Source: Alphaproteobacteria bacterium
GTDB taxonomy: Bacteria; Pseudomonadota; Alphaproteobacteria; CAAGCB01; CAG-977
Assembly: GCA_900768875.1 (NCBI GenBank)
Contig: CAAGEP010000003.1
Span: forward strand, 474,433 to 538,432
Length of the DNA stretch: 64,000 nucleotides
Direction: 5' to 3'
Shown: piece by piece, positions 1 to 64,000 of the stretch
How positions within the stretch are numbered: position 1 is the first letter of the stretch
Layout: every line of letters begins with the position of its first letter
Program-made: the position numbers and the translations under genes
Notes under the pieces: model-generated
What the model was told of the DNA's origin: nothing
Database searches by the model: none
The model's input: the letters and a program-made list of their open reading frames with translations, nothing else

Positions 1-1012
1 CTCCGCCGAAGGAGCCGCCGCGATTTTAATGAACGCAAAAACGGGCGAAATCGTTTCCATGGTATCGTTGCCCGACTTTGATCCGAACAACTTGAAAAGC
101 GCCGCAAAAAGCCAAATATTCAACGCGGCGACTCTGGGCGTTTATGAAGTCGGATCGGTAATGAAAATGTTCAACACCGCCATCGGATTGGAAACCAAAA
201 AAATCAAAGTAACAGACACGATTGACGCGTCGCATCCCGTCGTTTTGGCGAACTACACCATTCAAGACGTGCCTAAACTGCGCCGCGAGCTCAGCGTTCC
301 GGAAATCATGATTCATTCGTCCAATATCGGATCGGCGAAAATCGCTTTGGCGGTCGGGGCGGAAAAGCAGCGTGAATATTTGCGGAAATTCGGATTTTTC
401 ACCGCTCCTCAAATCGAATTGCCCGAAAAGGGACGACCGCTGTACCCGTCGACATGGCGCGACGTCAGCACGGCAACCATCGGTTACGGTTACGGATTGT
501 CCGTATCGCCTCTGCATGTCGTCGCGGCGGCGGCGGCGGTTGTAAACGGCGGCATTTACCACACACCGACTTTGCTGTCCCATCGCTTCAATCAAAAAAA
601 TATCGGCCACCGCGTCATTTCTGACAAGACATCCAAAACAATGCGCGCTATTATGCGCGAAGTCGTCATCAAAGGTTCGGGCCGGCGTGCGAACGTCGCG
701 GGATTCGAGGTCGGCGGCAAAACGGGTTCCGCGCGCAAACTGGTCAACGGCAAATATGTCGAAGGTTCTTTGCGCACGTCGTTTTTGTCGGCTTTCCCCA
801 TGGACGACCCGCAGTATGTTTTAATGGTTATGCTTGATTCGCCAAAAAAAATCAAAGAAACATACTACTTGAACACTGCGGCGTGGAACGCCGTGCCGAC
901 GGCTGAACAGATTATCACGACGGTTGCGCCGCAACTGGGAATCATGCCTCGTCCGTTTGATTCCAAACGCGAAGCGCCGTACGTCAAAGCGGCATTGGAA
1001 TCGCAGGATTGA
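1..1012 (+). CDS. ftsI: Peptidoglycan D,D-transpeptidase FtsI (PBP3), 3' part. The gene starts upstream of the window.
   Basis: In-frame ORF running from the window edge. Transpeptidase motifs are present (SxN as HSSN, and KTGSA). It lies immediately upstream of murE in dcw order. Confidence 0.85.
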   Translation, partial: SAEGAAAILMNAKTGEIVSMVSLPDFDPNNLKSAAKSQIFNAATLGVYEVGSVMKMFNTAIGLETKKIKVTDTIDASHPVVLANYTIQDVPKLRRELSVPEIMIHSSNIGSAKIALAVGAEKQREYLRKFGFFTAPQIELPEKGRPLYPSTWRDVSTATIGYGYGLSVSPLHVVAAAAAVVNGGIYHTPTLLSHRFNQKNIGHRVISDKTSKTMRAIMREVVIKGSGRRANVAGFEVGGKTGSARKLVNGKYVEGSLRTSFLSAFPMDDPQYVLMVMLDSPKKIKETYYLNTAAWNAVPTAEQIITTVAPQLGIMPRPFDSKREAPYVKAALESQD

Positions 1013-1039
1013 CACACTCCTGCGGCAAGGAGAAAAAAC

Positions 1040-3877
1040 GTGCAACTGACAGACCTTTTACGCAAAGCCAACATTCCTTATACGGGCGCGGATTGCGTCA
1101 TTGACGGACTCACCGCCGATTCCAGAAAAGTCGGCAAAAACTTTTTGTTCGCCGCCCTGCCCGGAGTCAAAGCCGACGGAACGGCTTTCCTGCAGGATGC
1201 AAAGGAAGCGGGCGCGGTTGCCGCTTTGGTTCCCGAATCGGCATCGGATTTGCCCGACAACGGCTTGATTTACGTCACGGTCGCCGACGCGCGCAAAGCT
1301 TTGGCTGTCATCGCCGCCGCGTTTTACGGCAAACAGCCCGAAACGGCGGTTTGCGTCACGGGCACGAACGGCAAAACGTCCACGGCGAATTTCTGCCGCC
1401 AAATTTGGGACTTTTTGGGCAAAAAAGGCGCAAGCGTCGGCACTTTGGGCGTTTTGACGGCTGAATTCGCGACATACGGCTCGCTGACCACGCCCGATTC
1501 GGTCACGCTTCATTCCGAACTGAAAGATTTGGCGGACAAAGGCTACAATCATCTGGCGTTCGAAGCGTCTTCGCACGGCATCGAACAGCACCGCATCGAC
1601 GGCATCGCCATTGCCGCGGCGGGCTTTACGAACATCACGCGCGACCATTTGGACTATCACAAAACAATGGAAAACTATCTGGCGGCGAAGCTGGGCTTGT
1701 TCGACCGCCCGCTGTCAACGAAAACCGTTGTTTTGAACGCTGACATTCCCGAATATGACCATATCGCCGACTATTGCCGGCAGCGCGGATTGAAAATCCT
1801 TGATTACGGCAAAAAAGCCAAAGCTTTGCGGCTGATTTCCGCCCGCCACGAAACCAACGGGCAACACTTGGAACTGGAAATTCTGGGCAAACCGTATTCG
1901 ATTCACCTGCCTTTGGCGGGAACGTTCCAAGCCATGAACGCTTTGTGCGCTTTGGGATTGGTTCTGGCGACGGGCGAAGACGCCGATTCTTGCGTCAAAG
2001 CGCTGGAAACGCTGAAAGGCGCGCCGGGACGGCTGGAACACGTTGCCGACCGCAAAAACGGTGCGGCGGTGTATGTCGATTACGCGCACACGCCCGACGC
2101 TTTGGAAACCGTTTTGAACGCTTTGCGCCCGCACACAAAGAACCGCCTGTGCGTCGTGTTCGGCTGCGGCGGCGACCGCGACCCCGGAAAGCGTCCTCAA
2201 ATGGGCGCGATTTGCAATGCTTTGGCGGATGTGGTTTACGTCACGGACGACAACCCCCGTTCCGAAGAACCGGCGATTATCCGCGCCGCGATTTTGCCCG
2301 CCTGCCCCAAAGGCATCAACGTCGGCAACCGCGCTTTGGCAATCGAGGAAGCCGTCGAACAGCTGGAAGCGGGCGATATTCTGGTCGTCGCGGGCAAAGG
2401 ACACGAAACGGGACAGCTGATAAAGGGCGTCATGCATCCTTTTGACGACCGCGAGGAAGTCCGCAAAGCCGTCGCTTTGGCGGATACGCCGCTATGGACG
2501 GCGGAAGCCGTGGCGCACGCGACAAACGGGCGCGCGGGCAGCGACTTTGCGATAACGGGCGTTTCGATTGATTCGCGCACCGTCAAGGCGGGCGATTTGT
2601 ACATCGCTTTAATCGGCGAACGGCTGGACGGACACGCTTTCGCGGCGCAAGCTTTGGAAAAAGGCGCGGCGGGCGTTCTGGTGTCGAAACTGCCCGAAAA
2701 CATTCCTTTGGAACAAGTGATTCTGGTGTCCGACACGACCAAAGCGTTAAACGATTTGGCTGTCGCCGCGCGTTCCAGAACATCGGCGAAAATCATCGGC
2801 GTTACAGGCAGTTCCGGCAAAACCAGCACCAAGGAAATGCTGAAAATCGCGTTGTCTTCGGTCGGACGGACTCACACGACCACGGGCAATCTGAACAACA
2901 CCGTCGGCTTGCCTTTGACGTTGGCGCGCATGCCCGAAAAAACGGATTTCGCCGTGATTGAAATGGGCATCAATCACGCGGGTGAAATGGCGGAACTGAC
3001 GGCGCTGACCCGTCCCGACATCGCCGTTATCACCATGATCGGCACGGCGCACCACGAATTTTTCAAAACCCCCGACGACACCGCCCTTGCCAAAGCCGAA
3101 ATTTTCGAAGGCATGACCGATAAGGGAATCGTGTTTTTGAACGCCGACAACCCGCAATTCGAGCTGTTGCAAAAAGAAGCCAAAAAAGCGGGCATCGAGG
3201 ACATCCGCACGTTCGGCACGCGCGCCGAAAACAACGTCGGGCTGATTTACTGCGCCGAAACGGCTGACGAAACGCTTGTCACCGCCCGCGTCGAACCCGC
3301 GCGCTATTCCTACACTCTGCACATGCCGGGGAAACATCAAGTCATGAACAGCCTTGCGGTCGTGGGTGTTTTGGACGCTTTGAACGTCGACATGGCTTCG
3401 GCTTTGCAAAGTTTGGGGCGGCTGTACCCGACGGCGGGACGCGGCAAGCGTTACGTCCTGCCCTGCGCGGACGGCGAATTCACGCTGATAGACGACGCGT
3501 ACAACGCCAACCCCGAATCCATGGCGGCGGGACTGGAAGTCCTCGGCACGCTTGCCCCCGAAAAGGACGGTCGCCGCATTGCCGTTTTGGGCGATATGCT
3601 GGAACTGGGCGACGAATCCGAAAGCCTGCATCTGGGATTGAAAAAAAGCATTGAAGACAATCACATCGACCTTGTGTTCGCGGCGGGCATCGAAACGGGC
3701 AAGCTGTTTGACAATCTGCCCCCCGAAAATCAAGGCGCAAAAGCCTTGACTTCCGCGGAATTGGCGGATACCGTCGCCCAAGCCGTCCGCCCCGGCGACG
3801 TCGTTTTCGTCAAAGGATCGTTCGGCAGCAAAATGACGCTGATTGTCAAAAAATTGAAAAACTTGAACAACGGATAA
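1040..3877 (+). CDS. murE-murF: In-frame fusion of MurE (UDP-MurNAc-tripeptide synthetase, meso-DAP-adding) and MurF (UDP-MurNAc-pentapeptide synthetase). The protein is 945 aa.
   Basis: A single ORF with no stop. The N-terminal ~480 aa are MurE-like (MQLTDLLRKANIPYTGADCVIDGLTADSRKV, ending GKGHETGQLIKGVMHPFDDREEV). These continue directly into a MurF-like N-terminus (LWTAEAVAHATNGRAGSDFAITGVSIDSRTV) that runs to the stop. Confidence 0.85.
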   Translation: MQLTDLLRKANIPYTGADCVIDGLTADSRKVGKNFLFAALPGVKADGTAFLQDAKEAGAVAALVPESASDLPDNGLIYVTVADARKALAVIAAAFYGKQPETAVCVTGTNGKTSTANFCRQIWDFLGKKGASVGTLGVLTAEFATYGSLTTPDSVTLHSELKDLADKGYNHLAFEASSHGIEQHRIDGIAIAAAGFTNITRDHLDYHKTMENYLAAKLGLFDRPLSTKTVVLNADIPEYDHIADYCRQRGLKILDYGKKAKALRLISARHETNGQHLELEILGKPYSIHLPLAGTFQAMNALCALGLVLATGEDADSCVKALETLKGAPGRLEHVADRKNGAAVYVDYAHTPDALETVLNALRPHTKNRLCVVFGCGGDRDPGKRPQMGAICNALADVVYVTDDNPRSEEPAIIRAAILPACPKGINVGNRALAIEEAVEQLEAGDILVVAGKGHETGQLIKGVMHPFDDREEVRKAVALADTPLWTAEAVAHATNGRAGSDFAITGVSIDSRTVKAGDLYIALIGERLDGHAFAAQALEKGAAGVLVSKLPENIPLEQVILVSDTTKALNDLAVAARSRTSAKIIGVTGSSGKTSTKEMLKIALSSVGRTHTTTGNLNNTVGLPLTLARMPEKTDFAVIEMGINHAGEMAELTALTRPDIAVITMIGTAHHEFFKTPDDTALAKAEIFEGMTDKGIVFLNADNPQFELLQKEAKKAGIEDIRTFGTRAENNVGLIYCAETADETLVTARVEPARYSYTLHMPGKHQVMNSLAVVGVLDALNVDMASALQSLGRLYPTAGRGKRYVLPCADGEFTLIDDAYNANPESMAAGLEVLGTLAPEKDGRRIAVLGDMLELGDESESLHLGLKKSIEDNHIDLVFAAGIETGKLFDNLPPENQGAKALTSAELADTVAQAVRPGDVVFVKGSFGSKMTLIVKKLKNLNNG

Positions 3878-3883
3878 TTCGTT

Positions 3884-4969
3884 ATGCTTTACAACCTGCT
3901 TTATCCCCTGTCGTCGCAGTATTCGTTCCTGAACATCTTTAAATACCTGACGTTCAGAACGGGCGGCGCGATTTTCACGGCTTTGATTGTGTGCTTCATC
4001 ATCGGTCCGACGCTGATTCATTGGCTGAAAGACAAACAGCATTGCTGTCAGCCGATTCGCTCTGACGGTCCCGAAACCCACTTGAAAAAGCAGGGAACGC
4101 CGACCATGGGCGGGCTGATGATTCTGGCGTCGCTGACCGTTTCGACCGTGTTGTGGGCGGATTGGAAAAGCGCGTATGTCTGGCTGGCTTTGGGATTGAC
4201 GCTGTGTTTCGGCGTCATCGGTTTCGCGGACGATTATCTGAAAGTGTCGCGTAAAAGCTCGGGCGGCATGCGCGGAAAGTTAAAGCTGGTCTGCGAATTC
4301 GCGGTTGCGGGCTTTGTCGCATGGTACATCACGAAAATCACGGTCACCCCGACGGCGACGACTTTGACGTTTCCGTTCTTTAAAAACTGGGCTGTCAACC
4401 TGTGCTGGGCATATTTGCCGTTTGCGATGTTCGTCATCGTGGGATCCGCCAACGCCGTCAATCTGACCGACGGACTGGACGGATTGGCGACCGTGCCCGT
4501 GATGATTGTTTCCGCCGTGTTCATGATTATCAGCTATGTTGCGGGACATGCGGCTTTTGCGGCGTATCTGCAGCTGCCTTATATCGCAGGATCGGGCGAA
4601 TTGTCCGTCTTTTGCGGCGCGCTTATCGGCGCGGGCATGGGATTTTTGTGGTTTAACGCGCCCCCTGCCAAAATCTTTATGGGCGACACGGGATCGCTGG
4701 CGCTGGGCGGCGCATTGGGCGCGCTGAGCGTCGCCACGAAGCACGAAATCGTTTTGGCGATTGCGGGCGGACTGTTTGTCGCAGAAACCCTGTCAGTCAT
4801 CATCCAAGTTCTGGCATATAAGACGACTCATCACCGTGTTTTCAAAATGGCGCCCTTGCACCATCATTTTGAAAAGCTGGGCTGGTCGGAATTGACGGTC
4901 GTCGTCCGTTTTTGGATTGTCGCCATGATTTTGGGCTTGATAGCGTTGTCAACTTTAAAGATTCGGTAA
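3884..4969 (+). CDS. mraY: Phospho-N-acetylmuramoyl-pentapeptide transferase MraY.
   Basis: 361 aa polytopic membrane protein with the typical MraY N-terminus and motifs. dcw position. Confidence 0.9.
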   Translation: MLYNLLYPLSSQYSFLNIFKYLTFRTGGAIFTALIVCFIIGPTLIHWLKDKQHCCQPIRSDGPETHLKKQGTPTMGGLMILASLTVSTVLWADWKSAYVWLALGLTLCFGVIGFADDYLKVSRKSSGGMRGKLKLVCEFAVAGFVAWYITKITVTPTATTLTFPFFKNWAVNLCWAYLPFAMFVIVGSANAVNLTDGLDGLATVPVMIVSAVFMIISYVAGHAAFAAYLQLPYIAGSGELSVFCGALIGAGMGFLWFNAPPAKIFMGDTGSLALGGALGALSVATKHEIVLAIAGGLFVAETLSVIIQVLAYKTTHHRVFKMAPLHHHFEKLGWSELTVVVRFWIVAMILGLIALSTLKIR

Positions 4970-4972
4970 AGC

Positions 4973-6103
4973 ATGAAAACAGCGATAGCCAGAACGGACA
5001 ACAGCGTTTTGGGGCGGTGGTGGTGGACCATTGACCGCCCTTTGCTGGCTATGCTGTTTGTTTTGTTCGGCATCGGCATCGTGCTGACTTTTTCGGCCAC
5101 ACCCGCGATTGCAAAACATTTGAGGCTGGATATTTACTTCCTTATCCGGCATCAAGTCGTTTTCATGGGCTTGTCGGCACTTTTGATGATAGGCATTTCA
5201 ATCCAGTCTCCGAAAACAATCCGCCTTATCAGTCTGGCGACAATGGCGGCAATGCTGGTTTGTCTGGTTTTGGTGCTTGTCCACGGCACGCAAATCAAAG
5301 GCGCGTCGCGCTGGATTCGCATTTTCGGCGTGTCGCTGCAGCCTTCGGAATTCGCCAAGCCCGCCTTTGCCGTCGTCGCGGCATGGCTGATTTCTTTGGG
5401 CAAAGCCAACCCTCACATCAAAGGCACGCTTTGGACGGCGGGGCTTTACCTGATACTGGTCGGACTGCTGATTAAACAGCCCGATTTCGGCATGGTGCTG
5501 ACGGTCAGCGTGATTTTCGGAATCGAATTGTTTTTAAGCGGTCTGCCGATGTCGTGGATTTCCGCGCTGATACTGATTGGCGGGATAGGTTCTACTTCGG
5601 CTTATTTCCTGCTTCCCCACGTTCAAGCGCGCATTGATCGTTTTTTAAATCCGGAATCGGGGGATACGTTCCAAGTCCGCACTGCCTTTGAAGCGATTAA
5701 AAACGGCGGGCTGTTCGGCACGGGACCGGGGGAAGGAACGGTTAAAAACATCCTGCCCGACGCGCATACGGATTTCGTGCTGGCGGTCGCGGCGGAAGAA
5801 TTCGGGTTAATCGTAACCCTGTTTGTCGTCGGCATTTTTGCGGCGATTGTTTACCGCGGCTTTCTGTTGATTTTGACCAAAGACAAAAATCTGTTCACTT
5901 TGCTGGCGGTGTCGGGATTGCTCGCGCAGTTCGGCATGCAGGCGCTGGTCAATATGGCGTCAACGCTGAGCTTGATTCCCACCAAAGGCATGACTTTGCC
6001 GTTCGTTTCGTACGGCGGGTCTTCTTTGCTGTCGCTGGGGTTTGCGATGGGCATGGTTTTGGGGCTGACGCGCAGCACGAATACGGGAAAGGATACACCA
6101 TGA
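4973..6103 (+). CDS. ftsW: Cell division SEDS-family peptidoglycan glycosyltransferase FtsW.
   Basis: 376 aa SEDS-like membrane protein. It starts 3 nt after the mraY stop, so there is no murD between them. Confidence 0.85.
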   Translation: MKTAIARTDNSVLGRWWWTIDRPLLAMLFVLFGIGIVLTFSATPAIAKHLRLDIYFLIRHQVVFMGLSALLMIGISIQSPKTIRLISLATMAAMLVCLVLVLVHGTQIKGASRWIRIFGVSLQPSEFAKPAFAVVAAWLISLGKANPHIKGTLWTAGLYLILVGLLIKQPDFGMVLTVSVIFGIELFLSGLPMSWISALILIGGIGSTSAYFLLPHVQARIDRFLNPESGDTFQVRTAFEAIKNGGLFGTGPGEGTVKNILPDAHTDFVLAVAAEEFGLIVTLFVVGIFAAIVYRGFLLILTKDKNLFTLLAVSGLLAQFGMQALVNMASTLSLIPTKGMTLPFVSYGGSSLLSLGFAMGMVLGLTRSTNTGKDTP

Positions 6104-7188
6104 CGGATACTTACGTTTTAACGGCGGGCGGCACGGGCGGACACGTTTTCCCCGCGCAAGCTCTGGCGGCGGAGCTGACCGACCGCGGCAACGCCGTTTG
6201 CTTTATCACGGACAGACGCGGCAATTCGTTTTCGGGACAGTTTCCGCAAAGCAAAGAATACCGCGTGTTTGCGGGGGCTTATGCGAATCTGGGCAAAGTC
6301 CGCAAAATCAAAGCGCTGATATTGATGGCGTTCGGTATTTTGCAATGTCTGTTCATCTTGCGCAAAATCAAGCCCAAAGCCGTTGTCGGATTCGGCGGAT
6401 ACGCGTCGTTTCCCGCCGCTTTTGCCGCGGGGATTTTGGGCATTCCCCTTGTCCTGCACGAACAAAACAGCGTTTTGGGCGGTGCGAACCGCGTCCTTGC
6501 CAAACGGGCGAGCCTGATTGCGACTACGTTTCCGAACGTTGCCAAAATCCCCCCGAAAATCAAGACCGCTTACACGGGCGTTCCCGTCCGTCCCGCGATT
6601 CTGGCGTTAAGCGGCGTGCCGTATCAAGCCCCCGCCGACACGTTCGATTTGCTGATTTTCGGCGGATCACAGGGCGCGCACATCTTGAGCGAAGTCATCC
6701 CCGAAGCTTTGAAAGCCCTGCCCGTTTCCGTCAAATACCGGTTGACCGCCTCACAGCAGGCGCGGGCGGCTGACTTGCCCGCTTTGGAACGGGCGTACGC
6801 CGACAGCGGATTGAAAATCGAACTTGCGCCGTTTTTTTCGGACATGGACAAACGGCTGGCGAAAGCAAGCCTTGTCATTTGCCGCGCGGGCGCGTCCACT
6901 ATCGCCGAACTGACCGCCGCGGGACGCCCCGCCGTCATCGTGCCGATTTTGCGTTCCCCCGACGCGCACCAGCTGCATAACGCCGAGTTTATGAGCCAAA
7001 ACAACGCCGCTTTTCTGATAGAAGAACCCGACTTTACCCCAGAAAAGCTGACGGCGTTAATTACAGAATTGTTTAACGACGCAAAAAAGCTTATAACTGT
7101 AGCGAACAATGCAAAACTTTTGGCTAAACCCGACGCGGCGACGCTGTTGGCGGATGCCGTTATCGAAACAGGAAACGCTAAACAATGA
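6100..7188 (+). CDS. murG: UDP-GlcNAc:undecaprenyl-PP-MurNAc-pentapeptide GlcNAc transferase MurG.
   Basis: 362 aa. GTGGHVFPA motif at the N-terminus. Overlaps the ftsW stop by 4 nt. Confidence 0.9.
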   Translation: MTDTYVLTAGGTGGHVFPAQALAAELTDRGNAVCFITDRRGNSFSGQFPQSKEYRVFAGAYANLGKVRKIKALILMAFGILQCLFILRKIKPKAVVGFGGYASFPAAFAAGILGIPLVLHEQNSVLGGANRVLAKRASLIATTFPNVAKIPPKIKTAYTGVPVRPAILALSGVPYQAPADTFDLLIFGGSQGAHILSEVIPEALKALPVSVKYRLTASQQARAADLPALERAYADSGLKIELAPFFSDMDKRLAKASLVICRAGASTIAELTAAGRPAVIVPILRSPDAHQLHNAEFMSQNNAAFLIEEPDFTPEKLTALITELFNDAKKLITVANNAKLLAKPDAATLLADAVIETGNAKQ

Positions 7189-8609
7189 CCAATTTGCCCT
7201 TTTCGTTCGGAACGCTTCACTTTGTAGGCATCGGCGGCAGCGGGATGAGCTGCATCGCCGAACTGATGCACAACCTTGGCTATGACGTGCAGGGATCGGA
7301 CATTTCCGAATCCGCCAACGTCAAGCGTCTGCGCGCCATGGGCATCAACATCTTCATCGGACACAAGCCCGAAAACGTCCAAAACGCGGGCGTTGTCGTC
7401 GTGTCGTCCGCCATTCACGGGGACAACCCCGAAATCGCCGAAGCGCGCAAGCACCGCATCCCCGTCGTGCGCCGTTCGGAAATGCTGGCGGAACTGATGC
7501 GTCTGAAATGGTCGGTCGCGGTCGGCGGAACGCACGGCAAAACGACGACGACATCCATGATTGGCGCGGTTTTGCAGGCGGCGGGGCTTGACCCCACGGT
7601 TGCGAACGGCGGCATTATCAATTCCTACGGCACGAACGCGCATTTGGGCGACGGGAAATGGCTGGTCGCCGAAGCCGACGAATCGGACGGCAGCTTTATC
7701 AAACTGCCCGCCACCGCCGTCGTGGTTACGAATATGGACCCCGAACATCTGAACTATTACGGCACTTACGATAAAATGAAAGACGCGTATCTGAGCTTTG
7801 TTCAAAACATTCCGTTTTACGGATTCGCGTGCCTGTGTGCCGATCACCCCGAAGTCCAAAAGCTTATCGGACATGTGTCCGACCGCCATATCATCACTTA
7901 CGGCTTGACCCCGCAGGCGGAAGTCAGCGGTCAAATCCAAAACGCCGAACCGGGGATGATTACTTTTGACGCGGTCATCGCTCCCGAAGTGTCGCCGACG
8001 GGACAGGAATGGCGAATCGAAGGATTGCAGCTGCCCGTTTACGGTCGCCACAACGTCCAAAACGCTTTGGCGGCGATTGCGGTCGGGCTTCAGCTGGGCG
8101 TGAAAGAAGACGCGATTCGCACCGCTTTGGCAAATTTCAAGGGCGTGCAAAGACGCTTTACCAAACGCGGCGAAGTCAACGGCATTACGATTATCGACGA
8201 TTACGGTCATCATCCGATTGAAATCGCATCGACTTTGAAAGCCGCGCGCGACGTTGCGAAAAAGAAAGTCATCGCCGTCTGGCAGCCGCACCGCTATACG
8301 CGCGTTGCCGATTTGTTTGAACAGTTCTGCACCGCGTTCAACGATGCTGACTGCGTAATCGTCGCCGACATTTACGCGGCGGGCGAAGACGAAATTCCGT
8401 CCGCGAACAAACAGGCTTTGGTCGACGGACTGCGCGCGCACGGTCACCGCAACGTCATCGAGCTGGACAAGCACGAAGACTTGGCGGGCATCATCGCCGA
8501 ACAGGCAAGCAAGGACGACATCGTGATTTGCTTGGGCGCGGGCAGCATTTCCTCGTGGGCAAAGGCTCTGCCCGCCGAATTGGAAGCTTTGTTTGCGGCG
8601 AAAGGATAA
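7185..8609 (+). CDS. murC: UDP-N-acetylmuramate--L-alanine ligase MurC.
   Basis: 474 aa. Mur ligase motifs are present (GIGGSGMS, GTHGKTTTT). Confidence 0.9.
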   Translation: MTNLPFSFGTLHFVGIGGSGMSCIAELMHNLGYDVQGSDISESANVKRLRAMGINIFIGHKPENVQNAGVVVVSSAIHGDNPEIAEARKHRIPVVRRSEMLAELMRLKWSVAVGGTHGKTTTTSMIGAVLQAAGLDPTVANGGIINSYGTNAHLGDGKWLVAEADESDGSFIKLPATAVVVTNMDPEHLNYYGTYDKMKDAYLSFVQNIPFYGFACLCADHPEVQKLIGHVSDRHIITYGLTPQAEVSGQIQNAEPGMITFDAVIAPEVSPTGQEWRIEGLQLPVYGRHNVQNALAAIAVGLQLGVKEDAIRTALANFKGVQRRFTKRGEVNGITIIDDYGHHPIEIASTLKAARDVAKKKVIAVWQPHRYTRVADLFEQFCTAFNDADCVIVADIYAAGEDEIPSANKQALVDGLRAHGHRNVIELDKHEDLAGIIAEQASKDDIVICLGAGSISSWAKALPAELEALFAAKG

Positions 8610-8612
8610 GCT

Positions 8613-9569
8613 ATGTTTTCGTGGTTTCGACATCTGTTTTCAAAATCCCCGTCGTTAAAGGACTTGATGCCTCCCGTCCGCGGACGCGTTACGGAAAACG
8701 CGCCGTTGGCTCAGCTGACGTGGCTGGGGGTCGGCGGTCCCGCGGAAGTGCTGTTTGAACCGGCGGACAAAGACGACTTGGCGTTCTTTTTAAAAGCCAA
8801 AGTCAACACGCCCGTCACGGTCATCGGCGGCGGCTCCAATCTGTTGATTCGCGACGGCGGAATCCCCGGCGTCGTCATCCGTCTGACATCGGGATTTAAA
8901 AAGATTCGCGTCGACGGCGACAAAATCATCTGCGACGCGGCGGTCAAAAACACGGAAATCGCCCAAGCCGCTTTGGAAGCGGGCTTGTCGGGCTTTGAGT
9001 TTATGGTCGGCATCCCCGGCACCATCGGCGGCGCGGTTCGCATGAACGCGGGCGCGCACGGCGGATGCGTCGCGGACAGGCTGGTCGAACTGAACGGGTT
9101 GGAACAGTCGGGCGCGGAAATCCGGTTGACGCGCGACGAAATTCCGTTCGATTACCGCGAAAACGCTTTGCCATCGGGCTGGATTTTCACGGATGTCGTT
9201 TTAAAAGGCGTTCCCGACACGCAAGAATCCATCGCCGCGCGAATGACGGAATTCAAAAAATTGCGTAAACAAAGCCAGCCGACGGGTGTCCGCACGGCGG
9301 GGTCGATGTTTAAAAATCCCGTCGGATTGAAAGCTTGGCAGCTGATTGAAAAGGCGGGATGCCGCGGACTGCGCGTCGGCAACGCGATTGTGTCGGAAAA
9401 GCATGCGAATTTCTTTGTGAATTTGGGCGGCGCAACGGCGCGCGACTTTGAAACGCTGGCGGAAGAAGTGCAAAAACGCGTTTGGGAAACCAGCGAAATC
9501 AATTTGGAATGGGAAGTCCGCCGCGTCGGCGTGAAACCCAAAGCTTTCAGCACGTTCGGAGGAAAATAA
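8613..9569 (+). CDS. murB: UDP-N-acetylenolpyruvoylglucosamine reductase MurB.
   Basis: 318 aa. FAD-binding N-terminal region (LGVGGPAEVLFEP...VIGGGSNLLIRDGG). Lying between murC and ddl matches the alphaproteobacterial dcw order. Confidence 0.85.
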   Translation: MFSWFRHLFSKSPSLKDLMPPVRGRVTENAPLAQLTWLGVGGPAEVLFEPADKDDLAFFLKAKVNTPVTVIGGGSNLLIRDGGIPGVVIRLTSGFKKIRVDGDKIICDAAVKNTEIAQAALEAGLSGFEFMVGIPGTIGGAVRMNAGAHGGCVADRLVELNGLEQSGAEIRLTRDEIPFDYRENALPSGWIFTDVVLKGVPDTQESIAARMTEFKKLRKQSQPTGVRTAGSMFKNPVGLKAWQLIEKAGCRGLRVGNAIVSEKHANFFVNLGGATARDFETLAEEVQKRVWETSEINLEWEVRRVGVKPKAFSTFGGK

Positions 9570-10495
9570 TGGCTAAAAAAGTCGGTGTATTGATGGGCGG
9601 CATGTCGTCGGAACGCGAAGTTTCCCTCAACAGCGGCACCAATGTCGCGGATGCTTTGAAACAGGCGGGCTACGACGTCTTCACGATTGACGTGACGGCG
9701 GACATTCCCGCTTTCATCAAAACAATCGAACGCGAAAAACCCGATGTCCTGTTCAACGCTTTGCACGGCAAATACGGCGAAGACGGCTGTATCCAAGGAT
9801 TGCTGGATTTGATGAAAATCCCCTACACCCATTCGGGACGCTTGGCGTCGGCTTTGGCGATGAACAAAGACGCGGCGCGCAAAATCTATCAGCTGGCGGG
9901 AATCCCCGTCGCCAAAGGCCGCGTCGTCGGCAAAACCGACATTCTGGCGGGCGACGTTCTGCCCCGCCCGTACGTGCTTAAACCCATCAGCGACGGTTCG
10001 TCCGTCGGCGTGTTCATTTTCGACACGGATACGCCGCTTTTCACCGCCGAAACCTATCCCTACCCCGCCGACGCCCCCATTTTGGCGGAAGAATACATCC
10101 CCGGACGCGAAATGACCGTCGCCGTTCTGGACGGCAAGCCTTTGGGTGTTTTGGAAATCGTCCCGAACGAAGACTTTTACGACTATCACGCCAAATACAC
10201 AAACGGCGGAGCTTCGCATATCGTCCCCGCCCCCATGCCCGCCGCCGATTACGAAACGATGATGGCTCTGGCGGCAAAAGCGCACGACGCTTTGGGATGC
10301 CGCGGGGTGTCGCGATCGGATTTCCGCTATGACGACACGGACAAAACAAAGCCCGCAAGAATTGTCATTTTGGAAACGAACACTCAGCCGGGAATGACAA
10401 GCTTGTCGCTTGTCCCCGATATTGCGCGGTATGCGGGCTATACTTACCCCGAATTGGTTTCCTTGATGACGGAGAACGCCCGATGCGGGGATTGA
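9569..10495 (+). CDS. ddl: D-alanine--D-alanine ligase.
   Basis: The ATG at 9569 overlaps the murB stop (taATGg). The N-terminus reads MAKKVGVLMGGMSSEREVSLNSG, followed by an ATP-grasp fold. The ORF track's longer call from 9482 is an in-frame upstream extension. Confidence 0.85.
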   Translation: MAKKVGVLMGGMSSEREVSLNSGTNVADALKQAGYDVFTIDVTADIPAFIKTIEREKPDVLFNALHGKYGEDGCIQGLLDLMKIPYTHSGRLASALAMNKDAARKIYQLAGIPVAKGRVVGKTDILAGDVLPRPYVLKPISDGSSVGVFIFDTDTPLFTAETYPYPADAPILAEEYIPGREMTVAVLDGKPLGVLEIVPNEDFYDYHAKYTNGGASHIVPAPMPAADYETMMALAAKAHDALGCRGVSRSDFRYDDTDKTKPARIVILETNTQPGMTSLSLVPDIARYAGYTYPELVSLMTENARCGD

Positions 10496-11310
10496 ACTTC
10501 CGTTTACCCGCAAAAATCCGCCCGTTTGCGGCGGCTTTTGCCGTCTTGGTTCTGGCAAGCGGCATTGTCGCGTTCACATATTCGGCGTATTATGCGGAAA
10601 AAAAGGAAATGTTGTCCTATCTGGTACAGCAGGCGGCGATGACCGCGGACTTGCGTCTGAACGAAATTTTCGTGCGCGGGCGCGACCGTACACCGCAAAA
10701 AGCGTTGACGGAAATCTTGAAAGCCGAACGCGGCATGCCGCTGACCGCCGTCAACATTGTCAAAGCGCGCGAGGAAATGCAGCGCCTGCCGTGGGTAAAA
10801 ACGGTCGAAATCGAACGCCGTCTGCCGCATTTTTTGCTGATTAACCTGACCGAACGCACGCCGATTGCGGTCTGGCAAAACCAAGGCATTTACAAACCGA
10901 TTGATTCGGACGGGCAAATCATTGAAACCACCGTCAGAAAGCTGAACGGTCTGCCTTTGATTTTGGGAACGGAAGCCCCCGAAAAAACGCCGGAACTGCT
11001 GAGCTTTCTGGCTCAAGAACCCGAATTGATGCGCCGCGTCAAGGCGGGCATCCGAATCGGCAAACGCCGTTGGAACGTCATTTTGGACGATTTGGATGAC
11101 GGCATCACCGTCCGCCTGCCCGAAAGCGACCCCGCGTCAGAATGGGGACGATTGGCGCGGCTGAATAAAACGCAGGGATTGTTGGACAGGGAAATTTCCA
11201 TGATTGACTTGCGTCAGCCGGACAAGCTGATTGTCCATTTGAAAGAATACAAAAAAAGCAAAAAGAAAACCGTTCCGAAACCTGATTTGGCTTTGGAGGA
11301 ATCGCTTTAA
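10483..11310 (+). CDS. ftsQ: Cell division protein FtsQ.
   Basis: 275 aa with a single N-terminal TM helix and a POTRA-like region. dcw position between ddl and ftsA. Confidence 0.75.
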   Translation: MRGLNFRLPAKIRPFAAAFAVLVLASGIVAFTYSAYYAEKKEMLSYLVQQAAMTADLRLNEIFVRGRDRTPQKALTEILKAERGMPLTAVNIVKAREEMQRLPWVKTVEIERRLPHFLLINLTERTPIAVWQNQGIYKPIDSDGQIIETTVRKLNGLPLILGTEAPEKTPELLSFLAQEPELMRRVKAGIRIGKRRWNVILDDLDDGITVRLPESDPASEWGRLARLNKTQGLLDREISMIDLRQPDKLIVHLKEYKKSKKKTVPKPDLALEESL

Positions 11311-11321
11311 AGGATGATTTT

Positions 11322-12575
11322 ATGCCCCGCGTTTTGAACAAAAACGGATTGATGGCCGTATTGGATGTCGGTACGTCCAAAACGTGCTGTATTCTGGCTC
11401 GTCCGCTGGAAGACGAAAAAGTCGATCTTGTCAGCATCGGTTTTCATCAAAGCCGCGGCATTGACAAAGCGGGCATTGCCGATTTGCCCGCTGCGGTTTC
11501 GTCCGTCATGCACGCGGTGGCCGCTGCGGAAAAAGAAACGGGCGAACGCATTGAAACGGTTGTCGCAACGGCATGCGCGAAACAGTTTTCATCGTTTCTT
11601 GTCAACGAATCGGTTGATTTGGACGGCAAAGAAGCGACACAAGCCGACGTAAACCGCTTGATAGCCAAAGCTCAAAACAAAATTCCCGAAAAAAACGATG
11701 AAATTCTGCATTGTATTCCGATTGATTACGGCGTTGACGATCGGCACGGCCTGTCCAATCCGATAGGACTTACAGGGGACAAGCTGTCGTTGATTCTGCA
11801 TACGGTCATGACGCCGCTGTATCCGATGCGCGATATGGACTCCATGCTGGAACAAAGTCATTTGAATTGCGCCAAAAAAGTCGCGTCGCCGTATGCGGCA
11901 GGATTGGCTTGCCTGACGCGGGAAGAAGCGGAACAAGGCTCCGTCGTTATCGATTTGGGGGCGGGATCGACAGGCATCGGTTATTTTTACGGAAAACAAT
12001 TCACTTTTTGCGACAGAATTCCGCTGGGTGCGAATGTCATCTCCAAAAATCTGGCTCAATCGTTCAAAATGGCGTGGGACGATGCGGAACGCATTAAAAC
12101 GCTGAACGGTTCAACCATACCGTCGTCTTCTTATGACCAAGAGGAAATCGAAATTCCCCTTATCGGTGAAAAAGAGCGCACAAATCTGGTTCGCGTTTCA
12201 AAATCGGCCGTCACCGCCGTTATCGAACCCGTCGTTGACGATATATTTCACGCTGTCCGATCAAAACTGGAAGAACAGGGCTTTTACGATTACTGTCTGA
12301 ATGCCGTTTTGGTCGGCGGCGGCGCGCAAATGCACGGAATATGCGAAAAAGCGCGTGCCGTTTTGGGATTAAACGCGCGATTGGGGAAACCTTTGCACAT
12401 TCCCCTGCGGCAAAACGTTGTTCCCGAACATATGTTTCCCATGGCAATGGGGTGTTTCGGACTGTTGCGCTATACATCGCGGTATTTGCTGAACTCGTCG
12501 TTTGCAAAAGACGACATCGGCAAGCCGAAAAATAAATTCGTGCGCTTTTTTCACTGGTTTTTAGATAATTGTTAA
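11322..12575 (+). CDS. ftsA: Cell division protein FtsA.
   Basis: 417 aa with an actin-like ATPase fold (VLDVGTSKT...). Lies between ftsQ and ftsZ. Confidence 0.85.
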   Translation: MPRVLNKNGLMAVLDVGTSKTCCILARPLEDEKVDLVSIGFHQSRGIDKAGIADLPAAVSSVMHAVAAAEKETGERIETVVATACAKQFSSFLVNESVDLDGKEATQADVNRLIAKAQNKIPEKNDEILHCIPIDYGVDDRHGLSNPIGLTGDKLSLILHTVMTPLYPMRDMDSMLEQSHLNCAKKVASPYAAGLACLTREEAEQGSVVIDLGAGSTGIGYFYGKQFTFCDRIPLGANVISKNLAQSFKMAWDDAERIKTLNGSTIPSSSYDQEEIEIPLIGEKERTNLVRVSKSAVTAVIEPVVDDIFHAVRSKLEEQGFYDYCLNAVLVGGGAQMHGICEKARAVLGLNARLGKPLHIPLRQNVVPEHMFPMAMGCFGLLRYTSRYLLNSSFAKDDIGKPKNKFVRFFHWFLDNC

Positions 12576-12675
12576 AGACTTTTCGGATACAATCAGTCCA
12601 GTATTATATCGATACAGCCCTTAAAAGCGCAGAAATCCGCCGATTCGGGGTTGCTTTATTTAAACGGAGAAGTCC

Positions 12676-14277
12676 ATGAGCTTAGACATCAGCGTCCCTG
12701 AACAACAGCCCGTCGTTCTTTTAACCCCGAAAATCACCGTCATCGGCGTCGGCGGAGCGGGCGGAAACGCGATTAACAACATGATCCAGTCCAATTTGGA
12801 AGGTGTCGACTTTGTTGTCGCAAATACGGACGCGCAAGCGCTGAAGGCTTCGCTGGCCGAAACAAAAATCCAGCTGGGCATCCAAACCACCAAAGGACAA
12901 GGCGCGGGCGCGCGTCCCGAAGTCGGCAAAGAATCCGCTGAAGAAGCGGCTTCGGAAATCTCCGGTGTTTTGGACGGCGCAAACATGGTCTTTATTACCG
13001 CCGGCATGGGCGGCGGCACGGGAACGGGCGCGGCTCCCGTCATTGCGAAAATGGCGCGCGAACGCGATATTCTGACCGTCGGCGTCGTCACCAAGCCGTT
13101 TACGTTTGAAGGCCGTCACCGTATGGCGATTGCCGAACGCGGCATTGAAGAAATGGCGCAATACGTCGATACTTTGATTGTCATCCCGAACCAGAATCTG
13201 TTTTTGGTCGCCGATGAAAAAATGACGTTCGCCGAAGCGTTCAAGCGTGCCGACCAAGTCTTGCAGGGCGGCGTCCGCAGCATCACCGATCTGATTATCA
13301 CGCCGGGGATTATCAATCTGGATTTTTCGGACGTGCGCACGGTCATGGCGGAAATGGGACGCGCCATGATGGGCATGGGCACGGCTTCGGGCGAAGGCCG
13401 CGCTTTGGCGGCGGCGGAAGAAGCCATATCCAACCCGCTGTTGGACGACGCATCGATGACCGGAGCGAAAGGCATTTTGATTAACATTGCAGGCGGCAAC
13501 GATTTGACGCTGTACGAAGTTGACGAAGCCGCCAACCGCATCCGCCGTGAAGTCGATCCCGAAGCCAACATCATCTTCGGCGCATCGTACGACGAAACGC
13601 TGGAAGGTTCGATTCGCGTGTCCGTCGTCGCAACGGGCATCACCCGTTCGCAGGAATCAGGCAATCCGTTCCAAAACAATTCCGCCCTGTTCGGGGCGGC
13701 GGCCTCGAAACCCGCCGCAACGCCGGCATTTACGGCTCCGACGTTTACAAAACCTGAACCCGTTGTGCAGCCTCAGCCGCACATTGAACATGCGGAAGCC
13801 CCCGAACCCGAAGCGGAACAAGAGGATATTTCAACCCTTGAAGACGAAATTCCCGCTTTGCCGGCTCAGCATGCCGCCTCGCCGTCCGCGTTGAAAGAAG
13901 CGCCGTCCTTCGTTCCCAAATCGAGCAATTCCGTTTTTCCCGCCATGCCGTCGCCGAACGAGCTGTTCGGCATTTCGGGCGAACAGCGGCATGCGCCGGC
14001 TTTTGAACCGTTGACGGCAAAACCCGCACCGCAGAATCGTTTTCCGTCATTTATGGGCGAACCGCAACAGGCTCCCCGTCCGCAGGAAGACCTGTTTGCG
14101 TCTCCCGCGCCTCAGCCCGTACCGCCCGTCGTTCCCGCCCCCGTCAAACCGGTGGAAAAGGAAAAGTCCCGCCCCTCTTTGTTTCAGTTTGTTACGCGCC
14201 GCAATCAACCCGCAGCCGATTCCGTTGACAAACCGGCCGAAGAGGAAAACGACCTGCCCGCCTTTTTAAGACATTGA
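12676..14277 (+). CDS. ftsZ: Cell division GTPase FtsZ with a long Pro/Gln/Ala-rich C-terminal linker. 533 aa.
   Basis: Tubulin signature GGGTGTG and a conserved C-terminal peptide (DLPAFLRH). The ~150-aa disordered linker is typical of alphaproteobacteria. Confidence 0.9.
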
Positions 14278-14293
14278 CCTTGACTTTTGTCGT

Positions 14294-14328
14294 CAGCCGC
14301 AAGCTTTAAAGCCTGTGGCTGTTTTTTT
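14294..14328 (+). terminator. Putative rho-independent terminator after ftsZ.
   Basis: Imperfect hairpin (agccgca...tgtggct, with one G-U pair) followed by a T7 run. Confidence 0.4.
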
Positions 14329-14458
14329 GCCGTTATCTCTTTGAAAACTTAATGAAAAGTAAATGTAACAAACTGTAACAAAGCTTGATTTGAAATCCGT
14401 CCCGTTCATTGCTAAACCTTAAGATAGAAGTTTAACCCGTACAAAGGGGGACAGGATA

Positions 14459-15409
14459 ATGAACATGGAAAAATATCAACAAAAAACAATCAAGCACGAA
14501 ATTTCTTGCGTCGGTGTCGGTTTGCACACGGGCAATAAAATTTCAATGGTCTTGAAACCTGCCGACATCAATACGGGCATCGTTTTCCACCGCACGGACG
14601 TCGCCGGTCAAAACGCCTATATTCCCGCGCGTCACGAAAACGTCGTCGACACCAGAATGTGTACCTGCATCGGCAACAAAGACGGCGTCAGAATCGCAAC
14701 AATCGAACATTTGATGGCCGCCATTCACGCCTTGGGCATCACCAATATGGAAATCGACATCAATGGCCCCGAAACCCCTGTCATGGACGGCAGCGCGGCT
14801 CCGTTCGTCTTTTTGTTGGAATGTGCCGGAATCAAAGTGCAGAAAGCCTCTTTGAAAGCCGTCAAAGTCCTGAAGCCCGTTTCGTACAAGGACGGTGACA
14901 AGGAAGTCACCCTTTCCCCCGCAGACGAAGGACTGACCATGCACTTTGCCATCGATTTCCCCGCCGCGATTATCGGGCATCAGGAAACGGATTTGAACTT
15001 GACCGCCGCGAACTTTAAAAATATGTTCTGCCGCGCCCGCACGTTCGGCTTTTTGAAAGACATCGAAATGTTGCGCTCCATCGGTTTGGCGCGCGGCGGT
15101 TCGCTGGACAACGCCATTCTGGTCAACGACAACACGATTATGAACAAAGAAGGGTTGCGGTACAAAGACGAATTCGTCCGCCATAAAATGTTGGATGCCG
15201 TCGGTGATTTGTATATGACGGGCATGCCGCTGATTGCAAGCTTTACGGGGTGTCGTTCGGGACACACGGACACGAACGCTTTACTGACCGCTTTGTTGGC
15301 AGACGAAAGCAACTATGAAATCGTCGACTTGCCGTCCTATATGGCGGAATTAGAGGAAAAACAAGCCGCCGTTCAATCCGACGAAGATGCCGCTTTTATG
15401 TGCGCTTGA
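14459..15409 (+). CDS. lpxC: UDP-3-O-acyl-N-acetylglucosamine deacetylase LpxC.
   Basis: 316 aa with an LpxC-like N-terminus (IKHEISCVGVGLHTGNKISMVLKPA). The GGAC motif is preceded by GGGG. Position after ftsZ. Confidence 0.85.
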   Translation: MNMEKYQQKTIKHEISCVGVGLHTGNKISMVLKPADINTGIVFHRTDVAGQNAYIPARHENVVDTRMCTCIGNKDGVRIATIEHLMAAIHALGITNMEIDINGPETPVMDGSAAPFVFLLECAGIKVQKASLKAVKVLKPVSYKDGDKEVTLSPADEGLTMHFAIDFPAAIIGHQETDLNLTAANFKNMFCRARTFGFLKDIEMLRSIGLARGGSLDNAILVNDNTIMNKEGLRYKDEFVRHKMLDAVGDLYMTGMPLIASFTGCRSGHTDTNALLTALLADESNYEIVDLPSYMAELEEKQAAVQSDEDAAFMCA

Positions 15410-15426
15410 CATTTTGATTTGCCCGA

Positions 15427-15462
15427 AAAAAAAACACCTCTGGTTTAAGAGGTGTTTTTTTT
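15427..15462. terminator. Rho-independent terminator (bidirectional) between the convergent lpxC and recA.
   Basis: An A9 run, then hairpin cacctct-ggtttaa-gaggtg, then a T8 run. Confidence 0.75.
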
Positions 15463-15712
15463 AACGGTATCACCGTCAAAGCCGAAGACCGCTTCATCCG
15501 GAATCGCAAGAAGTATTTAACCGGAATACAGGGAAAATTATAATACCGCGCTGATAACCGGTACTAAAACCGGTCTGAAAAAATAGAAAGCGACTCGATT
15601 TCGGACTGCGACAGCGATAAAAAATGCGGCAGCTAAAAATGCCAATCCGTTTGCGCCGGCAACTCCGATTCAAGCACGCAAATCATCATATCGACTGTTC
15701 AATACGGACGCG

Positions 15713-15740
15713 CGGCGGGCAAAACATTCTGCCCGCCGCT
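15713..15740 (-). terminator. GC-rich palindrome immediately downstream of the recA stop. It may act as a terminator or RNA-stability hairpin.
   Basis: gcggcgggca-aaacattc-tgcccgccgc, a perfect 10-bp stem. There is no clear U-tract on the minus strand. Confidence 0.35.
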
Positions 15741-15748
15741 TAATCTTG

Positions 15749-16822
15749 TTATTCTTCCGTTTCTTCGGCCTGTTCTTCGCCCGTAATCATTTTCTGCGAC
15801 AACAACCCCGCGCTGGAACGGATTTGCTGTTCGATTTCGTCGGCGATTTTCGGGTTTTCTTTCAAGAAAGTGCGCGTATTTTCACGCCCTTGCCCCAAAC
15901 GCTGACCTTTGTACGAAAACCACGCGCCCGATTTTTCAATCAGGTTCGCTTTGACGCCCAAATCAATCAGTTCGCCCGTTTTGGAAATGCCTTCACCGTA
16001 AATGATGTCGAATTCGACCGTGCGGAACGGAGGAGCGACTTTGTTTTTCACGATTTTAACCGTCGTGTTGTTGCCGATGGTTTGATCCTTGTCCTTAATT
16101 TGCGCGCCGCGGCGGATTTCGATACGCACCGACGCATAGAATTTCAGTGCGTTGCCGCCCGTCGTCGTTTCGGGGTTGCCGAACATCACGCCGATTTTCA
16201 TACGCAACTGGTTGATAAAGATGACCAGCGTGTTCGACCGTGCGACGGATGCCGTCAGTTTACGCAAAGCCTGCGACATCAATCGCGCCTGCAAACCGAC
16301 ATGGGAATCGCCCATTTCACCTTCCAATTCCGCCTTGGGGACCAGCGCCGCGACCGAATCGACGACCAGCACGTCAATCGCGCCCGAACGCACCAGCGTA
16401 TCGGCGATTTCCAACGCCTGTTCGCCCGTATCGGGCTGAGAAATCCACAAATTGTCCAAATCGACGCCCAGCTTTGCGGCATATCCGGGATCAAGCGCGT
16501 GTTCCGCGTCGATATAAGCGCATTGTCCGCCCATTTTTTGCGCCTGTGCGACGACATGCTGAGCCAGCGTCGTTTTACCCGAACTTTCGGGACCGTACAC
16601 TTCGATAATGCGCCCGCGGGGCAATCCGCCGATTCCCAGCGCGATGTCCAATCCCAAAGACCCTGTCGAAATCGCGGGGATTTCAACGGCGTTTTCGCGC
16701 TGACCCAAGCGCATGATGGAACCCTTGCCGAACGCGCGTTCGATTTGGCTCAGGGCGGCGGTCAAAGCTTTTTCTTTATCCATAGTATCCTTATCCACTA
16801 AATGTAAGACGGTTTGATCCAT
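15749..16822 (-). CDS. recA: Recombinase RecA.
   Basis: 357 aa. The N-terminal extension ([33 protein letters not shown]) resembles rhizobial RecA. Walker A is GPESSGKTT. An AGAGG Shine-Dalgarno sits before the ATG at 16822. Confidence 0.9.
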
Positions 16823-16939
16823 AATCAGCCTCTTTTATCCCACAAAAGCTTGTCGAGAGCAACAAACTTAATGTACCACTTTTGTTCCTATTTTCAAGAC
16901 AAAAAGAACAAAAGCAAAACATTTTTTTCGGATAAAAGA

Positions 16940-17890
16940 TTATCGGGACAGTTTTTTACGGGCGACCGCCGCCTGCAAAGCCGCGCTGTTTGCCGATTTT
17001 TCGGCTGTTTTCGGCGCCGTTCCGTACACATACAAATCGTTGTACGACGTGTCGACTTTCAGCTTCTTGTCCGCGCGGAATTCGTTGACGCTTTTGGCGA
17101 AATCCATCGTGTTTTGATTGATTTGCAAACGCGCGGGTTCGTTCAGCACATCGGGCTTGTCCGCCCAATAGCATTTTCCCGCCGTGTCTTTGCAGAACAT
17201 ATTGACCATTTCCGCCGACGACATTTCACGTTTGAAAAAATCGGCGGGCTTGGCTTCGCGATGCTCTTGCAACGAATTGCTCAAAGCGTCGTTAAAAACA
17301 ACATTTTTTTCGTAAATATCCATCATCGGCTTGTTTTGATACCAGCCGTCAAACGCGCCGCGCATCATTGCGGGCGTGGCGATTCTTTCGTCACCTTTCG
17401 CGGCGGATTCCATGCCTTTGGTGATTTTGGGGCATTTTTCTTCCAATGCTTTCCACGGACCGTCGTTGCCGCTGTTTTTGCGGATTTCCCAAGCCGTCGC
17501 CGCACCGACGGCTTCCGCGTCGGCTTCAATCGCGCGGTTCATTTTCAACGTGTCGCGAATGACCAGTTCGCGGTGGTTGTCGGGAACACCGCGCATGACT
17601 TGCTGAACATGGCGACATTCGTGCGCCAATGTTTCCATCAGCACGTTGTCGTCGTAGCAAGTGCTTAAAAAAATCGTTTTCATTTCTTCGCAAATAAAGC
17701 CCTGCGTTCCCGACATCGCTTGCATCCTCAGCTGATAGCCCGCTTTGGCGGCGTCTTCCAACACGGCGCGCCCCGTGGGAGAATTGTCGGCAATCGTGTT
17801 AATCAAGTGTGCAAAACGATTTTTGCCGTTTTCGGTATACGCCTGAAAAGGCAAATCGATTTTCGGTTCTTGCGCGATATAGTCGGTCAT
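16940..17890 (-). CDS. HExxH-motif (putative gluzincin-type metallopeptidase) family protein, paralog 1. Function unknown.
   Basis: 316 aa. The motif LAHECRHVQQ is followed ~27 aa later by NRAIEADAE. There is no signal peptide. The C-terminal tail is basic and ends ...ARKKLSR. It is a paralog of the three genes at 28.0-32.3 kb. Confidence 0.6.
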   Translation of the reverse strand: MTDYIAQEPKIDLPFQAYTENGKNRFAHLINTIADNSPTGRAVLEDAAKAGYQLRMQAMSGTQGFICEEMKTIFLSTCYDDNVLMETLAHECRHVQQVMRGVPDNHRELVIRDTLKMNRAIEADAEAVGAATAWEIRKNSGNDGPWKALEEKCPKITKGMESAAKGDERIATPAMMRGAFDGWYQNKPMMDIYEKNVVFNDALSNSLQEHREAKPADFFKREMSSAEMVNMFCKDTAGKCYWADKPDVLNEPARLQINQNTMDFAKSVNEFRADKKLKVDTSYNDLYVYGTAPKTAEKSANSAALQAAVARKKLSR

Positions 17891-17943
17891 GACAGCTCCT
17901 TGGTGCTTAATTTATCCAAGTATGCCACGCCGCGCCGCATCCG

Positions 17944-18732
17944 TCAAGCGGATTTTGTCCACCCCTTTTGTCCAAAAGAAATGATTGTCGGATTTTTCAA
18001 TCCTTCTTTGCGATACGTCAAAACCCGCCCTGTTTCGGCGTCGAACACTTCGCCGCCCGACGCGCGCAAAACAGCGTGCGCCGCCGCCGTGTCCCATTCT
18101 TTTGTTTTGTGGGAACAAGGATAGACATCGGCTTTTCCTTCGGCAATCAAGCAGAATTTCAGCGAACTGCCGCACGGTTTTTTGTCCGCGATTTTCAGCC
18201 CCGCCAGCATTTTTTCGACAACGGCTTCGTCGCAATGCGTGCGGCTGTTCAAAACCGCGTAACCGCTTTCGGGGACGGCGCGGGTTTTCAAAACCGTTGT
18301 TTGTCCGTTTTGTTCCTTGACCGCTTCATTCGGCGAAAGCGTGTAATACAAAGCCCGCAGCACGGGCGCGTACACCGCCCCGAACACGGGCGCATCGTCC
18401 TTGATTAAAGCGATGTTGACGGTGAATTCACCGTTCTTTTTCACAAAATCCGCCGTGCCGTCAATCGGATCGACCAGCCAGAACAGGCTTTGCGACAAAT
18501 CGGGCAAGCCGCCCGCGGCAAGGTGTTCCTCGCCAATCAAAGGGATGTCGGGGGTCAAAGCGCGCAATCCTTCAAAAATTATGCCTTCGGCTTTCAAGTC
18601 GGCGTCGGTCACGGGTGATTTGTCTGCTTTTTCGTACACGGCAAAATCGCTGCCGTAAATTTCCATAACGGCGTCGCCCGCCTTGACCGCCAGCGCGGCG
18701 ATTTGTTTCACGTCAAAAGGATACGCGTTCAT
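17944..18732 (-). CDS. cysQ: 3'(2'),5'-bisphosphate nucleotidase CysQ / inositol monophosphatase family.
   Basis: The ATG at 18732 is preceded by a GGAGGG Shine-Dalgarno. The N-terminus reads MNAYPFDVKQIAALAVKAGDAVMEIY. IMPase motifs are present (WLVDPIDGT, LIGEE). The longer ORF-track call is an upstream extension. Confidence 0.7.
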   Translation of the reverse strand: MNAYPFDVKQIAALAVKAGDAVMEIYGSDFAVYEKADKSPVTDADLKAEGIIFEGLRALTPDIPLIGEEHLAAGGLPDLSQSLFWLVDPIDGTADFVKKNGEFTVNIALIKDDAPVFGAVYAPVLRALYYTLSPNEAVKEQNGQTTVLKTRAVPESGYAVLNSRTHCDEAVVEKMLAGLKIADKKPCGSSLKFCLIAEGKADVYPCSHKTKEWDTAAAHAVLRASGGEVFDAETGRVLTYRKEGLKNPTIISFGQKGWTKSA

Positions 18733-21161
18733 TTTCCCTCCACAATGTGTTTTACTTTTTCGCTTAAATCCCGCAGGCTGAACGGCTTTGCCATAAAATG
18801 AAAATCGGGCATTTCGCCGATATCGCCGCGGGCGGCTTCCTCGGAAAAACCGGAAATCAGCAGAATTTTGGAATACACGCCGTCTTGGCGCAGTTTGTTC
18901 GCCAACGCCACGCCGTCCATCCCCGGCATGACCATATCCGTAATCAGCAAATCGAATGTCTGCCCTTCGCCCACTTTTTCCAAAGCTTCCTCGGCGCAAG
19001 TGCAGTCAACCACCGTATAGCCTTTGGCGGTCAAAGCGCGTTTGGTTACCGCGCGCACGCCGTCTTCGTCTTCGACCAACAGGATAACGCCCGACCCCGT
19101 CAAATCGGGCGCGGGCAAAGGCGGCGGCAAAGCCGGCTTGTCCGAAGCGAATGAAAACGTCAGCTGATCGCCCGCTTTGGGCGCATCGGGTTTGACCCGC
19201 ACGAATTCCGCCACCGCTTTGGCTTTCTGCAAACGCTGCGCCTGTTCCGCGGTTTGGTCGGATTCTTCGGTCAGGCGGCGGACTTCTTCGGACGAATGGC
19301 GCGGCAGGTAAATACTGAACGTCGTTCCCGCACCGACGGTGCTTTTCACGTTGATATAGCCTCCCGACTGGCGAATGTTGCCGTACACCATCGCCAACCC
19401 CAGTCCCGTTCCCGAATCGACGCCGCCCGATTTTGTTGAAAAGAACGGTTCGAAAATCCTTTGCAGGTTTTCTTCGCTGATGCCGCACCCCGTATCGGAA
19501 ATGTCGATAACGACGTATTCGCCGGGCATGACTTCCTCGGAACCGATGTACTGTCCCGCGGGAATCCGCTGAAACCGCGTGCGAATGGCAAAGGTTCCGC
19601 CGTCGGGCATCGCGTCGCGCGCATTGACCGCCAAGTTGACGAACACTTGATCGAACTGCGTTTTGTCCACGCGGATAAAGCCCAAATTCCGCCCGTGGTC
19701 GATTTGAATGACGGTCTTTGTCCCCAGCAGGCGGCGCAGCATGAATTGAAGCTCTGCAAAAATATCGGTTACATCCAAGTATTTCGGACGCAACGGCTGT
19801 TTGCGCGAATAAGACAACAACTGACCGACCAGACTTGCCGCGCGAGTCGCGCTGTATTGAATGTTTTTAAGCTCCGTAAAGTCGGGGTCGGACGCGGGGT
19901 GCGACTGCAGCAAAAGCTCAGTCGAACCGATAATCGCGGTTAAGAGGTTGTTGAAATCGTGAGCGATGCCGCCCGCCAACTGTCCGATTGCCTGCATTTT
20001 TTGGGCTTGAGAAAACTGAATCGACAGGTTTCGGCGTTCCGTATTGTCGATAAAGTGCGCAATAAAGCCGAACACGTCGGGCTTGCCGTCCTCATCGTCT
20101 TCGGTCATCGGAGTAATGTAAACGGCGGCATACTTTTCGGTTTCGGAGCTCAGTTTGACTTCGGCATGGGCGCGGGACAGCTGAGCCATCATAACCTTTG
20201 CCATTTTGTCCTTCAGTTCCGCCCAATCGTCGGTATCGATGCAGTCTTCCAGCTTTGTGCCGACCAGTTCTTCGCGCGTTTTGCCCGTCAGCTGGAACAA
20301 AATCGAGTTCGCTTCGGTAATCACGCCGTCCTTGTCCACGAAAGCAATACCGACGGGGGCTTCTTCAAACAATCGGGAAAAGCCGACTTCGGCGTCTTTT
20401 GCGCCCTGTTCGTGTTCTTCGCGCGAAGTCACGTCCCGCACGACGGACGCGCGCAGCATCGTTTCACCGTTTTCGTCGTAAACGGCATGGCTGACAAAAG
20501 CCGTGAACGTCCCGCCCGTTTGCGTGCGAAACGTCAGCTCGCCGTGCCAAAATCCGTCCAGTTCGGGAACATGATTTCCCGCCAGCAAATCGACCAGCTT
20601 CCTGCCTTTCAGTTCGCGGGGATTGTTGACGCCCAGCCAGTCGCAAAAGCGGCGGTTGACGAAGTTAATCACGCCGCCCGCGTCGATTTGATACAGTCCG
20701 ATGGGCAAAGCGTCCAGAAATTCCGCCATTTCCTGCGTTTCCTGCCGCATGACGGCATCCATCGCCCTTTGCGCCGTAATGTCGCGCACCCGCCACAGCG
20801 TCCCGACATCCGTTTGACGCAGGGAAACCGAGTACCATTCCCAGAAATCGGCATCGCCGCCTGTGGACTGCATCAGCAGTTCAACCGCCGTTTCGGCTTT
20901 GTTTTTCAAAGCGGCGTCCAGCTTTGCCATCGCCAAGCGGTTGCTGTCTTCGTCGGGCATCAGGCGATCGACGACGGCGGTTCTTAAATCCAGTATGCCG
21001 AAAAAGCTTTTGCCCGCGCGGTTCATGTAAATCAGATCGCCGTCCGTTCCGACCAAAGCCAAAGCGTCGGATTCGCTTTCCATCAATGCCGCCGTTCTGT
21101 CCGCGTCTTTGACATCAAAGCGCAGGGCTTTCGCAATTTTTTTCAAAAAAGACTGCGGCAT
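18729..21161 (-). CDS. Cytoplasmic hybrid sensor histidine kinase, CckA-like, with PAS-PAS-HisKA-HATPase-REC architecture.
   Basis: 810 aa. The H-box is QLAGGIAHDFNNLLTAIIG. The C-terminal receiver is LLVEDEDGVRAV...DLLITDMVMPGMDG. There is no N-terminal TM segment. It is translationally coupled to flhB, with zero gap. Confidence 0.7.
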   Translation of the reverse strand: MPQSFLKKIAKALRFDVKDADRTAALMESESDALALVGTDGDLIYMNRAGKSFFGILDLRTAVVDRLMPDEDSNRLAMAKLDAALKNKAETAVELLMQSTGGDADFWEWYSVSLRQTDVGTLWRVRDITAQRAMDAVMRQETQEMAEFLDALPIGLYQIDAGGVINFVNRRFCDWLGVNNPRELKGRKLVDLLAGNHVPELDGFWHGELTFRTQTGGTFTAFVSHAVYDENGETMLRASVVRDVTSREEHEQGAKDAEVGFSRLFEEAPVGIAFVDKDGVITEANSILFQLTGKTREELVGTKLEDCIDTDDWAELKDKMAKVMMAQLSRAHAEVKLSSETEKYAAVYITPMTEDDEDGKPDVFGFIAHFIDNTERRNLSIQFSQAQKMQAIGQLAGGIAHDFNNLLTAIIGSTELLLQSHPASDPDFTELKNIQYSATRAASLVGQLLSYSRKQPLRPKYLDVTDIFAELQFMLRRLLGTKTVIQIDHGRNLGFIRVDKTQFDQVFVNLAVNARDAMPDGGTFAIRTRFQRIPAGQYIGSEEVMPGEYVVIDISDTGCGISEENLQRIFEPFFSTKSGGVDSGTGLGLAMVYGNIRQSGGYINVKSTVGAGTTFSIYLPRHSSEEVRRLTEESDQTAEQAQRLQKAKAVAEFVRVKPDAPKAGDQLTFSFASDKPALPPPLPAPDLTGSGVILLVEDEDGVRAVTKRALTAKGYTVVDCTCAEEALEKVGEGQTFDLLITDMVMPGMDGVALANKLRQDGVYSKILLISGFSEEAARGDIGEMPDFHFMAKPFSLRDLSEKVKHIVEGK

Positions 21162-22259
21162 TTACGGCGTATCCTCCCCTTGGGGCAAAGTTTTTCCTTT
21201 CAGCCGATAGACATACTTGATGACTTCGGCCACAGCCGCATAATGCTCCGTCGGAATGGGAGAGTCAATTTCTACCGTTGCGAACAGCGCGCGCGCCAGC
21301 GGCGGATTTTCGACAATCGGCACATCGTTTTCCTTTGCGACCTCTTTGATTTTCTGCGCGATAAAGTCCTGCCCTTTGGCGACGCACACGGGCGCGTCCA
21401 TGCCTTCGTCGGGTTCATAGCGCAAAGCCACCGCAAAGTGGGTCGGGTTTGTTACAACGACGGACGCTTTCGGCACGTTCGCCATCATGCGTTTGCGGAA
21501 ACGCTCCATGCGGATAGAGCGCAAACGCATTTTGATTTGCGGATCGCCCTCGGTTTGCTTGTATTCCTCCTTGACTTCCTGTTTGGTCATGCGCTGACGC
21601 TTCAAGTAGGAAAACTTTTGATAAAAATAGTCGGCGAAAGCGATGACGAACACAATCATCACCATCGTCAGCAAAATCCACAGCAACAGCGAATACAGCA
21701 AATCGATAATCGACGCCACGTCAAACGACGGCGACGCCAGCACGTTGACAATGCGCGGTTTGACAATCAGCCATCCCGCATAGCCCACCGCCGCGATTTT
21801 CAGCAGCCCTTTTATCATATCGACGATTTTGGCTTTGGTGATGAATTCCTTGGCGTTGGCGAACAGGTTAATTCTGTCCCACTTCAGCGTCATGCGTTTG
21901 GGCGCGTACAGAAAACCGATTTGAACCAAAGCCGACGCTATCGCCAAAATCAAAAACAGCCCCAAAGGCGCGGCAACTGCAATCAGCATATCCAGCGATG
22001 TATCGCGCAGCAAATCGCGCAGTCCCAGCGGGTCCGTCGGCAGCTGTTCGGGGCGTTCGATGTACTTGACGGACAGCCGCGCCGTGTACTTCATCAAAAA
22101 CGGGCAAAGCCCCCACAGCATCATCAAAGCGGCAAACAGCATAAACCAGCTTTTGACTTCCTGAGACATGGGGACATGCCCTTCTTCGCGGGCGCGCTCC
22201 AGTTTTCGCTCGGAAGCCTCTTCTGTTTTCGAGGACTCGTCCTGATCGTCTTCAGCCAT
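21162..22259 (-). CDS. flhB: Flagellar export apparatus protein FlhB.
   Basis: 365 aa. The NPTH autocleavage motif (VVVTNPTHFAVAL) is present. The topology is FlhB-like. Confidence 0.85.
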   Translation of the reverse strand: MAEDDQDESSKTEEASERKLERAREEGHVPMSQEVKSWFMLFAALMMLWGLCPFLMKYTARLSVKYIERPEQLPTDPLGLRDLLRDTSLDMLIAVAAPLGLFLILAIASALVQIGFLYAPKRMTLKWDRINLFANAKEFITKAKIVDMIKGLLKIAAVGYAGWLIVKPRIVNVLASPSFDVASIIDLLYSLLLWILLTMVMIVFVIAFADYFYQKFSYLKRQRMTKQEVKEEYKQTEGDPQIKMRLRSIRMERFRKRMMANVPKASVVVTNPTHFAVALRYEPDEGMDAPVCVAKGQDFIAQKIKEVAKENDVPIVENPPLARALFATVEIDSPIPTEHYAAVAEVIKYVYRLKGKTLPQGEDTP

Positions 22260-22265
22260 TGCCCC

Positions 22266-23024
22266 TCACCTTAACAGCAATCCGATTTCGTCGTCAAAGA
22301 ACCGCAGGAACCACCGCATCACGGCGGGCAGAGTCACCATCATCAGCGCCAGCCCCAAATAGACTTGCAAAGGCATAATAATGAACAAAATGTTCAGTTG
22401 CGGCATCAAACGCGACATAATCCCCATGGACGAATACAGCACGACAATCATTAAAATGAACGGCGCGCCGATTCTGAATCCGTAATTGAATGCGGCGGAC
22501 AAAGTTTTCGTCAGCATTTCCGACATGTCGCCCGTCAGCAAATTCTGCCCGACGGGAAAAACGGCATAACTGTCCAGCACCGCCCCCAGCATCAAATGAT
22601 GCGCGTTCGTTACCACAATCAGCATCACCGCACACAGCGTCAGAAAGCTGGACAGCACGGTCGACTGCACCGACGTTTGCGGGTCAAGCACGGTCGCGTT
22701 TGAAAAGCTGGTCGCCATTGCGGCGTTCGTTCCCGCCAAATCCACGGCCGTCATCAAAAACGCGGGAAACAGCCCCAAAAACAGCCCGACCGTGATTTCA
22801 ATCAGCAGATATTTGAACAGCATCAAAACGCTTTCGGGCGGGGTCGGCATCACATTTGCCATAGCGGGGGTCAACGCCGCCGAAAACGCCAAAGCGAACA
22901 GCAGACGCACCCGCGCGGGAATGTAGCTTGACGAATAAAAGGGCATAAACAGCAACGCGCCGCCCAAACGGGCGAACGCGAATAAAAAGTGATACAGCTC
23001 CAGACTCAGCAGTTTTTCCCACAT
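22266..23024 (-). CDS. fliR: Flagellar export apparatus protein FliR.
   Basis: 252 aa polytopic membrane protein lying between fliQ and flhB. Confidence 0.8.
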   Translation of the reverse strand: MWEKLLSLELYHFLFAFARLGGALLFMPFYSSSYIPARVRLLFALAFSAALTPAMANVMPTPPESVLMLFKYLLIEITVGLFLGLFPAFLMTAVDLAGTNAAMATSFSNATVLDPQTSVQSTVLSSFLTLCAVMLIVVTNAHHLMLGAVLDSYAVFPVGQNLLTGDMSEMLTKTLSAAFNYGFRIGAPFILMIVVLYSSMGIMSRLMPQLNILFIIMPLQVYLGLALMMVTLPAVMRWFLRFFDDEIGLLLR

Positions 23025-23027
23025 CGC

Positions 23028-23297
23028 TTATGTTCCCAAAGCGACAATGCGGTCGAACAACCCCGCGGAAAACGTCCTTAACTGGTCAATCATAAACGGA
23101 AGCAGCAAAATCAGCGAAATGAACACCACCAGAATTTTCGGCACGAACACCAGCGTCATTTCTTGGATTTGAGTCAACGTCTGCACCAAACTGATAAGCA
23201 GACCGACAACCATCGCAATCATCAGCAACGGTCCCACGACCAGCAAAAGCGTGTAAATCGCGTCTTTACCGACCTCCAGAACCATAACGTCGTTCAT
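23028..23297 (-). CDS. fliQ: Flagellar export apparatus protein FliQ.
   Basis: 89 aa from the ATG at 23297 (MNDVMVLEVGKDAIYTLLLVVGPLL...), matching FliQ size and hydrophobicity. The ORF track's upstream extension is rejected. Confidence 0.75.
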   Translation of the reverse strand: MNDVMVLEVGKDAIYTLLLVVGPLLMIAMVVGLLISLVQTLTQIQEMTLVFVPKILVVFISLILLLPFMIDQLRTFSAGLFDRIVALGT

Positions 23298-23313
23298 TGA
23301 CCGCGCCCTTCCG

Positions 23314-23628
23314 TCAAATCGGCATTTGCAGAATATCTTGATAGGCGGAAACGACCTTGTCGCGCACGGCGACGACGGTTTGCAAAGCGACTTCGGCATT
23401 TGACACCGCCATAACGACCTCTTGAATATCCGCGGTTCCTTTGACGGCTTTCATACTCATCAATTCGGCGTATTGGTTATCCTTTTCCACCTGTTCGGCG
23501 GCAGAGCGCACCATTTCGGAAAACGTCCCCGCGGGCGAAACGGCTTTCGCTTCGTCGGCGGACGGCAAAACCGCGCGGGTCGCCGCCGTCTGATACGCCG
23601 AAAGAGCTTGGGAAATCTGATTGACCAT
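23314..23628 (-). CDS. fliE: Flagellar hook-basal body protein FliE.
   Basis: 104 aa. Follows flgC in the alphaproteobacterial flgB-flgC-fliE arrangement. Confidence 0.75.
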   Translation of the reverse strand: MVNQISQALSAYQTAATRAVLPSADEAKAVSPAGTFSEMVRSAAEQVEKDNQYAELMSMKAVKGTADIQEVVMAVSNAEVALQTVVAVRDKVVSAYQDILQMPI

Positions 23629-23646
23629 TTTCTATCCTTTCAAGCG

Positions 23647-24057
23647 TCAGCGGATTAAATCCAACGTGCGGCTCATCATATCCTTGGACACGGAAATCAC
23701 GTTCAAGTTCGCTTCGTAAGTTCTTTGCGCTTCTTTCATATCCATCGTTTCAATCAAAGGATTGACGTTCGGCAGCAACACATAGCCGTCTTTGTCGGCG
23801 GCGACGTGATTCGGGTCGTATTTGCGTTCCAGTTCGCTTCTGTCGCGGGAAACGCGTCCGACTTTGACCATTTCCGCACCCGTCGCCCTGTCCAGTTCGT
23901 TGCGGAACGTCACCGTTTTGCGGCGATAAGGCTGTCCGCCAGGCGTTTTGGCAAGCGAATCCGCGTTCGCCATATTTTCGGCGATGACGCGCAACCGTTG
24001 GGATTGGGCTTTCATGCCCGAAGCGGCGATTTTTTTGCTCAGCGTCAAATCATCCAT
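23647..24057 (-). CDS. flgC: Flagellar basal-body rod protein FlgC.
   Basis: 136 aa with conserved rod-protein termini (MDDLTLSKKIAASGMKAQSQRL...ANLNVISVSKDM). Confidence 0.85.
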   Translation of the reverse strand: MDDLTLSKKIAASGMKAQSQRLRVIAENMANADSLAKTPGGQPYRRKTVTFRNELDRATGAEMVKVGRVSRDRSELERKYDPNHVAADKDGYVLLPNVNPLIETMDMKEAQRTYEANLNVISVSKDMMSRTLDLIR

Positions 24058-24077
24058 GATATTCCTCCCTTACGGCA

Positions 24078-24521
24078 TTATTTGCCCAACGCGGTTCCCA
24101 GCAGAGCCATATTCTTTTTGAACAGAGTCGTTACCTGTTCGTGCTGACCGCGGGTTTCGTCGATTTTTGCCCATTGTTCCTCTAAAATCACACCGTTTTT
24201 ATCGATGACGGTTTCAAAGGGGCGGCGGGTTTCCTTGACTTTTGCCTTGCCGTCCGCGACGGGCGACAAGTGTTTCGGATCGGTTTTGACCATTTTCGCA
24301 TCCCCCGAAGCGGCGGTGCGGTGCATCGGATTCGTGCGCGTCAAAGGAACGTGTTTGCTTTCGCCGACGAATTCCTTGAACTTCAGCGGTTCGACATCGG
24401 ACGGCATATAGTTCGGCGTATTGGCGTTGGCGATGTTTTGGGACAAGACGGACTGTCTTTGCGCCAGCCAGCGCATTTTTTCTTCGCTCATTTGGTACAA
24501 GGACAAATTCTGCAAATCCAT
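24078..24521 (-). CDS. flgB: Flagellar basal-body rod protein FlgB.
   Basis: 147 aa. It is the first gene of the minus-strand flagellar block. Confidence 0.8.
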   Translation of the reverse strand: MDLQNLSLYQMSEEKMRWLAQRQSVLSQNIANANTPNYMPSDVEPLKFKEFVGESKHVPLTRTNPMHRTAASGDAKMVKTDPKHLSPVADGKAKVKETRRPFETVIDKNGVILEEQWAKIDETRGQHEQVTTLFKKNMALLGTALGK

Positions 24522-24558
24522 GTTCGACTCCCTTTCACATCATCTTGCGTTTTTTTAT

Positions 24559-24573
24559 TTAAGAAAAAGTGAA
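24559..24573. promoter_or_regulatory. Possible CtrA-type site (TTAA-N7-TGAA, one mismatch) 38 bp upstream of flgB.
   Basis: ttaa-gaaaaag-tgaa. The consensus is TTAA-N7-TTAA. Confidence 0.2.
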
Positions 24574-24722
24574 TCTTTTTCCCACCTTGTCAGCTTTGCA
24601 AGAACCGTGCCGATTCCAGATTGCCCGCTTTTCGCCCGAAATGCAAAGATTTTTCTTTTCCGCGCGCTTTTTAAAGCGTACAACCCGAAACACCTTTTCA
24701 TTTTAAAACGGAGTTTTGAAAA

Positions 24723-25058
24723 ATGCACGCTGTTTTACCTGTCGTTCTGTTGATTTGTTCGAACATTTTTATGACTTTTGCGTGGTACGGACACTTGAAA
24801 TTCAAATCGACTTCGCTGTGGGTGGTGATTTTGGTCAGCTGGGGAATCGCGTTTTTCGAATACTGCCTGCAAGTCCCCGCCAACCGAATCGGGCACGAGT
24901 ATTATTCCGCCGCCCAGCTCAAAGGCATGCAGGAAGTCATCACGCTGAGCGTCTTTGCCGTGTTTTCGATTTTTTATCTGGGCGAGCAAATCCGCTGGAA
25001 TCATATCGCGGGATTTATCCTTTTGGTCGTTGCGGGCGCATTGATTTTTAAACGCTGA
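24723..25058 (+). CDS. Small DMT-like membrane protein (DUF486-like).
   Basis: 111 aa with 4 predicted TM helices. Confidence 0.5.
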   Translation: MHAVLPVVLLICSNIFMTFAWYGHLKFKSTSLWVVILVSWGIAFFEYCLQVPANRIGHEYYSAAQLKGMQEVITLSVFAVFSIFYLGEQIRWNHIAGFILLVVAGALIFKR

Positions 25059-25103
25059 TACGGTATCATACGTTCAATATTGTTTTTTGAAAGGATACTG
25101 GCA

Positions 25104-26027
25104 ATGAGTGGTTTTGTCGTTTTTTTGATTGTTCTGGCAATCGTGGTCATTTCTTCGGGCGTCAAAACCGTGCCGCAAGGCATGGAATACACCGTCGAAC
25201 GGTTCGGACGCTACACGCACACTTTGAAACCGGGGCTGAGCCTGATTATCCCCTTTGTCGATTCCATCGGCGCGAAAGTCAACATGATGGAACAGGTTCT
25301 TGACGTTCCGTCGCAGGAAGTCATCACCAAAGACAACGCCATGGTTACCGTCGACGGCGTCGTGTTCTTCCAAGTGCTGGAAGCCGCCCCCGCCGTTTAC
25401 GAAGTCCGCCAGCTGCAGGTCGCGATTTTGAATTTGGTCATGACGAACATCCGTACCGTGATGGGGTCGATGGACTTGGACGAACTGCTCAGCCAGCGCG
25501 ACGTGATTAACCACCGCTTGCTGGAAGTCGTGGACAAGGCGACCGAAGCCTGGGGCGTCAAAGTCATGCGTATCGAAATCAAAGACATCACGCCGCCGCG
25601 CGATTTGGTCGATGCCATGGCGCGCCAGATGAAAGCCGAACGCGACAAACGCGCCCAAATTCTGGAAGCCGAAGGTCTGCGTCAAGCGCAAATTCTGAAA
25701 GCCGAAGGTGAAAAGCAATCCGTCGTTCTGGCGGCGGAAGGACGCAAGGAAGCCGCTTTCCGCGACGCCGAAGCCCGCGAACGCCAAGCCGAAGCGGAAG
25801 CCAAAGCGACCGCCTATGTTTCCGAAGCCATCGGCAAAGGCAACATCAACGCGATTAACTACTTCTTGGGTCAGAAATATCTGGACGCTTTGAAATCCAT
25901 CGGCACGGCGGACAATTCCAAAATGGTCATGCTGCCGCTGGAAGCGACCAACATTCTGGGGTCCATCGCGGGCATCGGCGAAATCGCCAAAGAAAGCTTG
26001 GCAAAACAGACAACCAAGCGAGGCTGA
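25104..26027 (+). CDS. SPFH/band-7 (stomatin-like) protein.
   Basis: The ATG at 25104 follows an AGGAT Shine-Dalgarno. N-terminal TM helix, then an SPFH core and an Ala/Glu-rich coiled coil. Confidence 0.8.
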
Positions 26028-26028
26028 T

Positions 26029-26469
26029 ATGGAATTTGCGGATTACTGGGGCTGGCTGACCGCGGGCGTGGTGCTGATGGTGTTGGAAATTCTGACGCCG
26101 GGGGTGTTCTTTATGTGGATAGGCTTCGGCGCGCTGCTGACGGGCTTGGTATCCGCGATGTTTCCTGCGGCGACGCCTGTCGTTTTGGGAACGGTTTTCG
26201 CCGTTCTGTCGGTCATTTCCGTCATCATCGGACGCAAGCTGATTGGCAAAAAACAAGCCGTCGACAACACTCTGAACAACCGCGGCGCGCTCTACATCGG
26301 GCAAAACTTTCAGGTCTTTGAACCGATTGCGGACGGACGCGGCAAAATCAAAGTCGGCGACACGCTTTGGCTGGCGTCCTGCCCTCAAAACGTCCCCGTC
26401 GGGGCAACCGTCAAAGTCACGGGCGTCAGCGGCACTTTCCTTGTGGTCGAGCCGGTTGATGAAAAATAA
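26029..26469 (+). CDS. NfeD-family membrane protein, partner of the SPFH protein.
   Basis: 146 aa with 3 TM helices and a C-terminal OB-fold-like tail. Starts 2 nt after the SPFH stop. Confidence 0.7.
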   Translation: MEFADYWGWLTAGVVLMVLEILTPGVFFMWIGFGALLTGLVSAMFPAATPVVLGTVFAVLSVISVIIGRKLIGKKQAVDNTLNNRGALYIGQNFQVFEPIADGRGKIKVGDTLWLASCPQNVPVGATVKVTGVSGTFLVVEPVDEK

Positions 26470-27985
26470 AGCTTTCTTTATCGGGGCAAGCCTTTGCGGG
26501 CTTGCTCTTTTATTTTTCGCCGTTTTTCCGCTGACCACGGGAGAACAGCTGCCTTATCGTTTTCACGAACATTTTTACAACACGCTGGAAATCGCGCGCG
26601 GTCATATCGTCAGCAACGACTTTTCTCCCGTTTGGGGGGGCGTTTTGACGAGCTTCGACGGTTGGTTTGACGGTCGGTCTTTTTTCGCCGCCGTTTACGC
26701 CGTTCTGATGTTGAGCGGCGCCGCGTTTTTGTTCCTGCTGTTCAAGCTGCTGAAAAAGCTTGATTTGCCGTTGACCGATGGCGGAAAGTTCGCCGTCGCC
26801 GCGTTTGCTTTGGCGTTTTACATCAAAACTGCCGTTTCTGGAACAGATGCCGCTTTGGCGATGCCTGCCGTTTTGCTTGCCGCGCTCGCTTTGCTTCACG
26901 CTCTTGAAAAGCCGCGCGTTTTAACGGGAATCGCGGGCGGATTGGCGGTGTCCGCGATGCTGTTGACGCGCTTTGACACTGCGGGATTCGCGATAACGTT
27001 CGCTTTGGTGTTTTATTTTCAGTTCAATGGCAAAGAACCCGTTTCTTACAAGCAATTTTTCGCTTTGATTGCGGGCTTGGCAATCGGCGTTCTGCCCGTA
27101 GCGGGCTATTGGCTGTGGGAAAAACACACATTCGGCGCGATTGTGCCGATGACGGTGCTCGGCTGGACAAATGCGCAAGGAAGCGCGCCGTGGCGTATGC
27201 TTCAGCTGCTGTTTATCGACCCTGTCCGCAATATGATTCATCAGCCGACCGCGATTGTTCTGGTCTCGTTTCCCGTTTTGCTGATTGCGCTGACGGCGTA
27301 TCATTCGTTCCCGTGGATTAAGCGCGAACAAACGCCCCGCGACACTTTGTTTTACAGTATGCTGTGGTTTCCCGTTTTTCAAATCACGGCGTTGGCGCTG
27401 TTCAGTTACATCCTTGTCCCCGATTACGCTTTTTACCCGCTGGGAATCGGCGCGCCCGTTGCTTTGGCGTATGCGATTAACCGCATTTCCGCCAATGTTC
27501 GCGGCGGCGACGTTACCCTTGCCGAAAAAAGCTGGCTGTTCGTCGGCGGCTGTATGACGGCACTATGCTTTTACATTCCTCTCCGTTCTTGCGATATGTC
27601 GTACAAGCAAGCGGTTGATGCTTTAAAACCGTTTATCGAAACGCATGCGGGAACATACGCCATGGGAAAAGGCGCAACAATCGCCGCCTTTGAAACGGAC
27701 GGCCGTTTTATCCGCTTGGACGGACCGGCGGCGGAGGCAAACCTGCAGACTTTATTGAAGAACCAAACCGACATCAACGCCGTGTTCAAACAATACGGCA
27801 TTGACTGGTACATCGGCATAAACTTGACCAAACAGGACAGCGGCTGCTACGGAATCCGCGAACCCAAGCAAAACAGTTTCGGCACAAACAAAAGCCTGCA
27901 AGGTTGGATGTGCGAAACACCCGTTGCGGAAATTTCCGCTTCGCCGACACTAAAACTGCAAATTTTCAATGTAAAACAGGAATAG
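26459..27985 (+). CDS. Large polytopic membrane protein, possibly a GT-C-type glycosyltransferase (ArnT/PMT-like). Function uncertain.
   Basis: 508 aa from the ATG at 26459. 10 or more TM helices and a C-terminal soluble domain. The ORF-track start at 26318 overlaps nfeD and is rejected. Confidence 0.5.
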   Translation: MKNKAFFIGASLCGLALLFFAVFPLTTGEQLPYRFHEHFYNTLEIARGHIVSNDFSPVWGGVLTSFDGWFDGRSFFAAVYAVLMLSGAAFLFLLFKLLKKLDLPLTDGGKFAVAAFALAFYIKTAVSGTDAALAMPAVLLAALALLHALEKPRVLTGIAGGLAVSAMLLTRFDTAGFAITFALVFYFQFNGKEPVSYKQFFALIAGLAIGVLPVAGYWLWEKHTFGAIVPMTVLGWTNAQGSAPWRMLQLLFIDPVRNMIHQPTAIVLVSFPVLLIALTAYHSFPWIKREQTPRDTLFYSMLWFPVFQITALALFSYILVPDYAFYPLGIGAPVALAYAINRISANVRGGDVTLAEKSWLFVGGCMTALCFYIPLRSCDMSYKQAVDALKPFIETHAGTYAMGKGATIAAFETDGRFIRLDGPAAEANLQTLLKNQTDINAVFKQYGIDWYIGINLTKQDSGCYGIREPKQNSFGTNKSLQGWMCETPVAEISASPTLKLQIFNVKQE

Positions 27986-28015
27986 CAAAAAGCGGTGTTG
28001 AAGAACACCGCTTTT
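27986..28015. terminator. Bidirectional rho-independent terminator between convergent genes.
   Basis: An A5 run, then hairpin gcggtgtt-gaag-aacaccgc, then a T5 run. Confidence 0.7.
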
Positions 28016-28034
28016 TATGTGTGAAACTCCGTTC

Positions 28035-35410: not shown

Positions 35411-37689
35411 CGCGCGCTCCTTTTGAATTCGGCGATGTATTCATCCAGCAACGGCGTTGTTTCGACAATTTGATTCCACGGCAGAGATCCGTGAACCAAC
35501 ACGCGCACCGTTGCAGGCTTCCACCAATCGGGATATTCGGATTCGGGCAGGCGGTACGGCTGAAAAGATGCCATACCGGCAGGCAAGCGGGTGAATTCGT
35601 CAATAACGGCTTGGTCGAAGTTATCGTATTCGGCATCCGTTTCGGCGTTTTTCATATTGACGCCGCCCAAATACGATCCCGCAAAATTTACATTGCGCAA
35701 ATCGGCGTTTTCCAAATCGGCCAGCCGCAAATCCGTTTGCGACAAATCGATTGGATGTCCCAAATCCCGACGGATTCTTTTATCCGTCAACGCCTTCAAA
35801 GCCAAAGCCACATCGTCCGTCATCGGCTCTATCGGTTTGAACAAATCGGTCTGCGCCGACCAATGCCGCTGCTGTCTGACATATTCGGCCAAAATGTCCG
35901 CCGCGGCATTTTCCAGTTTTTCATCGCGCGCCGCCAAACACCCCAACGTGCAGATTGCCCACAGCCTGTCGTTCATTTCCGCCGGAGGATTGGCCAGCAA
36001 AGTCATCGCCCTTACCGCCATATTTTGGCCGCCGGATTTGCCCAAAAGCACGTCTTCGCACGCCGAACGGGAGCATTGGAACGGCTTGTTTTTCCACTTT
36101 TGACGATACAGGCGTTCATCGTAAGCCGCCGAATCAAAGTCGGGGAAATTTTTGGGCGGCAAAGTTTTTTTGTCAATGACGACGCGTCGGATTTCGTTTA
36201 AAGGCACGTCGGAAACAGCTGAAATATCCGCCCCGCCGAAATCGGCTTTGTAAAACACCGCATTGCCAAATATCAGATTGCCTTTGAAAACGGCTTTTCT
36301 GAAATCGGCGCGCGTCAAAACGGCATAATCCAAGTACGCATTGTCGAAAACGGCTTTGTAAAAAATCGATTGTTCAAAAGACACGCTTTTCATGTAGCAA
36401 TTCACACAGGTTACCTGCGTAAAATCCGCTTTGTTGGCGACAGCACCGTCCAGCACGACGTTGTCGAATACGGCCTGCCGAGCTTGAACATTGTCCATGT
36501 TCAGCCGGTAGGCCATGACATCCTGCCACGCGGTGTTGGCAATATTGGCGTCTTTCACGGACGAAAACGTTAAAACTGCATCGCGGAACTGCGTATTGCT
36601 TAAATCGGCTCCGTCAAAATTCGCCAGCGACGCATCAACGGAATGTAAATGTGAAAAGCGCATTTTCGCGCCTTTGAAAAAAGATTTTGACAGGTTGACG
36701 CCTTTGAACAGAACATCGTCCAATTCCGCCCCGTAAAACAAAGCTTCCGAAAAATCGGAATTCAAAAAATAAGCCCCTTTGAAAAAGGAATTTGAAAAAT
36801 TGTTGCCGGCCATTGTTCCTTGGGCGAACTCGGCCTTTTCAAAGTTGACATGCGACAAATCCAACGCATCGCATTTTTCTTTGCCGTAAACGGCTTCTGC
36901 GATTTCGACGCTTTTCTGCATATTGATATTTCTGCGGACGTCGTTGTTTGTCGGCGTGTAGTAGGGAGCCGGCCACGGATGGCATTTGCGCAAATAATCC
37001 GACACGGCCTGTTTCGCGGAACAGACCGTCCGGCCGTTGCTCAGATTATCCGTTGACATCAGCCAGTGCAAAGTCGAAAGAACGTCCGTCATATCGTCTT
37101 TACATTCTTTCAATTCGCCAAACGCCCACTCCGTCCATTCGCTTTTATCCTGCGGCCGCTTGTTTTCGGCAACGACGGGGGGCGTCAAACGGGCGTACGG
37201 CGCAAACGGAAGCGGACGGATTTTTGCTTCGGCTTTGACGGCTTTGACGGGGTTTTTCAAGGGATAAATTCTGACCTGCACGGGATTGGCTTCAGCCGCA
37301 GGTTTTGAAAAAAGTTTCGACTTGCGTTTCGTTTTCAGTGTTTCCGGCGGCAAAATCATCACCTTGGCGGGACTGAGAACCGCATCGACGGCTTGGTTGT
37401 TCGTCCACTTTGCCGGCTTGTCGTACAAAGAAACGCCGACCGTCGCATCCATACCGTGCGGATTGGGCTTGAGCGCGGAATCCGACGGCAAAGTGTTTGT
37501 TACCGCGCTGGTCAAAGTCCCCGAACGCGTCGGTGTTGTTTTGGATTCATGGAGGGAGTCCGTATGCGCCAAATCGGACACGGGCAAAAAAAACACCACG
37601 ACGTTTTTCGGCACGGCGGCGGCGATAACGGCAGACGACAGCAACGCCCCGCCGATTGACAGCCCCAGTTTTTTAAACTTTTTTGACAT
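35407..37689 (-). CDS. Large pentapeptide-repeat protein with a signal peptide.
   Basis: 760 aa. N-terminal signal peptide or anchor. A central run of about 40 pentapeptide repeats (ANFDGADLSNTQFRDAVLTF...) and a second short run near the C-terminus. Overlaps the Sel1 gene by 4 nt. Confidence 0.75.
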   Translation of the reverse strand: MSKKFKKLGLSIGGALLSSAVIAAAVPKNVVVFFLPVSDLAHTDSLHESKTTPTRSGTLTSAVTNTLPSDSALKPNPHGMDATVGVSLYDKPAKWTNNQAVDAVLSPAKVMILPPETLKTKRKSKLFSKPAAEANPVQVRIYPLKNPVKAVKAEAKIRPLPFAPYARLTPPVVAENKRPQDKSEWTEWAFGELKECKDDMTDVLSTLHWLMSTDNLSNGRTVCSAKQAVSDYLRKCHPWPAPYYTPTNNDVRRNINMQKSVEIAEAVYGKEKCDALDLSHVNFEKAEFAQGTMAGNNFSNSFFKGAYFLNSDFSEALFYGAELDDVLFKGVNLSKSFFKGAKMRFSHLHSVDASLANFDGADLSNTQFRDAVLTFSSVKDANIANTAWQDVMAYRLNMDNVQARQAVFDNVVLDGAVANKADFTQVTCVNCYMKSVSFEQSIFYKAVFDNAYLDYAVLTRADFRKAVFKGNLIFGNAVFYKADFGGADISAVSDVPLNEIRRVVIDKKTLPPKNFPDFDSAAYDERLYRQKWKNKPFQCSRSACEDVLLGKSGGQNMAVRAMTLLANPPAEMNDRLWAICTLGCLAARDEKLENAAADILAEYVRQQRHWSAQTDLFKPIEPMTDDVALALKALTDKRIRRDLGHPIDLSQTDLRLADLENADLRNVNFAGSYLGGVNMKNAETDAEYDNFDQAVIDEFTRLPAGMASFQPYRLPESEYPDWWKPATVRVLVHGSLPWNQIVETTPLLDEYIAEFKRSAR

Positions 37690-38125
37690 TGCGTTCCACC
37701 GTCGGCAGCCCCGCGCGCAACCAGCCGGCCAGCCCTTTGTCCAAAAGAGCGACGTCGGAAAAACCGCTTTGCTTCAACGCGTCACAAGCGTCATAAACGG
37801 CTTTTTCGTCACGCAGCCCGACGATAACAACGGGAGTTTGCTTGAATCCCGCCAGTCTGTCCGCCGTTTCAGCCAGCCGCAATTTCAATTCGGCGCACGG
37901 CATGTTGATTGCGCCGTCGACATGCCCGAACAAACCGTAAAATTCGCTTTTACTGCGAACGTCAATAATCAGCAAATCTTTGTTTTTCATATTTTTTTCC
38001 AAATCGCGGGGCGAAATGAAGACAGCGTTTTTTCCGCGGATTTTGCGTCGCAAAGCCGGAATCAAATGCACAACCGCGTGATATGCGAGCACGACGGCAA
38101 TCAGACCGATGACAAAGTTATTCAT
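37673..38125 (-). CDS. Membrane-anchored rhodanese-domain protein.
   Basis: 150 aa. N-terminal TM helix and a rhodanese fold (DLLIIDVRSKSEFYGLFGHVDGAINMP). Its 3' end overlaps the pentapeptide gene start by 17 nt. Confidence 0.7.
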   Translation of the reverse strand: MNNFVIGLIAVVLAYHAVVHLIPALRRKIRGKNAVFISPRDLEKNMKNKDLLIIDVRSKSEFYGLFGHVDGAINMPCAELKLRLAETADRLAGFKQTPVVIVGLRDEKAVYDACDALKQSGFSDVALLDKGLAGWLRAGLPTVERNVKKV

Positions 38126-38224
38126 TATAAACGCCCTCTTACAAAAAAAGATTTGGTGCTAGACACTTGTCTTTGTAGAATATAAGGATATTCTATTGCA
38201 AAGATTTTTTAAAGGAGCTTTTTT

Positions 38225-39574
38225 ATGTCACAGGACGCGATTACCGTCGTCGGGGGCGGATTGGCGGGCAGCGAAGCCGCTTGGCAGATAGCGAAAGCGG
38301 GGATTCCCGTTGTTTTAAAGGAAATGCGCCCCGTCAAGCAAACACCCGCGCACCGTACGGACGGGCTGGCGGAACTGGTGTGTTCAAACTCTTTAAGATC
38401 CGACGACGCGATACATAACGCCGTCGGTTTGCTGCACGAAGAAATGCGCCGCTGCGATTCGCTGATTATGCGCGCCGCCGATTTGAACAAAGTTCCCGCG
38501 GGCGGAGCTTTGGCGGTCGACCGCGACGCTTTTTCCAAAACAATCGGGGAAGCTCTCGCCAACCACCCGCTTGTAACAATCAAGCGCGAGGAAATGACCG
38601 AACTGCCCGCCCCCGATTCGGGCAAGTACGTCATTGCGACGGGACCGTTGACTTCGGCAAGTCTGGCGGAACAAATCCAAGCCGTCGCGGGCGGGGATAT
38701 TCTGCATTTTTTCGACGCCATCGCGCCGATTGTCACCGCCGATTCGGTCGATATGACCAAAGCGTGGAAGCAATCCCGCTACGACAAAGGCGACGGCGAC
38801 GACTATATCAACTGTCCCTTGGACGAAGAAGAGTACAACGCCTTTATCGACAACCTGCTGTCGGGGGAAAAGGTCGCGTTCAAAGACTGGGAGAAAAACA
38901 CGCCCTACTTCGAGGGCTGCCTGCCGATTGAAGTCATGGCGGAACGCGGACGGGAAACGCTGGCGTTCGGACCGATGAAGCCTGTCGGCTTGATGAATCC
39001 GCACACGGGCAAGCGTCCTTACGCCGTCGTCCAGCTGAGAAAAGAAAACAAGCAGGGAACTTTGCTGAATCTGGTCGGTTTTCAAACAAAGCTGGTGTAC
39101 GGCGAACAAAAGCGAATCTTTAAAACGATTCCCGGACTGGAAAACGCAGAATTTGTGCGCTTGGGCGGAATTCACCGCAACACGTTCATTCACTCGCCGA
39201 CCGTTTTGGACGGAACTTTACGGCTGAAAGCACGCCCGAACCTGCGCTTTGCAGGACAAGTCACGGGGTGTGAAGGCTACGTCGAAAGCGCGGCGGTCGG
39301 ACTGATGGCGGGATTGTTCGCCGCATGGGAAACGCAGGGCAAGGAAATCGTCCCGCCGCCGATTGAAACGGCGCTGGGCGCAATGCTGAACCACATCACC
39401 GTATCGGCGGAAAGCGATTTGTTCCAGCCGATGAACATCAACTTCGGATTGATGCCGCCCCCGCCCGTCCCCGAAGGCAAACGCAAAATCAAAGGGCTTG
39501 ACCGCAAACGCGCGCAAAGCGAACGGGCGACCGCCGCGCTGACACAATGGCTTGAACAGGCAGGTTTGAAATGA
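38225..39574 (+). CDS. trmFO: Methylenetetrahydrofolate--tRNA-(uracil54-C5)-methyltransferase TrmFO.
   Basis: 449 aa. FAD-binding N-terminus [17 protein letters not shown]. The length and motifs are TrmFO/Gid-like. Confidence 0.85.
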
Positions 39575-40449
39575 CGCACGACATCAAACGCACCAAAGAC
39601 GCCAACGGTGAAAACTTTCCCGTCGGATCTTGCTTAATTCCGGCGAAACTGCGCCCGCACGTCATGGCTTTTTACGACTACGCCCGCACGGCGGACGACG
39701 TTGCGGATTCCGATTTGCCGCGCATGGAAAAGCTCAGACGCCTTGACGCTTTGGAAGCCGTCCTGCGCGGACTGCGCGACGCGGACGAGGACACAAAGTG
39801 CGCCGAAACCCTGCGCAACAGCTTGGAGGAAACGGGTGTTACAAACCAGCACGCTTTGGATTTGCTCAAAGCGTTCCGGCAAGACGCCATCGGCTTCACC
39901 TACAAAACATGGGAAGACGTTATGGCGTACTGCCGCAATTCGGCGGGCAGCGTCGGGCGTTACATGCTGGATTTGCACGGTGAAAACCCGTCGGCGTATT
40001 GGCCTTCGGATGCTTTATGCGCCGCCTTGCAGCTGAACAACCACCTGCAGGATTGCCAAGACGACTATCAGAACCGCCAGCGCGTTTACATCCCGCGCGA
40101 CTGGTTCAGCGACGAAAAAATCAAATACGAAGCTTTAAGCGACAGCATTACCTGCGATGCCTTGCGCCGCGTGTTCGACCGTATGGCGGCGGCAATCGAC
40201 AGCCTGCTGGTCGAAAGCTCGCCTCTGCCCCTTGTCATTCGGCACAGAGGGCTGAGAATGGAAGTCTGCGTCATCTACCGTTTGGCGCAAAGACTGTTGA
40301 AAAAACTGAAAAAACGCGACATCTTGAAACGCAAAGTCGCTTTGGAAAAAACGGACTGGGTGCTGGCGGGAACGCGCGGCATTTTGGACGGACTGACACG
40401 AAAGAAAATCAAATGCCTGAAAAAACAAGACCTCTTGCCGCCGAAGTAG
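39571..40449 (+). CDS. hpnC: Squalene/phytoene-synthase family enzyme HpnC (hydroxysqualene synthase).
   Basis: 292 aa with the ENFPVGS motif, the [10 protein letters not shown] Asp-rich motif and a second Asp-rich motif. First gene of the hpnCDE trio. Confidence 0.75.
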
Positions 40450-41279
40450 AATCCGTCGTTAAACGGTCGGGCAGCTCGTTTTACTGGGCGATGCGGCTGT
40501 TGGGCAAACAAAAGCGCGACGCCATGTTTGCGATTTACGCGTTTTGCCGTGAAATCGACGACATCGCCGACGAACCCGCTTTATTGGAACAAAAGCGGCA
40601 GGCTTTGCAAGTTTGGCGCGACGATTTGGATAAAATCTATGCGGGCGGACAGCCGACGCAAAGAATCGCCGAAGCCTTGATTGAACCCGTTAAAACGTTT
40701 GCCTTGCCCAAAGACGAGTTTATCGCCTTGATTGACGGTATGGAAATGGACATTCCCGACGGCATGCGCGCGCCGACGATGACCGAGCTTCAGCTGTACT
40801 GCCGCCGCGTTGCGGGGGCGGTCGGGATGCTGTCCGTGTGCGTGTTCGGCGACTTTTCCGAAACGGCGCAAAGATTCGCGATTACTTTGGGCGAAGCTTT
40901 GCAGTTGACCAACATCCTGCGCGATATGGACGAAGATATGGAGCTGGGGCGACTGTATATGCCCAAGGAATGTCTGGACAAAGCGGGCATTGCCGTCACC
41001 GACGACACGCATTTAAGCGACATTTTGAACCACCCGAATCTGGGTGTCGCCCGCGCGGCTTTGGCGGAACAAGCCCTGCTCCGCTACGCCGAAGCGGATG
41101 CCGCTTTGGAAAAGCTGAACGCCAAGCAGATGAAACCCGCCGTGATTATGAAAGCCGCCTACCGCAAAATCTTTGACGCGATGCAAAAACGCGGCTGGAG
41201 CGTTGTGCGTCCGCGCATCAAAACACCTAAATCAACGCTGTTGCTGACGGCTTTGCGCATTTGGCTGATTGGCAGGTAA
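40413..41279 (+). CDS. hpnD: Presqualene diphosphate synthase HpnD.
   Basis: The ATG at 40413 gives a 288-aa protein ([30 protein letters not shown]...FCREIDDIAD). The ORF track's 426-aa call from 39999 is an out-of-context extension overlapping hpnC. Confidence 0.75.
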   Translation: MPEKTRPLAAEVESVVKRSGSSFYWAMRLLGKQKRDAMFAIYAFCREIDDIADEPALLEQKRQALQVWRDDLDKIYAGGQPTQRIAEALIEPVKTFALPKDEFIALIDGMEMDIPDGMRAPTMTELQLYCRRVAGAVGMLSVCVFGDFSETAQRFAITLGEALQLTNILRDMDEDMELGRLYMPKECLDKAGIAVTDDTHLSDILNHPNLGVARAALAEQALLRYAEADAALEKLNAKQMKPAVIMKAAYRKIFDAMQKRGWSVVRPRIKTPKSTLLLTALRIWLIGR

Positions 41280-41282
41280 GCC

Positions 41283-42314
41283 ATGACCGTATACGTCATC
41301 GGCGCAGGCATGGCGGGGCTGAGCGCGGCTTTTCACGCCTGCAAAGCGGGACATCACGTCGTTGTTTTGGAATCCTCCAACCACGCGGGCGGACGGTGCT
41401 ATTCCTATTTGGACAAGGAATGGAACCGCCTGTTGGACAACGGCACGCACTTGATGCTGGGGGCGAACACCGCTTTGCTGGAAATCCTGCGCCAATGCCC
41501 GACGGAAACACCGCTAAAGCCGATTGGGTCAAGCTTGACGTTTTACCGCCGCAACCTCGGCTGTTTTACGGTGGATTTGAATCACCCGCTCAAAGCGTTG
41601 CTTCACCTGCCCGAATTGTACAAACTGCTGGCGGAATCCGTGCTGAACACCCCTGCGAAACAAGCGGACAAAGCCCTTTTGTTCAAAACGGCGCGCCTGT
41701 GCTTTTCGGCGCGGGACAAGCAAATCTATCTGGCGAATCCGTCGCTGAAGCAATCCGTCGTCGACCCGATTTACAATTATCTGAAAGACAAGGTCGAATT
41801 CTACTTCAGCCACCCCGCCCGCGGGTTCGAGATTGACCGTATTTTGTCTGATTCCGTCGATTTTCTGATTTCGCCCGATGACAAAATCATTTCGACCGTT
41901 CCGCCGAAAAAAGCCGAATTCGGCACAATCGTCAACATCCATTACAAGACGGACGCGACTTTGCCTGACGGTTTGCCTGTTGTCGGATTGATTGGCATGC
42001 TGCCGCATTGGGTGTTTTGTCAAAACGGAATCGTGTCCGTAACCATCAGCGCGGCGAACGGTTTGAATACCGCAGACATTGCGGAACGGGTTTGGGATGA
42101 ACTTTGCCCTTTGCTTCATTCGCTGGACAGCACGCCGCCGAACCGCGTCATCATCGACCGGCGTGCGACCTTGCTGCAAACGCGCAAGACCAAACGTCCC
42201 TCCGCCGATTCCGAATTCGGATTGATTTTGGCGGGCGACGGCACAAAAACGGGATTGCCCTGCACGATAGAAAGCGCGGTGCGTTCCGGAAAAACGGCGG
42301 CAAACCTGCTCTGA
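41283..42314 (+). CDS. hpnE: FAD-dependent amine-oxidase-like hydroxysqualene dehydroxylase HpnE.
   Basis: 343 aa. GxGxxG motif (VIGAGMAGLSAA...LESSNHAGGR). Follows hpnD. Confidence 0.7.
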   Translation: MTVYVIGAGMAGLSAAFHACKAGHHVVVLESSNHAGGRCYSYLDKEWNRLLDNGTHLMLGANTALLEILRQCPTETPLKPIGSSLTFYRRNLGCFTVDLNHPLKALLHLPELYKLLAESVLNTPAKQADKALLFKTARLCFSARDKQIYLANPSLKQSVVDPIYNYLKDKVEFYFSHPARGFEIDRILSDSVDFLISPDDKIISTVPPKKAEFGTIVNIHYKTDATLPDGLPVVGLIGMLPHWVFCQNGIVSVTISAANGLNTADIAERVWDELCPLLHSLDSTPPNRVIIDRRATLLQTRKTKRPSADSEFGLILAGDGTKTGLPCTIESAVRSGKTAANLL

Positions 42315-42371
42315 TTGCTATCTTTACCGGCACAGCGGCAAGCGGTATCCTGCTAAAAAAAGGAGGATACC

Positions 42372-42980
42372 ATGGCTTTTGAACTGCCTGTTTTACCCTA
42401 TGCCAAAAACGCGCTTGAGCCGTTTATTTCGGAACAAACGCTGGATTTTCATTACGGCAAGCATCATCAAACATACATTGCGAATTTGAACAACTTGATT
42501 CGCAACACGGCTTTGGCGAACAAAACGCTGGAACAAATCGTCCGCGAAACGGCGGACAAGCCCGACAAATCGGCGATTTTCAACAATGCGGCGCAAAGCT
42601 TCAATCACACGTTTTACTGGAACAGCCTGCGCCCGAACGGCGACGGCAGAATCCCCGAAAGCACGTTCAAAGCCGCCGTTTTAAAAACGTTCGGCGGGGC
42701 TGAAAGCTTGAAAGCCGAATTGAAATCGGCCGCTTTGTCCCAATTCGGCAGCGGGTGGGCGTGGCTGATTGCGGACAAAGGCGCGCTGAAAATCACCAAA
42801 ACGGCAAACGCGGACACGCCGGCGGCGCACGGACAAACGCCGCTGCTGACCATTGATGTTTGGGAACACGCGTATTATCTGGATTATCAAAACAAGCGCG
42901 CCGATTACGTCCAAGCGATTATCGACAACCTGCTGAACTGGGATTTTGCGGCATCGAATTTCAGTTCATCCGACAAATGA
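42372..42980 (+). CDS. sodB: Fe/Mn superoxide dismutase.
   Basis: 202 aa with Fe/Mn-SOD signatures (HHxKHH...DVWEHAYY). Confidence 0.85.
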   Translation: MAFELPVLPYAKNALEPFISEQTLDFHYGKHHQTYIANLNNLIRNTALANKTLEQIVRETADKPDKSAIFNNAAQSFNHTFYWNSLRPNGDGRIPESTFKAAVLKTFGGAESLKAELKSAALSQFGSGWAWLIADKGALKITKTANADTPAAHGQTPLLTIDVWEHAYYLDYQNKRADYVQAIIDNLLNWDFAASNFSSSDK

Positions 42981-43544
42981 AAACCGTTTGCCGTCCCATT
43001 CCAGACAAAAGGGCGTTCCGTGCGGGACTTGCGGATATTTTTGCCCGAATGCCAGCAGAGTGCAACGAATGGCGGCACTGTGTCCCGATATGCCGATGCG
43101 ATCGCAAGGGTGATTTTCGGCAATGTCCGTCAAAGCGGCCAACCAGCGGGTCTGGATTTGCCGCTTTGTTTCGCCGTTCGGAAAGCACACGTCCATGTCA
43201 CAGGCTTCCAAGCTTTCCCACCGCGGAGCGATGTCCGGAAACAGAGCATAAATTTCGTAAATGGTTTTACCCTCTGCCGCACCGAAGCATCCTTCGACTA
43301 ACCCGCCGCACTTCGTTACGGGAACATTGATTTTACGGGCAACGATTTTTGCGGTCTGCACGGCGCGCAACAAAGGCGACGTGAATATCGCTTGAATTCC
43401 AGCGGAAACCAGCCTGTCGGCCAGATTTTCAGCCTGCCGCACGCCCGTTTCATTCAGCGGCGCGTTAATCAGCCGTCCCTGCCAACGGCGTTCGGCGTTC
43501 ATATCGGTTTGCCCGTGACGAAACAAATAAAACAGTTTTTTCAT
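42966..43544 (-). CDS. Histidine phosphatase (phosphoglycerate mutase-like) family protein.
   Basis: 192 aa with the RHGQT catalytic motif at the N-terminus. Confidence 0.65.
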   Translation of the reverse strand: MKKLFYLFRHGQTDMNAERRWQGRLINAPLNETGVRQAENLADRLVSAGIQAIFTSPLLRAVQTAKIVARKINVPVTKCGGLVEGCFGAAEGKTIYEIYALFPDIAPRWESLEACDMDVCFPNGETKRQIQTRWLAALTDIAENHPCDRIGISGHSAAIRCTLLAFGQKYPQVPHGTPFCLEWDGKRFSFVG

Positions 43545-43556
43545 CGTTATACGATT

Positions 43557-43572
43557 TTAATTGTTTATTAAC
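43557..43572. promoter_or_regulatory. Perfect CtrA-type box TTAA-N7-TTAAC, 56 bp upstream of the Cys-rich protein gene.
   Basis: ttaa-ttgttta-ttaac. It is also part of the inverted repeat TTAAT...ATTAA. Confidence 0.35.
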
Positions 43573-43627
43573 ACCCGAAGTTATGCCATACTGTAGAATC
43601 ATAGTAAATATTTTTCGGAGGCATCTC

Positions 43628-45766
43628 ATGCGAAAATTTATTCTTTGCCTTATCGTTTTGTGTTGGTCGGCGGGGACTTCCGCCGCCGTGCTGAATGATG
43701 CGGACGCGTTTGTCATCGCGCGCAGTGCAAAGCTGGGCGAAATGGAGGACAGCTTTTCCTCCGGCAAACAGGTCACCAAAAAAATCGGCTGCGCTCCGGG
43801 GGAAGCCGATTGCGTCGGTCCGACCTTGTGCAAAACGGATTCCCAGTGCAAAGATGACGAATACTGCTCCGTCATCAAACAATGCACGAAGCTGTGTTCG
43901 GGCGGTGTCAATTCGGATGGGGAAAAATGTTCGGATTACCCGCGCATGCCCGAATGTACGCCCACAAAAAACGGGCATAAATCCTACTGCGCCTGCACGG
44001 ACACGTCTTGCGGCACAGGGTGGAAATGTGCTGAACAAAACGGCATAAAGCAGTGCGTTATCTGTTCCGCGGGCGAAGCATGCGGATGTCCCGATGGCAA
44101 AATGTCCAACGGCAAAGGCGGTTGCGGCGGCTGCAACACGAATGAAGATTGCGCGGGCAACGAAACCTGCGCGGATGCGGGAACGACCGAAGCCGAATGT
44201 AAAACGATAACATGCCCCGACGGAACTTTCCCCAAGGATCACGACTGCGTCAAATGCAGCGCGCTGGATGCGAACTGTCTGGAATGTTCGGAAACGCAAT
44301 GCGTCACGTGTCTGCCCGCCTATGATTTGGTTGACGGGAAATGCGTGCTGAAAACGTGTCCCGACGGCCAGTATCTGGACGAACTTACCGGCACATGCAA
44401 TCCGTGCGGCGCGGGATGCAAAAAATGCACATCGGCCGACGTCTGTACGGAATGTGAAAGCGCTTATGATTTGGAAAACGGCGCATGCAAAACCAAAAAC
44501 TGCGGCGACGGCATGTATTTGAATATGGAAACGGGCGAATGTCTGTCCTGTTCCGCGGAATGTGCGACATGCACGAACGTTGCGAACGACGGTGAAACGT
44601 CGCAGTGCATCACCTGCGCCGACGGTTATCACATGGCGGACGGCGTTTGCGTTGCGAACGGATGCGCGGATATGAAGCTGGCGACCGAATGTGGCGCCAA
44701 TCAAATCAAAACCGACGCGGGTGTGGCAACCAACGGGGAACAGTGCTGGTCCTGCGCAGACCCCGAACCCGAATGTCGCAAGGATACGGATTGCGACAGC
44801 ACGCAGAAATGTTCGCCGGACGGTGAATGTGTGCTGAAAACATGCGCGGAAATGGGGTATGAAAAGACCTGCTCCGCGGGCTATTTGAAAAACGAAGCCG
44901 CGGTCGGTTCGGACGGCATGTGCTACACCTGCCAGAACCCTGCAAAAGACTGCCCCGCGGACAAACCCGCGTGGGACGGCAAAAAATGCGTTCAATGCAC
45001 CGCAAACAGCCATTGCGAAAGCTTTGAATACTGCAAAGATAATCAGTGCGTCCTGCAGGCGGGTAAATGCTATACCAGCAATGATTGCCAGTATAACGAT
45101 TATTGCAAAGACCATTCCTGTGTTCCTGCCTGTGACCCGAATCCGTGTTCCGGTAAAACTCCCAGATGCGCAGTTTACAGCAGCCACACAGCAAAATGCA
45201 CCTGCACTCCAAGCCCCGATTCTTGCGGCGCAGGATACAACTGCGTTAATAGCGGCGGATATAACTGCAAACCGACAACGTGTTCATCTGACGACGATTG
45301 CGATCACGACAAAGCTTGCAAGAACGGGAAATGCGTGGATCCTTGCGATCCGAACCCGTGTTCCGGTAAAACTCCCAGATGCGCAGTTTACAGTAACCAC
45401 ACAGCAAAATGCACCTGCACTCCAAGCCCCGATTCTTGCGGCGCAGGATACAACTGCGTTAATAGCGGCGGATTCAACTGCAAACCGACAACGTGTTCAT
45501 CTGACGACGATTGCGATCAATCCAAAGCTTGCAAGAACGGGAAATGCGTGGATCCTTGCGATCCGAACCCGTGTTCCGGCGAACAGCCACGCTGCGGCAG
45601 CGGCAGTCACCGTGCTAAATGTTATTGCACATCAACCAGTTGTCCGGCCGGATACGTTTGCGACGGTGCGAGCTGCAAAATGAAAACAACGGAAAAATGC
45701 ACGACGGACGACGATTGTTCGGCGGACAAAAAATGCTCCGACGGTTATTGCGTCTACCGCGAATAA
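43628..45766 (+). CDS. Secreted, extremely cysteine-rich repeat protein (furin-like/VSP-like CxxC modules plus EGF/EB-like modules). Eukaryote-like.
   Basis: The ATG at 43628 follows a GGAGG Shine-Dalgarno. Signal peptide MRKFILCLIVLCWSAGTSAA. The 712-aa protein is about 15% Cys. Recurring motifs: C-x2-C...TC-x-xG-YL and DPNPCSGKTPRC. Confidence 0.7.
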   Translation: MRKFILCLIVLCWSAGTSAAVLNDADAFVIARSAKLGEMEDSFSSGKQVTKKIGCAPGEADCVGPTLCKTDSQCKDDEYCSVIKQCTKLCSGGVNSDGEKCSDYPRMPECTPTKNGHKSYCACTDTSCGTGWKCAEQNGIKQCVICSAGEACGCPDGKMSNGKGGCGGCNTNEDCAGNETCADAGTTEAECKTITCPDGTFPKDHDCVKCSALDANCLECSETQCVTCLPAYDLVDGKCVLKTCPDGQYLDELTGTCNPCGAGCKKCTSADVCTECESAYDLENGACKTKNCGDGMYLNMETGECLSCSAECATCTNVANDGETSQCITCADGYHMADGVCVANGCADMKLATECGANQIKTDAGVATNGEQCWSCADPEPECRKDTDCDSTQKCSPDGECVLKTCAEMGYEKTCSAGYLKNEAAVGSDGMCYTCQNPAKDCPADKPAWDGKKCVQCTANSHCESFEYCKDNQCVLQAGKCYTSNDCQYNDYCKDHSCVPACDPNPCSGKTPRCAVYSSHTAKCTCTPSPDSCGAGYNCVNSGGYNCKPTTCSSDDDCDHDKACKNGKCVDPCDPNPCSGKTPRCAVYSNHTAKCTCTPSPDSCGAGYNCVNSGGFNCKPTTCSSDDDCDQSKACKNGKCVDPCDPNPCSGEQPRCGSGSHRAKCYCTSTSCPAGYVCDGASCKMKTTEKCTTDDDCSADKKCSDGYCVYRE
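45134..45580 (+). repeat. 213-bp (71-aa) tandem repeat inside the Cys-rich gene: two near-identical copies plus the start of a third.
   Basis: Copies begin at 45134, 45347 and 45560. Copies 1 and 2 differ at only a handful of nucleotides. Confidence 0.8.
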
Positions 45767-45781
45767 AATCCTACCCTGCGG

Positions 45782-45811
45782 AAAAAGCGGCCTTTCGGCC
45801 GCTTTTTTTTA
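45782..45811 (+). terminator. Rho-independent terminator of the Cys-rich gene.
   Basis: aaagcggcc-tttc-ggccgcttt followed by a T8 run. Confidence 0.7.
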
Positions 45812-45950
45812 CATCCTTTTTCGAGTCCGCATATCCTCCCTCGTCATTGCGAGGCCGCGTCAACGACAAAACAATCCACTGACTCCGCCTTCGCGGCCGG
45901 TATCCTGCAAATGAATCCCCCGCCTCGGGCTTTACCGTTTCCCGTGATGA

Positions 45951-45987
45951 CAAAAAAAAGCAGGCACCGTGGGGACAGTGCCTGCTT
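45951..45987 (-). terminator. Rho-independent terminator of adhE.
   Basis: Minus-strand hairpin agcaggcac...gtgcctgct followed by a U8 tract. Confidence 0.65.
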
Positions 45988-46010
45988 TGATAGGAAGGAA
46001 TCCGGAGGGA

Positions 46011-48602
46011 TTAAACGATTCCTTCGTAAGCCTTCAAGTAGATTTCCTTGATTTCCTTGAACAAAGGATAACGGGGGTTGGCGCCCGTGCACTGGTCGTC
46101 AAACGCCATTTCCACCAGTTCGTCCAACTTGGCGTTAAAGTCTTCTTCTTTAATGCCGTAATCGCGGATGGACAGAGGAATGTTGACTTCTTTCTTCAAG
46201 TTCGTCAGCGCCTGCAGCAGCAATTCCAACTTTTCGTCGTCGTTTTTGCCGCCCAATTTCAGAGCGTTGGCAATCTGACCGTACTTTTCTTTCGCATTGG
46301 GGTATTTGTACTGAGCGAAAGCCGCCTGTTTGACAGGGCGGTCGCTTGCGTTGAAGCGAATGACCTGACACAGCAGCAACGCATTCGCGATACCGTGCGG
46401 AATGTTGAACGCGGCGCCCAGTTTATGCGCCATCGAATGGCACAATCCCAAGAACGCGTTAGCAAAAGCCATACCCGCCAGCGTGGACGCATAGTGCATC
46501 TTTTCGCGGGCAATCGGGTCGTTTTTGCCGTTTTTGTAGGAACGCGGCAGGTATTTGTAAACCTTTTTCGCGGCTTCCAAAGCGTTCGAGTTCGTGAAGT
46601 TCGTCGCCATAATGGAAACGTAAGCTTCAATCGCGTGAACAATCGCGTCATAACCCGAAGCGGCGCACAGTCCCGGCGGCATCGTGTCGACCAAGTTCGC
46701 GTCGACAATCGCCATGGACGGGGTCAGCGCATAGTCCGCCAACGGATATTTGATGTGGGTTTTGTCGTCGGTAATAACCGCGAACGGCGTTACTTCGGAA
46801 CCCGTACCGGACGTCGTCGGAATGGCAACCATGGACGCTTTTGCACCCAAAGCGGGCAAATCGCAAATTCTCTTGCGGATATCCATAAAGCGCATGGCGA
46901 CGTCTTCGAACTTGATTTCGGGTTGTTCGTACATCAGCCACATGACTTTGCACGCGTCAATCGGCGAACCGCCGCCTAGCGCGATAAAGCAATCGGGTTC
47001 GTACGTTTTGACCATCATCATCGCGTCGTTAATCGTCGACAGGGTGGGGTCGGGCTTCACGTCAAAGAAAATCTGGTAATCCGTTCCGATTTCGTCCAAA
47101 ACGCGCGTGATGTTGTTCACGGCACCCGAATTGAACAGGAAGCGGTCGGTTACGATAAAGGCGCGTTTTTTGCCTTTCAGTTCGCGCAAAGCGTAGTCCA
47201 TCGACCCGCGTTTGAAATAAATCTTGGGCGGTACTTTATACCACAGCATATTTTCTCTCCTTTCGGCGACGGTTTTGATGTTCAACAGGTGCTTCGGACC
47301 AACGTTTTCGCTGGTGGCGTTGCCGCCCCACGAACCGCAGCCGATGGTCAGCGTCGGGTTCAGTTTGAAGTTGAACAAATCGCCGATGGCGCCCTGCGCC
47401 GCGGGGGAGTTGATTAAAATGCGGCCGGTATGGATTTTGTTGCCGAACGCGTTGATTCTGTCGGTCTTTCTTTCGTCCGTGTACAGAACGGAAGTATGAC
47501 CCGCGCCGCCGTGATCGACCAGCGTGTAGGCTTTTTCCATCGCGTCTTCAAAGTCTTTGGCGCGGTACAGAGCCAAAACGGGCGACAGTTTTTCGTGCGC
47601 GAACGGTTCTGCGGTCGTCGTGTCTTCGACTTCGCCAATCAGAACCTTTGTTTCTTCGGGAACTTCGATTCCCGCCATTTCCGCGATTTTATAAGCGGGC
47701 TGACCGACAATCGCGGGGTTTACGCCGCGCGGGGTCAACAGAATGGCGGCGACTTTTTCGCGTTCCTGTTCATTCAGAATGTATGCGCCGCGGAATTCAA
47801 ATTCCTTGCGGACGGCTTCGTACACTTCGTCAACCGCGATAACGGATTGTTCGGACGCGCAAATCATGCCGTTGTCGAACGTTTTGCTCAGCAGAATCGA
47901 GGAAACAGCCATTTGAATGTCGGCAGTTTCGTCAATGACCGCGGGCGTATTGCCGGGACCGACGCCCAAAGCGGGCTTGCCCGAAGAATAAGCGGCTTTG
48001 ACCATGCCGGGGCCGCCCGTCGCCAGAATGATGTCAACCTTGGGGTGTTTCATCAGCATATCGGACAATTCGATGGTCGGTTCGTCAATCCAGCCGATGA
48101 TTCCTTCCGGAGCGCCGGCTTTGACCGCGGCTTCCAAGCACAGCTTGGCGGCGGCGATGGTGCTTTTCTTGGCGCGGGGGTGCGGCGAAAAGACAATGGC
48201 GTTGCGCGTTTTCAGCGCAATCAGAGTTTTGAAAATGGCTGTGGAAGTCGGGTTCGTCGTCGGAACGATGCCTGCGATAACGCCGATGGGTTCGGCGATT
48301 TTTTTGATACCGCCGGCTTTGTCTTCTTCGATGACGCCGCAGGTTTTCATATTTCTGTATTTGTTATAGATGTATTCGGACGCGAAGTGGTTTTTAATCA
48401 CCTTGTCTTCCATAACGCCCATTCCCGTTTCTTCGGCAGCCATCTGCGCCAAAGGAATACGGGCTTTGTTAGCCGCCAACGCGACTTCACGGAAAATCTT
48501 GTCCACCTGTTCCTGCGTGTACGAAGCGTATTTCGCCTGTGCTTCGTGCGCTTTGGTAATGACGGCCTCAAGATCCTCTGCGGTTCTGACTTCGTTTTCC
48601 AT
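46011..48602 (-). CDS. adhE: Bifunctional acetaldehyde-CoA/alcohol dehydrogenase AdhE.
   Basis: 863 aa. N-terminal ALDH domain and C-terminal Fe-ADH domain. The N-terminus is typical of AdhE. Confidence 0.9.
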   Translation of the reverse strand: MENEVRTAEDLEAVITKAHEAQAKYASYTQEQVDKIFREVALAANKARIPLAQMAAEETGMGVMEDKVIKNHFASEYIYNKYRNMKTCGVIEEDKAGGIKKIAEPIGVIAGIVPTTNPTSTAIFKTLIALKTRNAIVFSPHPRAKKSTIAAAKLCLEAAVKAGAPEGIIGWIDEPTIELSDMLMKHPKVDIILATGGPGMVKAAYSSGKPALGVGPGNTPAVIDETADIQMAVSSILLSKTFDNGMICASEQSVIAVDEVYEAVRKEFEFRGAYILNEQEREKVAAILLTPRGVNPAIVGQPAYKIAEMAGIEVPEETKVLIGEVEDTTTAEPFAHEKLSPVLALYRAKDFEDAMEKAYTLVDHGGAGHTSVLYTDERKTDRINAFGNKIHTGRILINSPAAQGAIGDLFNFKLNPTLTIGCGSWGGNATSENVGPKHLLNIKTVAERRENMLWYKVPPKIYFKRGSMDYALRELKGKKRAFIVTDRFLFNSGAVNNITRVLDEIGTDYQIFFDVKPDPTLSTINDAMMMVKTYEPDCFIALGGGSPIDACKVMWLMYEQPEIKFEDVAMRFMDIRKRICDLPALGAKASMVAIPTTSGTGSEVTPFAVITDDKTHIKYPLADYALTPSMAIVDANLVDTMPPGLCAASGYDAIVHAIEAYVSIMATNFTNSNALEAAKKVYKYLPRSYKNGKNDPIAREKMHYASTLAGMAFANAFLGLCHSMAHKLGAAFNIPHGIANALLLCQVIRFNASDRPVKQAAFAQYKYPNAKEKYGQIANALKLGGKNDDEKLELLLQALTNLKKEVNIPLSIRDYGIKEEDFNAKLDELVEMAFDDQCTGANPRYPLFKEIKEIYLKAYEGIV

Positions 48603-48634
48603 TGTTCCCTCTGATAGTAAACTGTTTGGGTTAA

Positions 48635-48652
48635 TCGTGATTTATTTCACAG
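48635..48652. promoter_or_regulatory. Putative Rex operator (TGTGA-N6-TCACA type) in the adhE/rex divergent intergenic region.
   Basis: tcGTGAtttattTCACag, starting 33 bp upstream of the adhE start. Confidence 0.5.
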
Positions 48653-48781
48653 TTTTCTATATAATCGAATCGCCCCCAAAAATCAAGCACTTTTCTAAAA
48701 ACCGTCCGAAAAATCTTTCGGTCTGGATTTTTGTGAAAAACCCTTTTATGATTGAGTCGAAAAAATTCAAGGAATTATGTT

Positions 48782-49396
48782 ATGAATCAGCCTCTTTCCG
48801 AAAAAGTGTACGCCCGTCTGACGCAATATCACAGCTTGCTGATTGAATATATCGAAGACGGCATCCCCACCATTTCCAGCCCTCAAATCGCCGTTCGACT
48901 GGGTGTGGACGATTCGCAGGTGCGCAAGGATTTCAAGCTGCTGAACAATGAAGGGCGCGGACGCGTCGGATACGACGTGCAGGCGCTCAAAGAATCGATT
49001 GAAGACACGCTCGGCTTTCAAATCGTCAAAAACGCGGTCATCATCGGCGCGGGGCATCTGGGCATGGCTTTGGCGAACTATTCCGCGTTCAGCGACTACG
49101 GACTGAACATTCTGGCATTATTCGACAGCGCGCCCGAAAAGGTCGGCACGGCGGTCAACGGCAAACCGATTTACCCTGTTTCCCGCCTGTCCGAAATGGC
49201 GCGCGAATCCCAAGCCGACATCGCCATTCTGACCGTTCCGCGCGCGTTCGCGCAAAAAGTCGCCGACGATTTGGTCAAAGCCGACTTTAAATATATCTGG
49301 AACTTCACGCCCGCGATTTTGAAAGTCCCCGACGGCATCAAAGTCCGCAACGAAAACCTTGTCGCGGGCTTTTTGCAGTTCGCGAATCAGGACTGA
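48782..49396 (+). CDS. rex: Redox-sensing transcriptional repressor Rex.
   Basis: 204 aa from the ATG at 48782. N-terminal winged helix and Rossmann fold (IIGAGHLGMALANY). Divergent from adhE. Confidence 0.8.
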   Translation: MNQPLSEKVYARLTQYHSLLIEYIEDGIPTISSPQIAVRLGVDDSQVRKDFKLLNNEGRGRVGYDVQALKESIEDTLGFQIVKNAVIIGAGHLGMALANYSAFSDYGLNILALFDSAPEKVGTAVNGKPIYPVSRLSEMARESQADIAILTVPRAFAQKVADDLVKADFKYIWNFTPAILKVPDGIKVRNENLVAGFLQFANQD

Positions 49397-49399
49397 CTT

Positions 49400-50641
49400 T
49401 TATTTTTCAAACAAAGCCGCCAATTCCAAATGCGGCGTAAAGACGAACTGGTCGACGGGGCGCAGGCGTTTGAGCGTATAGCCGCCGTTTATCAGTATTT
49501 CCGCGTCGCGCGCAAAGCTGACGGGATTGCACGACACGGCGACGACTTTGGGAATCCCCGCGGCGGCGATTTGCTCGACTTGCGCCTTCGCCCCCGCGCG
49601 CGGCGGGTCGAACACCACGCAATCAAAGCCCTCCAGTTCATCGGGATACAGCGGCGTTTTGAACAAATCGCGTTCCTGCACCTCCACCCTGCCCTGCGAC
49701 GCCAGCCGCAAAGCCTCCAAAGCGAACGGCGCGTTGTCCGCCCCTTTTAAAATCCGCTTTTTCTGTAATAAAGGCAAAGTGAACGTTCCCGCCCCGCAAA
49801 ACAGGTCGTAAACTTTTTTGGCTTTGCCGACATATTCGACAACGGCGGCGGTCAAAGCGTCCTGTCCCGCTTCGGACGGCTGAAGGAACACGCCCGCGGG
49901 CGGATTCAGCGTAAAATCGCCGATTTTCAGTTCGGGACGGTGCAGTATAATCAGCGGCTCGGCTTCCTGCCGTTCCGAAGAACGCCACGACACGCGCGCC
50001 ACGCCGTTTTCGACAGCGAAATCCGCCAAAGCTTTGCGCCACGCCGCATCGGGGGAAAACGGCAAAGTCAGCAGCACGTCCGCCCCCGTATCCGTCCACA
50101 GCAAAGACACGTCGCCCGAACCGCGTTTTTTGGGATACGGCAGTTTTTTGTCCGTTACCGCGGCGCGCAAAGGCTTTATCAGCCGCTCCAGTTCGGGAAT
50201 CAAAACGGCGCAGGAATCGACGGACAAAATTTTTTCGCTTTGCCTTTGGTTCAATCCCAAGCCCCTAAACAATCCGTTCCACACAACGGCAAACGTTACG
50301 CGCCGTCTGGTTTTCGGAGCAACGAAAACAGGCTCGTCGAATTCGGGCAGCTCCAGCCCCGCCAACGATTCACGCAGGCAGCGCAGTTTGAACGCCCTGT
50401 ACGCGTCCGCGCCCAGCTGCTGCAAAGCGCACCCGCCGCACTCCGCCGCATAAGGGCAAAGCGGGACGGCTCTGTCCGCGCTCGGCTCAAGGACTTGCAC
50501 GACTTCCGCGCGGGTATCCGACACCATGCGGTATTCCACTGTATCGCCCGCCGCCGTGTTCGGGATAAAAACCTTTTTGCCGTTGACCGTTATCAGCCCG
50601 TCGCCCTGACGCGCCAAATCGAAAACTTTTGCCGTATTCAT
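49400..50641 (-). CDS. 23S rRNA (uracil-C5)-methyltransferase of the RumA/RlmD family.
   Basis: 413 aa. N-terminal TRAM domain, an Fe-S Cys cluster (CPYAAECGGCALQ) and a class I SAM methyltransferase C-terminus. Confidence 0.7.
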   Translation of the reverse strand: MNTAKVFDLARQGDGLITVNGKKVFIPNTAAGDTVEYRMVSDTRAEVVQVLEPSADRAVPLCPYAAECGGCALQQLGADAYRAFKLRCLRESLAGLELPEFDEPVFVAPKTRRRVTFAVVWNGLFRGLGLNQRQSEKILSVDSCAVLIPELERLIKPLRAAVTDKKLPYPKKRGSGDVSLLWTDTGADVLLTLPFSPDAAWRKALADFAVENGVARVSWRSSERQEAEPLIILHRPELKIGDFTLNPPAGVFLQPSEAGQDALTAAVVEYVGKAKKVYDLFCGAGTFTLPLLQKKRILKGADNAPFALEALRLASQGRVEVQERDLFKTPLYPDELEGFDCVVFDPPRAGAKAQVEQIAAAGIPKVVAVSCNPVSFARDAEILINGGYTLKRLRPVDQFVFTPHLELAALFEK

Positions 50642-50705
50642 TTTTTTCCTGTCTTTAGCTATGACTTTTCGCTACACTATATTCAATTTTTGTCGGAGAA
50701 TCCAA

Positions 50706-51328
50706 TGCTGAAAATTTTAATTGCTGACGATCACGAGCTTTTTTTGGACGGCTTGCGGCTGGTTTTGTCGGATTTGGACAGCGAAATCACCGTTGACACC
50801 GCGTCCAATCATCACGAATTGCAGCAAAAAGCGGACGGGAAAACCGCTTACGATTTGATTTTGACGGATTTGGCAATGCCCGGAATGCCGTGGCACGAAT
50901 CCCTTCGCCGATTGAAAGAAAACAATCCCGACACGCCGATTGTCGTCCTGTCCGCCGTAACCGAACCCGAAAACGTCCTGCAAGCCGTCGATATCGGCGC
51001 ATCGGGCTTTATTCCGAAAACGTCGTCCAACAAAATCATTCTCAGCGCTCTGCATCTGATTTTGGCGGGCGGGTTATACCTGCCGTCGGAATTGCTGAGC
51101 CTGCAAAACAAGCCCGAAGACACCGCCGTCAAAGGCATCTTGACCCCGCGGCAGCTGGATGTTTTGCGCTTGATGGGACAAGGAAAGCCGAATAAAATCA
51201 TCGCCCGCGAATTGGATTTGTCCGAAGGCACCGTCAAACTGCACGTCACCGCGATTTTAAAGGCGCTGAACGTCATCAACCGCACGGGCGCGGTGATTGC
51301 GGGCAGAAATTTGGGATTGATAGACTGA
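50706..51328 (+). CDS. NarL/FixJ-family response regulator (REC plus LuxR HTH).
   Basis: 207 aa from the ATG at 50706 (MLKILIADDHELFLDGLR...). The C-terminal HTH is LSEGTVKLHVTAILKAL. The ORF-track call from 49940 is an antisense/upstream extension. Confidence 0.8.
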
Positions 51329-52083
51329 TGACCGATACCAAAAAAGATTTTATGACATCATCGCCGAAGCCCGTTCCGCCTCCGCGTATTGATTTCGTGG
51401 CGGAAGATTCCGACGCCGTTTTGCCGCCGTATCTTGAATCGGTTTACAAACGCCGTTATTTTTCGCCGCAATTCATCCGTTTTTTCAACAGCACCGTTAT
51501 GACGGCCGTATCGAACTGTTTTATGCAAAAACGGTTAATTCGCTATGTAACGGATGAAATCCATGCGGGACAGAATGTTTTGCAGTTCGGAACGGCGGAC
51601 GGCAGTTTGCAGCATGCCGTTGCCGAAAAAATGAACGGCAGCGGCGTCTATCATATCGAAGACATCTCAAAACCGCAAATCGACGCCTTGCTGCCGTCAA
51701 TTTCGCCATGGCTGAACGTGCGTCTGAACGTGCGCGACTTTTCAAACCCGACGGACCGGAAATATGATGCCGCCGTTTTATTTTTCACGCTTCATGAATT
51801 ACCCGACGCCCGCAAGGAAATCGTTTTAAAGCGAGCTTTCGACGCGCTGACTTCCCACGGAAAAATCATTGCGGTCGATTACGCCATGCCTTGCGCCTAT
51901 CATCCGATAAAGCACCCTTTGCGGCTGTTCAACCGTTTATTCGAGCCGTTCGCGGAATCGCTTTGGTACAAGGACATCAAGAGCTTCGCCCCCGCAAATT
52001 TGCGGGAATCCAAGAATATCATCTGGGCGAAATCGACAACGTTCGGCGGACTGTACCAGTGCGTCATCGCGCAGAAACGGTAA
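51328..52083 (+). CDS. Class-I methyltransferase-fold protein with a degenerate SAM motif I. Function unknown (RquA-like?).
   Basis: 251 aa. Motif I reads VLQFGTADGS instead of VLDxGCGTG. The acidic beta-2 end (YHIEDIS) and motif II (DAAVLFFTLHELPD) are retained. Confidence 0.5.
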   Translation: MTDTKKDFMTSSPKPVPPPRIDFVAEDSDAVLPPYLESVYKRRYFSPQFIRFFNSTVMTAVSNCFMQKRLIRYVTDEIHAGQNVLQFGTADGSLQHAVAEKMNGSGVYHIEDISKPQIDALLPSISPWLNVRLNVRDFSNPTDRKYDAAVLFFTLHELPDARKEIVLKRAFDALTSHGKIIAVDYAMPCAYHPIKHPLRLFNRLFEPFAESLWYKDIKSFAPANLRESKNIIWAKSTTFGGLYQCVIAQKR

Positions 52084-52807
52084 GCTCCACCCCCAGTTCC
52101 TGCGCCATTTGAACGGGAATGTCGCTAAACACGCCCGCCGCGCCTTGCGCCCGCAAAGACTTTGCCAAATCGAAATCGTTGACGGTGTAGACCAACAGCC
52201 GGTATCCCGCGTCCAGAATTTCCTTGATTAAAGGCGGATTCAGCAAATCCGCGTCATAATTGATTGAATAAGCGTCGACTTTTTTCGCGGCGGGACGCCA
52301 GTCGCCCGACACGTCTTCGACCAGAACGCCGCGGCGGATATGCGGCGCAAGAGCCTGCGTTTCCTCCAGCGCGTCCCAAACAAAGCTGGAAAAATACAGC
52401 CTGTCGGGATTGTCGAATCCTTTTTCCTTGACGACTTCCCACACTTTGCGCGCCGTTTCGCGCCCCAGTTCGGGGCGGGATGGCTTGATTTCCACATTGA
52501 CGCACGCGCCGTATTCGTTCAAAACATCCAGCACTTCCGCCAACGTCGGAATTTTTTGGTTGTTTTTCAAAACGACGTTTTGCAGTTCGGCATACGTTCT
52601 TTCGTCCAGTCTGCCCGTTGCGTTTTCAGCCATCCTGTCCAGTTCTTCGTCGTGGAAAACAACGACTTTTCCGTCTTTGGTCAGCATGGCATCCAGCTCG
52701 ACCCACCGAATCCCCGATTGACAAGCATAGCGAAAAGCCTCTAAGGTGTTTTCCGTTTTGACACCGCGCGCGCCGCGATGCCCCAAAACGACGGGTAAAG
52801 TAAACAT
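52064..52807 (-). CDS. ugpQ: Glycerophosphodiester phosphodiesterase (UgpQ/GlpQ family).
   Basis: The ATG at 52807 follows a GGAGG Shine-Dalgarno. N-terminus MFTLPVVLGHRGARG...ELD. The longer ORF-track call is rejected. Confidence 0.7.
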   Translation of the reverse strand: MFTLPVVLGHRGARGVKTENTLEAFRYACQSGIRWVELDAMLTKDGKVVVFHDEELDRMAENATGRLDERTYAELQNVVLKNNQKIPTLAEVLDVLNEYGACVNVEIKPSRPELGRETARKVWEVVKEKGFDNPDRLYFSSFVWDALEETQALAPHIRRGVLVEDVSGDWRPAAKKVDAYSINYDADLLNPPLIKEILDAGYRLLVYTVNDFDLAKSLRAQGAAGVFSDIPVQMAQELGVELTVSAR

Positions 52808-52864
52808 AAACAGCCTCCTTTGGTTTGTTTTGCTTACTATACGAGGGTAACGGACGGAAAACAA

Positions 52865-53782
52865 ATGCGATTTTTTCATTCTTGGCGAAAAGTGCCCGAA
52901 GCTTTCCAAAACGCCGTAATTGCCATCGGCAATTTCGACGGGTTTCATCGGGGACATTACGCCGTTGTCGAAAAAGCGGTCGAGGTCGGCAAACAGCTGC
53001 ACCGCCCCGTTATGCTGATGACGTTTGAACCGCACCCGTCGGCGTATTTCCGCCCCGGCGGACGGACGTTCCGCATCACCCCGATTCGCGCCAAAGTCCG
53101 CGCGATTTGCGCCCTGCCCATTGACGGCTTTTTTGTCTTTGCGTTCAACCGCGTTTTTGCCGAAACGACCGCCCGACAATTTGTCGAGGACGTGCTAATC
53201 GACGGCTTGCACGCGGCGGCTTTGGTCGTCGGCGAAGATTACGGATTCGGTCACAACCGCGAAGGCGATGTCGAATACCTGCAAAAGAACTATCCCGCGC
53301 TGCCCGTTTATCCCGTGGCGAAACTGCGCGATTTCAACGGCGAGATTATCTCCTCCTCCCGCATCCGCGCTTTCATCCGCGACGGTCACGTCGCCCAAGC
53401 CGCCAAACTGACGGGACGTCCGTTTGAAATCGAAGGGTACGTCGTCCACGGGTTCAAGCGCGGACGCGTCATCGGCTTTCCCACGATTAACATCGAACCG
53501 CACGATTCGATTGTGCCGCGTCTGGGGGTTTACGCGGCGAAAGTCCTGCTTGACGGCGAATGGAAGCCAGCCCTTGCCAACATCGGCACGCGACCGACCG
53601 TCGACGGAGAAGGCATCTTGCTTGAAGCGCACATTTTGAATTACAATGGCGATTTGTACGGCAAGCGGCTGCGCGTCCAACTGACGGAGTTTATCCGCCC
53701 CGAACAGAAATTCGCGTCCTTGATCGAATTGAAACGCCAAATCGAACAGGATATGAATCAAATCAAAAGGATTTTGGAATGA
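52865..53782 (+). CDS. ribF: Bifunctional riboflavin kinase/FAD synthetase.
   Basis: GNFDGFHRGH motif 19 aa from the chosen ATG. C-terminal riboflavin kinase domain. Confidence 0.8.
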   Translation: MRFFHSWRKVPEAFQNAVIAIGNFDGFHRGHYAVVEKAVEVGKQLHRPVMLMTFEPHPSAYFRPGGRTFRITPIRAKVRAICALPIDGFFVFAFNRVFAETTARQFVEDVLIDGLHAAALVVGEDYGFGHNREGDVEYLQKNYPALPVYPVAKLRDFNGEIISSSRIRAFIRDGHVAQAAKLTGRPFEIEGYVVHGFKRGRVIGFPTINIEPHDSIVPRLGVYAAKVLLDGEWKPALANIGTRPTVDGEGILLEAHILNYNGDLYGKRLRVQLTEFIRPEQKFASLIELKRQIEQDMNQIKRILE

Positions 53783-54261
53783 AACAGGGACTTATCGCCG
53801 CCTTTATCGCCCTTCTTGCCGACCAAGCGTCGAAAATCGCGACTCTCGCCTATTTTGCCGACCGCGTTCCGCCCGTGAAAGTGACAAGCTTTTTCAACTA
53901 TGTGCTGACGTGGAACCGCGGGGTCAGCTTTTCCATGTTTCATTCGGACAAACCGCTTGCGCCCGTCGTTTTGACGGTTGTCGCGCTGATGATTTGCGGC
54001 ATCGTCTTTTACTGGATGAAAAACGAAAAGGATGTCAAAACCCAAATTTGCTTCGGTCTGATTTTGGGCGGGGCAATCGGCAACATCGTCGACCGAATCC
54101 GATTCGGCGCGGTTATCGACTTTTTGGACTTTTACGTCGGAACGTACCATTGGCCGGCTTTCAACGTCGCGGATTCGGCGATTTGCGTCGGCGCGGGGTA
54201 TATTCTGATTTGGAATTTGTTTTTCGCCCCGATTGAAAAACCGAAAGGATTAGGAAAATGA
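53779..54261 (+). CDS. lspA: Lipoprotein signal peptidase II.
   Basis: 160 aa with 4 TM helices and conserved LspA motifs (NRGVSFS, DFLDF). Overlaps the ribF stop. Confidence 0.8.
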   Translation: MKQGLIAAFIALLADQASKIATLAYFADRVPPVKVTSFFNYVLTWNRGVSFSMFHSDKPLAPVVLTVVALMICGIVFYWMKNEKDVKTQICFGLILGGAIGNIVDRIRFGAVIDFLDFYVGTYHWPAFNVADSAICVGAGYILIWNLFFAPIEKPKGLGK

Positions 54262-54875
54262 CCCCGAACATCTTTCGCCGTCTGTCGGGATCGCCCGACG
54301 CGACGCGGCTTTTCAAGAAAAAAACAGCCGTCCTCCTGCTGGAATATCAAAACGAGCATTTTACGGGACTGCTGCCGATAGAAGCGGCGTATGCCGCAGT
54401 CGCTCCCGCCGTCGCTCTGATGAATTGGGCGGACAAGCACAAGATTATGGTCTGCCACGTCCGACATCTGGCAAAAAGCAGGGCAAGCGCGGTGTTTGCT
54501 CCCGACAGCGCGGGGGCGGAGTTTTATCCCGAACTCGCCCCGCGAAAAACGCATACCGTTTACACCAAATACGCTTCAAGCGCGTTTGCGGGGTCTTTGC
54601 TGCACACCGATTTGGAAGCGGCGGGTGTCGACACGCTGATTATCGCGGGCTTGGATTCGCCGACGACGGTTTCAGCCACCGCGCACGATGCCAAACTGCT
54701 GGGCTACAAAACGATTGTCGCGGCGAATTTGTGCGCGGCGCGCGACACCGTTTCATGGGATAAAAACCGCATTACCAAAGGCGATCAGATGAACGATATC
54801 GCGCTGTCCGCCATCGCCGACAAATACGCGCAAGTCGAACTCAGCACGGCGATTACGGCTTTGGAATTGGCTTAA
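54258..54875 (+). CDS. Isochorismatase-family (cysteine hydrolase) protein.
   Basis: 205 aa with an isochorismatase-like fold and a catalytic Cys context (IIAGLDSPTTV). Confidence 0.55.
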   Translation: MTPNIFRRLSGSPDATRLFKKKTAVLLLEYQNEHFTGLLPIEAAYAAVAPAVALMNWADKHKIMVCHVRHLAKSRASAVFAPDSAGAEFYPELAPRKTHTVYTKYASSAFAGSLLHTDLEAAGVDTLIIAGLDSPTTVSATAHDAKLLGYKTIVAANLCAARDTVSWDKNRITKGDQMNDIALSAIADKYAQVELSTAITALELA

Positions 54876-54889
54876 AGGGGGGATTTGAA

Positions 54890-55096
54890 ATGAAAAAAGC
54901 TTTGATTTGTTTGACGGTTTTAACGCTTGCGGCATGTTCCGATTACGCGAACTGGGACAAACGCGGTCCCGACGCTTCGGGTGCCGAACCGCAAAAAAGT
55001 CTGGTTTTGCCGCCCGATTTTTTCCTGCGCGCGCCCGTTGAAAACGCGCCCGCTCCCGCCCCCGAAACGCCCGAAAAAGCGGAGAAACCCTTGTGA
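54890..55096 (+). CDS. Small lipoprotein.
   Basis: 68 aa. The lipobox is LTLAAC. The tail is Pro/Ala-rich. It lies immediately upstream of the M16 peptidase pair. Confidence 0.5.
   Translation: MKKALICLTVLTLAACSDYANWDKRGPDASGAEPQKSLVLPPDFFLRAPVENAPAPAPETPEKAEKPL

Positions 55097-64000: not shown

Follow-up and report, generated by a model that had tools for sequence, protein, structure and literature searches.

An in-frame murE-murF gene fusion, most probably genuine, encodes a predicted bifunctional Mur ligase in an alphaproteobacterial dcw cluster

The window, a 64-kb stretch of an alphaproteobacterial contig that was analyzed as a whole, carries an otherwise standard dcw cluster (ftsI-murEF-mraY-ftsW-murG-murC-murB-ddl-ftsQ-ftsA-ftsZ) in which murE and murF form one gene. 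This fused gene occupies positions 1040..3877 of the plus strand, appears as a single ORF in the ORF listing, and encodes 945 amino acids followed by a stop codon. The start codon is the GTG at 1040, and a Shine-Dalgarno-like AAGGAG, read off the sequence, lies 7 nt 5′ of it (1027..1032, plus strand). The same stretch (GAAGGAGAAAC...GTG) is also found in the relatives L081 and L082. A BLAST search with a Skermanella MurD detected no murD in the 64-kb window, only paralogue-level matches to murEF. In every sampled member of the clade to which the window protein belongs, murD is missing from the dcw cluster, which is not so in other fused lineages. An Rfam scan of the window returned one tRNA only and nothing relevant to the junction of the two genes.

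The product consists of two complete ligases. Each of the Pfam domains Mur_ligase, Mur_ligase_M, and Mur_ligase_C is present in two copies (six Mur-ligase domains in total), in agreement with the preliminary description, which had predicted an in-frame fusion of 945 amino acids at 1040-3877 with two consecutive Mur ligase units. The MurE module (amino acids 1 to 478; 1040..2473, plus strand) is assigned as a UDP-MurNAc-L-Ala-D-Glu:meso-DAP ligase by NCBIfam profiles, PDB alignment, motifs, and Foldseek. It exceeds the cutoffs of NF001124 (727 bits over amino acids 14 to 480; cutoff, 476) and TIGR01085 (554.7 bits; cutoff, 257.3), and MurE chains in the PDB align over amino acids 18 to 478. The MurF module (amino acids 484 to 945; 2489..3877, plus strand), assigned as a UDP-MurNAc-tripeptide:D-Ala-D-Ala ligase, begins with PLWT and keeps the N-terminal “cap.” It clears NF010693 narrowly (554.3 bits over amino acids 482 to 940; cutoff, 544) and TIGR01143 more widely (509.4 bits over amino acids 510 to 939; cutoff, 288.6), and the Escherichia coli MurF (1gg4), from its own residue 13, aligns over amino acids 495 to 938. 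Chance could not plausibly produce an ORF of 945 codons that matches two enzymes in full.

MurE enzymes are recognized by the ATP P-loop GxxGKT/S, the conserved lysine of AKxxLF, and DNPR, a motif tied to meso-DAP specificity. The N-terminal half is a three-domain Mur ligase that carries all of them (GTNGKTS at amino acid 108, AKLGLF at 216, and DNPR at 404), as well as GKGHE at 452. The C-terminal half also has three domains, including a complete N-terminal domain with its cap, and contains the P-loop GSSGKTS (amino acid 590) and YNANP (amino acid 821). The P-loops, DNPR, AKxxLF, and YNANP do not vary in an alignment of 114 sequences. Addition of meso-diaminopimelate to UDP-MurNAc-L-Ala-D-Glu is the expected reaction of the N-terminal half, and the C-terminal half should join D-Ala-D-Ala to the resulting tripeptide, yielding the UDP-MurNAc-pentapeptide used by MraY, which the next gene encodes. 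By homology, and by analogy with the Bordetella pertussis chimera, both halves of which are reported to be active, we infer that the window protein is a bifunctional enzyme.

One of the halves could instead be a catalytically dead scaffold, with an active stand-alone copy encoded elsewhere in the genome. Only 64 kb of this genome is visible, and ligase-inactive Mur-ligase-like proteins exist, such as the plastid MurE-like PAP11. However, the fused family retains the catalytic motifs listed above without variation, both halves clear curated equivalog or subfamily cutoffs, and the substitution pattern is that of purifying selection. Moreover, apart from murC, there is no further murE or murF paralogue within the 64-kb window. 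We therefore assign next to no probability to a dead half and regard both halves as probable enzymes.

Predicted structures are consistent with this assignment. The AlphaFold2 (AF2) model of the full protein has a pLDDT of 93.8 and a pTM of 0.86. In Foldseek comparisons of this model, the MurE half matches solved MurE structures with a TMt of about 0.8, and the MurF half matches Acinetobacter baumannii MurF with a TMt of 0.83 to 0.87. The junction is modeled as ordered (pLDDT of about 95), with the MurE C-terminal helix (residues 470 to 481) followed by a short loop and a MurF helix (residues 488 to 494). We also modeled the MurE C-domain together with the MurF N-domain (pLDDT, 93.3; pTM, 0.85). 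Against the B. pertussis chimera (PDB 8f5d), this two-domain model gave an RMSD of 13.7 Å over 265 columns (Foldseek TMq, 0.55), whereas MurE-only structures matched it over 158 columns at 1.6 Å, and the TM-score of 8f5d was no better than theirs. These models provide a lead that the relative orientation of MurE and MurF may differ from that in 8f5d, bearing in mind that Mur ligases are flexible.

At the junction, residues A479-L-A-D-T483 (2474..2488, plus strand) connect the two modules with neither a linker nor a stop codon. The sequence here reads ...DDREEVRKAVA-LAD-TPLWTAEAVAHATNG... (nt about 2471-2500), without an in-frame stop, and over a wider stretch ...HPFDDREEVRKAVA-LAD-TPLWTAEAVAHATNG... 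(nt about 2450-2530); the junction-spanning peptide of the full-length product is ...KAVALADTPLWTAEAV.... About four residues separate the recognizable MurE tail from the PLWT head of MurF. In the classification of PMC10214165, the protein belongs with the linker-less MurE-MurF chimeras, the MurE C-terminus abutting the MurF N-terminus. Compared with 70 unfused loci, the junction takes the place of the MurE stop and MurF start codons.

The preliminary description had assumed that separate murE and murF genes are the rule in alphaproteobacteria, and this assumption was borne out: among the matches listed, 70 of 79 classified loci (alphaproteobacterial and outgroup) have separate genes, while 9 are fused. 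This prevalence would favor the possibility that murE and murF are separate in reality and that a sequencing or assembly error near nt 2480 erased a stop or shifted the frame. In 12 of the unfused loci, moreover, murF continues in the frame of murE after just a stop and a few codons, and a single substitution there could mimic a fusion. A single-nucleotide indel near nt 2480, which the preliminary description had offered as its alternative, is nevertheless rejected, because it would have wrecked either the MurE tail or the MurF head, both of which are intact and recognizable in one frame; a three-frame reading showed that MurF is not encoded in the other two frames at the junction. Substitution errors fare little better, since a junction of about five codons without a methionine or a MurF start would require at least two of them.

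The closest relatives argue against an error as well. A protein 98% identical to the window protein (P0001) occurs on six contigs, and in the two independent ENA assemblies that were read (L081 and L082), the junction is identical. All 945 codons of L081 and L082 align to those of the window without an indel, and of the codon differences, 58 are synonymous and 14 nonsynonymous; across codons 440 to 520, which span the junction, there are three synonymous and no nonsynonymous differences. Such an excess of synonymous differences is the signature expected of a frame that is translated and selected. Beyond these assemblies, more than 70 diverged relatives retain the junction, each on several contigs. 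The artefact reading is, on this evidence, effectively refuted, retaining a very small probability, and a frameshift label on the gene would be inappropriate.

Even if the fusion is real, MurF could also, or mainly, be made separately from an internal start at the junction, so that free MurF persists. The only in-frame ATG, GTG, or TTG with a potential ribosome-binding site in this region is a TTG (L480; nt 2477-2479) just 5′ of the MurF N-terminus, preceded by GAGGAA at 2453-2458. The distance between the two is, however, 18 nt rather than the usual 5 to 10 nt. The TTG is not conserved either: most clade members have E or K at residue 480 in place of a codon that could serve as a start, and PLWT is not preceded by a conserved methionine. 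The sole nearby ATG (2491-2493) is out of frame. Judging from these features of the sequence, separate production of MurF is unlikely, and we would give it only a very slim chance.

To place the fusion among its relatives, we compared the window protein with its best 120 database homologues. All 120 are fused (924 to 1,202 amino acids), although this list is biased, as a fused query brings fused proteins to the top. The nearer ones have the junction ...KAxxxAD-xPLWT... in common with the window protein, and several clusters of fused homologues occur on many contigs. To these 120 sequences we added the products of neighboring murE and murF genes at 76 loci of species-representative genomes, and the 196 concatenated MurE and MurF parts were used for a rough neighbor-joining tree (Kimura distances, without support values). 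The clade that includes the window protein has 74 members, every one of them fused, and extends down to about 45% identity. Within this clade, the spacing between GKGHE and LW is nearly constant (33 to 34 residues in 68 of 71 members), while in other fused lineages it ranges from 32 to 275 residues.

Fusions outside this clade were found as well. At least 21 changes between the fused and unfused states are needed on the tree, a crude count given the lack of support values and a sample enriched for fused proteins. This pattern indicates that MurE-MurF fusion has been recurrent. We suggest that such fusions arise easily and repeatedly because many unfused relatives are one stop codon away from a fusion, so that the loss of a single stop would be enough; their cost would accordingly be low.

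Taken together, these observations lead us to conclude, with a probability of roughly 0.92, that the window contains a genuine, evolutionarily fixed fusion in which murE and murF are joined end to end in one ORF that specifies one bifunctional product. We propose that the adjacent dcw genes murE and murF lost the MurE stop and the MurF start codons, in an event that would have left no linker and preserved the complete MurF N-terminus. From the single GTG at 1040 and its AAGGAG ribosome-binding site, a polypeptide of roughly 100 kDa would then be made. Because of this single-chain architecture, two consecutive enzymes of the pathway would be held in a fixed 1:1 stoichiometry and in permanent proximity. 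We hypothesize that the tripeptide intermediate may be channeled from one active site to the other, and the same hypothesis applies to the studied Bordetella chimera.

The immediate practical consequence concerns annotation. Relatives of the window protein are labeled “MurE/MurF fusion protein” by JGI, while several NCBI records of metagenome-assembled genomes label relatives as MurE alone. The proper name of the gene product is bifunctional MurE/MurF, not MurE alone, a correction that matters little beyond annotation. As a kind of protein, the MurE-MurF fusion was already known, and what the window adds is one more independent origin.

Among Mur chimeras, the MurE-MurF type is the commonest and accounts for 64% of the total (Shirakawa et al. 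2023, PMC10214165). Of the MurE-MurF chimeras, 96% are in Proteobacteria, where they have been reported from alpha-, beta-, gamma-, and deltaproteobacteria, with or without linkers (PMC10214165). The example used for our comparison is that of B. pertussis (PDB 8f5d), which is elongated, with the two ligases arranged head to tail and each half functional (PMC10214165; see also Laddomada et al. 2019, PMC6420597). In this chimera, the MurF cap has been deleted, and its role has passed to the C-terminus of MurE, which shields the hydrophobic patch (PMC10214165). NCBI maintains a dedicated model for bifunctional MurE/MurF (NCBIfam NF008896/PRK11929).

The structure 8f5d is the best PDB match of the window protein both by sequence (E = 1e−120) and by fold. 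The two chimeras have in common the order of MurE then MurF, six domains, the position in the dcw cluster, and the absence of a long linker. Their identity is only about 33 to 40%, however, and the window protein scores 888.1 bits against NF008896, below the cutoff of 1023 for the Bordetella type. The roughly 22 cap residues that are missing from the Bordetella chimera are kept in the window protein. The rigid head-to-tail interface of the cap-less Bordetella type is not predicted for our protein, in which the cap is retained and the modeled orientation of the halves is not superposable on 8f5d. The betaproteobacterial type (L056) lies outside the window clade on the neighbor-joining tree, which points to an independent origin. 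Because of its NF008896 score, its position on the tree, the affinity of its halves to unfused alphaproteobacterial enzymes, and the retained cap, the window protein stands outside the Bordetella-type family. For structural biologists who evaluate hypotheses about Mur complexes and channeling, its junction, with the cap kept, could provide a natural counterpart to the Bordetella chimera, which has none.

Whether the clade represents something more than another instance of a known fusion is a more speculative matter. We tentatively conjecture that it may hold a distinct type of chimera, seamless, with the cap kept and with an interface unlike that of Bordetella, perhaps fixed at the same time as the dcw cluster lost murD; we regard this as possible but rather doubtful. 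If true, it would imply a reorganized assembly of the cytoplasmic Mur ligases in this lineage, which would be more than the known fusion over again.

Among alphaproteobacteria, the chimeras of Pseudovibrio, Stappia, Amorphus, and Insolitispirillum have the same partners in the same order as the window protein, and five such other alphaproteobacterial chimeras are among the best 120 homologues (P0069, P0081, P0083, P0084, and P0094). In the literature, such chimeras are reported with linkers that vary in size (PMC10214165). In our comparison, the linkers of the other alphaproteobacterial chimeras range from a few to about 250 residues and in many cases have a high content of Pro, Ala, and Glu, in contrast to the constant minimal junction of the window clade. 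On the tree, these chimeras are placed elsewhere, beside unfused relatives. Nearest to each half of the window protein, among the matches listed, are enzymes from unfused alphaproteobacterial loci (for example, L044, L020 of Phaeospirillum, and L019 of Skermanella), whose identity to the respective half reaches 59% for MurE and 49% for MurF. In unfused loci, MurE stops 28 to 41 residues past GKGHE and MurF opens with M-x(1-5)-LWT, and in both the length of the MurE tail and this MurF N-terminus the unfused alphaproteobacterial enzymes match the window protein. The fusion in the window clade is, judging from these sequence comparisons, one that arose independently and within the alphaproteobacteria. 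Unfused members of the class have two genes that overlap or are separated by a stop, whereas in the window the stop and the start between them are lost.

The region spanning the ftsI stop and the murEF start (1007..1042 in the window) was compared with its counterpart (5996..6040) in L081, an independent ENA assembly whose fused protein is 98% identical. In the window, the stop codon of ftsI (TGA, 1010-1012) and the GTG start codon of murEF at 1040 share one reading frame, with 27 nt between them. In L081, the gene caller starts the protein at an ATG overlapping the ftsI stop, which gives a product of 956 amino acids. Because this ATG is not present in the window, and the GTG with its AAGGAG motif is common to both sequences, GTG 1040 is more likely to be the true start of murEF.

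In the dcw cluster, the usual place of murD is between mraY and ftsW. The corresponding interval of the window (3884..6103) contains mraY (3884..4969) and ftsW (4973..6103) without murD, and murD was not found within the whole 64-kb window. An Rfam scan of the whole window at the gathering threshold matched nothing besides a single tRNA gene (34418..34492, minus strand). The mraY-ftsW gap also lacks murD in L081-L085, L002, and L005, and every fused-clade member that was sampled, with identities as low as 44%, shares this absence. In contrast, murD is still in place both in fused lineages outside the clade (L001, L004, L013, and L017) and in the unfused sister group (L012 and L016).

Many bacteria without the fusion have murE and murF in one common reading frame, with just one stop codon plus 1 to 5 codons between them (L006-L012, L014, L016, L024, and L026, with the junction at about 5380-5460 in each locus). 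One substitution would suffice to fuse such in-frame pairs. This agrees with the at least 21 changes between the fused and unfused states on our rough neighbor-joining tree, which has no support values and was built from a sample enriched for fused proteins.

Six fused relatives of about 940 amino acids (P0013, P0021, P0028, P0031, P0074, and P0097) are named in NCBI only for the MurE enzyme (UDP-N-acetylmuramoyl-L-alanyl-D-glutamate--2,6-diaminopimelate ligase), and their MurF half is therefore invisible to text-based annotation.

Longer fusions, of 1078-1202 amino acids, were also observed (P0083, P0089, P0091, P0096, P0103, P0105, and P0119), and P0089 additionally has a precomputed PF04613 match. 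Their two enzymes are separated by Pro/Ala/Glu-rich inserts of roughly 130-250 residues, in agreement with the linker-containing Pseudovibrio/Stappia type of MurE-MurF fusion described previously (PMC10214165).

Follow-up and report, generated by a model that had tools for sequence, protein, structure and literature searches.

A murD-less dcw cluster with fused murE and murF in a gut-associated clade of Alphaproteobacteria

Introduction

Few bacterial gene orders are as conserved as that of the dcw cluster, and this order has been linked to the assembly of a Mur ligase complex. Relocation of genes out of the cluster is known to occur. In Xanthomonas oryzae, the only MurD homologue is XOO_1320, an enzyme that adds L-Glu (PMC8788868, PMC5808125). 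Its gene adjoins the epimerase gene murL (XOO_1319) and not a dcw gene (PMC5808125), which provides a documented reason for a murD to lie outside its canonical slot. Mur ligases may also be fused to one another, and MurE-MurF is the most common Mur chimera, occurring mostly in Proteobacteria (PMC10214165).

Here, we analyze the dcw cluster of an uncultured alphaproteobacterium in which mraY runs straight into ftsW and in which murE and murF form a single reading frame. A preliminary description, made from the letters of this stretch of DNA, had proposed that murD is missing from an otherwise canonical alphaproteobacterial cluster. We asked how far this arrangement extends among relatives and how the MurD reaction might be supplied.

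Results

Throughout this report, the window denotes the whole 64,000-nucleotide stretch of DNA that was analyzed. Pfam, NCBIfam and the contig annotation gave the cluster order ftsI, murE~murF, mraY, ftsW, murG, murC, murB, ddl, ftsQ, ftsA, ftsZ, lpxC, in agreement with the gene order first described, and mraZ-rsmH-ftsL lie upstream of the cluster on the contig. The genes from ftsI to ftsZ are collinear and on the same strand, as in a canonical dcw cluster, and there is no murD between mraY and ftsW. The full ftsI gene on the contig encodes 578 aa, and murB encodes 318 or 300 aa, depending on the gene caller. The features of the locus are as follows.

29..1012, plus strand: ftsI, 3' part (PBP3 transpeptidase); Pfam Transpeptidase, 207 bits; the start lies upstream of the window
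1040..3877, plus strand: murE~murF, one linkerless 945-aa ORF in which the complete series of Mur ligase domains (N, M and C) occurs twice
3884..4969, plus strand: mraY, 361 aa, ending in TAA at 4967-4969; 408 bits with TIGR00445 (cutoff 192)
4970..4972, plus strand: mraY/ftsW spacer AGC, the canonical murD slot; read from the sequence
4973..6103, plus strand: ftsW, 376-aa SEDS protein lacking any ligase domain; residues 25-369 match Pfam FTSW_RODA_SPOVE with 236 bits
6100..7188, plus strand: murG; Pfam Glyco_transf_28 and Glyco_tran_28_C
7185..8609, plus strand: murC, apart from murE~murF the sole Mur ligase gene of the window; TIGR01082, 527 bits against a cutoff of 335
8613..9569, plus strand: murB, with an alternative start at 8667; Pfam FAD_binding_4 and MurB_C
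9569..10495, plus strand: ddl, called as 308 aa; Pfam Dala_Dala_lig_N and Dala_Dala_lig_C
10483..11310, plus strand: ftsQ; Pfam and contig annotation
11322..12575, plus strand: ftsA; Pfam and contig annotation
12676..14277, plus strand: ftsZ; Pfam and contig annotation
14459..15409, plus strand: lpxC; Pfam and contig annotation

The mraY coding sequence ends in ...AAGATTCGG followed by the TAA stop codon at 4967-4969, the spacer AGC and the ATG of ftsW at 4973, and the bases across the junction read ...CGG TAA AGC ATG AAA.... The gap is 3 nt, exactly as initially reported, and therefore leaves no room for a remnant of murD. Neither a plus-strand promoter-like site nor an intergenic terminator was found at the mraY-ftsW junction. 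The best NCBIfam model for the ftsW product is ftsW itself (TIGR02614), with 310 bits compared to 227 bits for rodA; the match to the SEDS family is full-length, and the ftsW score falls just short of the equivalog cutoff of 337.5 bits. With the SEDS model covering residues 25-369 of the 376-aa ORF and no ligase domain present, the earlier reading of this protein as pure FtsW stands, and a murD-ftsW fusion is ruled out.

The reading frame upstream of mraY had been described as a murE-murF fusion, and it is one: a single polypeptide in which a whole MurE is followed by a whole MurF, both having their N, M and C domains. The first half passes the MurE equivalog model NF001124 over residues 14-480 (727 bits against a cutoff of 476), and the second half passes the MurF model NF010693 over residues 482-940 (554 bits against a cutoff of 544). 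The whole protein scored 888 bits with NF008896, the model for the bifunctional family, which is below the cutoff of 1023. This score, taken with the alphaproteobacterial affinities of the protein, suggests that the fusion probably originated separately from the NF008896-type chimera.

We searched for murD in the window and in contig flanks of about 9 kb on its upstream side and about 7 kb beyond its end (~80 kb in all). When phmmer was seeded with MurC and MurE~MurF, these two proteins were the only Mur-ligase-like ORFs in the window. With the MurD model TIGR01087, MurE~MurF reached 163 bits and MurC 106 bits, both below the cutoff of 212. A MurD profile made from 21 alphaproteobacterial MurDs was also used, with filters off, to scan all six-frame ORFs of at least 30 aa from the window and the flanks. 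With this profile, on which genuine alphaproteobacterial MurDs reach about 680-720 bits, MurE~MurF scored 100 bits and MurC 87 bits, and no further match in the window and flanks was better than E = 0.39. Searches for MurD with tblastn in the same DNA returned the paralogous MurE~MurF and MurC regions only. The upstream flank carries valS, a TolC-like gene, an AmpD-like amidase gene and mraZ-rsmH-ftsL, the downstream flank carries mutL, lepA and an RND efflux pair, and neither a Mur ligase nor murI (glutamate racemase) was found in either. Similarly, neither murI nor murL was seen within the ~80 kb examined, a result that carries no information on the rest of the genome. The central claim of the preliminary description thus holds for all of the DNA searched: no MurD-like gene or gene fragment is present in the window or its flanks.

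We then considered whether the junction is reproducible. The window is contained in the 119,316-bp ENA metagenome contig ERZ27229624 k119_50723, and an identical 945-aa MurE~MurF is encoded on five contigs, four of which are 0.2-1 Mb long. One other contig was read, a 612,895-bp scaffold (L082) from a different sample (ERZ28571175), and it shows the same adjacency of mraY and ftsW. The proteins of this species fall into 90%-identity clusters of 34-276 members (NCBI, ENA and Logan). Because the same junction is found on a second contig from a different sample, and because the organism is heavily sampled, misassembly is excluded; the collapse that had been raised as a possible cause of the missing gene did not occur.

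Relatives were surveyed by a MraY scan with one genome per species, which yielded 80 loci (77 of them informative) that were classed by the positions of aligned domains. The murD gene directly follows mraY in 74 of the 77 informative alphaproteobacterial species genomes. Only two of these genomes, L002 and L015, go from mraY straight to ftsW, and a third, L007, has an isolated mraY. L002 is an alphaproteobacterial MAG from horse faeces (Horse_feces366, JAKSVT01; 31% GC) with a fused murE~murF and a MraY that is 75% identical to that of the window. L015 (MAG CA_2019_TPIn_49, JBFXJJ01, 37.5% GC) also combines a fused murE~murF with a direct transition from mraY to ftsW. A metagenome scan with the fused protein recovered six closer relatives (L088-L093), and all six carry both the fusion and the direct mraY-ftsW junction. 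The MurE~MurF proteins of L088-L090 are 92-97% identical to that of the window, and those of L091-L093, from genomes with 50-60% GC, are about 65% identical, with MraY at 76-80%. No MurD-like ORF was found on either strand of the L088-L093 loci, which span 9-23 kb (9.1 kb for L089 and about 22.8 kb for the others). The comparison of synteny with close relatives, which had been proposed as a check, is therefore uniform: these six loci and L002 all have the fusion and mraY abutting ftsW. By exact look-up, L093 and "Acetobacter sp. CAG:977" share the same MraY (CCZ21881.1 in the latter), and thus the clade includes a named and annotated human-gut genome.

The distance from the mraY stop codon to ftsW is 3-10 nt in L088-L093, 17 nt in L002 and 20 nt in the sister lineage L015. 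The FtsW N-terminus (MKTAIARTDNS...) is conserved in L088-L093, and FtsW of L002 has divergent first few residues followed by the shared RTDQS... core. Conservation of this N-terminus just after the mraY stop across relatives in the clade indicates that the ftsW start is real.

A neighbor-joining tree was built from 1487 concatenated columns of FtsI, MurE, MraY and FtsW with 100 bootstraps. The window grouped with L088, L090-L093 and L002 in 100 of 100 bootstraps, and L015 was sister to this clade in 71 of 100. The next branch, the Holosporaceae-like L097, has separate murE and murF genes and keeps murD. All four nearer outgroups (L094, L097, L172 and L174) have the canonical arrangement, as do the unrelated L086 and L168. 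Within the clade, the junction is common to genera whose proteins diverge by 20-40% and whose GC content lies between 31% and 60%, and the neighboring cell-wall genes are 58-83% identical among these genera. Rather than being a peculiarity of one genome, the murD-less arrangement is a derived trait shared throughout a deep clade associated with the gut, and it was possibly inherited from an ancestor common to this clade and L015. The clade may correspond to the GTDB group RF32/CAG-239.

The murE~murF fusion is present in all loci of the clade, so the suggestion that this is a remodelled cell-wall locus is a fair description: the fusion has been inherited together with the murD-less junction. 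The two traits also occur apart. L099, L107 and L111 have a fused murE~murF and keep murD, and the unrelated loci L157, L129 and L132 go from mraY straight into ftsW with no murE-murF fusion. These loci indicate that fusion and loss of murD are not obligatorily linked.

Protein databases were searched for the MurD of the clade. The MurD profile was run against a set of 5.8 billion proteins, and the best 120 of 8000 scored candidates came from typical environmental alphaproteobacteria, with no MurD recognized as belonging to the clade. A second search was seeded with MurD from L097, the nearest canonical outgroup; the best 120 of 8000 candidates reached Holosporaceae-like lineages and included no MurD of the clade. 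Even for MraY, identity between the clade and any outgroup is only about 60%. Several individual candidates were rejected: P0160, labelled 'Azospirillum sp.', is from a soil MAG with a canonical cluster, and P0256 (marine, TARA), P0209 and P0208 are all encoded in canonical clusters. Had the MurD of the clade been a close, vertically inherited relative of that of the Holosporaceae-like outgroup, a large gut-type cluster might have ranked near the top of the L097-seeded matches, and none did among the best 120.

We also looked for a MurD2 or MurL sequence with which to search for the pair known from X. oryzae, and none of three collections supplied one. The PDB holds no MurD2, the viral contigs gave two irrelevant matches, and the plasmid collection, in which mislabelled chromosomes are present, includes no Xanthomonadales, Devosia or clade member.

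Discussion

In the window, MurE, MurF, MurC and MraY pass their model cutoffs, and these genes are 58-83% identical between the genera of the clade, as would suit a functional pathway in which the product of MurD is still required. The MurD reaction must be supplied from outside the cluster. From the logic of this pathway we infer both that a relocated murD exists and what kind of enzyme it encodes: with a probability of roughly 0.6, the genome carries an ordinary D-Glu-adding murD elsewhere, which was moved or re-acquired before the operon copy was deleted. According to this model, a second murD would have arisen elsewhere first, either by duplication and transposition or by acquisition of a foreign gene, and the operon copy would have been deleted afterwards. 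The precise excision of murD from the dcw operon would have taken place in the common ancestor of the gut-associated clade, which comprises the organism of the window, metagenomic relatives that are 65-97% identical to it, the horse-gut MAG with 31% GC and Acetobacter sp. CAG:977. Excision would have brought mraY and ftsW to within 3-17 nt of each other, with co-transcription and probable translational coupling, and murE and murF would have become fused in the same lineage.

A relocated gene need not encode a conventional enzyme. The clade could instead use the MurD2/MurL route, in which case the two genes would form a unit of their own outside the dcw cluster and glutamate racemase would be absent. 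We consider this unlikely, though it is the alternative that survives best. The route is established in X. oryzae and has been reported for some Alphaproteobacteria, with orthologue pairs in Devosia, Pelagibacterium and Parvularcula, and MurD2 is distinguished by Glu197 and Arg358 at the positions of Asp182 and Lys348 in E. coli MurD (PMC8788868). X. oryzae also supplies the precedent of a murD outside the canonical slot (PMC5808125). In addition, neither MurD search recovered a canonical-looking MurD of the clade among its best 120 of 8000 candidates, and the lack of a large gut-type cluster at the top of the best 120 of 8000 in the L097-seeded search leaves room for a divergent or non-canonical enzyme. 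However, MurD2/MurL is reported from a narrow set of lineages, none of them from the gut or related to Holosporales. The lack of murI from the ~80 kb searched hints faintly at this route, but murI is often far from the dcw cluster, and its absence there says little.

A more radical proposal is that the clade has no MurD-family enzyme at all and that D-Glu is added by a non-orthologous or repurposed ligase, such as the MurE~MurF fusion or a paralogue of MurC, or that the step is bypassed by peptide salvage. The evidence in its favor is negative, in that no murD was found within about 80 kb or among the best 120 of 8000 database candidates, together with the inheritance of murD loss alongside an unusual ligase fusion. 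The database searches were unable to reach this lineage, however, and so their silence is uninformative. Moreover, the MurE half, the MurF half and MurC are ordinary equivalogs that score only 163 bits (the fusion) and 106 bits (MurC) with the MurD model, against its cutoff of 212, and Mur ligases are highly substrate-specific. A lifestyle based on salvage alone would not maintain conserved murC, murB and ddl genes. We therefore regard this proposal as very improbable. Equally doubtful is the broader corollary that a family-level clade from human and animal guts makes normal peptidoglycan precursors without a MurD-family ligase, through a D-Glu enzyme possibly tied to the MurE-MurF fusion.

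Finally, an artefact, in which misassembly or collapse removed murD or ftsW is in truth a murD-ftsW fusion, can be dismissed with near certainty: we found no support for it beyond the existence of MurD-FtsW chimeras in Proteobacteria (PMC10214165), the same junction occurs across genera in independent assemblies from different samples and assemblers, and the 376-aa FtsW is matched by the SEDS model from end to end.

The clean loss of one ligase gene and the fusion of two others, both kept across genera that span 31-60% GC, constitute a natural test of the need for co-linearity in this cluster. They also flag an uncultured, widely sampled lineage of the human gut for a check of its D-glutamate step. 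If the clade does use MurD2/MurL, then the alternative pathway extends to gut commensals, which bears on the narrow-spectrum inhibitors that are sought against it. If murD is simply located elsewhere, the junction serves as a synteny marker for the clade, useful but of no wider significance. Given that relocation out of the dcw cluster is known and that a mundane resolution is most probable, we view the arrangement as a real but modest variant of gene order, noteworthy rather than startling. As far as we found, the combination of murE-murF fusion and murD removal has not been described before as a layout that defines a clade of gut Alphaproteobacteria, and our literature searches returned nothing on the cell wall of this lineage.

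Among known systems, X. oryzae resembles the clade in one respect only, which is that murD is out of place. We infer that this bacterium has a complete peptidoglycan pathway whose sole MurD-family gene lies somewhere other than the mraY-ftsW interval. In Xanthomonas, the dcw cluster presumably runs from mraY to ftsW with no murD, and we found no explicit statement on its layout in the literature. The MurD-FtsW chimeras represent another way in which a separate murD can vanish beside ftsW (PMC10214165), one that does not apply to the window, where FtsW carries no ligase domain. In Bordetella pertussis, MurE and MurF are likewise fused head to tail with no linker, at the corresponding place in the operon; in contrast to the window, Bordetella retains murD after mraY. 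Compared with the canonical proteobacterial dcw cluster, the window shares genes, order and strand from mraZ to ftsZ and then lpxC, and it differs in having no murD in the slot between mraY and ftsW and in carrying murE and murF as a single ORF.

The mraY-ftsW junction and the start of ftsW

The direct mraY-ftsW order was also found at three loci outside the clade (L157, L129 and L132), which represent three unrelated lineages whose MraY proteins are 34-38% identical to that of the window, and in two of these (L129 and L132) murF is absent from the cluster as well. A different arrangement was seen in a TARA marine alphaproteobacterium (unrelated locus L168, 11392-15593), where ftsW and murG are separated by three small unannotated ORFs inserted into a cluster that is canonical in other respects.

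Gene callers placed the starts of two window genes differently on identical DNA from two assemblies. The ftsW start was called at either 4973 or 5009 (376 or 364 aa), and that of murB at either 8613 or 8667 (318 or 300 aa). For ftsW, conservation throughout the clade supports the ATG at 4973.

Erosion of the dcw cluster in relatives

The dcw cluster is further eroded in two relatives. At L002, from a horse-faeces alphaproteobacterial MAG, the cluster ends with ftsW, and the genes after it encode an ABC-type substrate-binding protein, a peptidase of the M3 family and guanylate kinase (12275-19913). At L015, from the sister of the clade (MAG CA_2019_TPIn_49), there is no ddl between murB and ftsQ (14782-16577). 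GC content among clade members sharing the murEF-mraY-ftsW layout ranges from 31% (L002, whole locus) to 60% (L092, a metagenomic relative), an unusually broad compositional range for a single clade.

Other genes in the window

The window also encodes the following features.

18729-21161, PAS-HisKA-receiver hybrid kinase, beside the flagellar genes
21162-24521, minus strand, genes for the flagellar rod and for flagellar export (flgB/C-like, fliE, fliQ, fliR and flhB)
28035-32340, minus strand, three tandem paralogues (693, 342 and 345 aa) of DUF6782, an uncharacterised family
34550-37689, minus strand, 760-aa pentapeptide-repeat protein adjoining a Sel1-repeat protein

Judging by its gene content, this alphaproteobacterium of the gut seems to carry flagella. 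Pentapeptide-repeat and Sel1-repeat families are often linked to host interaction.

Quality of the plasmid collection

The PLSDB plasmid collection contains whole chromosomes tagged as plasmids (for example, E. coli, 4.9 Mb; Sinorhizobium, 3.5-3.7 Mb; and Nonomuraea, 11.85 Mb), together with chromosome fragments from gut metagenomes. Such mislabelled entries are a data-quality problem for any claim of a "plasmid-borne" housekeeping gene.

The murE~murF fusion

A single ORF carries the fusion, which is common to all clade relatives and L015.

1040-3877, plus strand, murE~murF, 945 aa, matching the MurE and MurF models

The two parts are joined without a linker, with the match to the MurE model running up to residue 480 and that to the MurF model beginning at residue 482. 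Against the curated bifunctional MurE/MurF family (NF008896), the protein scores 888 bits, and because this lies under the family cutoff of 1023 bits, the comparison suggests that the fusion arose independently of the linkerless Bordetella type.

What the first reader, a model, noticed from the sequence alone, without database searches (positions are those of the whole stretch)
16940..24521. Flagellar export operon continues without a gap into a soluble CckA-like hybrid kinase, cysQ and an HExxH-family gene
On the minus strand, flgB-flgC-fliE-fliQ-fliR-flhB is followed by an 810-aa PAS-HisKA-HATPase-REC kinase that starts zero nt after flhB. The cysQ start overlaps the kinase stop by 4 nt (ATGA). 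HExxH paralog 1 follows 53 nt later, then recA. The kinase resembles the cell-cycle kinase CckA in its H-box and receiver but has no transmembrane segment. Translational coupling of a CckA-like kinase to the flagellar type III export gate genes is not the arrangement described in model alphaproteobacteria. One HExxH copy has been placed in this transcriptional context.
Basis: partly seen in the sequence, partly recalled or inferred. Interest (0 to 1): 0.5.

Follow-up and report, generated by a model that had tools for sequence, protein, structure and literature searches.

The report
Anchorless CckA kinase behind flagellar genes
A gut alphaproteobacterium keeps its motility and cell-cycle kinase CckA in the ancestral position right after the flagellar export genes, which is ordinary, but this whole lineage has lost the kinase's membrane anchor and gained a tightly coupled cysQ gene, which is a modest novelty.

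Summary
On the minus strand, flgB-flgC-fliE-fliQ-fliR-flhB runs with a 0-nt gap into an 810-aa 3xPAS-HisKA-HATPase-REC kinase. Its stop overlaps the cysQ start (ATGA). A DUF6782 HExxH gene follows after 53 nt, then recA.

The kinase is the CckA ortholog. CckA models are by far its best NCBIfam hits. Its H-box matches Caulobacter CckA at 26 of 27 residues. The catalytic and c-di-GMP-site residues are kept. It sits in the cckA position between flhB and recA.

The claim that this arrangement is unusual fails. All 7 distant, mostly membrane-anchored CckA loci I sampled have the same flgBC-fliE-fliQR-flhB-cckA order, and in four of them flhB and cckA overlap. The linkage is also visible in Phenylobacterium and is reported for Rhodospirillum rubrum.

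Three things are specific to this gut/rumen clade:
- Both N-terminal transmembrane helices are lost in all 44 close homologs, leaving a short amphipathic helix.
- cysQ is inserted and coupled in every locus examined.
- A conserved sigma-54-type promoter lies upstream of flgB.

The HExxH gene is a variable insertion, present in 8 of 17 genomes, with its own promoter-like site. Co-transcription is inferred, not shown. This is an ancestral synteny carrying a new CckA variant, of modest interest.

The parts
24598..24611 (-). sigma-54-type -24/-12 promoter element, GGCACGgttcTTGC, about 77-90 nt upstream of the flgB ATG
   Evidence: It is the only match in the 64-kb window, where 0.35 are expected by chance. 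YGGCAYG-N4-TTGCA is conserved at the same place in all 18 clade loci that include the flgB upstream region, while the flanking sequence diverges. Micavibrio L024 also has one.
24542..24575 (-). conserved leader motif (GATTCAC-T-run-TTAAA...AAACGCA) between the promoter element and the flgB Shine-Dalgarno; function unknown
   Evidence: It is conserved across clade loci in the upstream alignments. There is no Rfam match.
24078..24521 (-). flgB (proximal rod)
   Evidence: Matches Pfam Flg_bb_rod. Syntenic in all related loci.
23647..24057 (-). flgC (proximal rod)
   Evidence: Matches Pfam Flg_bbr_C and Flg_bb_rod.
23314..23628 (-). fliE
   Evidence: Matches Pfam FliE.
23028..23297 (-). fliQ (export gate)
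   Evidence: Matches Pfam Bac_export_3. The homolog alignments start at this ATG.
22266..23024 (-). fliR (export gate)
   Evidence: Matches Pfam Bac_export_1.
21162..22259 (-). flhB (export switch); its last codons carry the GGAGGA Shine-Dalgarno for cckA
   Evidence: Scores 375.8 bits against TIGR00328, above the cutoff. NPTH is at residue 271. The Shine-Dalgarno and stop/start abutment are conserved in the clade.
18729..21161 (-). cckA ortholog without transmembrane helices (810 aa): N-terminal amphipathic helix, three PAS domains, DHp, CA, linker, REC
   Evidence: The best NCBIfam hits are the CckA models, at 601 and 391 bits. PDB 5idj (Caulobacter CckA) aligns at 200 bits. No TM segment is detected. 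The AlphaFold2 domain layout has mean pLDDT 81. The gene is in the orthologous position.
21126..21158 (-). codons 2-12: short amphipathic helix (PQSFLKKIAKA) that stands where two TM helices sit in other CckAs
   Evidence: The hydrophobic moment is 0.82, against a background 95th percentile of 0.71, and the N-terminal alignment places it at this position. It is predicted as a helix, with low pLDDT of about 55-60.
20046..21074 (-). three PAS domains (residues about 30-127, 152-242 and 268-372)
   Evidence: Pfam reports three PAS_4 stretches. The AlphaFold2 secondary structure agrees.
19959..19961 (-). codon of the phospho-acceptor His401 (equivalent to Caulobacter H322)
   Evidence: Placed by alignment to 5idj. 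Invariant in 40 of 40 homologs.
19356..19385 (-). c-di-GMP primary-site residues Y593, G594, R597 and Y602 (equivalent to Caulobacter Y514, G515, K518 and W523)
   Evidence: Placed by alignment to 5idj and 5idm. The residue roles come from PMC5026420.
18936..18938 (-). codon of the receiver Asp742 (equivalent to Caulobacter D623)
   Evidence: Invariant in 40 of 40 homologs.
17944..18732 (-). cysQ (3'(2'),5'-bisphosphate nucleotidase, 262 aa); its start overlaps the cckA stop (ATGA)
   Evidence: Scores 255.4 bits against TIGR01331, cutoff 228.8. The junction is read. It is present after cckA in all 19 clade loci and absent from the 6 distant loci whose contig extends past cckA.
17919..17947 (-). 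sigma-70-like promoter match (TTGACG-17-CATACT, with TG) in the cysQ-DUF6782 spacer
   Evidence: A consensus scan only, so this is weak evidence.
16940..17890 (-). DUF6782 putative HExxH metallopeptidase; a variable insertion
   Evidence: Matches Pfam DUF6782 at 171 bits. HECRH is at residue 90. It is present between cysQ and recA in only 8 of 17 related genomes.
15749..16822 (-). recA; the conserved downstream neighbour of cckA
   Evidence: Matches Pfam RecA at 474 bits. A promoter-like site lies at 16870-16897. It is syntenic in the clade and in 6 of 7 distant loci.
15712..15739 (.). first strong GC-rich hairpin downstream of the whole gene row (10 pairs, 9 of them G-C), just after the recA stop
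   Evidence: Found by the terminator scan. No comparable hairpin lies between flgB and recA.

Best explanation
This is the ancestral alphaproteobacterial block flgB-flgC-fliE-fliQ-fliR-flhB-cckA...recA, carried by an uncultured gut/rumen alphaproteobacterium (98% identical to MAG UBA2903).

The 810-aa protein is the CckA ortholog. CckA is the bifunctional hybrid histidine kinase/phosphatase at the head of the CckA-ChpT-CtrA phosphorelay, which controls flagellar genes across the class.

In this clade the two N-terminal transmembrane helices were deleted. What remains is a 12-residue amphipathic helix in front of an otherwise complete three-PAS, DHp, CA and REC protein, with intact phospho-acceptor His, receiver Asp, ATP-binding boxes and c-di-GMP site. 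The kinase is therefore cytoplasmic, or at most peripherally attached to the membrane.

I infer that its inputs come through the PAS domains and c-di-GMP. Membrane-constrained clustering is unlikely.

The genes from flgB through cysQ are packed with gaps of -4 to 20 nt and no terminator. They sit behind a conserved sigma-54-type promoter, and cckA has its own Shine-Dalgarno inside the end of flhB. They are most likely made as one early-flagellar transcript, with flhB-cckA-cysQ translationally coupled.

cysQ is a clade-specific insertion. The DUF6782 gene is a later, variable insertion with its own promoter-like site. recA is independently expressed.

What is shown: gene identities, junctions, TM loss, residue conservation, synteny and promoter-motif conservation. 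What is inferred: co-transcription, sigma-54 dependence, cytoplasmic location and signalling to ChpT/CtrA.
For: Family and residues:
- The CckA models are the top NCBIfam hits. NF046020 scores 601 bits over model positions 86-867 of 868, so only the TM part of the model is missing. NF046026 scores 391 bits. The next non-CckA model scores 326 bits.
- Caulobacter CckA DHp-CA (5idj) aligns at 200 bits, with 26 of 27 H-box residues identical.
- H401, D742, G397, R453, G594 and the N, G1 and G2 boxes are invariant in 40 homologs. Y593 is kept in 34 of 40. The roles of these residues come from PMC5026420.
- More distant homologs are named CckA by JGI.

Position:
- The gene order is the same in 17 genomes at 66-98% identity, in two deeper clade loci and in all 7 distant loci.
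- The literature shows the same linkage in P. zucineum and Rh. rubrum.

TM loss:
- None of P0001-P0044 has a hydrophobic segment, whereas nearly all hits at 45% identity or less have one or two.
- PAS1 aligns directly to the region after TM2 of the anchored proteins.
- The clade is monophyletic and surrounded by TM-bearing sequences in a neighbour-joining tree.
- The AlphaFold2 model shows helix 2-12, then three PAS domains, DHp, CA and REC.

Operon:
- The junction sequences and the Shine-Dalgarno are conserved.
- The terminator scan finds nothing above chance between flgB and recA.
- The sigma-54-type element is unique in the window and conserved in 18 of 18 clade loci.
Against: - There are no transcript data. 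A promoter-like match lies inside the 3' end of flhB (21240-21268), so cckA-cysQ could also have their own transcript.
- The score is below the 1000-bit equivalog cutoffs of both CckA NCBIfam models.
- ChpT, CtrA, DivL and RpoN were not found in the 64-kb window, and I could not search the rest of the genome. Pathway membership and sigma-54 dependence are therefore unverified.
- A second, membrane-bound CckA elsewhere in the genome cannot be excluded.
- In Caulobacter, membrane tethering and polar clustering are considered important for kinase activity (summarised in PMC8116508). How an anchorless form is switched on is unknown.
Confidence: 0.75

Rival explanations
1. cckA and cysQ are transcribed mainly from their own promoter embedded in the 3' end of flhB. 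The adjacency to the flagellar genes would then be inherited synteny without co-regulation.
For: A sigma-70-like match, TTGACT-17-CATTAT, lies at 21240-21268, 80-110 nt upstream of the cckA ATG. In Caulobacter the literature speaks of a fliQ-fliR-flhB operon and does not include cckA in it (PMC12421884).
Against: The match is only 9 of 12 and lies in coding sequence. The scan found 9 promoter-like sites in the region against 5.8 expected by chance. The stop/start abutment or overlap and the embedded Shine-Dalgarno are conserved across the clade and in distant lineages. That pattern is typical of co-transcribed, coupled genes. The two modes are not mutually exclusive.
Confidence: 0.3
2. The kinase is not the functional CckA. 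It would be a soluble paralogous hybrid kinase that feeds into or competes with the pathway, as CcsA does in Sphingomonas, while a canonical membrane CckA is encoded elsewhere in the genome.
For: It scores below the equivalog cutoffs of both CckA models. It lacks the TM helices that are typical of CckA. A branched CcsA/CckA pathway exists in Sphingomonas melonis, as cited in PMC8116508.
Against: It occupies the exact cckA position between flhB and recA that TM-bearing CckAs occupy in all 7 distant loci. No second CckA-like hit appears in any of the fetched loci. The nearest TM-bearing relative, P0045, is itself the flhB-linked gene of another lineage. The H-box and c-di-GMP residues are of the CckA type.
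Confidence: 0.07
3. Stop-codon readthrough at the flhB TAA produces a FlhB-CckA fusion, so that FlhB supplies the missing membrane anchor.
For: The flhB stop is immediately followed, in frame, by the cckA ATG in the window and in 13 of 17 related genomes.
Against: With a 0-nt gap the shared frame is automatic. In L012 and L013 the gap is 1 nt, so the genes are out of frame. In L029 and L030 they overlap by 4 and 11 nt, again out of frame. A conserved Shine-Dalgarno precedes the ATG. The stop is usually TAA, an efficient terminator.
Confidence: 0.02
4. The missing TM region is an artefact: a wrong start codon, a frameshift or an assembly error.
For: None specific. It is a generic risk with metagenome-assembled genomes.
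Against: The in-frame codon just upstream of the ATG is the flhB stop, and flhB is full length, matching its profile end to end. The same N-terminus is seen in 44 protein clusters from many independent assemblies. The N-terminal peptide is conserved at the protein level.
Confidence: 0.02

Closest known systems
Caulobacter crescentus CckA (CC1078; PDB 5idj and 5idm)
   Same: It is a hybrid kinase with PAS domains, DHp, CA and a C-terminal REC. The H-box is nearly identical (26 of 27). His, Asp, the G318 and R374 equivalents and the Y514 and G515 equivalents are kept. The gene neighbours fliQ-fliR-flhB in the family Caulobacteraceae.
   Different: The Caulobacter protein has two N-terminal TM helices and two PAS domains (PMC5026420). 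This one has no TM helix and three PAS domains. K518 is replaced by R and W523 by Y. Sequence similarity is high only in DHp-CA. The score of 391 bits is far below the 1000-bit equivalog cutoff.
Brucella-type CckA (NCBIfam NF046020)
   Same: It is the best-scoring family, at 601 bits, and aligns in one stretch from PAS1 to the end of REC (query 21-807 to model 86-867).
   Different: The first 85 model positions, the membrane part, have no counterpart in the query. The score is below the 1000-bit cutoff.
flgBC-fliE-fliQR-flhB-cckA-recA block of Rhodospirillales-type bacteria and Micavibrio (loci L022-L028)
   Same: The gene order and orientation are identical, flhB and cckA abut or overlap, and recA lies downstream.
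   Different: Five of the seven CckAs carry TM helices. None of the six loci whose contig extends past cckA has cysQ after it. Upstream of flgB some carry TTAA-type CtrA-box-like motifs, with a perfect TTAA-N7-TTAA in L027, and no sigma-54-type element. Micavibrio does share the sigma-54-type element.
Other naturally anchorless CckAs (P0050 and P0048 here; Wolbachia wNo in the literature)
   Same: P0050 and P0048 have no predicted TM helix and sit in the same position after flhB. For wNo the literature reports only that no TM helices are predicted (PMC4426382).
   Different: They are isolated cases nested among TM-bearing sisters, which implies independent losses. Here the loss is fixed in a whole clade of at least 44 protein clusters and comes together with the cysQ insertion.
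Engineered CckA-deltaTM (S72-A691) used for Caulobacter biochemistry
   Same: It is a soluble PAS-DHp-CA-REC protein that still binds nucleotides and c-di-GMP and is used in phosphorylation assays in vitro (PMC5026420).
   Different: It is a laboratory truncation. The protein here is the natural form, with an added N-terminal amphipathic helix and a third PAS domain.

Membership tests
CckA (cell-cycle hybrid histidine kinase) | PAS sensor domains followed by HisKA (DHp), HATPase_c (CA) and a C-terminal receiver in one polypeptide | tested here: met
   All these domains pass their Pfam cutoffs. The AlphaFold2 model shows three PAS domains, DHp, CA and REC.
CckA (cell-cycle hybrid histidine kinase) | Two N-terminal transmembrane helices with no periplasmic domain | tested here: not met
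   The maximum hydropathy is 1.2 and no segment reaches 1.6, whereas TM-bearing homologs reach 2.0-3.2. The NCBIfam alignment starts at model position 86. The TM helices are a typical feature of the family. They play no catalytic role.
CckA (cell-cycle hybrid histidine kinase) | CckA-type H-box with the phospho-acceptor His, and the receiver Asp | tested here: met
   The H-box [27 protein letters not shown] matches Caulobacter at 26 of 27 residues. H401 and D742 are invariant in 40 of 40 homologs.
CckA (cell-cycle hybrid histidine kinase) | c-di-GMP binding positions (Caulobacter Y514, G515, K518 and W523 on CA; G318 and R374 on DHp) | tested here: met
   The query has Y593, G594, R597 and Y602, plus G397 and R453. 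Four positions are identical and two are conservative replacements. The roles of these residues come from PMC5026420. Binding itself was not tested.
CckA (cell-cycle hybrid histidine kinase) | Score above the curated equivalog cutoff of a CckA model | tested here: not met
   NF046020 scores 601 bits and NF046026 scores 391 bits, both against 1000-bit cutoffs. Both models are lineage-specific (Brucella and Caulobacter). They are still the two best of 138 families.
CckA (cell-cycle hybrid histidine kinase) | Orthologous genomic position (downstream of flhB, upstream of recA) | tested here: met
   Seen in 19 clade loci and in all 7 distant loci.
CckA (cell-cycle hybrid histidine kinase) | Phosphotransfer to ChpT and on to CtrA; chpT and ctrA present in the genome | not testable with these tools
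   No such gene was found among the window's long ORFs scanned against Pfam.
CysQ (3'(2'),5'-bisphosphate nucleotidase) | Score above the TIGR01331 equivalog cutoff | tested here: met
   255.4 bits against a cutoff of 228.8.
FlhB (flagellar export switch) | Score above the TIGR00328 cutoff, and the NPTH autocleavage motif | tested here: met
   375.8 bits against a cutoff of 349.25. NPTH is at residue 271.
sigma-54-dependent promoter | GG at -24 and GC at -12, spaced as in TGGCACG-N4-TTGCW, in front of the operon | tested here: met
   GGCACGgttcTTGCA at 24597-24611 is the only such site in the window. It is conserved in 18 of 18 clade loci.
sigma-54-dependent promoter | rpoN and an enhancer-binding activator in the genome; a transcription start about 12 nt downstream of the GC | not tested
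   Neither gene is in the window. No transcript data are available.

The most novel reading that the evidence does not exclude
In this gut clade CckA works as a natively non-membrane kinase. It would be produced from a sigma-54-driven early-flagellar transcript and translated in tandem with FlhB. It would be brought to its site of action by co-translational assembly at the nascent flagellar export gate, or by its N-terminal amphipathic helix. That would replace the transmembrane anchoring and polar clustering that Caulobacter needs. Coupled CysQ would trim pAp, a known inhibitor of the nanoRNases that clear pGpG. This could tie local c-di-GMP turnover to the kinase/phosphatase switch.
Probability: 0.1. 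Interest if true: 0.6.

Novelty: new variant of a known kind. Interest (0 to 1): 0.3.

Why it matters
The headline of the finding, a cell-cycle kinase wired to the flagellar export genes, is an old and widespread arrangement. It fits the view that the CtrA pathway began as a motility regulator, so it needs no special explanation.

What may be useful is the natural experiment. A whole lineage of gut and rumen alphaproteobacteria runs CckA without its membrane anchor, yet keeps every catalytic and c-di-GMP-binding residue. Work in Caulobacter ties CckA kinase activity to membrane tethering and polar crowding. An anchorless but otherwise complete CckA offers a way to ask which of those requirements are general.

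The conserved sigma-54-type promoter also hints that control of the early flagellar genes, and of cckA with them, was rewired in this lineage.

Tried and rejected
- I looked for CtrA boxes (TTAA-N7-TTAA). There is only one in the window, at 43557-43571, where 0.75 are expected by chance, and none upstream of flgB. A CtrA-driven feedback loop on this operon therefore has no support here.
- I looked for intrinsic terminators inside the gene row. The matches are weak stems inside genes, at the frequency seen in shuffled sequence (24 found against 18.2 expected).
- An Rfam scan of 15400-25200 at E<=1 gave only two sub-threshold chance hits, mir-153 and Phe_leader.
- The readthrough fusion of FlhB and CckA is rejected, because the two frames differ in L012, L013, L029 and L030.
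- A mis-called start codon is rejected.
- Literature searches by Caulobacter locus tags (CC1077, CC1078) returned unrelated papers. Searches for 'soluble CckA' or 'lacks transmembrane' found nothing relevant. The orientation of cckA relative to flhB in Caulobacter itself was therefore not verified from text.
- I could not search the rest of this genome for chpT, ctrA, divL, rpoN or a second cckA.


Full report
**Observation**

The ORF map and the Pfam and NCBIfam scans confirm the following genes on the minus strand:
- flgB 24078-24521
- flgC 23647-24057
- fliE 23314-23628
- fliQ 23028-23297
- fliR 22266-23024
- flhB 21162-22259 (TIGR00328 above cutoff; NPTH present)
- an 810-aa kinase at 18729-21161 (three PAS stretches, HisKA, HATPase_c, Response_reg)
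- cysQ 17944-18732 (TIGR01331 above cutoff)
- a DUF6782 HExxH protein at 16940-17890
- recA 15749-16822

The intergenic distances from flgB onward are 20, 18, 16, 3, 6, 0, -4, 53 and 117 nt. The flhB TAA is followed at once by the kinase ATG. The kinase TGA overlaps the cysQ ATG as ATGA.

**Source organism**

The kinase is 96-98% identical to proteins of uncultured human-gut Alphaproteobacteria MAGs (UBA2903, HGM16787, UBA6411). It is 66-77% identical to those of rumen and gut MAGs labelled Alphaproteobacteria or Rhodospirillales.

**What the kinase is**

- Of 138 NCBIfam families hit, the two CckA models come first. The Brucella-type NF046020 scores 601 bits and the Caulobacter-type NF046026 scores 391 bits. 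The next family scores 326 bits. Both CckA scores are below the 1000-bit lineage-specific cutoffs.
- The alignment to NF046020 runs in one piece from model position 86 to 867 of 868. Only the N-terminal membrane part of the model is missing.
- Against solved structures, the best match is the Caulobacter CckA DHp-CA fragment 5idj at 200 bits. The H-box [27 protein letters not shown] is identical at 26 of 27 positions.
- I mapped the residues that Dubey et al. showed to bind c-di-GMP (PMC5026420). Y514, G515, K518 and W523 become Y593, G594, R597 and Y602. G318 and R374 become G397 and R453.
- In a 40-sequence alignment, H401, D742, G397, R453, G594 and the ATP-binding boxes are invariant.
- More distant homologs at 36-43% identity are named CckA by JGI.

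**No membrane anchor**

- A Kyte-Doolittle scan finds no hydrophobic segment in the query or in any of the 44 closest protein clusters (56-98% identity). Nearly all hits at 45% identity or less carry one or two N-terminal segments scoring 2.0-3.2.
- An N-terminal alignment shows that PAS1 of the query lines up with the sequence just after TM2 of the anchored proteins. About 60-75 residues of TM hairpin are replaced by a stub of some 20 residues.
- In the query, residues 4-14 (SFLKKIAKALR) have a helical hydrophobic moment of 0.82, above the 95th percentile (0.71) of windows elsewhere in the protein.
- AlphaFold2 (mean pLDDT 81) predicts a low-confidence helix at 2-12. It then predicts PAS domains at about 30-127, 152-242 and 268-372, DHp at 374-452, CA at 460-620, a disordered linker, and REC at 692-808.
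- A wrong start codon is excluded. The codon just upstream is the flhB stop, and the N-terminal peptide is conserved across the clade.
- In a neighbour-joining tree the anchorless clade is monophyletic and surrounded by TM-bearing sequences. Two other anchorless proteins (P0048, P0050) sit next to TM-bearing sisters elsewhere in the tree, so the anchor was lost more than once.
- The literature also notes a Wolbachia strain (wNo) without predicted CckA TM helices (PMC4426382).

**Is the linkage to the flagellar export genes unusual? No.**

- Within the clade, 17 species-level genomes have the same order and orientation from flgB to recA. So do two deeper members at 56-59% identity.
- I looked up seven distant CckA homologs at 38-46% identity, five of them with TM helices. 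They come from Telmatospirillum, Micavibrio and other Rhodospirillales-type contigs. All seven lie directly after flgB-flgC-fliE-fliQ-fliR-flhB, and recA lies downstream in six.
- In four of these loci the called flhB and cckA genes overlap by 29-35 nt, so tight coupling is ancestral too.
- In Phenylobacterium zucineum (Caulobacteraceae), flhB is PHZ_c0932 and the CC1078 (CckA) ortholog is PHZ_c0933 (PMC2529317).
- A 2025 survey notes that ctrA, cckA and chpT are associated with flagellar genes in Rhodospirillum rubrum (PMC12363192).
- This fits the published idea that motility control was the original job of the CtrA pathway (summarised in PMC8116508).

**What is specific to this clade**

1. 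The TM loss described above.
2. The cysQ insertion. A cysQ gene follows cckA, with a start that overlaps or abuts the cckA stop, in all 19 clade loci. It is absent from that position in the six distant loci whose contig extends past cckA.
3. The promoter.
   - The motif GGCACG-N4-TTGC occurs once in the 64-kb window, where 0.35 are expected by chance. It lies on the flgB strand, 77-90 nt before the flgB ATG.
   - The YGGCAYG-N4-TTGCA version is present at the same place in all 18 clade loci that include that region, although the surrounding sequence has diverged. This is the sigma-54 -24/-12 signature.
   - Micavibrio has one too. The Rhodospirillales-type loci show TTAA-type motifs at this position, including a perfect TTAA-N7-TTAA in L027. 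This suggests a change of regulator.
   - A further conserved motif lies in the leader (24542-24575) and has no Rfam match.
4. The DUF6782 gene is not part of the conserved unit. It is present between cysQ and recA in only 8 of 17 genomes. It is preceded by a 53-nt spacer that contains a sigma-70-like match with an extended -10.

**Operon structure**

- No terminator-like hairpin above chance lies between flgB and recA. The first strong one (10 pairs, 9 G-C) follows recA.
- cckA has a conserved GGAGGA/GAGGAA Shine-Dalgarno inside the last codons of flhB.
- The stop/start abutment is exact in the window and in 13 of 17 genomes. The exceptions have gaps of 1, 3 or 15 nt, or overlaps of 4 and 11 nt.
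- These frame differences rule out a conserved FlhB-CckA readthrough fusion.
- A weak promoter-like match inside flhB (21240-21268) means separate transcription of cckA-cysQ cannot be excluded.
- Co-transcription and sigma-54 dependence are inferences from sequence. No expression data were available.

**Window context**

The gene row is flanked on one side by a dcw cell-division cluster running from ftsI to ftsZ and lpxC, which converges on recA. On the other side lie a divergent DMT_6 gene, SPFH/NfeD genes and three more DUF6782 paralogs. Among the window's long ORFs scanned against Pfam there is no other histidine kinase, and no ctrA, chpT, divL or rpoN. Whether the genome has a second CckA or the downstream partners could not be tested.

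**Verdict**

The kinase is the CckA ortholog in its ancestral position, so the proposed oddity of the arrangement is not real. The actual novelty is a clade-wide anchorless CckA, with a coupled cysQ and a sigma-54-type promoter in front of the operon. This is a new variant of a known system, of modest interest. Its mechanism rests on inference until transcript, genome-wide and biochemical data are obtained.

Noticed in passing
window 24542-24575 (-): A leader motif (GATTCAC, a T-run, TTAAA...AAACGCA) lies between the sigma-54-type element and the flgB ribosome-binding site. It is conserved in all clade loci while neighbouring bases vary. There is no Rfam match and its function is unknown.
   Followed up: partly
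L027 about 100 nt upstream of flgB; also L026, L025, L022, L023: Rhodospirillales-type relatives carry TTAA-type motifs upstream of flgB, with a perfect TTAA-N7-TTAA CtrA-box consensus in L027. The gut clade and Micavibrio have a sigma-54-type element at that position. This hints that control of the early flagellar operon was rewired.
   Followed up: partly
window 1040-3877 (+): A 945-aa ORF carries two full sets of Mur ligase domains, an apparent MurE-MurF fusion. It lies inside a dcw cluster (ftsI, mraY, ftsW, murG, murC, murB, ddl, ftsQ, ftsA, ftsZ, lpxC) that converges on recA.
   Followed up: no
window 28035-30116, 30129-31157, 31303-32340 (-): Three more DUF6782 (HExxH) paralogs lie in a row. 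The first is 693 aa and has two DUF6782 stretches. Similar paralog rows occur upstream of flgB in L004. None has an obvious signal peptide in the copy I read (16940-17890).
   Followed up: no
window 24723-25058 (+); L024 7722-8093; L029 4115-4468; L030 302-637: A small DMT_6 (DUF486) membrane protein gene is divergent from flgB throughout the clade. In Micavibrio it sits between fliQ and fliR. This is a recurrent and unexplained association with this flagellar operon.
   Followed up: no
window 43557-43571 (+): The only perfect TTAA-N7-TTAA in the window lies 12 nt upstream of a 727-aa ORF (43583-45766) that has no Pfam match. One such site is expected by chance.
   Followed up: no
L026 (P0050) and L027 (P0048): Two other CckA proteins without predicted TM helices sit in the same position after flhB. 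Each is sister to a TM-bearing protein in the tree, which suggests repeated independent loss of the anchor.
   Followed up: partly
window 16840-16935 (-), upstream of recA: An inverted repeat, TGTTC...GAACA, lies in the recA upstream region next to a sigma-70-like match (16870-16897). It may be an SOS (LexA) operator. I did not compare it with any consensus.
   Followed up: no

Follow-up and report, generated by a model that had tools for sequence, protein, structure and literature searches.

The gene at positions 43628 to 45766 of the window, the 64-kb stretch of DNA analysed here, which comes from an uncultured, flagellated alphaproteobacterium of the human gut, encodes a predicted Sec-exported, extremely cysteine-rich protein with a conserved N-terminal body and a C-terminal third that differs strongly between strains of one species and recurs, as cassettes, in others. 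We propose, with a probability of roughly 55%, that this monocistronic gene makes a soluble rod whose variable C-terminal units are exposed and whose expression is probably coupled to CtrA; taken as a whole, this is the best explanation of the data.

Gene, export signal and module architecture

The features of the gene are as follows.
43618..43622 (+): ribosome-binding site GGAGG, 5 nt ahead of the ATG at 43628, by direct sequence reading
43628..45766 (+): coding sequence, 712 amino acids plus stop, 14.9% Cys
43628..43687 (+): signal peptide for Sec export (SPase I-type), ending at aa ~19/20, with predicted cleavage between MRKFILCLIVLCWSAGTSA and A, from hydropathy, the -3/-1 rule and alignment
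43688..43789 (+): aa 21-54, leader of the mature protein (LNDxxAFVIARSxKLGE), which contains no Cys and is kept in orthologs and paralogs
43790..44212 (+): family-specific N-terminal Cys-rich domain, aa 55-195, with invariant Cys columns in the alignment
44213..44665 (+): three furin-like (FU) repeats, aa 196-346, 8 Cys each
44666..45130 (+): middle Cys-rich region, aa 347-501, with three DPY-like 4-Cys mini-modules; DUF7107 sub-threshold
45131..45763 (+): three C-terminal units of 69-71 aa and 12 Cys each, the 'C-C-A' allele architecture
45787..45810 (+): intrinsic terminator GCGGCC-TTTC-GGCCGC plus T8, read directly, without a scanner call

The open reading frame spans 43583..45766 (+). A start at the ATG at 43628 (MRKF...), giving 712 aa, is biologically supported by the GGAGG at 43618-43622 and by an equivalent M[KR]K start in every ortholog. 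The sequence-only reading had described a secreted protein of 712 residues with about 15% Cys, and this description was borne out by the MRK start, the rule-based signal peptide and a count of 106 Cys (14.9%), 104 of which, an even number, lie past the signal peptide. The motifs that it had quoted, TCPDGQYL, GCKKCTSADVCTEC and the DPNPCSGKTPRCAVYS...CKNGKCVDPC repeats, are each found in the protein. Its worry that the frame might be a low-complexity artefact, prompted by a long ORF on the opposite strand, can be set aside. Sequence comparison confirms that the gene is real rather than noise, because Cys columns are conserved across 76 homologue clusters, substitutions relative to an 87%-identical ortholog fall 41/30/70 by codon position, with the third-position excess in the sense frame, and length variants among homologues come in steps of whole 213-nt units. 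The 539-aa antisense ORF was rejected as a gene and results from codon usage: TTA, CTA or TCA occur at just three positions of the sense gene (aa 553, 624 and 669), so the codon-aligned antisense frame runs without stops, in all orthologs too. The terminator lies 20 nt past the stop codon, making the gene monocistronic, and is followed by a 245-bp spacer, conserved at 97-98% and devoid of ORFs, and then by a convergent adhE. No known RNA element was found near the gene in Rfam. Eukaryote-like repeat proteins (Ank, Sel1) are encoded nearby.

In the signal peptide, MRK forms the n-region, FILCLIVLCW the hydrophobic core (9-mer KD up to 3.6) and TSA/AV the small-x-small site. Although peptide and cleavage site were judged by rule only (hydropathy and the -3/-1 rule), the layout is repeated in 16 of 16 aligned homologues, and the earlier call of a clear signal peptide stands. 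No second hydrophobic segment follows it (maximum 19-mer KD 0.75 beyond residue 25). A lipoprotein identity was rejected because a canonical lipobox is missing; the distant relatives at L018 carry LLAAC. Domain searches and inspection of the gene neighbourhood found no outer-membrane anchor, autotransporter, sorting tag or adjacent secretion gene. These predictions support a Sec-exported, soluble, extremely Cys-rich modular product. Export by Sec would be followed by periplasmic oxidation, with the formation of some 52 disulfides, and then by exposure at or beyond the cell surface. For an organism that resembles an anaerobe (AdhE, Rex), making so many disulfides would take a Dsb system; none was seen in the 64-kb window.

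The leader at aa 21-54 is predicted to be disordered (pLDDT 26-37, AF2) and may be a docking or anchoring peptide. The domain behind it (aa 55-195) has no Pfam match and includes two DPY-like C-x5-C-x5-C mini-modules. The FU repeats follow the pattern C-x2-C-x6-C-x2-C-x4-C-x2-C-x10-C-x4-CPxGxY, with Cys spacings of 2,6,2,4,2,10,4, then 12,2,3,2,5,2,10,4 and 12,2,3,2,11,2,10,4; the next-repeat starts are CPDGTF, CPDGQY and CGDGMY, and the paired CxxC and C-P-x-G-x-[YF] arrangement of furin-like repeats is thus present. In the predicted model this region forms a ladder of beta-hairpins, putatively disulfide-linked, that can be superposed on solved FU repeats, with R-spondin Fu1-Fu2 as the best matches (25-33% identity), and a search of PDB sequences with the family profile reached R-spondin-2 (E = 0.0024). 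The Pfam models Furin-like, Furin-like_2 and GF_recep_IV stayed below threshold for the whole protein and for aa 196-346, a fragment that matched VSP and DUF4215 only, both sub-threshold; the FU fragment alone gave no match in a word-index search.

Each C-terminal unit is composed of an EGF-like part and then a DPY-like module, and at the DNA level the first two units are tandem copies of a 213-bp repeat (45137-45579, 96% identical). The protein contains eight copies of the motif C-x5-C-x5-C-x4-C with D-x-D-C...K-x-C-x-x-G-x-C-V-D-P-C. Dumpy_DPY (PF21164) matches a unit from the window with E = 0.0011 (19.4 bits against a gathering score of 27) and matches 9 of 16 family members, at best with E 2.3e-5; one homologue has a precomputed PF21164 match. 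The extreme C-terminal 35 aa, ending in ...CSDGYCVYRE, are conserved. Across the AF2 model (mean pLDDT 74.6) short beta-hairpin modules run throughout. Pfam and NCBIfam searches with the whole protein and five fragments gave sub-threshold matches at most, and a BFVD fold search returned generic giant-virus EGF-like proteins and nothing else. A rod of small disulfide-knotted modules of furin/EGF-like type explains these observations best. The FU fold and Cys spacing uphold the furin-like part of the earlier reading, which had called the modules furin/EGF/VSP-like, whereas membership of the Giardia VSP family finds no support (PF03302, 14.6 bits at E = 0.015, where the cut-off is 31.4).

The family is tiny, with only 29 representatives (50% identity clusters) matching aa 1-195 among 1.84 billion proteins, and so the protein is, as had been noted, highly unusual for a bacterium. 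All close relatives come from MAGs of gut Alphaproteobacteria with 2-3 paralogs per genome, a distribution best explained if this small family of paralogs is restricted to uncultured, flagellated members of the group. No description of the family was found in the literature; a 2026 'CysRReps' preprint concerns a different motif and question. Beyond the family, tblastn reaches Cys-rich repeat proteins of Myxococcota (24-29% over most of the protein), comparable proteins occur in DPANN MAGs, and phmmer reaches the Cys-rich regions of vertebrate PCSK5 (E down to 5e-33, ~21% of the query).

These matches bear on whether the protein is a host-ligand mimic of eukaryotic origin whose furin-like repeats engage host receptors, like R-spondin with LGR4/5 and ZNRF3/RNF43. 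The R-spondin structures are the top solved matches, PCSK5 is among the phmmer matches, and this is a gut organism with other eukaryote-like repeat proteins nearby. In the profile alignment, however, the two Phe of the R-spondin motif 'CFSKDFC' (F106 and F110 of RSPO1, which LGR binding requires) are replaced by Thr and Val (CTSADVC), and because the contact residues are not conserved we regard such mimicry as very improbable. Moreover, no Pfam furin-like model reached threshold, and composition inflates the scores of Cys-rich sequences. The FU core is present in every paralog and species of the family, so that any transfer would be ancient, and similar repeats exist in Myxococcota and DPANN; the suggested horizontal transfer from a eukaryote thus finds no support as a recent event.

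Divergent C-terminal units and shared cassettes

The divergence is concentrated in a single segment.
45080..45730 (+): hypervariable, recombining segment, ~aa 485-700, strain-specific within the species, with cassette types shared across species

The divergence of the C-terminal units within a species and the sharing of cassettes across species are both new findings. Within the species, flanks and residues 1-480 are 98-99% identical (flanking genes 98.6-99.7% at the nucleotide level, aa 1-350 98.7-99.5%) against 59-65% for the C-terminal units, which can be aligned in pieces only, at 77-83%; at aa 526-600 pairs of sequences have an identity of only 0.28-0.43. At least seven unit architectures were found in one species (CCA, CA, ABA, BBD, BBA, JA and KH), and the unit classes of this species are found again in others. 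Copy number changes by exactly one 71-aa unit per step, and the Cys columns within units are all conserved. Rapid evolution, which had been raised as a possibility, is strongly supported here for the C-terminal third.

The BBD alleles of species sp1 and sp3 are 48% identical in the N part of the protein and 80% in the C part; at the DNA level the N part is 61% identical (third positions 48%) and the C part 86% (third positions 79%). In a sliding window, aa 517-651 are 88-96% nucleotide-identical, compared with 70% for the adjacent His-phosphatase gene. An identity of 88-96% for the shared cassette against a background of ~60-70% points to recent lateral exchange, and the comparison indicates that one cassette type moved between species in this way. 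An assembly chimera was rejected as the source, because the sp1 and sp3 copies are 88-96% rather than 100% identical and each lies on several contigs. No relatives were found in phage, plasmid and IMG/VR searches, whose sensitivity the BLAST low-complexity filter may lower, so nothing in them points to a mobile element as carrier of the cassettes. The 64-kb window holds no other paralog or silent cassette.

A conserved body with a swapped tail is what one would predict for a variable protein exposed on the cell surface. A less favoured account, to which we give a small share of the probability, is that of a periplasmic or envelope protein with a structural, redox-buffering or metal-binding role, whose variability reflects relaxed constraint and repeat instability. 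Sec is the only recognisable surface-anchoring or secretion signal, the 96% identical tandem repeat is prone to slippage, and the nonsynonymous change ratio is 0.51 for the gene, raised across it generally, versus 0.30-0.37 for the flanks. Relaxed constraint nevertheless leaves unexplained a cassette 88-96% identical across species over a 60-70% background, the discrete allele classes common to several species, the persistence of every Cys column in the units, and the paralog homopolymer tracts placed exactly at the signal-peptide junction.

These tracts are C11 at L007, C11 at L047 and G12 at L009 (in three assemblies), each at the junction of signal peptide and mature protein, and no other G/C run of at least 8 occurs in ~240 kb of DNA from the clade. 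They look like candidate phase-variation tracts; both C11 tracts are out of frame at their assembled length, a length that is error-prone for homopolymers in short-read MAGs. The window gene and its promoter have no homopolymer run of 8 or more, and this gene does not itself qualify as a contingency gene.

A conserved N-terminal part and a variable C-terminal part exchanged laterally are also a hallmark of polymorphic toxins, and a bacteriocin-like effector with a conserved delivery region and a variable killing domain would share that layout. The C-terminal variants, however, are all 12-Cys structural units and not distinct enzymatic domains, the last 35 aa are conserved, no secretion-system genes lie nearby, and downstream the terminator, spacer and convergent adhE stand in place of an immunity-like ORF. 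We rejected a toxin for want of an immunity ORF and leave it only a minimal probability.

On the reading of an exposed, variable rod, the conserved N-terminal half (leader, family-specific domain and three furin-like repeats) would serve as scaffold and attachment, and the two to three 12-Cys C-terminal units would form the exposed part that determines specificity or antigenicity. Diversity in that part would be upheld by duplication and deletion of units and by homologous replacement with cassettes that cross species, and homopolymer slippage may additionally switch some paralogs on and off. The selective agent may be host IgA, phage or a binding partner.

The promoter and its putative CtrA box

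Upstream of the gene, two elements were identified.
43557..43572 (+): CtrA-type box TTAA-TTGTTTA-TTAAC (TTAATTGTTTATTAAC), perfect, overlapping the -35 position
43584..43592 (+): extended -10-like element TG-C-CATACT, family consensus TTaTGCCAtAAT, with a promoter role suggested by its sequence

The perfect box that had been reported upstream of the gene is present: TTAA-N7-TTAA occupies 43557-43571, with the extended C at 43572, 55 nt separate it from the ATG, and 12 nt further downstream comes the TG that belongs to the extended -10. It falls in an 83-bp divergent spacer shared with a histidine-phosphatase gene (42966-43544, -). The extended -10 was compared with the upstream sequences of eight further loci and in the ortholog alignment; it is the sole upstream block kept in all orthologs and also occurs upstream of several paralogs. 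A consensus promoter scanner made no call at this element. Consensus and target classes of CtrA boxes have been described (PMC6847485, PMC2877005).

The box is identical at four other loci of the same species and at three of the sister species, whose protein is 76% identical; sixteen bases would stay identical by chance in ~13% of cases at 88% spacer identity (0.88^16). It is absent from six further loci and in three more distant species, with orthologs at 52% and 41% identity. The regulators themselves are encoded in the lineage. CckA lies in the window at 18729-21161 (-), with E = 2.4e-180 yet a score below the equivalog cut-off; CtrA was found in two sister genomes (393 bits against a cut-off of 350), in both of which a perfect box lies upstream of ctrA itself. 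In the genome studied here, ctrA lies beyond the window. An origin-like spacer in a relative holds two boxes together with two DnaA boxes.

CtrA control, the regulatory half of the earlier claim, is plausible and less secure than the box itself, given the absence of the box from distant orthologs, weak statistics and the promoter of the flagellar genes. The box may be fortuitous. TTAATTGTTTATTAAC would in that case be no more than the AT-rich -35/UP stretch of a standard extended -10 promoter for sigma-70, and the CtrA regulon would not include the gene; we rate this as a serious contender, a little short of an even chance. The 64-kb window contains one perfect TTAA-N7-TTAA against an expectation of 0.75, with 52 of 100 shuffles holding at least one, and one-mismatch boxes are not enriched (11 found, 17 expected). 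The site lies in a region with an 8-bp indel, the 52% and 41% orthologs keep the TGCCATAAT element alone, and the flgB-fliR-flhB operon of the window has a sigma-54-type promoter and no full box. Against chance stand the low probability of a box in this 83-bp spacer given its composition (0.010), the 0.17 boxes expected in the intergenic DNA of the window, and the clade as a whole: of five independent perfect boxes in ~170 kb, one is at ctrA and two are in the origin-like region. The box also includes the extended TTAAC and is placed where an activator touching RNA polymerase would bind.

On the favoured reading, then, this species and its sister would transcribe the gene from a promoter of the extended -10 type, with a consensus CtrA box lying across its -35 region. 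CtrA would bind there, and a consensus box in this position suggests that expression is probably tied to the programme of cell cycle and motility run by CckA-CtrA.

Known systems and significance

Disulfide-knot modules of the furin/EGF type count as an essentially eukaryotic feature. Among the closest known systems are the furin-like repeats of R-spondins, PCSK5/PACE4 and the ectodomains of ErbB and insulin receptors; the present protein differs in being bacterial, in having no protease, TSP1 or receptor domains and in not keeping the R-spondin receptor-contact Phe. The VSPs of Giardia (PF03302) are likewise Cys- and CXXC-rich, extracellular, multi-member proteins of a gut organism, with variability consistent with immune evasion. 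Unlike them, and apart from its score below gathering, this protein has neither a C-terminal TM helix nor a CRGKA tail, and its variation takes the form of allelic strain cassettes and paralog tracts rather than epigenetic/RNAi switching among ~200 genes. Dumpy DPY/EGF-like (PF21164), DUF7107 and Dickkopf_N-type modules have a similar small disulfide motif; Dumpy-type families are metazoan extracellular-matrix proteins, and no functional link is implied. Among bacteria, the TIGR02232/DUF4215 proteins of Myxococcota are also secreted and built of long disulfide-rich repeat arrays, but NCBIfam returned 0 families for our protein and DUF4215 scored E = 0.043 (14.6 bits against 27); it has no C-terminal sorting tag, and its N-terminal domain belongs to the alphaproteobacterial family alone.

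The phase-variable or mosaic surface genes of host-adapted bacteria include Neisseria Opa/PilE and the poly-G/C contingency genes of Campylobacter or Helicobacter. The family resembles such genes in its paralog 5' tracts after the signal peptide, a conserved scaffold with recombining segments and the sharing of alleles between species, the likeness in phase variation resting on assembled sequences, not reads. It differs in being a disulfide-knot rod, not a beta-barrel or pilin, and in the lack of a silent cassette in the window. The promoter resembles CtrA-activated ones (PMC6847485, PMC2877005) in its perfect TTAA-N7-TTAA(C) at -35 and in the presence of CckA/CtrA in the lineage; relative to known targets it would represent a new target gene class, with the box in two closely related species only.

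A wider proposal, which we advance tentatively and hold to be somewhat doubtful, is that these genes constitute a new bacterial system of variable surface proteins, built from furin, EGF and DPY modules and comparable to a VSP coat. Unit duplication and deletion, cross-species cassettes and paralog phase variation would generate its diversity, at least one member would be wired to CtrA, and the variable tips would face ligands or antibodies. If so, the tips would attach the cell to the mucosa of the host or to some eukaryotic partner and at the same time escape IgA or phage. To our knowledge, no gut alphaproteobacterium of this clade has been cultured, and how they interact with the host is almost wholly undescribed. 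For these organisms the family is a prime candidate for a molecule of host interaction and evasion, and it would also be of use as a marker for typing strains in metagenomes. A fold class of furin/EGF type has apparently been recruited by bacteria for an exposed protein that varies in the population and, should the CtrA link hold, the cell-cycle regulon would gain a new target class in a host-associated anaerobe.

The gene and its product

The gene for the cysteine-rich secreted protein lies within an open reading frame extending from 43583 to 45766 on the + strand. The ATG at 43628 fits the evidence as its start, since it is preceded by a GGAGG 5 nt upstream and an equivalent M-[KR]-K start is present in every ortholog; the product is then 712 residues long, as the sequence-only reading had it. 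A GC-rich hairpin followed by T8 can be read at 45787-45810, 20 nt past the stop codon, and the gene therefore forms a self-contained transcription unit. On one side it diverges from a histidine-phosphatase gene, and on the other it converges with adhE.

That reading had also raised the possibility of an artefact, given a long open reading frame on the opposite strand. Judged by comparison of homologous sequences, the gene is real. We found 76 clusters of homologues of the protein, with no change at many of the Cys columns. Substitutions that separate the gene from the sister-species ortholog fall preferentially at the third position of its frame (41/30/70 by codon position), and variants of different length are exactly one 71-aa (213-nt) unit apart. 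The 539-aa antisense frame was rejected as a gene: the codon-aligned antisense frame is likewise stop-free in all orthologs, a codon-usage effect that arises only because the sense gene has just three TTA, CTA or TCA codons (aa 553, 624 and 669).

The protein contains 106 cysteines (14.9%, matching the earlier estimate of about 15%), 104 of them after the signal peptide, and Leu, Ile, Phe and Trp are scarce. The signal peptide claimed earlier has, as judged from the sequence, the classic Sec layout of MRK, a 10-residue hydrophobic core and a TSA/AV junction. No other hydrophobic segment was found in the protein, and the mature form is therefore soluble. In the AF2 model it is a modular rod, with beta-hairpin modules in a string (mean pLDDT 74.6, 82-89 in the furin-like region).

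Layout of the protein
aa 21-54: Cys-free, conserved leader (LNDxxAFVIARSxKLGE), also in paralogs; disordered in the AF2 model, pLDDT 26-37
aa 55-195: Cys-rich domain specific to the family
aa 196-346: three furin-like repeats of 8 Cys each, each new repeat beginning C-P/G-D-G-x-[FY]
aa 347-501: further small modules
aa 502-712: three units of 69-71 aa, 12 Cys each

At the DNA level, units one and two of the C-terminus are a 213-bp tandem repeat, 96% identical. A 4-Cys mini-module, C-x5-C-x5-C-x4-C, occurs eight times, typically as [ST]-D-x-D-C-x5-C-x2-G-x-C-V-D-P.

Module type and distribution of the family

No Pfam or NCBIfam model reached threshold, whether the query was the complete protein or a fragment. 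Even so, residues 196-346 are recognisable as furin-like repeats by structure and by profile: Foldseek placed Fu1-Fu2 of R-spondin first among the specific matches (probability ~1.0, 25-30% identity), a family profile found R-spondin-2 (E = 0.0024), and phmmer reached the Cys-rich regions of vertebrate PCSK5. The idea of a eukaryote-derived mimic of a host ligand is weakened, because LGR binding requires both phenylalanines of the R-spondin CFSKDFC segment, and the window protein has Thr and Val in the aligned positions.

The mini-module resembles the DPY module of Dumpy, which 9 of 16 family members match (best E 2.3e-5; E = 0.0011 for the window unit). In contrast, the Giardia VSP model scored far under threshold on the window protein, and the TM/CRGKA tail that defines VSPs is absent. 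This rules out VSP identity, and the likeness therefore holds at the level of module type; of the proposed furin/VSP-like CxxC modules, the module type (furin-like and DPY-like) stood, and the VSP did not.

Close relatives, in a scan of species-representative genomes, came only from alphaproteobacterial MAGs (UBA6411, HGM16787, UBA2903 and UBA3864) and from a single bin named Limosilactobacillus gorillae, the contigs of which are alphaproteobacterial. With two to three paralogs per genome, this is a tiny, clade-restricted paralogous family. Named members come from "Alphaproteobacteria bacterium" MAGs, and human stool metagenomes (Hadza, for example) are among the source records. The N-terminal 195 residues matched 29 representatives of 1.84 billion, and Cys-rich repeat proteins of Myxococcota and DPANN gave weak matches of 24-29%, no closer. 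Searches of phage, plasmid and IMG/VR collections gave no relatives, and the searchable literature yielded no description of the family.

The bin titled Limosilactobacillus gorillae (assembly CAVCSV01, loci L003 and L007) carries alphaproteobacterial ctrA, fliI and the syntenic phosphatase/Cys-rich pair, and appears mislabelled or contaminated. A more distant relative (UBA3864, locus L018) has three adjacent Cys-rich genes (12-14% Cys) at 1725-5849, 5911-7032 and 7127-7705. One of them encodes a lipoprotein-type LLAAC signal, and some family relatives may thus be lipid-anchored.

C-terminal variation and homopolymer tracts

The comparison with relatives proposed in the sequence-only reading revealed a C-terminus that is a strain-variable mosaic. 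Three contigs of the same species (L035, L036 and L038) are 98.6-99.7% identical to the window in the flanking genes and 98.7-99.5% identical over codons 1-350; in the last ~215 codons only fragments align, at 77-83%. A set of 44 close homologues, compared in pairs, shows identities of 0.9-1.0 as far as residue 475, a drop to 0.28-0.43 over residues 526-600 and a return to 0.99 for the final 12 residues. The 12-Cys units cluster into discrete classes, designated by letters, and are arranged in at least seven architectures within the species of the window (CCA in the window, CA, ABA, BBD, BBA, JA and KH) and as GGH, BBD and TUV in a second species.

Alleles of the same species share 98% protein identity in the conserved N-terminal part and 59-65% in the C-terminal part, and the BBD alleles of the window's species and of another share 48% and 80%, respectively. 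At the DNA level this BBD pair is 61% identical in the N-terminal part (third positions 48%, saturated) and 86% in the C-terminal part (third positions 79%). In a sliding window, residues 517-651 are 88-96% identical in nucleotides against a background of 50-70%, and the adjacent phosphatase gene is at 70%. Because synonymous sites are nearly identical in this pair, an ancient balanced polymorphism is ruled out, and a recent lateral replacement of the cassette across species is indicated. A chimeric assembly is improbable, because the copies are not 100% identical and lie on several contigs. A common 641-aa allele equals the window allele minus exactly one unit, as would be expected of recombination within the tandem repeat. 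A polymorphic toxin, one of the rival readings, is weakened because the C-termini are homologous structural units and no open reading frame lies downstream of the window gene.

Homopolymer tracts are present in paralogs; the window gene itself has none. The paralog that adjoins fliJ-fliI and ctrA (L006 and L007) has a C11 tract in two species, placed after the signal peptide and before a conserved LDDxxSF motif (L007 5880-5890; L047 1488-1498). Both are out of frame as assembled, and the frame is restored by 10 or 13 Cs in L007 and by 9 or 12 in L047. Another paralog has an in-frame G12 tract at the same position (L009 6024-6035). These tracts, from three assemblies, are the only G/C runs of at least 8 in ~240 kb of clade DNA, and their placement is therefore non-random. 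The three tracts, whose lengths come from short-read MAGs, are candidate phase-variation switches. Homopolymers so placed are typical of contingency genes for exposed proteins in Neisseria, Campylobacter and Helicobacter; the rival to exposure is a purely periplasmic role.

The CtrA-type box and its setting

The perfect CtrA consensus box described upstream of the gene is indeed present, and conserved blocks follow it.

Elements upstream of the gene
43557-43572: TTAATTGTTTATTAAC, perfect TTAA-N7-TTAA box, the only perfect one in the window
43584-43592: TTaTGCCAtAAT, extended -10-type motif, conserved in all species in the orthologous spacer alignment
43604-43609: AGTAAA block in the leader, like TTaTGCCAtAAT conserved in all orthologs (L001-L004, L037, L043, L044)

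With its end 12 nt upstream of the TG, the box overlaps the -35 position, which is where an activator would be expected. All same-species loci share it unchanged, as does the sister species, in which the bases on either side have diverged; three more distant species lack it, an 8-bp indel having removed it. A fortuitous box is the rival explanation. Statistical support for the box is modest: 0.75 perfect boxes are expected in the whole window and 0.17 in its intergenic DNA, the chance of one in this particular spacer is P = 0.010, and one-mismatch CtrA sites are not enriched in the window. TGCCAnAAT-like motifs were observed upstream of paralogs, sometimes as three repeats (L005, L045); these, TTaTGCCAtAAT and the AGTAAA block could be promoter or operator elements peculiar to the family.

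CckA is encoded in the window just downstream of flagellar genes, and CtrA in two sister genomes (393 bits vs a cut-off of 350, NF045991). Upstream of the ctrA gene (L006 3793-4479), 30-44 nt from its start, stands a perfect TTAATAAGCTGTTAA that is the same in two species (L006 3749-3763, L007 10568-10582). The ctrA gene is divergent from fliI-fliJ, and in both genomes the Cys-rich paralog lies right beyond fliJ, convergent. In a more distant relative (L012), an AT-rich spacer (9185-9521) upstream of a uvrC-like gene contains two perfect boxes (9306, 9403) and two DnaA-box-like TTATCCACA motifs and resembles a Caulobacter-type chromosomal origin. By virtue of ctrA and this origin-like pair, three of five independent perfect boxes in ~170 kb of clade DNA lie at classical CtrA targets (PMC2877005, PMC6847485). 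The flagellar operon is a counter-example, with a sigma-54-type promoter and no full box.

The flagellar operon
24597-24611, - strand: sigma-54-type promoter GGCACG-N4-TTGCA upstream of flgB (24521)
24559-24573: one-mismatch CtrA-like site in the leader, downstream of that promoter
24521 down to 18729, - strand: operon flgB-flgC-fliE-fliQ-fliR-flhB running into cckA

Other one-mismatch sites lie just upstream of ftsZ (12561-12575), between ftsZ and lpxC (14349-14363) and in the adhE/rex divergent spacer (48631-48645), their overall number being not above chance. CtrA control draws support from the box and from CckA and CtrA in the lineage, and not from the more distant species; we consider it slightly more likely than not that the box functions as a CtrA site. 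The original observation on this gene is confirmed and its interpretation partly supported.

Other features of the window
1040-3877, + strand: fused MurE-MurF, 945 aa (NF008896 end to end, 888 bits vs cut-off 1023), within an otherwise standard dcw cluster (ftsI ... ftsQ-ftsA-ftsZ, 29-14277)
16940-17890, 28035-30116, 30129-31157, 31303-32340, - strand: four DUF6782 putative metallopeptidase paralogs (E 1e-47 to 1e-85), three in tandem; no NCBIfam name
33806-34207 (+), 34550-35410 (-), 35407-37689 (-): eukaryote-like ankyrin, Sel1 and 760-aa pentapeptide-repeat proteins
34415-34492: tRNA-Met, adjoining the repeat-protein cluster
39571-42314, 42372-42980, 46011-49396: hpnC-hpnD-hpnE (hopanoid/squalene), Fe-SOD, AdhE and Rex, side by side

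The ankyrin, Sel1 and pentapeptide repertoire is typical of host-associated bacteria, and the last group suggests a fermentative, oxygen-tolerant lifestyle.

We propose that the protein would be oxidised in the periplasm, forming ~52 disulfides, and exposed on the cell surface or outside it. Scaffolding or attachment would be the task of the conserved N-terminal half, its disordered leader possibly docking on an envelope partner, and the variable units would be the end that faces ligands or antibodies, under diversifying selection by IgA, phage or partner specificity, with CtrA-timed expression in two species. In this uncharacterised family a known strategy, that of mosaic exposed proteins subject to phase variation, is combined with modules of a type rare in bacteria.

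Follow-up and report, generated by a model that had tools for sequence, protein, structure and literature searches.

Domain-sized repeats differ in copy number from strain to strain, through recombination, in the alpha C/Rib proteins of group B Streptococcus and in the repeat adhesins of staphylococci and lactobacilli. Flagellin FliC, in its central domain, and mosaic antigen genes combine a hypervariable interior with conserved ends, the interior being exchanged by homologous recombination. Here, we analyze a gene in a 64-kb window (the whole stretch of DNA under study) that has features of both groups. Like the repeat surface proteins, it has near-identical, in-frame, whole-module repeats, a copy number that varies between strains, and a signal peptide. 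It differs from them in that the young unit occurs in only one or two copies and is a Cys-rich, putatively EGF-like module without a Pfam family; that the host is a Gram-negative gut alphaproteobacterium; that no LPXTG or other anchor motif, and no export signal besides the signal peptide, was recognized in the 712-amino acid (aa) protein; and that adjacent modules are of different, ancient types. With FliC and mosaic antigens the gene shares sharply bounded divergence, alleles older than the species, and an allele type found across species. Unlike them, it is of another protein family and fold, its discrete modules change in number, and its exposure and antigenicity are putative.

The translated product is a 100% match to the database form of the protein (P0001), with its start at the ATG at 43628. 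A GGAGG motif (43617-43621) precedes this codon at a spacing of 6 nt, and the extension of the open reading frame (ORF) from 43583 probably reflects an unused start. The locus comprises the following features:

43628-45766, forward strand: gene for a secreted, Cys-rich modular protein of 712 aa with 106 Cys, from the ORF listing and translation.
43628-43687, forward strand: predicted Sec signal peptide (MRKFILCLIVLCWSAGTSAA / VLND), from the translation, with the cleavage site judged by eye.
45065-45700, forward strand: hypervariable module-array region of ~640 bp, in which module type and number vary by allele, with flanks 98-100% identical.
45134-45346, forward strand: tandem unit 1, codons 503-573, module type A, haplotype Ser / GGYN / HD.
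45347-45559, forward strand: tandem unit 2, codons 574-644, module type A, haplotype Asn / GGFN / QS.
45356-45366, forward strand: 11-nt microhomology CCGTGTTCCGG, present also at 45143-45153 and 45569-45579.
45474-45522, forward strand: patch of unit 2 holding the sole 5 differences (45474-5 and 45520-2) from locus L002 in 12,139 bp.
45560-45763, forward strand: third module, of a different type, fused to the conserved C-terminal tail TTEKCTTDDDCSADKKCSDGYCVYRE (tail from about 45686).
45782-45810, forward strand: terminator-like hairpin AAAAAGCGGCC-TTTC-GGCCGCTTTTT followed by a T run, 16 nt past the stop codon, read from the sequence.

A divergent His_Phos_1 gene lies on one side and a convergent adhE on the other, and the gene looks monocistronic; a promoter/terminator consensus scan did not list the hairpin. 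The N-terminal part evolves with a dN/dS of about 0.14 in strain-versus-strain comparison, and residues 1-54 have an AF2 pLDDT below 50. On the opposite strand, 43568-45187 forms an ORF of 539 aa, which was dismissed as a gene and judged to be a by-product of Cys/Gly-rich codon composition. The host is an uncultured human-gut alphaproteobacterium. Relatives are metagenome-assembled genomes (MAGs) that carry the labels Acetobacter sp. or Alphaproteobacteria bacterium. The window's genome is itself probably metagenome-assembled.

In fold, the protein recalls two further groups. Its central part resembles furin-like Cys-rich proteins such as PCSK5 and R-spondin, both by sequence and in the AF2 model: phmmer matched this part to PCSK5-type Cys-rich regions (E about 1e-33 to 1e-16, 20-29% query coverage; P0067, E = 6.7e-33), and Foldseek matched its model to R-spondin Fu1-Fu2 (probability 1.0, E = 3.6e-3). 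The duplicated unit does not belong there. In Pfam, this furin-like group takes in PF15913, PF14843, and PF03302, of which PF03302 is Giardia VSP. In contrast to furin-like proteins (PF15913/PF14843/PF00757), the window protein is bacterial and has no Pfam profile match and no protease or receptor domain.

The C-terminal modules are weakly reminiscent of EGF-like arrays (Notch, uromodulin, and Pfs25), through the motif C-x-PNPC-S-x5-C-x7-9-C-x-C-x5-7-GY-x-C and predicted paired beta-hairpins. For the C-terminal model, Foldseek ranks tandem EGF arrays highest, although every match is weak (E ≥ 0.015, probability ≤ 0.69). Unlike EGF-like arrays, however, the protein has no Pfam EGF match, and each 71-aa unit carries 12 Cys with a second, small knot-like half. 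A search of the window protein against Pfam-A with hmmscan returned 0 families at E ≤ 1, and an NCBIfam scan returned just two chance-level KdpC matches at E ≤ 1; relatives gave sub-threshold Pfam matches to Dumpy_DPY, Dickkopf_N, and DUF7107. With a single unit as query, phmmer found 6 proteins at E ≤ 0.001 among 1.84 billion representatives; the family is therefore narrow. Literature searches found no description of the protein family or the locus, and one article (PMC12979206) was set aside as off-topic for tandem repeats in bacterial genes.

The original prediction of a near-perfect 213-bp tandem duplication agrees with direct comparison: 45134-45346 and 45347-45559 are identical at 204/213 bases with no indels, and Tandem Repeats Finder (TRF) reports 45137-45579 with a period of 213, 2.1 copies, 96% matches, 0% indels, and a score of 830. 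Repetition of this extent is far beyond chance. The unit length of 213 bp is exactly 71 codons, in frame with ORF 43628-45766, and together with the 96% identity this bears out the description of a module duplication that is in frame and very recent, in a secreted, Cys-rich protein. Synonymous differences between the units lie at 45136/45349 (C/T), 45142/45355 (T/C), and 45181/45394 (C/T). The remainder produce the amino acid changes S/N, Y/F, and HD/QS that had been reported: Ser to Asn at 45183/45396 (G/A), Tyr to Phe at 45261-2/45474-5 (AT/TC), and His-Asp to Gln-Ser at 45307-9/45520-2 (CGA/ATC). A third unit was also correctly placed. Positions 45560-45579 repeat the first 20 nt of unit 2, and beyond them the DNA diverges into the third module, which at 54% aa identity to unit 1 is still homologous. 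The C-terminal tail is 92-100% identical within the species and 64-79% identical to that of a second species (P0026-P0028). Neither blastn nor tblastn found further copies of the unit in the 64-kb window.

The joints between modules suggest how the duplication arose. CCGTGTTCCGG occurs at every module boundary. The upstream-to-unit joint reads GACCCGAATCCGTGTTCCGGTAAAAC, the unit-to-unit joint GATCCGAACCCGTGTTCCGGTAAAAC, and the unit-to-third-module joint GATCCGAACCCGTGTTCCGGCGAACA. Unit 2 opens with the junction variant GATCCGAAC, which is elsewhere found ahead of the third module. The joint between units 1 and 2, GATCCGAAC-CCGTGTTCCGG-TAAAAC, is new sequence, missing from one-copy alleles. 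Junction comparison shows that the two parental junctions have nothing in common except the 11 nt of CCGTGTTCCGG, which places the duplication crossover inside it. The duplication probably arose by slipped or illegitimate recombination, independent of RecA, at this short conserved module junction.

These joints also bear on whether an assembler wrote a single unit twice. The genome is probably a MAG and repeats are classic misassembly sites, and the original prediction had flagged the locus for assembly collapse or expansion. An artificial expansion, however, would need k-mers that one-copy alleles lack, since the parental junctions share only 11 nt. The joint 21- to 55-mers occur in the window, in L002, and in L003, but not in the one-copy loci L001 and L007; the same joint therefore recurs in three assemblies, at least one of which (L003) comes from a different strain background, with 114 differences from the window in 12 kb. 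Moreover, the units differ at 9 positions and so are not a literal copy. We regard expansion by the assembler as extremely improbable; some of the one-copy assemblies may be collapsed. Taken as a whole, the account that we favor is likely: a single disulfide-rich module of 71 aa in a C-terminal array has been doubled in tandem and in frame, very recently on an evolutionary scale.

Copy number varies among strains that are 98-100% identical over 12 kb, as the suggested comparison of repeat numbers between strains revealed, although these are short-read assemblies in which collapse is possible. We find 15 distinct 641-aa (one-unit) sequences (P0002-P0016 minus the truncated P0013) and three 712-aa (two-unit) sequences (P0001, P0079, and P0086), with identical synteny around both. 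The difference may reflect gain or loss, in either direction. A competing account is that the duplication is real and fixed, and that the one-copy alleles and the hybrid unit 2 stem from short-read collapse or chimeric phasing, with little or no copy-number polymorphism of the A-type module. In both L002 and L003 the units have an exact run of 183 nt in common, which exceeds usual k-mers, and each common one-copy haplotype corresponds to a loop-skipping walk through the two-copy graph. One-copy P0010 has the exact N-terminal haplotype of two-copy P0079. In addition, the window and L002, which are perhaps from the same sample, differ only in the 5 nt inside unit 2. Several of the 15 one-copy sequences are nevertheless on contigs of 195-503 kb, and many N-terminal backgrounds with one-copy alleles yielded no two-copy counterpart. 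Module number also varies where the modules are too divergent to collapse (637-638 versus 700-706 aa). We therefore consider collapse unlikely as a general explanation, and favor a genuine duplication that is polymorphic among strains. Even so, MAGs built from short reads are not a reliable guide to how long this gene is.

The haplotypes of the units point to recombination. All two-copy alleles carry the Asn variant (T47/A49) in unit 2, and the 3' variants are those seen in one-copy alleles. The haplotypes S/FN/QS, S/YN/QS, and S/YN/HD are each a single-crossover product of the window allele. A reading of S/N, Y/F, and HD/QS as diversification after the duplication is not supported: one-copy alleles segregate for these very variants, and in other two-copy alleles the units differ at S/N alone. 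We interpret the three variants as segregating haplotypes reshuffled by recombination, not as new mutations. The patch at 45474-45522 matches the haplotype of the one-copy allele L001, and results either from gene conversion or recombination or from strain mis-phasing in one assembly. Once formed, repeats of 213 bp would recombine homologously, with deletions back to one copy at varied crossover points, and gene conversion could act both between units and between alleles. Homologous recombination and gene conversion of this kind would account for the mosaic S/N, YN/FN/SGFK, and HD/QS haplotypes.

The duplication lies within a sharply bounded island of variability. In a sliding comparison with 7 loci over 12 kb, identity drops from 98-100% to 8-78% solely within 45028-45810, with island boundaries at about 45060-45146 and 45687-45701. 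The array is the sole hypervariable part of an otherwise 98-100% conserved locus. Alleles of the same species carry different sets of 1-3 modules, and protein identity within the species is 97-99% in the N-terminal part versus 30-73% in the module region. Within-species dS is 1.2-2.7 in the island versus 0.015-0.05 in the N-terminal part; for the window against L004, the values are 1.66 for modules and 0.029 for the N-terminal part. Between species, L004 and L014 show the reverse, with an N-terminal dS of 1.80 and a module dS of 0.29, and one module type is common to species whose N-terminal parts are merely ~50% identical. Judged from synonymous sites, the island alleles long predate the species, and a distant species has at least one of the allele types in common with it.

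A putative surface protein that has repeated DNA and varies so strongly at one place could also belong to a contingency locus or other programmed system, whether repeat phase variation, gene conversion from silent cassettes, or a diversity-generating retroelement. The locus had indeed been described as typical of contingency loci, a label that we reject. An in-frame unit of 213 bp leaves no scope for frameshift switching. Over 40000-52000, TRF found short (1-9 bp) tracts neither in the gene nor in the interval that separates the two divergent start codons; the closest one, a 7-bp tract of 2.1 copies at 43486-43500, lies within the divergent His_Phos_1 coding region. A silent-cassette source was dismissed, as further copies of any of the modules occur neither in the 64-kb window nor in the paralogue in a related genome (L013), which lacks these modules. 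No template repeat of a diversity-generating retroelement was found in the window, and the differences between alleles include indels and saturated synonymous sites rather than being adenine-specific. Furthermore, the alleles are stable enough to recur across samples and species. Programmed variation is hence scarcely credible.

Taken alone, the duplication is a repeat polymorphism of an ordinary sort, and the gene that carries it is uncharacterized and unusually variable. More tentatively, and with less than even confidence, we suggest that it is the youngest event in an undescribed population-level variation system, in which a eukaryote-like (furin/EGF-like) secreted protein carries interchangeable C-terminal modules that are older than the species, exchanged between species, duplicated or deleted at a conserved junction, and held by frequency-dependent selection from antibody or phage. 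The array might form an exposed, non-essential part of the protein. By analogy with flagellins and repeat adhesins, frequency-dependent selection by phage or host antibody could maintain variation in module type and number, and module number might alter the length or valency of the exposed part with no on/off switching. The unit shows an excess of amino acid polymorphism, at 7 nonsynonymous to 2 synonymous versus 20:64 in five flanking genes (Fisher P = 0.002), although these counts are small. The dN/dS of the modules is about 0.2-0.4, which shows that the fold is under purifying selection and that positive selection is not pervasive.

The duplication is useful as a marker, as it points to one ~640-bp stretch that is radically strain-variable in a near-clonal 12-kb locus. 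Such loci usually mark molecules recognized by phages or host immunity. The gene is thus a candidate marker for strain typing in this uncultured lineage, and a candidate factor in its interaction with host or phage.

An exact-pattern search of JGI metagenomes for the unit start gave no match, a protein-level search of them gave one low-coverage contig, and an alignment-based search of genome contigs gave relatives from other species only. Among homologues, L016 is a one-module allele. Module duplication is recurrent in the family: tandem DNA repeats of 183-210 bp with 83-94% identity also occur in L004, L011, L014, and L015, and adjacent modules are at least 85% identical in many homologues.

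The Cys-rich gene carries the sole strong tandem array of the region, which Tandem Repeats Finder places at 45137-45579 (period 213, 2.1 copies, 96% matches, no indels, score 830). Compared directly, the two units agree at 204 of 213 bases, and each is exactly 71 codons, in frame with the long open reading frame (ORF) ending at 45766. Four of the nine differences are synonymous; the other five nucleotides give the residue changes. The original prediction of near-perfect 213-bp units with S/N, Y/F, and HD/QS changes was thus accurate. Its third unit, diverging later, was also borne out: the first 20 nt from 45560 are those of unit 2, divergence follows, and the module is still homologous at the protein level (54% identical). 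Elsewhere within the 64-kb window, neither the unit nor any module has a further copy.

Units of the tandem repeat and their differences (+ strand)
45134-45346: unit 1, type A module
45347-45559: unit 2, type A module
From 45560: third module
45136/45349, 45142/45355, 45181/45394, 45262/45475: synonymous differences
45183/45396: Ser in unit 1, Asn in unit 2
45261/45474: Tyr in unit 1, Phe in unit 2
45307-9/45520-2: His-Asp in unit 1, Gln-Ser in unit 2

In one-copy alleles, the junction 5′ of the unit is GACCCGAAT-CCGTGTTCCGG-TAAAAC and the 3′ junction is GATCCGAAC-CCGTGTTCCGG-CGAACA; these share an 11-nt core and nothing else. The joint between the units in the window is GATCCGAAC-CCGTGTTCCGG-TAAAAC. 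The one-copy loci L001 and L007 lack the 21- to 55-nt k-mers that span this joint, which the window shares with two other assemblies, L002 and L003, the latter from a strain background with 114 differences from the window in 12 kb. Since a k-mer assembler cannot make this joint from a one-copy genome, artificial expansion of a single unit, as the original prediction had feared, is excluded. We are highly confident that this is a genuine and recent duplication. Comparison of the junctions places the original crossover inside the 11-nt microhomology. Ordinary RecA-dependent recombination needs a longer stretch of homology than this. Given how repeats generally form, a slipped or illegitimate recombination event at the conserved boundary between modules probably made the duplication.

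Homologue searches returned 15 distinct 641-aa proteins, each exactly 71 aa shorter than the window protein (P0001) and 93 to 94% identical to it (local alignment), and two more 712-aa proteins (P0079 and P0086). Comparing repeat numbers between strains, as had been proposed, thus yields alleles of both lengths at loci with complete synteny. The Ser/Asn change and a linked synonymous site distinguish unit 1 from unit 2 in all two-copy alleles. The remaining differences are allelic haplotypes present in one-copy genes too. The recent in-frame duplication stands; Y/F and HD/QS as changes that arose between its units are not supported.

Haplotypes of the type A unit (residues at its three variable sites)
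Window (P0001), two-copy: unit 1 S/GGYN/HD; unit 2 N/GGFN/QS
P0086 (L002), two-copy: unit 1 S/GGYN/HD; unit 2 N/GGYN/HD
P0079 (L003), two-copy: unit 1 S/SGFK/QS; unit 2 N/SGFK/QS
One-copy alleles: S/GGFN/QS, S/GGYN/QS, S/GGYN/HD, S/SGFK/QS, N/GGYN/QS

Three one-copy haplotypes are exact single-crossover deletion products of the window allele, and P0079, with two copies, shares its N-terminal haplotype with P0010, which has one. The simplest reading would be that a single duplication event was followed by spread of the duplication with gene conversion, and that homologous deletion has repeatedly restored the one-copy state; the change in copy number may also have run in the reverse direction. 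Some one-copy short-read assemblies could be collapsed two-copy alleles, as the units in L002 and L003 share an exact run of 183 nt. We have moderate confidence that copy number is truly polymorphic. The window and L002 differ at 5 of 12,139 nt, all within 45474-45522, where the window has the haplotype of the one-copy allele L001. A short tract of conversion or recombination would explain this patch; otherwise, co-resident strains were mis-phased in the window or L002 assembly.

Across 12 kb around the gene, aligned between the window and seven other assemblies, identity is 98 to 100%, save for ~45030-45800, where it falls to 8 to 78%. Finer mapping places the edges of this island at ~45060-45146 and 45687-45701. 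Among same-species alleles, the N-terminal 443 aa are 97 to 99% identical and the module array 30 to 73%.

Module arrays among alleles
A-A-D: window
A-D
B-C-B: 706 aa
Three C-like modules: 700 and 680 aa
Two D'-like modules: 638 aa
E-E: 637 aa
One module: L016

Synonymous divergence (Nei-Gojobori) among same-species alleles is 1.2 to 2.7 across 45065-45700, where synonymous sites are saturated, and ~0.03 in the rest of the gene. The window and L004 (same species) have an N-terminal dS of 0.029 and a module-region dS of 1.66; for L004 and L014 (different species, ~50% N-terminal amino acid identity), these values are 1.80 and 0.29. This pattern indicates that the module alleles are much older than the species, and that at least the C-type cassette, in which L004 is closer to L014 than to its own species, has moved between species. 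The entire C-terminal module array, beyond the duplicated unit, is an allelic cassette (window compared with loci L004, L005, L006, L014, and L015). Within modules, dN/dS is ~0.2 to 0.4 and the fold is therefore constrained. The young type A unit has 7 nonsynonymous to 2 synonymous segregating changes, versus 20 to 64 in five flanking genes pooled (Fisher P = 0.002, on small numbers).

Other alleles and species carry 183- to 210-bp DNA repeats (83 to 94% identical), and neighbouring modules with 85% identity or more are frequent across family members (periods 36, 61, 65, 66, 70, and 71 aa). Distant homologues (P0057, P0055, and P0058) carry other near-identical tandem modules, for example the 36-aa 'CPSGYSTSVTSCGSGYTLKTNGYSG..ACGKCE' (89 to 96% identical). 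Repeat turnover is thus a family-wide trait, and the window duplication is the youngest example of how its arrays normally get built and rebuilt. The original comparison with contingency loci does not hold in the accepted sense of that term: the repeat is long and keeps the frame, and Tandem Repeats Finder detects no simple-sequence tract within the gene. A DGR or silent-cassette system was set aside on present evidence: neither a template nor a cassette copy lies in the 64-kb window, these modules are missing from a paralogue in a related genome, and allele differences include indels and saturated synonymous sites.

ATG 43628 is the probable start: GGAGG (43617-43621) precedes it, and P0001 (712 aa), an identical protein in the database, begins there. 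The N-terminus is signal-peptide-like (MRKFILCLIVLCWSAGTSAA), and the protein has 106 cysteines. It is a putatively exported, disulfide-rich modular protein, whose C-terminal array differs in module type and number among strains, with conserved sequence on both sides. No Pfam model matched at E ≤ 1, and the sole NCBIfam matches were two chance-level KdpC models (E 0.12 and 0.18; ~12 bits versus cut-offs of 320 to 369). An AlphaFold model from 33 homologues (mean pLDDT 75) is an all-beta-hairpin, beads-on-a-string structure. Its central part resembles R-spondin furin-like repeats (Foldseek probability 1.0), consistent with phmmer matches to the PCSK5 Cys-rich region; Notch EGF arrays, mastigoneme, and LRP2 also matched. 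Modelled separately, the C-terminal 211 residues (pLDDT 82) gave only weak Foldseek matches, all tandem EGF arrays (E ≥ 0.015). As a single-sequence phmmer query against 1.84 billion representatives, the unit matched no more than 6 proteins at E ≤ 0.001.

With conserved flanks and a conserved module junction (…GKCVDPC-DPNPCSG…), alleles could be replaced through homologous recombination, and modules could be gained or lost. The array may be an exposed, dispensable portion of the protein, its diversity kept by frequency-dependent selection; we assign phage or host antibody as the selective agent with low to moderate confidence. An extra module would lengthen or double an epitope or binding unit, with expression not switched. 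Polymorphism of in-frame domain repeats is a familiar kind of variation, as are hypervariable surface-protein regions that recombine. The duplication alone is ordinary; its setting is moderately interesting, as a new case from an uncultured lineage of the gut and a protein family that lacks annotation. We found no paper on this family or its locus.

Homologues occur in MAGs labelled 'Acetobacter sp.' or 'Alphaproteobacteria bacterium' (UBA6411, UBA2903, and HGM16787) and in human-gut metagenomes, Hadza samples included; the host is thus an uncultured gut alphaproteobacterium. Two homologues (L011 and L012, CAVCSV01 contigs) lie in a bin labelled Limosilactobacillus gorillae, probably through contamination or mislabelling. 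The Cys-rich gene is flanked by a divergent histidine-phosphatase gene and a convergent adhE. The former also adjoins it in the distant species (L014 and L015), where the other neighbours differ, and the two may be a conserved gene pair. The overlapping opposite-strand ORF is most likely a stop-free by-product of biased codon content rather than a gene.

Other features of the window
35407-37689 (-): 760-aa protein, mostly pentapeptide repeats (three Pfam pentapeptide families, E down to 5e-33)
39571-40449 (+) and ~40413-41279 (+): adjacent squalene/phytoene-synthase-family genes
41283-42314 (+): flavin amine-oxidase-family gene
42966-43544 (-): His_Phos_1 gene (4345-4926 (-) in L014 and L015)
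43568-45187 (-): 539-aa ORF overlapping most of the Cys-rich gene
45782-45810: hairpin and T-run 3′ of the stop codon

The gene order at 39571-42314 (+) matches that of the HpnC-HpnD-HpnE squalene route; the genome with this arrangement, of a gut alphaproteobacterium, also encodes AdhE and Rex. Within the amine-oxidase-family gene, L003 and the window differ by ~11 substitutions in 21 nt (41505-41525; the 200-nt block is 94% identical), marking a small tract of conversion or recombination at another point of the locus.

Follow-up and report, generated by a model that had tools for sequence, protein, structure and literature searches.

Rex-controlled adhE is a textbook circuit of Firmicutes, and reviews describe Rex as a Gram-positive regulator. 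In S. aureus, the Rex site at adhE, an 18-bp inverted repeat (TTGTGAA-W4-TTCACAA type), falls inside the promoter or directly behind it; it is at -39 relative to the start codon, and transcription starts at -36. NAD+ enhances the binding of Rex to this site, and NADH releases it (Pagels et al., 2010, PMC2883068). Rex also controls ethanol yield in Thermoanaerobacterium saccharolyticum (PMC5886521) and hydrogenases in Caldicellulosiruptor bescii (PMC6391272), two thermophilic Firmicutes with experimentally defined regulons. Rex governs adhE and ethanol yield as well as [FeFe]-hydrogenase operons in these organisms, and in relatives of the organism described here rex is divergent from an [FeFe]-hydrogenase operon.

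We analysed a 64-kb stretch of DNA, hereafter the window, whose host is labelled an alphaproteobacterium. Gut alphaproteobacteria of this lineage have been suggested as one source from which eukaryotes obtained anaerobic genes (RquA, [FeFe]-hydrogenase). The closest relatives of the host are MAGs recovered from the human gut, the rumen, and faeces, and the organism is an uncultured gut alphaproteobacterial MAG lineage (UBA2903/UBA6411/HGM16787); the MAG sources of these relatives show that an earlier note, made from the DNA letters, was right to guess at a gut-associated anaerobic lifestyle. For the uncultured, Rhodospirillales-like human-gut alphaproteobacteria known as 'MAG Azo/Aceto' (Azospirillum sp. 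CAG:239, Acetobacter sp. CAG:977, and others), an [FeFe]-hydrogenase, its maturases, and RquA have been reported (PMC4967309, PMC5953543), and in the window, too, an RquA-like gene lies at a distance of 2 kb from rex. The hydrogenase paper on this group contains 0 occurrences of Rex or AdhE.

Results

adhE and rex are divergently arranged

The two genes are encoded on opposite strands, in the divergent arrangement that the earlier note had described.

46011..48602, minus strand: adhE, bifunctional acetaldehyde-CoA/alcohol dehydrogenase, 863 aa (open reading frame and NCBIfam match)
48782 (ATG)..49396, plus strand: rex, redox-sensing (NADH/NAD+) transcriptional repressor, 204 aa (NF003994 and homologues)

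The adhE product matches the NCBIfam model for bifunctional AdhE, NF010378, over residues 3-861 of 863 (1404.5 bits, cutoff 951), and its halves are matched separately, residues 10-447 by EutE-type acetaldehyde-CoA dehydrogenase and residues 461-859 by iron-type alcohol dehydrogenase (Fe-ADH) families. It aligns end to end with the solved AdhE structures 8uhw, 6ahc, and 6tqh, whose PDB chains cover residues 7-861. The catalytic-cysteine motif of the ALDH domain (GMICASEQS) is legible in this alignment, from which FDNGMICASEQS, GGGSPIDACK, VHAIEAY, and CHSMAHKLG can be read as identical or near-identical to 8uhw; GGGSPIDACK and CHSMAHKLG are the Fe-ADH motifs. Judged from its sequence, the protein combines an ALDH and an iron-type ADH in one chain of the size typical of AdhE (~860-900 aa), and has both the ALDH catalytic cysteine and the Fe-ADH metal and NAD motifs. 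We assign the enzyme as AdhE on these features, its activity and spirosome formation being putative. The view that an AdhE is unusual for alphaproteobacteria stands for cultured ones, but many gut and rumen alphaproteobacterial MAGs have AdhE, in at least four AdhE clades.

The rex product matches NF003994 over residues 6-198 (219.6 bits, cutoff 130), its homologues bear Pfam PF06971 and PF02629, and the ATG at 48782 agrees with 204-aa homologues at 100% coverage. Solved Rex structures (3wg9, 5zz5, 3ikt, 1xcb, and 2vt2) align with it at full length, consistent with a winged-helix N-terminus and a Rossmann NAD(H)-binding C-terminus in a protein of about 200-220 aa. In this comparison, a recognition helix, SQVRKD, is aligned to SQIRQD/SQIRKD, and the wing is GRGRVGYDV, of which VGYDV is aligned to YGYNV/VGYNV. 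The Rossmann motif GAGHLG falls on GAGNLG/GAGNIG, and LFDS on IFDI/IFDS. The predicted protein therefore carries the recognition helix, the GY-x-V wing, and the GxGxxG motif with its acidic residue that are expected of Rex.

A predicted Rex operator covers the putative adhE start site

The region between the genes was compared in a promoter alignment, A1, of 8 loci from four alphaproteobacterial species (the window with L001-L004, plus L006, L025, and L033). The following elements were distinguished.

48635..48652, no strand assigned: Rex operator, 18-bp inverted repeat TCGTGATTTATTTCACAG (CTGTGAAATAAATCACGA on the adhE strand), from consensus, position weight matrix (PWM), and conservation
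48658..48663, minus strand: predicted adhE -10, TATATA, with 5/6 positions invariant in A1
48681..48686, minus strand: predicted adhE -35, TTGATT, with T115, T116, G117, T119, and T120 invariant in A1
48691..48700, minus strand: conserved A-rich element tTAGAAAAgt, just upstream of the -35
48706..48721, both strands: short palindrome CCGAAAAATCTTTCGG between the two promoters, from the terminator scan
48724..48752, plus strand: predicted rex promoter, TGGATT-17 nt-TATGAT, conserved in relatives

The core box, cGTGAtttattTCACa (= CGTGATTTATTTCACA), occupies 48636..48651. A Rex box 33 bp upstream of adhE had been proposed, and the distance from the core to the adhE ATG at 48602 is indeed exactly 33 nt (48603..48635); the box is also the sole match with two or fewer mismatches to TGTGAANNNNTTCACA in the window. 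At 48635-48652 the operator matches 11/14 of TTGTGAA-N4-TTCACAA, the Firmicute consensus, with departures at position 2 (C), position 7 (T), and position 18 (G); its spacer is A/T-only, and its flanks agree with the extended Rex motif (T)TGTGAA/(T)TCACAA. With a PWM trained on the sites of other species only, this species being left out, the adhE operator scores 23.2 bits versus 10.4 for the runner-up in the window, and the maxima over 200 shuffles have a mean of 10.8 (sd 2.7) and a largest value of 20.9. The element is thus a predicted cognate Rex operator of the TTGTGAA-N4-TTCACAA type in the promoter of a fermentation gene.

Within the window, neither the PWM nor the consensus scan found a second Rex site above background, and the window proteins include no other classic Rex targets, a view of the regulon limited to 64 kb. 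A perfect palindrome inside adhE, CGTGATGTTGTTCACG (47106-47121), was set aside as a chance product of V-N-N-I-T codons; it is not kept beyond the species and differs even in L003. A moderate PWM match at +2110 inside many adhE genes, absent from the window, was likewise discarded as a by-product of the conserved peptide AREKMH. At the Rfam gathering threshold, the window yields tRNA-Met alone, and neither a leader RNA nor an sRNA was found near adhE.

The -10 columns that are invariant in A1 are T138, A139, A141, T142, and A143, and 17 nt separate the -35 from the -10. The box starts 6 nt downstream of the -10, and we therefore infer that adhE transcription starts at about 48650-48652. This promoter was missed by the promoter scan because its -10 ends in A, the scan rule requiring T at position 6; its assignment rests on the cross-species alignment. 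Upstream of the -35, a GTAnAAAA...CTTG pattern recurs in alphaproteobacterial and Gastranaerophilales adhE promoters, and the A-rich element may be a proximal UP element or the site of a second regulator. On the other strand, CTGGATTTTTT followed 17-18 nt on by a TAnnnT hexamer is kept upstream of rex in L081, L085, L086, and L089, which points to 48724..48752 as the probable rex promoter. A PWM search for Rex autoregulation found no strong Rex box in or beside the window rex promoter; in relatives, a degenerate TAGTGAAAAAAATCTCAA directly precedes the rex -35. On the plus strand, a perfect TATAAT (48660-48665) overlaps the adhE -10 and could conceivably form a second, box-overlapped rex promoter. 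The palindrome CCGAAAAATCTTTCGG forms a weak bidirectional hairpin (6-bp stem, 3 G-C pairs) that is kept within the species only (L001-L004).

Two hairpins lie 3′ of adhE.

45957..45988, minus strand: intrinsic terminator of adhE (14-bp stem, 7 G-C pairs, 4-nt loop, U8 tail)
about 45780..45809, plus strand: intrinsic terminator of the convergent upstream gene, encoding a Cys-rich repeat protein (hairpin GCGGCC-UUUC-GGCCGC)

The G+C-rich hairpin and U-run 3′ of adhE constitute an intrinsic terminator, with a minimum free energy of -25.6 kcal/mol (z = -7.09) that was equalled by 0/200 shuffles. The other hairpin is extended by A/U pairs and followed by a U-run (-19.2 kcal/mol, z = -4.35). It lies outside the adhE unit and is probably the second of the two strong terminators between which adhE had been said to sit. 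That description holds for the 3′ terminator of adhE and not for its partner, which ends a convergent gene on the same side; no terminator was found after rex (z = -0.6 and -1.0).

The predicted operator resembles the S. aureus site, at -39 from the start codon, in its location, 33 nt from the ATG and at about +1. Differences from S. aureus are the diderm alphaproteobacterial host, the adjacent and divergent rex, the three consensus deviations, and the status of the site as a prediction from sequence; unlike the regulons of T. saccharolyticum and C. bescii, the present one consists of one predicted target in 64 kb.

The box recurs in adhE promoters of several lineages

Although the flanks diverge among the 8 alphaproteobacterial loci of A1, operator columns 151-168, the -35, and the -10 are invariant in all of them. 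In L005, L006, L009, L025, and L033, the box is found 52-75 nt upstream of adhE (21.7-22.6 bits), and in five alphaproteobacterial MAG species besides this one it follows conserved -35 and -10 elements and begins at about +1, where a repressor would be expected to bind. These data support a Rex-type operator on the adhE promoter that is conserved in orthologous promoters at a putative repressor position. The box is absent from adhE of the alphaproteobacterial relatives L007 and L008 and of three other alphaproteobacterial AdhE clades. In L039, where rex adjoins adhE, no box of at least 11/14 occurs upstream of adhE; rex also adjoins adhE in L045, where the end of the locus truncates adhE.

Beyond Alphaproteobacteria, the 14-mer GTGAAATAAATCAC is found upstream of adhE in Gastranaerophilales (Melainabacteria) and in an Endomicrobium MAG, and Gastranaerophilales clades A and B, like L035, have a near-identical promoter-operator cassette. 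The Gastranaerophilales promoters share a CTTG -35 (CTTGca/CTTGaa where the -35 stands in the alphaproteobacterial ones), a TATAT -10, and GTGAAATAAATCAC-GAT. In clade B, adhE has the box upstream of it and a co-directional rex immediately downstream. These loci differ from the window in phylum, in adhE GC3 (0.21-0.39 versus 0.67), and in having rex co-directional or absent nearby, the window rex being divergent.

Among relatives in which rex is divergent from a hydrogenase operon, a GTGA-N6-TCAC box precedes that operon in L085 and L090, and none does in L081 and L086, so that the box is present in 2/4 of the relative species groups examined.

rex is embedded in a conserved neighbourhood

The earlier note suggested that adhE and rex were acquired horizontally as a module, which is not borne out for the pair as a unit: codon usage is native, and rex lies in a conserved neighbourhood. 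GC3 is 0.674 for adhE and 0.693 for rex versus a window mean of 0.652 (sd 0.044), both typical of the window, and codon-usage deviation is 0.131 for both alike versus 0.136 (sd 0.031) in the window. The neighbourhood, rex-rlmD-RR-rquA-GDPD-ribF-lspA, extends to species with 63-68% Rex identity, in which rex diverges from an [FeFe]-hydrogenase and not from adhE; the hydrogenase operon of these relatives includes 2Fe-2S and SpoIIE-phosphatase genes. The same module of hydrogenase and divergent rex was seen in L091, a low-GC organism (GC 0.318). adhE adjoins rex in this species only (L001-L004) and is located elsewhere in sister species, and its left flank has no synteny with relatives.

Phylogenies with non-alphaproteobacterial nearest neighbours would be expected of such an acquisition. 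For AdhE, the expectation fails within its own clade, which consists of 12 alphaproteobacterial sequences and is monophyletic (neighbour joining [NJ], bootstrap 100), and holds for the nearest sequences outside that clade, which are from Gastranaerophilales (75-77% identity); several other alphaproteobacterial AdhEs are lower, at 65-69%. Across the 12-sequence clade, adhE GC3 follows host GC, from 0.195 to 0.746, and this, together with monophyly, points to long residence. An old cross-phylum transfer of adhE is likely from these comparisons, the sister relationship between Gastranaerophilales clade A and the alphaproteobacterial clade being weakly resolved (NJ bootstrap only 59). For Rex, the expectation fails: the window protein clusters with alphaproteobacterial Rex and not with the Rex that adjoins Gastranaerophilales adhE (52-58% identity).

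Discussion

The best explanation, which we regard as probable, is that adhE is a monocistronic gene under a Rex operator that overlaps its predicted start, with Rex encoded divergently. adhE would be transcribed from a sigma-70-type promoter (-35 at 48686-48681, -10 at 48663-48658) to the strong intrinsic terminator at 45988-45957. The operator, at 48652-48635, would begin about 6 nt past the -10 and cover the predicted start, with Rex supplied from a gene 180 nt from adhE. At low NADH/NAD+, a Rex dimer on the operator would block initiation; as NADH builds up, for example when oxygen or electron acceptors are limiting in the gut, Rex with bound NADH would leave the DNA and AdhE would be made, reoxidising two NADH per acetyl-CoA converted to ethanol. 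Rex binding, the NADH response, and the direction of AdhE flux are proposed here by analogy with what is established for the Rex family.

CRP-type regulators recognize the TGTGA-N6-TCACA pattern of half-sites and spacing. Because the box has this core, sequence alone is no proof of Rex, and the inverted repeat might instead serve a CRP/FNR-family regulator, the adjacency of rex being incidental. The conserved A-rich/GTAnAAAA element upstream of the -35 could then be the activator's, and L086 has an FNR-like TTGAT-N4-TTCAA before its hydrogenase gene. We consider this improbable, however: the box stands at about +1 directly after the -10, as a repressor site would, and not at the activator positions -41.5 or -61.5; its flanks and A/T-only spacer suit the extended Rex motif; box and rex occur in cis in three arrangements (divergent adhE, adhE-rex operon, divergent hydrogenase); and no cNMP-binding regulator is present among the window proteins scanned. 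There is only a very slight chance that the box is a fortuitous palindrome without a regulatory role. GTGA-N6-TCAC does occur 4 times in the window, once inside adhE, but 0.5 occurrences are expected by chance, the three copies other than that in the promoter are all intragenic with low PWM scores, and the copy inside adhE is not kept even in L003, whereas the promoter copy is invariant across species with diverged non-coding flanks.

A recent joint arrival of adhE and rex as a mobile fermentative module would account for the closer identity of the window AdhE to Gastranaerophilales than to several alphaproteobacterial AdhEs outside its own clade (75-77% against 65-69%), for the adjacency of the two genes in some Gastranaerophilales, and for the left flank of adhE without synteny to relatives. 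It would have to be reconciled with GC3 and codon usage typical of the window in both genes, with a rex neighbourhood conserved in species at 63-68% Rex identity, with a Rex that groups with alphaproteobacterial homologues and is 52-58% identical to those adjoining Gastranaerophilales adhE, and with a monophyletic AdhE clade (12 sequences, bootstrap 100) whose GC3 follows its hosts; no mobile-element genes were seen beside the pair. We judge it quite unlikely, slightly more so than a CRP/FNR site.

In our reading, rex is instead resident in this family of gut alphaproteobacteria, with [FeFe]-hydrogenase as its usual partner, and the adhE cassette (promoter, operator, and gene), which Gastranaerophilales share, was moved beside rex in this species only. 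A broader proposal, which is possible though we would not give it even odds, is that adhE crosses between gut phyla, here Gastranaerophilales/Melainabacteria and gut Alphaproteobacteria, as a self-contained, Rex-regulated cassette that in this species displaced the ancestral [FeFe]-hydrogenase beside rex, with Rex as master switch of the anaerobic toolkit (RquA, [FeFe]-hydrogenase) of the lineage. Such a cassette would comprise a UP-like element, promoter, Rex operator, and adhE, and would work on arrival given a recipient Rex.

The locus represents a well-known, ordinary circuit in an unusual lineage and involves no new mechanism. It offers a tidy case of a promoter-operator-gene cassette conserved across phyla and of a regulator whose neighbouring target has been swapped, from hydrogenase to adhE. 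The operator provides a concrete cis element for predicting the Rex regulon of gut alphaproteobacteria, and the predicted circuit backs the view that these bacteria ferment and balance NADH as the gut anaerobes of other phyla do. If the broader proposal is true, the exchange of hydrogenase for adhE beside rex would rewire the redox valve of the family from H2 to ethanol.

A conserved Rex-type operator in the adhE promoter

The divergent gene pair and its intergenic elements are arranged as follows.

46011..48602, minus strand: adhE ORF, 863 aa, a full-length bifunctional AdhE by NCBIfam NF010378
48650-48633, adhE strand: box GTGAAAtAAATCACGATT, 6 nt beyond the -10
48663-48658, minus strand: predicted adhE -10, TAtATA, 17 nt downstream of the -35
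48686-48681, minus strand: predicted adhE -35, TTGaTT, invariant in the upstream alignment
48782 (ATG)..49396, plus strand, divergent from adhE: rex ORF, NF003994

The AdhE protein matches NF010378 with 1404.5 bits (cutoff 951) over residues 3-861 and can be aligned along its whole length with AdhE chains of solved structure, its catalytic-cysteine and iron-ADH motifs being intact. Rex matches NF003994 with 219.6 bits (cutoff 130); its recognition helix (SQVRKD), wing (VGYDV) and dinucleotide motif (GAGHLG) align with solved Rex structures, and from the ATG at 48782 it is covered 100% by homologues of 204 aa.

An earlier note had placed a Rex-type box 33 bp upstream of adhE, and CGTGATTTATTTCACA does occur there, at 48636..48651, with exactly 33 nt between it and the adhE ATG. 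No other match to TGTGAANNNNTTCACA with two or fewer mismatches exists in the 64 kb, and matches with three mismatches occur at the chance level (23 found, 25.6 expected). Under a position weight matrix trained solely on other species' sites, those preceding adhE or hydrogenase genes, the box scores 23.2 bits. The matrix scan revealed no further Rex boxes in the 64-kb window, the best other site being intragenic and scoring 10.4 bits, and the maxima of 200 shuffles average 10.8 bits (sd 2.7, largest 20.9). The box is therefore beyond chance.

When the region preceding adhE in the window is aligned with its counterparts in four conspecific MAGs (L001-L004) and in L006, L025 and L033, which represent three further alphaproteobacterial species, three invariant islands, corresponding to the -35, the -10 and the box, stand out from diverged DNA. 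Such conservation excludes a chance palindrome. Because the box directly follows the -10 in this conserved layout, it would cover the predicted transcription start at ~48651 (about 48650-48652), a repressor position from which initiation would be blocked. This predicted placement is similar to that mapped for adhE of Staphylococcus aureus, whose Rex site and transcription start lie at -39 and -36, respectively, relative to the start codon (PMC2883068). Half-sites of this kind could in principle also serve a CRP/FNR-type regulator, but the location of the box at +1, its extended flanks of Rex type and the repeated linkage of such boxes in cis with rex all argue against this alternative. We regard the predicted Rex operator as genuine and well conserved in this gut alphaproteobacterium.

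The same box occurs 70-71 nt upstream of adhE in two further alphaproteobacterial species (L005 and L009). Three sister species (L006, L009 and L025) have a longer 5′ leader of ~70 nt, with a G+C-rich hairpin in some, and a further strong Rex-type box (for example TCGTGATATTATTCACGA, 25.5 bits) that lies about 190-220 nt ahead of adhE and ~120-150 nt upstream of the one near the promoter; the window species, in contrast, has a single box at a distance of 34 nt. A conserved GTAnAAAA element (48691-48700 in the window) abuts the adhE -35 in Alphaproteobacteria and Gastranaerophilales (promoters of loci L005-L034), and in Gastranaerophilales clade B it forms a palindrome, GTGTA-N5-TACAC, centered near -43. 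It may act as an UP element or bind a second regulator of the activator type.

Transcription units and proposed control

The adhE gene was previously described as flanked by two strong terminators, a description that holds on its 3′ side, where a very strong intrinsic terminator (45988-45957; -25.6 kcal/mol, z = -7.1) is followed ~150 nt beyond by a second strong one on the opposite strand (~45780-45809; z = -4.35) that ends a convergent gene for a Cys-rich protein. On the rex side, a terminator scan and folding revealed nothing terminator-like downstream of rex, whose stop is 3 nt from that of a convergent rlmD-like gene. The adhE gene is thus a clean monocistronic unit, with terminators on one side of the pair. 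The convergent gene (43583-45766) encodes a 727-aa protein with a hydrophobic N-terminus and near-identical tandem repeats of ~80 aa (...DPNPCSGKTPRCAVYS.HTAKCTCTPSPDSCGAGYNCVNSGG.NCKPTTCSSDDDCD..KACKNGKCV...), for which no Pfam or NCBIfam match, and no homologue in related loci, was found.

The DNA itself provides the predicted geometry of promoter, operator, gene and terminator along with an intact Rex; by analogy with the family, Rex would occupy the operator and block adhE initiation at a low NADH/NAD+ ratio and would be released as NADH builds up, and AdhE would convert acetyl-CoA to ethanol with regeneration of two NAD+. Autoregulation of rex in the window is not supported, since the matrix scan detected no strong box at the conserved rex promoter (48724-48752).

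Host lineage and chromosomal setting

Loci from four independent assemblies encode AdhE proteins 99-100% identical to that of the window, and all four share the rex-adhE arrangement, which is therefore not an assembly chimera. Three are assigned to Alphaproteobacteria bacterium (UBA2903, UBA6411 and HGM16787), and the fourth, a 'Limosilactobacillus' contig, is evidently mis-binned. This contig (CAVCSV010000028.1, 'Limosilactobacillus gorillae' bin) carries an alphaproteobacterial rlmD-rex-adhE block with 91-99% protein identity and probably represents contamination of that public bin.

The window consists of core chromosome and contains the dcw cluster, ftsZ, lpxC, recA, flhB/fliR, trmFO, hpnCDE, sodB, pgi, mutL and lepA. 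The dcw cluster begins with a single 945-aa ORF (1040-3877) in which the full set of N, M and C domains of a Mur ligase occurs twice; it appears to be a murE-murF fusion. Four paralogues of the DUF6782 putative metallopeptidase are present, three of them in tandem (16940-17890, 28035-30116, 30129-31157 and 31303-32340). Two squalene/phytoene-synthase-family genes and an HpnE-like amine oxidase gene (39571-42314; hpnC/hpnD/hpnE-type squalene synthesis) adjoin a gene for Fe-superoxide dismutase (42372-42980), pointing to hopanoid or squalene lipids and oxygen defense in a gut anaerobe or microaerophile. The proposed gut association is right: relatives derive from human gut, rumen and faeces, and the alphaproteobacterial marker GcrA is encoded at one relative's locus.

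Separate histories of adhE and rex

The earlier note also proposed that adhE and rex might have been acquired horizontally as a module. Composition and synteny contradict a recent mobile module: both genes are typical of the window in GC3 (adhE 0.674, rex 0.693; 0.652 ± 0.044 for 44 window genes) and codon-usage deviation (0.131 for each; 0.136 ± 0.031), and rex is syntenic with relatives. Rex proteins 63-68% identical to that of the window reside in the same neighborhood (rex-rlmD-response regulator-rquA-GDPD-ribF-lspA), and in sister species with the adhE cassette no rex occurs within 3 kb of adhE. Thus, rex is resident in the family and lies beside adhE in this species only, and the pair was not acquired as a unit.

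The window AdhE belongs to a 12-sequence alphaproteobacterial clade from gut and rumen (neighbor-joining bootstrap 100), in which adhE GC3 tracks host GC from 0.195 to 0.746, indicating long residence. Beyond this clade, the closest AdhE proteins are from Gastranaerophilales (75-77% identity); three other alphaproteobacterial clades are farther off (65-69%), and bootstrap support for the sister relationship is only 59%. An old cross-phylum exchange of adhE, in either direction, is likely. Both clades of Gastranaerophilales and an Endomicrobium MAG carry the same cassette before adhE (GTAnAAAA, CTTG -35, TATAT -10, GTGAAATAAATCAC, then GAT), and the sharing of this cassette suggests that the regulatory region traveled with the gene.

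In these relatives, rex diverges from either an [FeFe]-hydrogenase gene or a hydrogenase operon of five genes, with a GTGA-N6-TCAC box present at two hydrogenase/rex loci (L085 and L090) and absent from two (L081 and L086). The operon (L085 878-5781, L089 1-4815, L091 1-4753) encodes, in gene order, a 2Fe-2S thioredoxin-like protein, an [FeFe]-hydrogenase-like protein of 570-580 aa carrying an additional Fe-S domain, a phosphatase of the SpoIIE type, another 2Fe-2S protein and an [FeFe]-hydrogenase of 485 aa, a layout recalling the sensory/regulatory (hfs-type) hydrogenase operons of Thermoanaerobacterium. A low-GC organism (L091, GC 0.318) shares the divergent hydrogenase/rex arrangement, and its Rex is 77-78% identical to alphaproteobacterial Rex proteins; a cross-lineage history is therefore possible for the hydrogenase-rex pair as well. 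In a neighbor-joining tree, the alphaproteobacterial Rex clade is nested among unlabelled 206-aa Rex proteins and one Gastranaerophilales sequence.

Gut alphaproteobacterial MAGs are known to carry [FeFe]-hydrogenases and RquA (PMC4967309, PMC5953543), and the hydrogenase paper makes no mention of Rex or AdhE. In the window, a LuxR/NarL-type response regulator gene (50717-51328) has a stop codon overlapping the start of a gene for an RquA-like methyltransferase of rhodoquinone biosynthesis (51328-52083; NF038261 168.9 bits, just below the cutoff of 175). Since this pair is kept beside rex-rlmD in most relatives examined, though not at L086 or L088, rex and rquA, together with adhE or hydrogenase as an anaerobic target, form a small conserved 'low-oxygen' neighborhood.

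The adhE/rex circuit is of a well-known regulatory kind and involves no new mechanism. What it adds is evolutionary detail: a promoter-operator-gene cassette shared across phyla, and a rex gene whose partner was swapped from hydrogenase to adhE.
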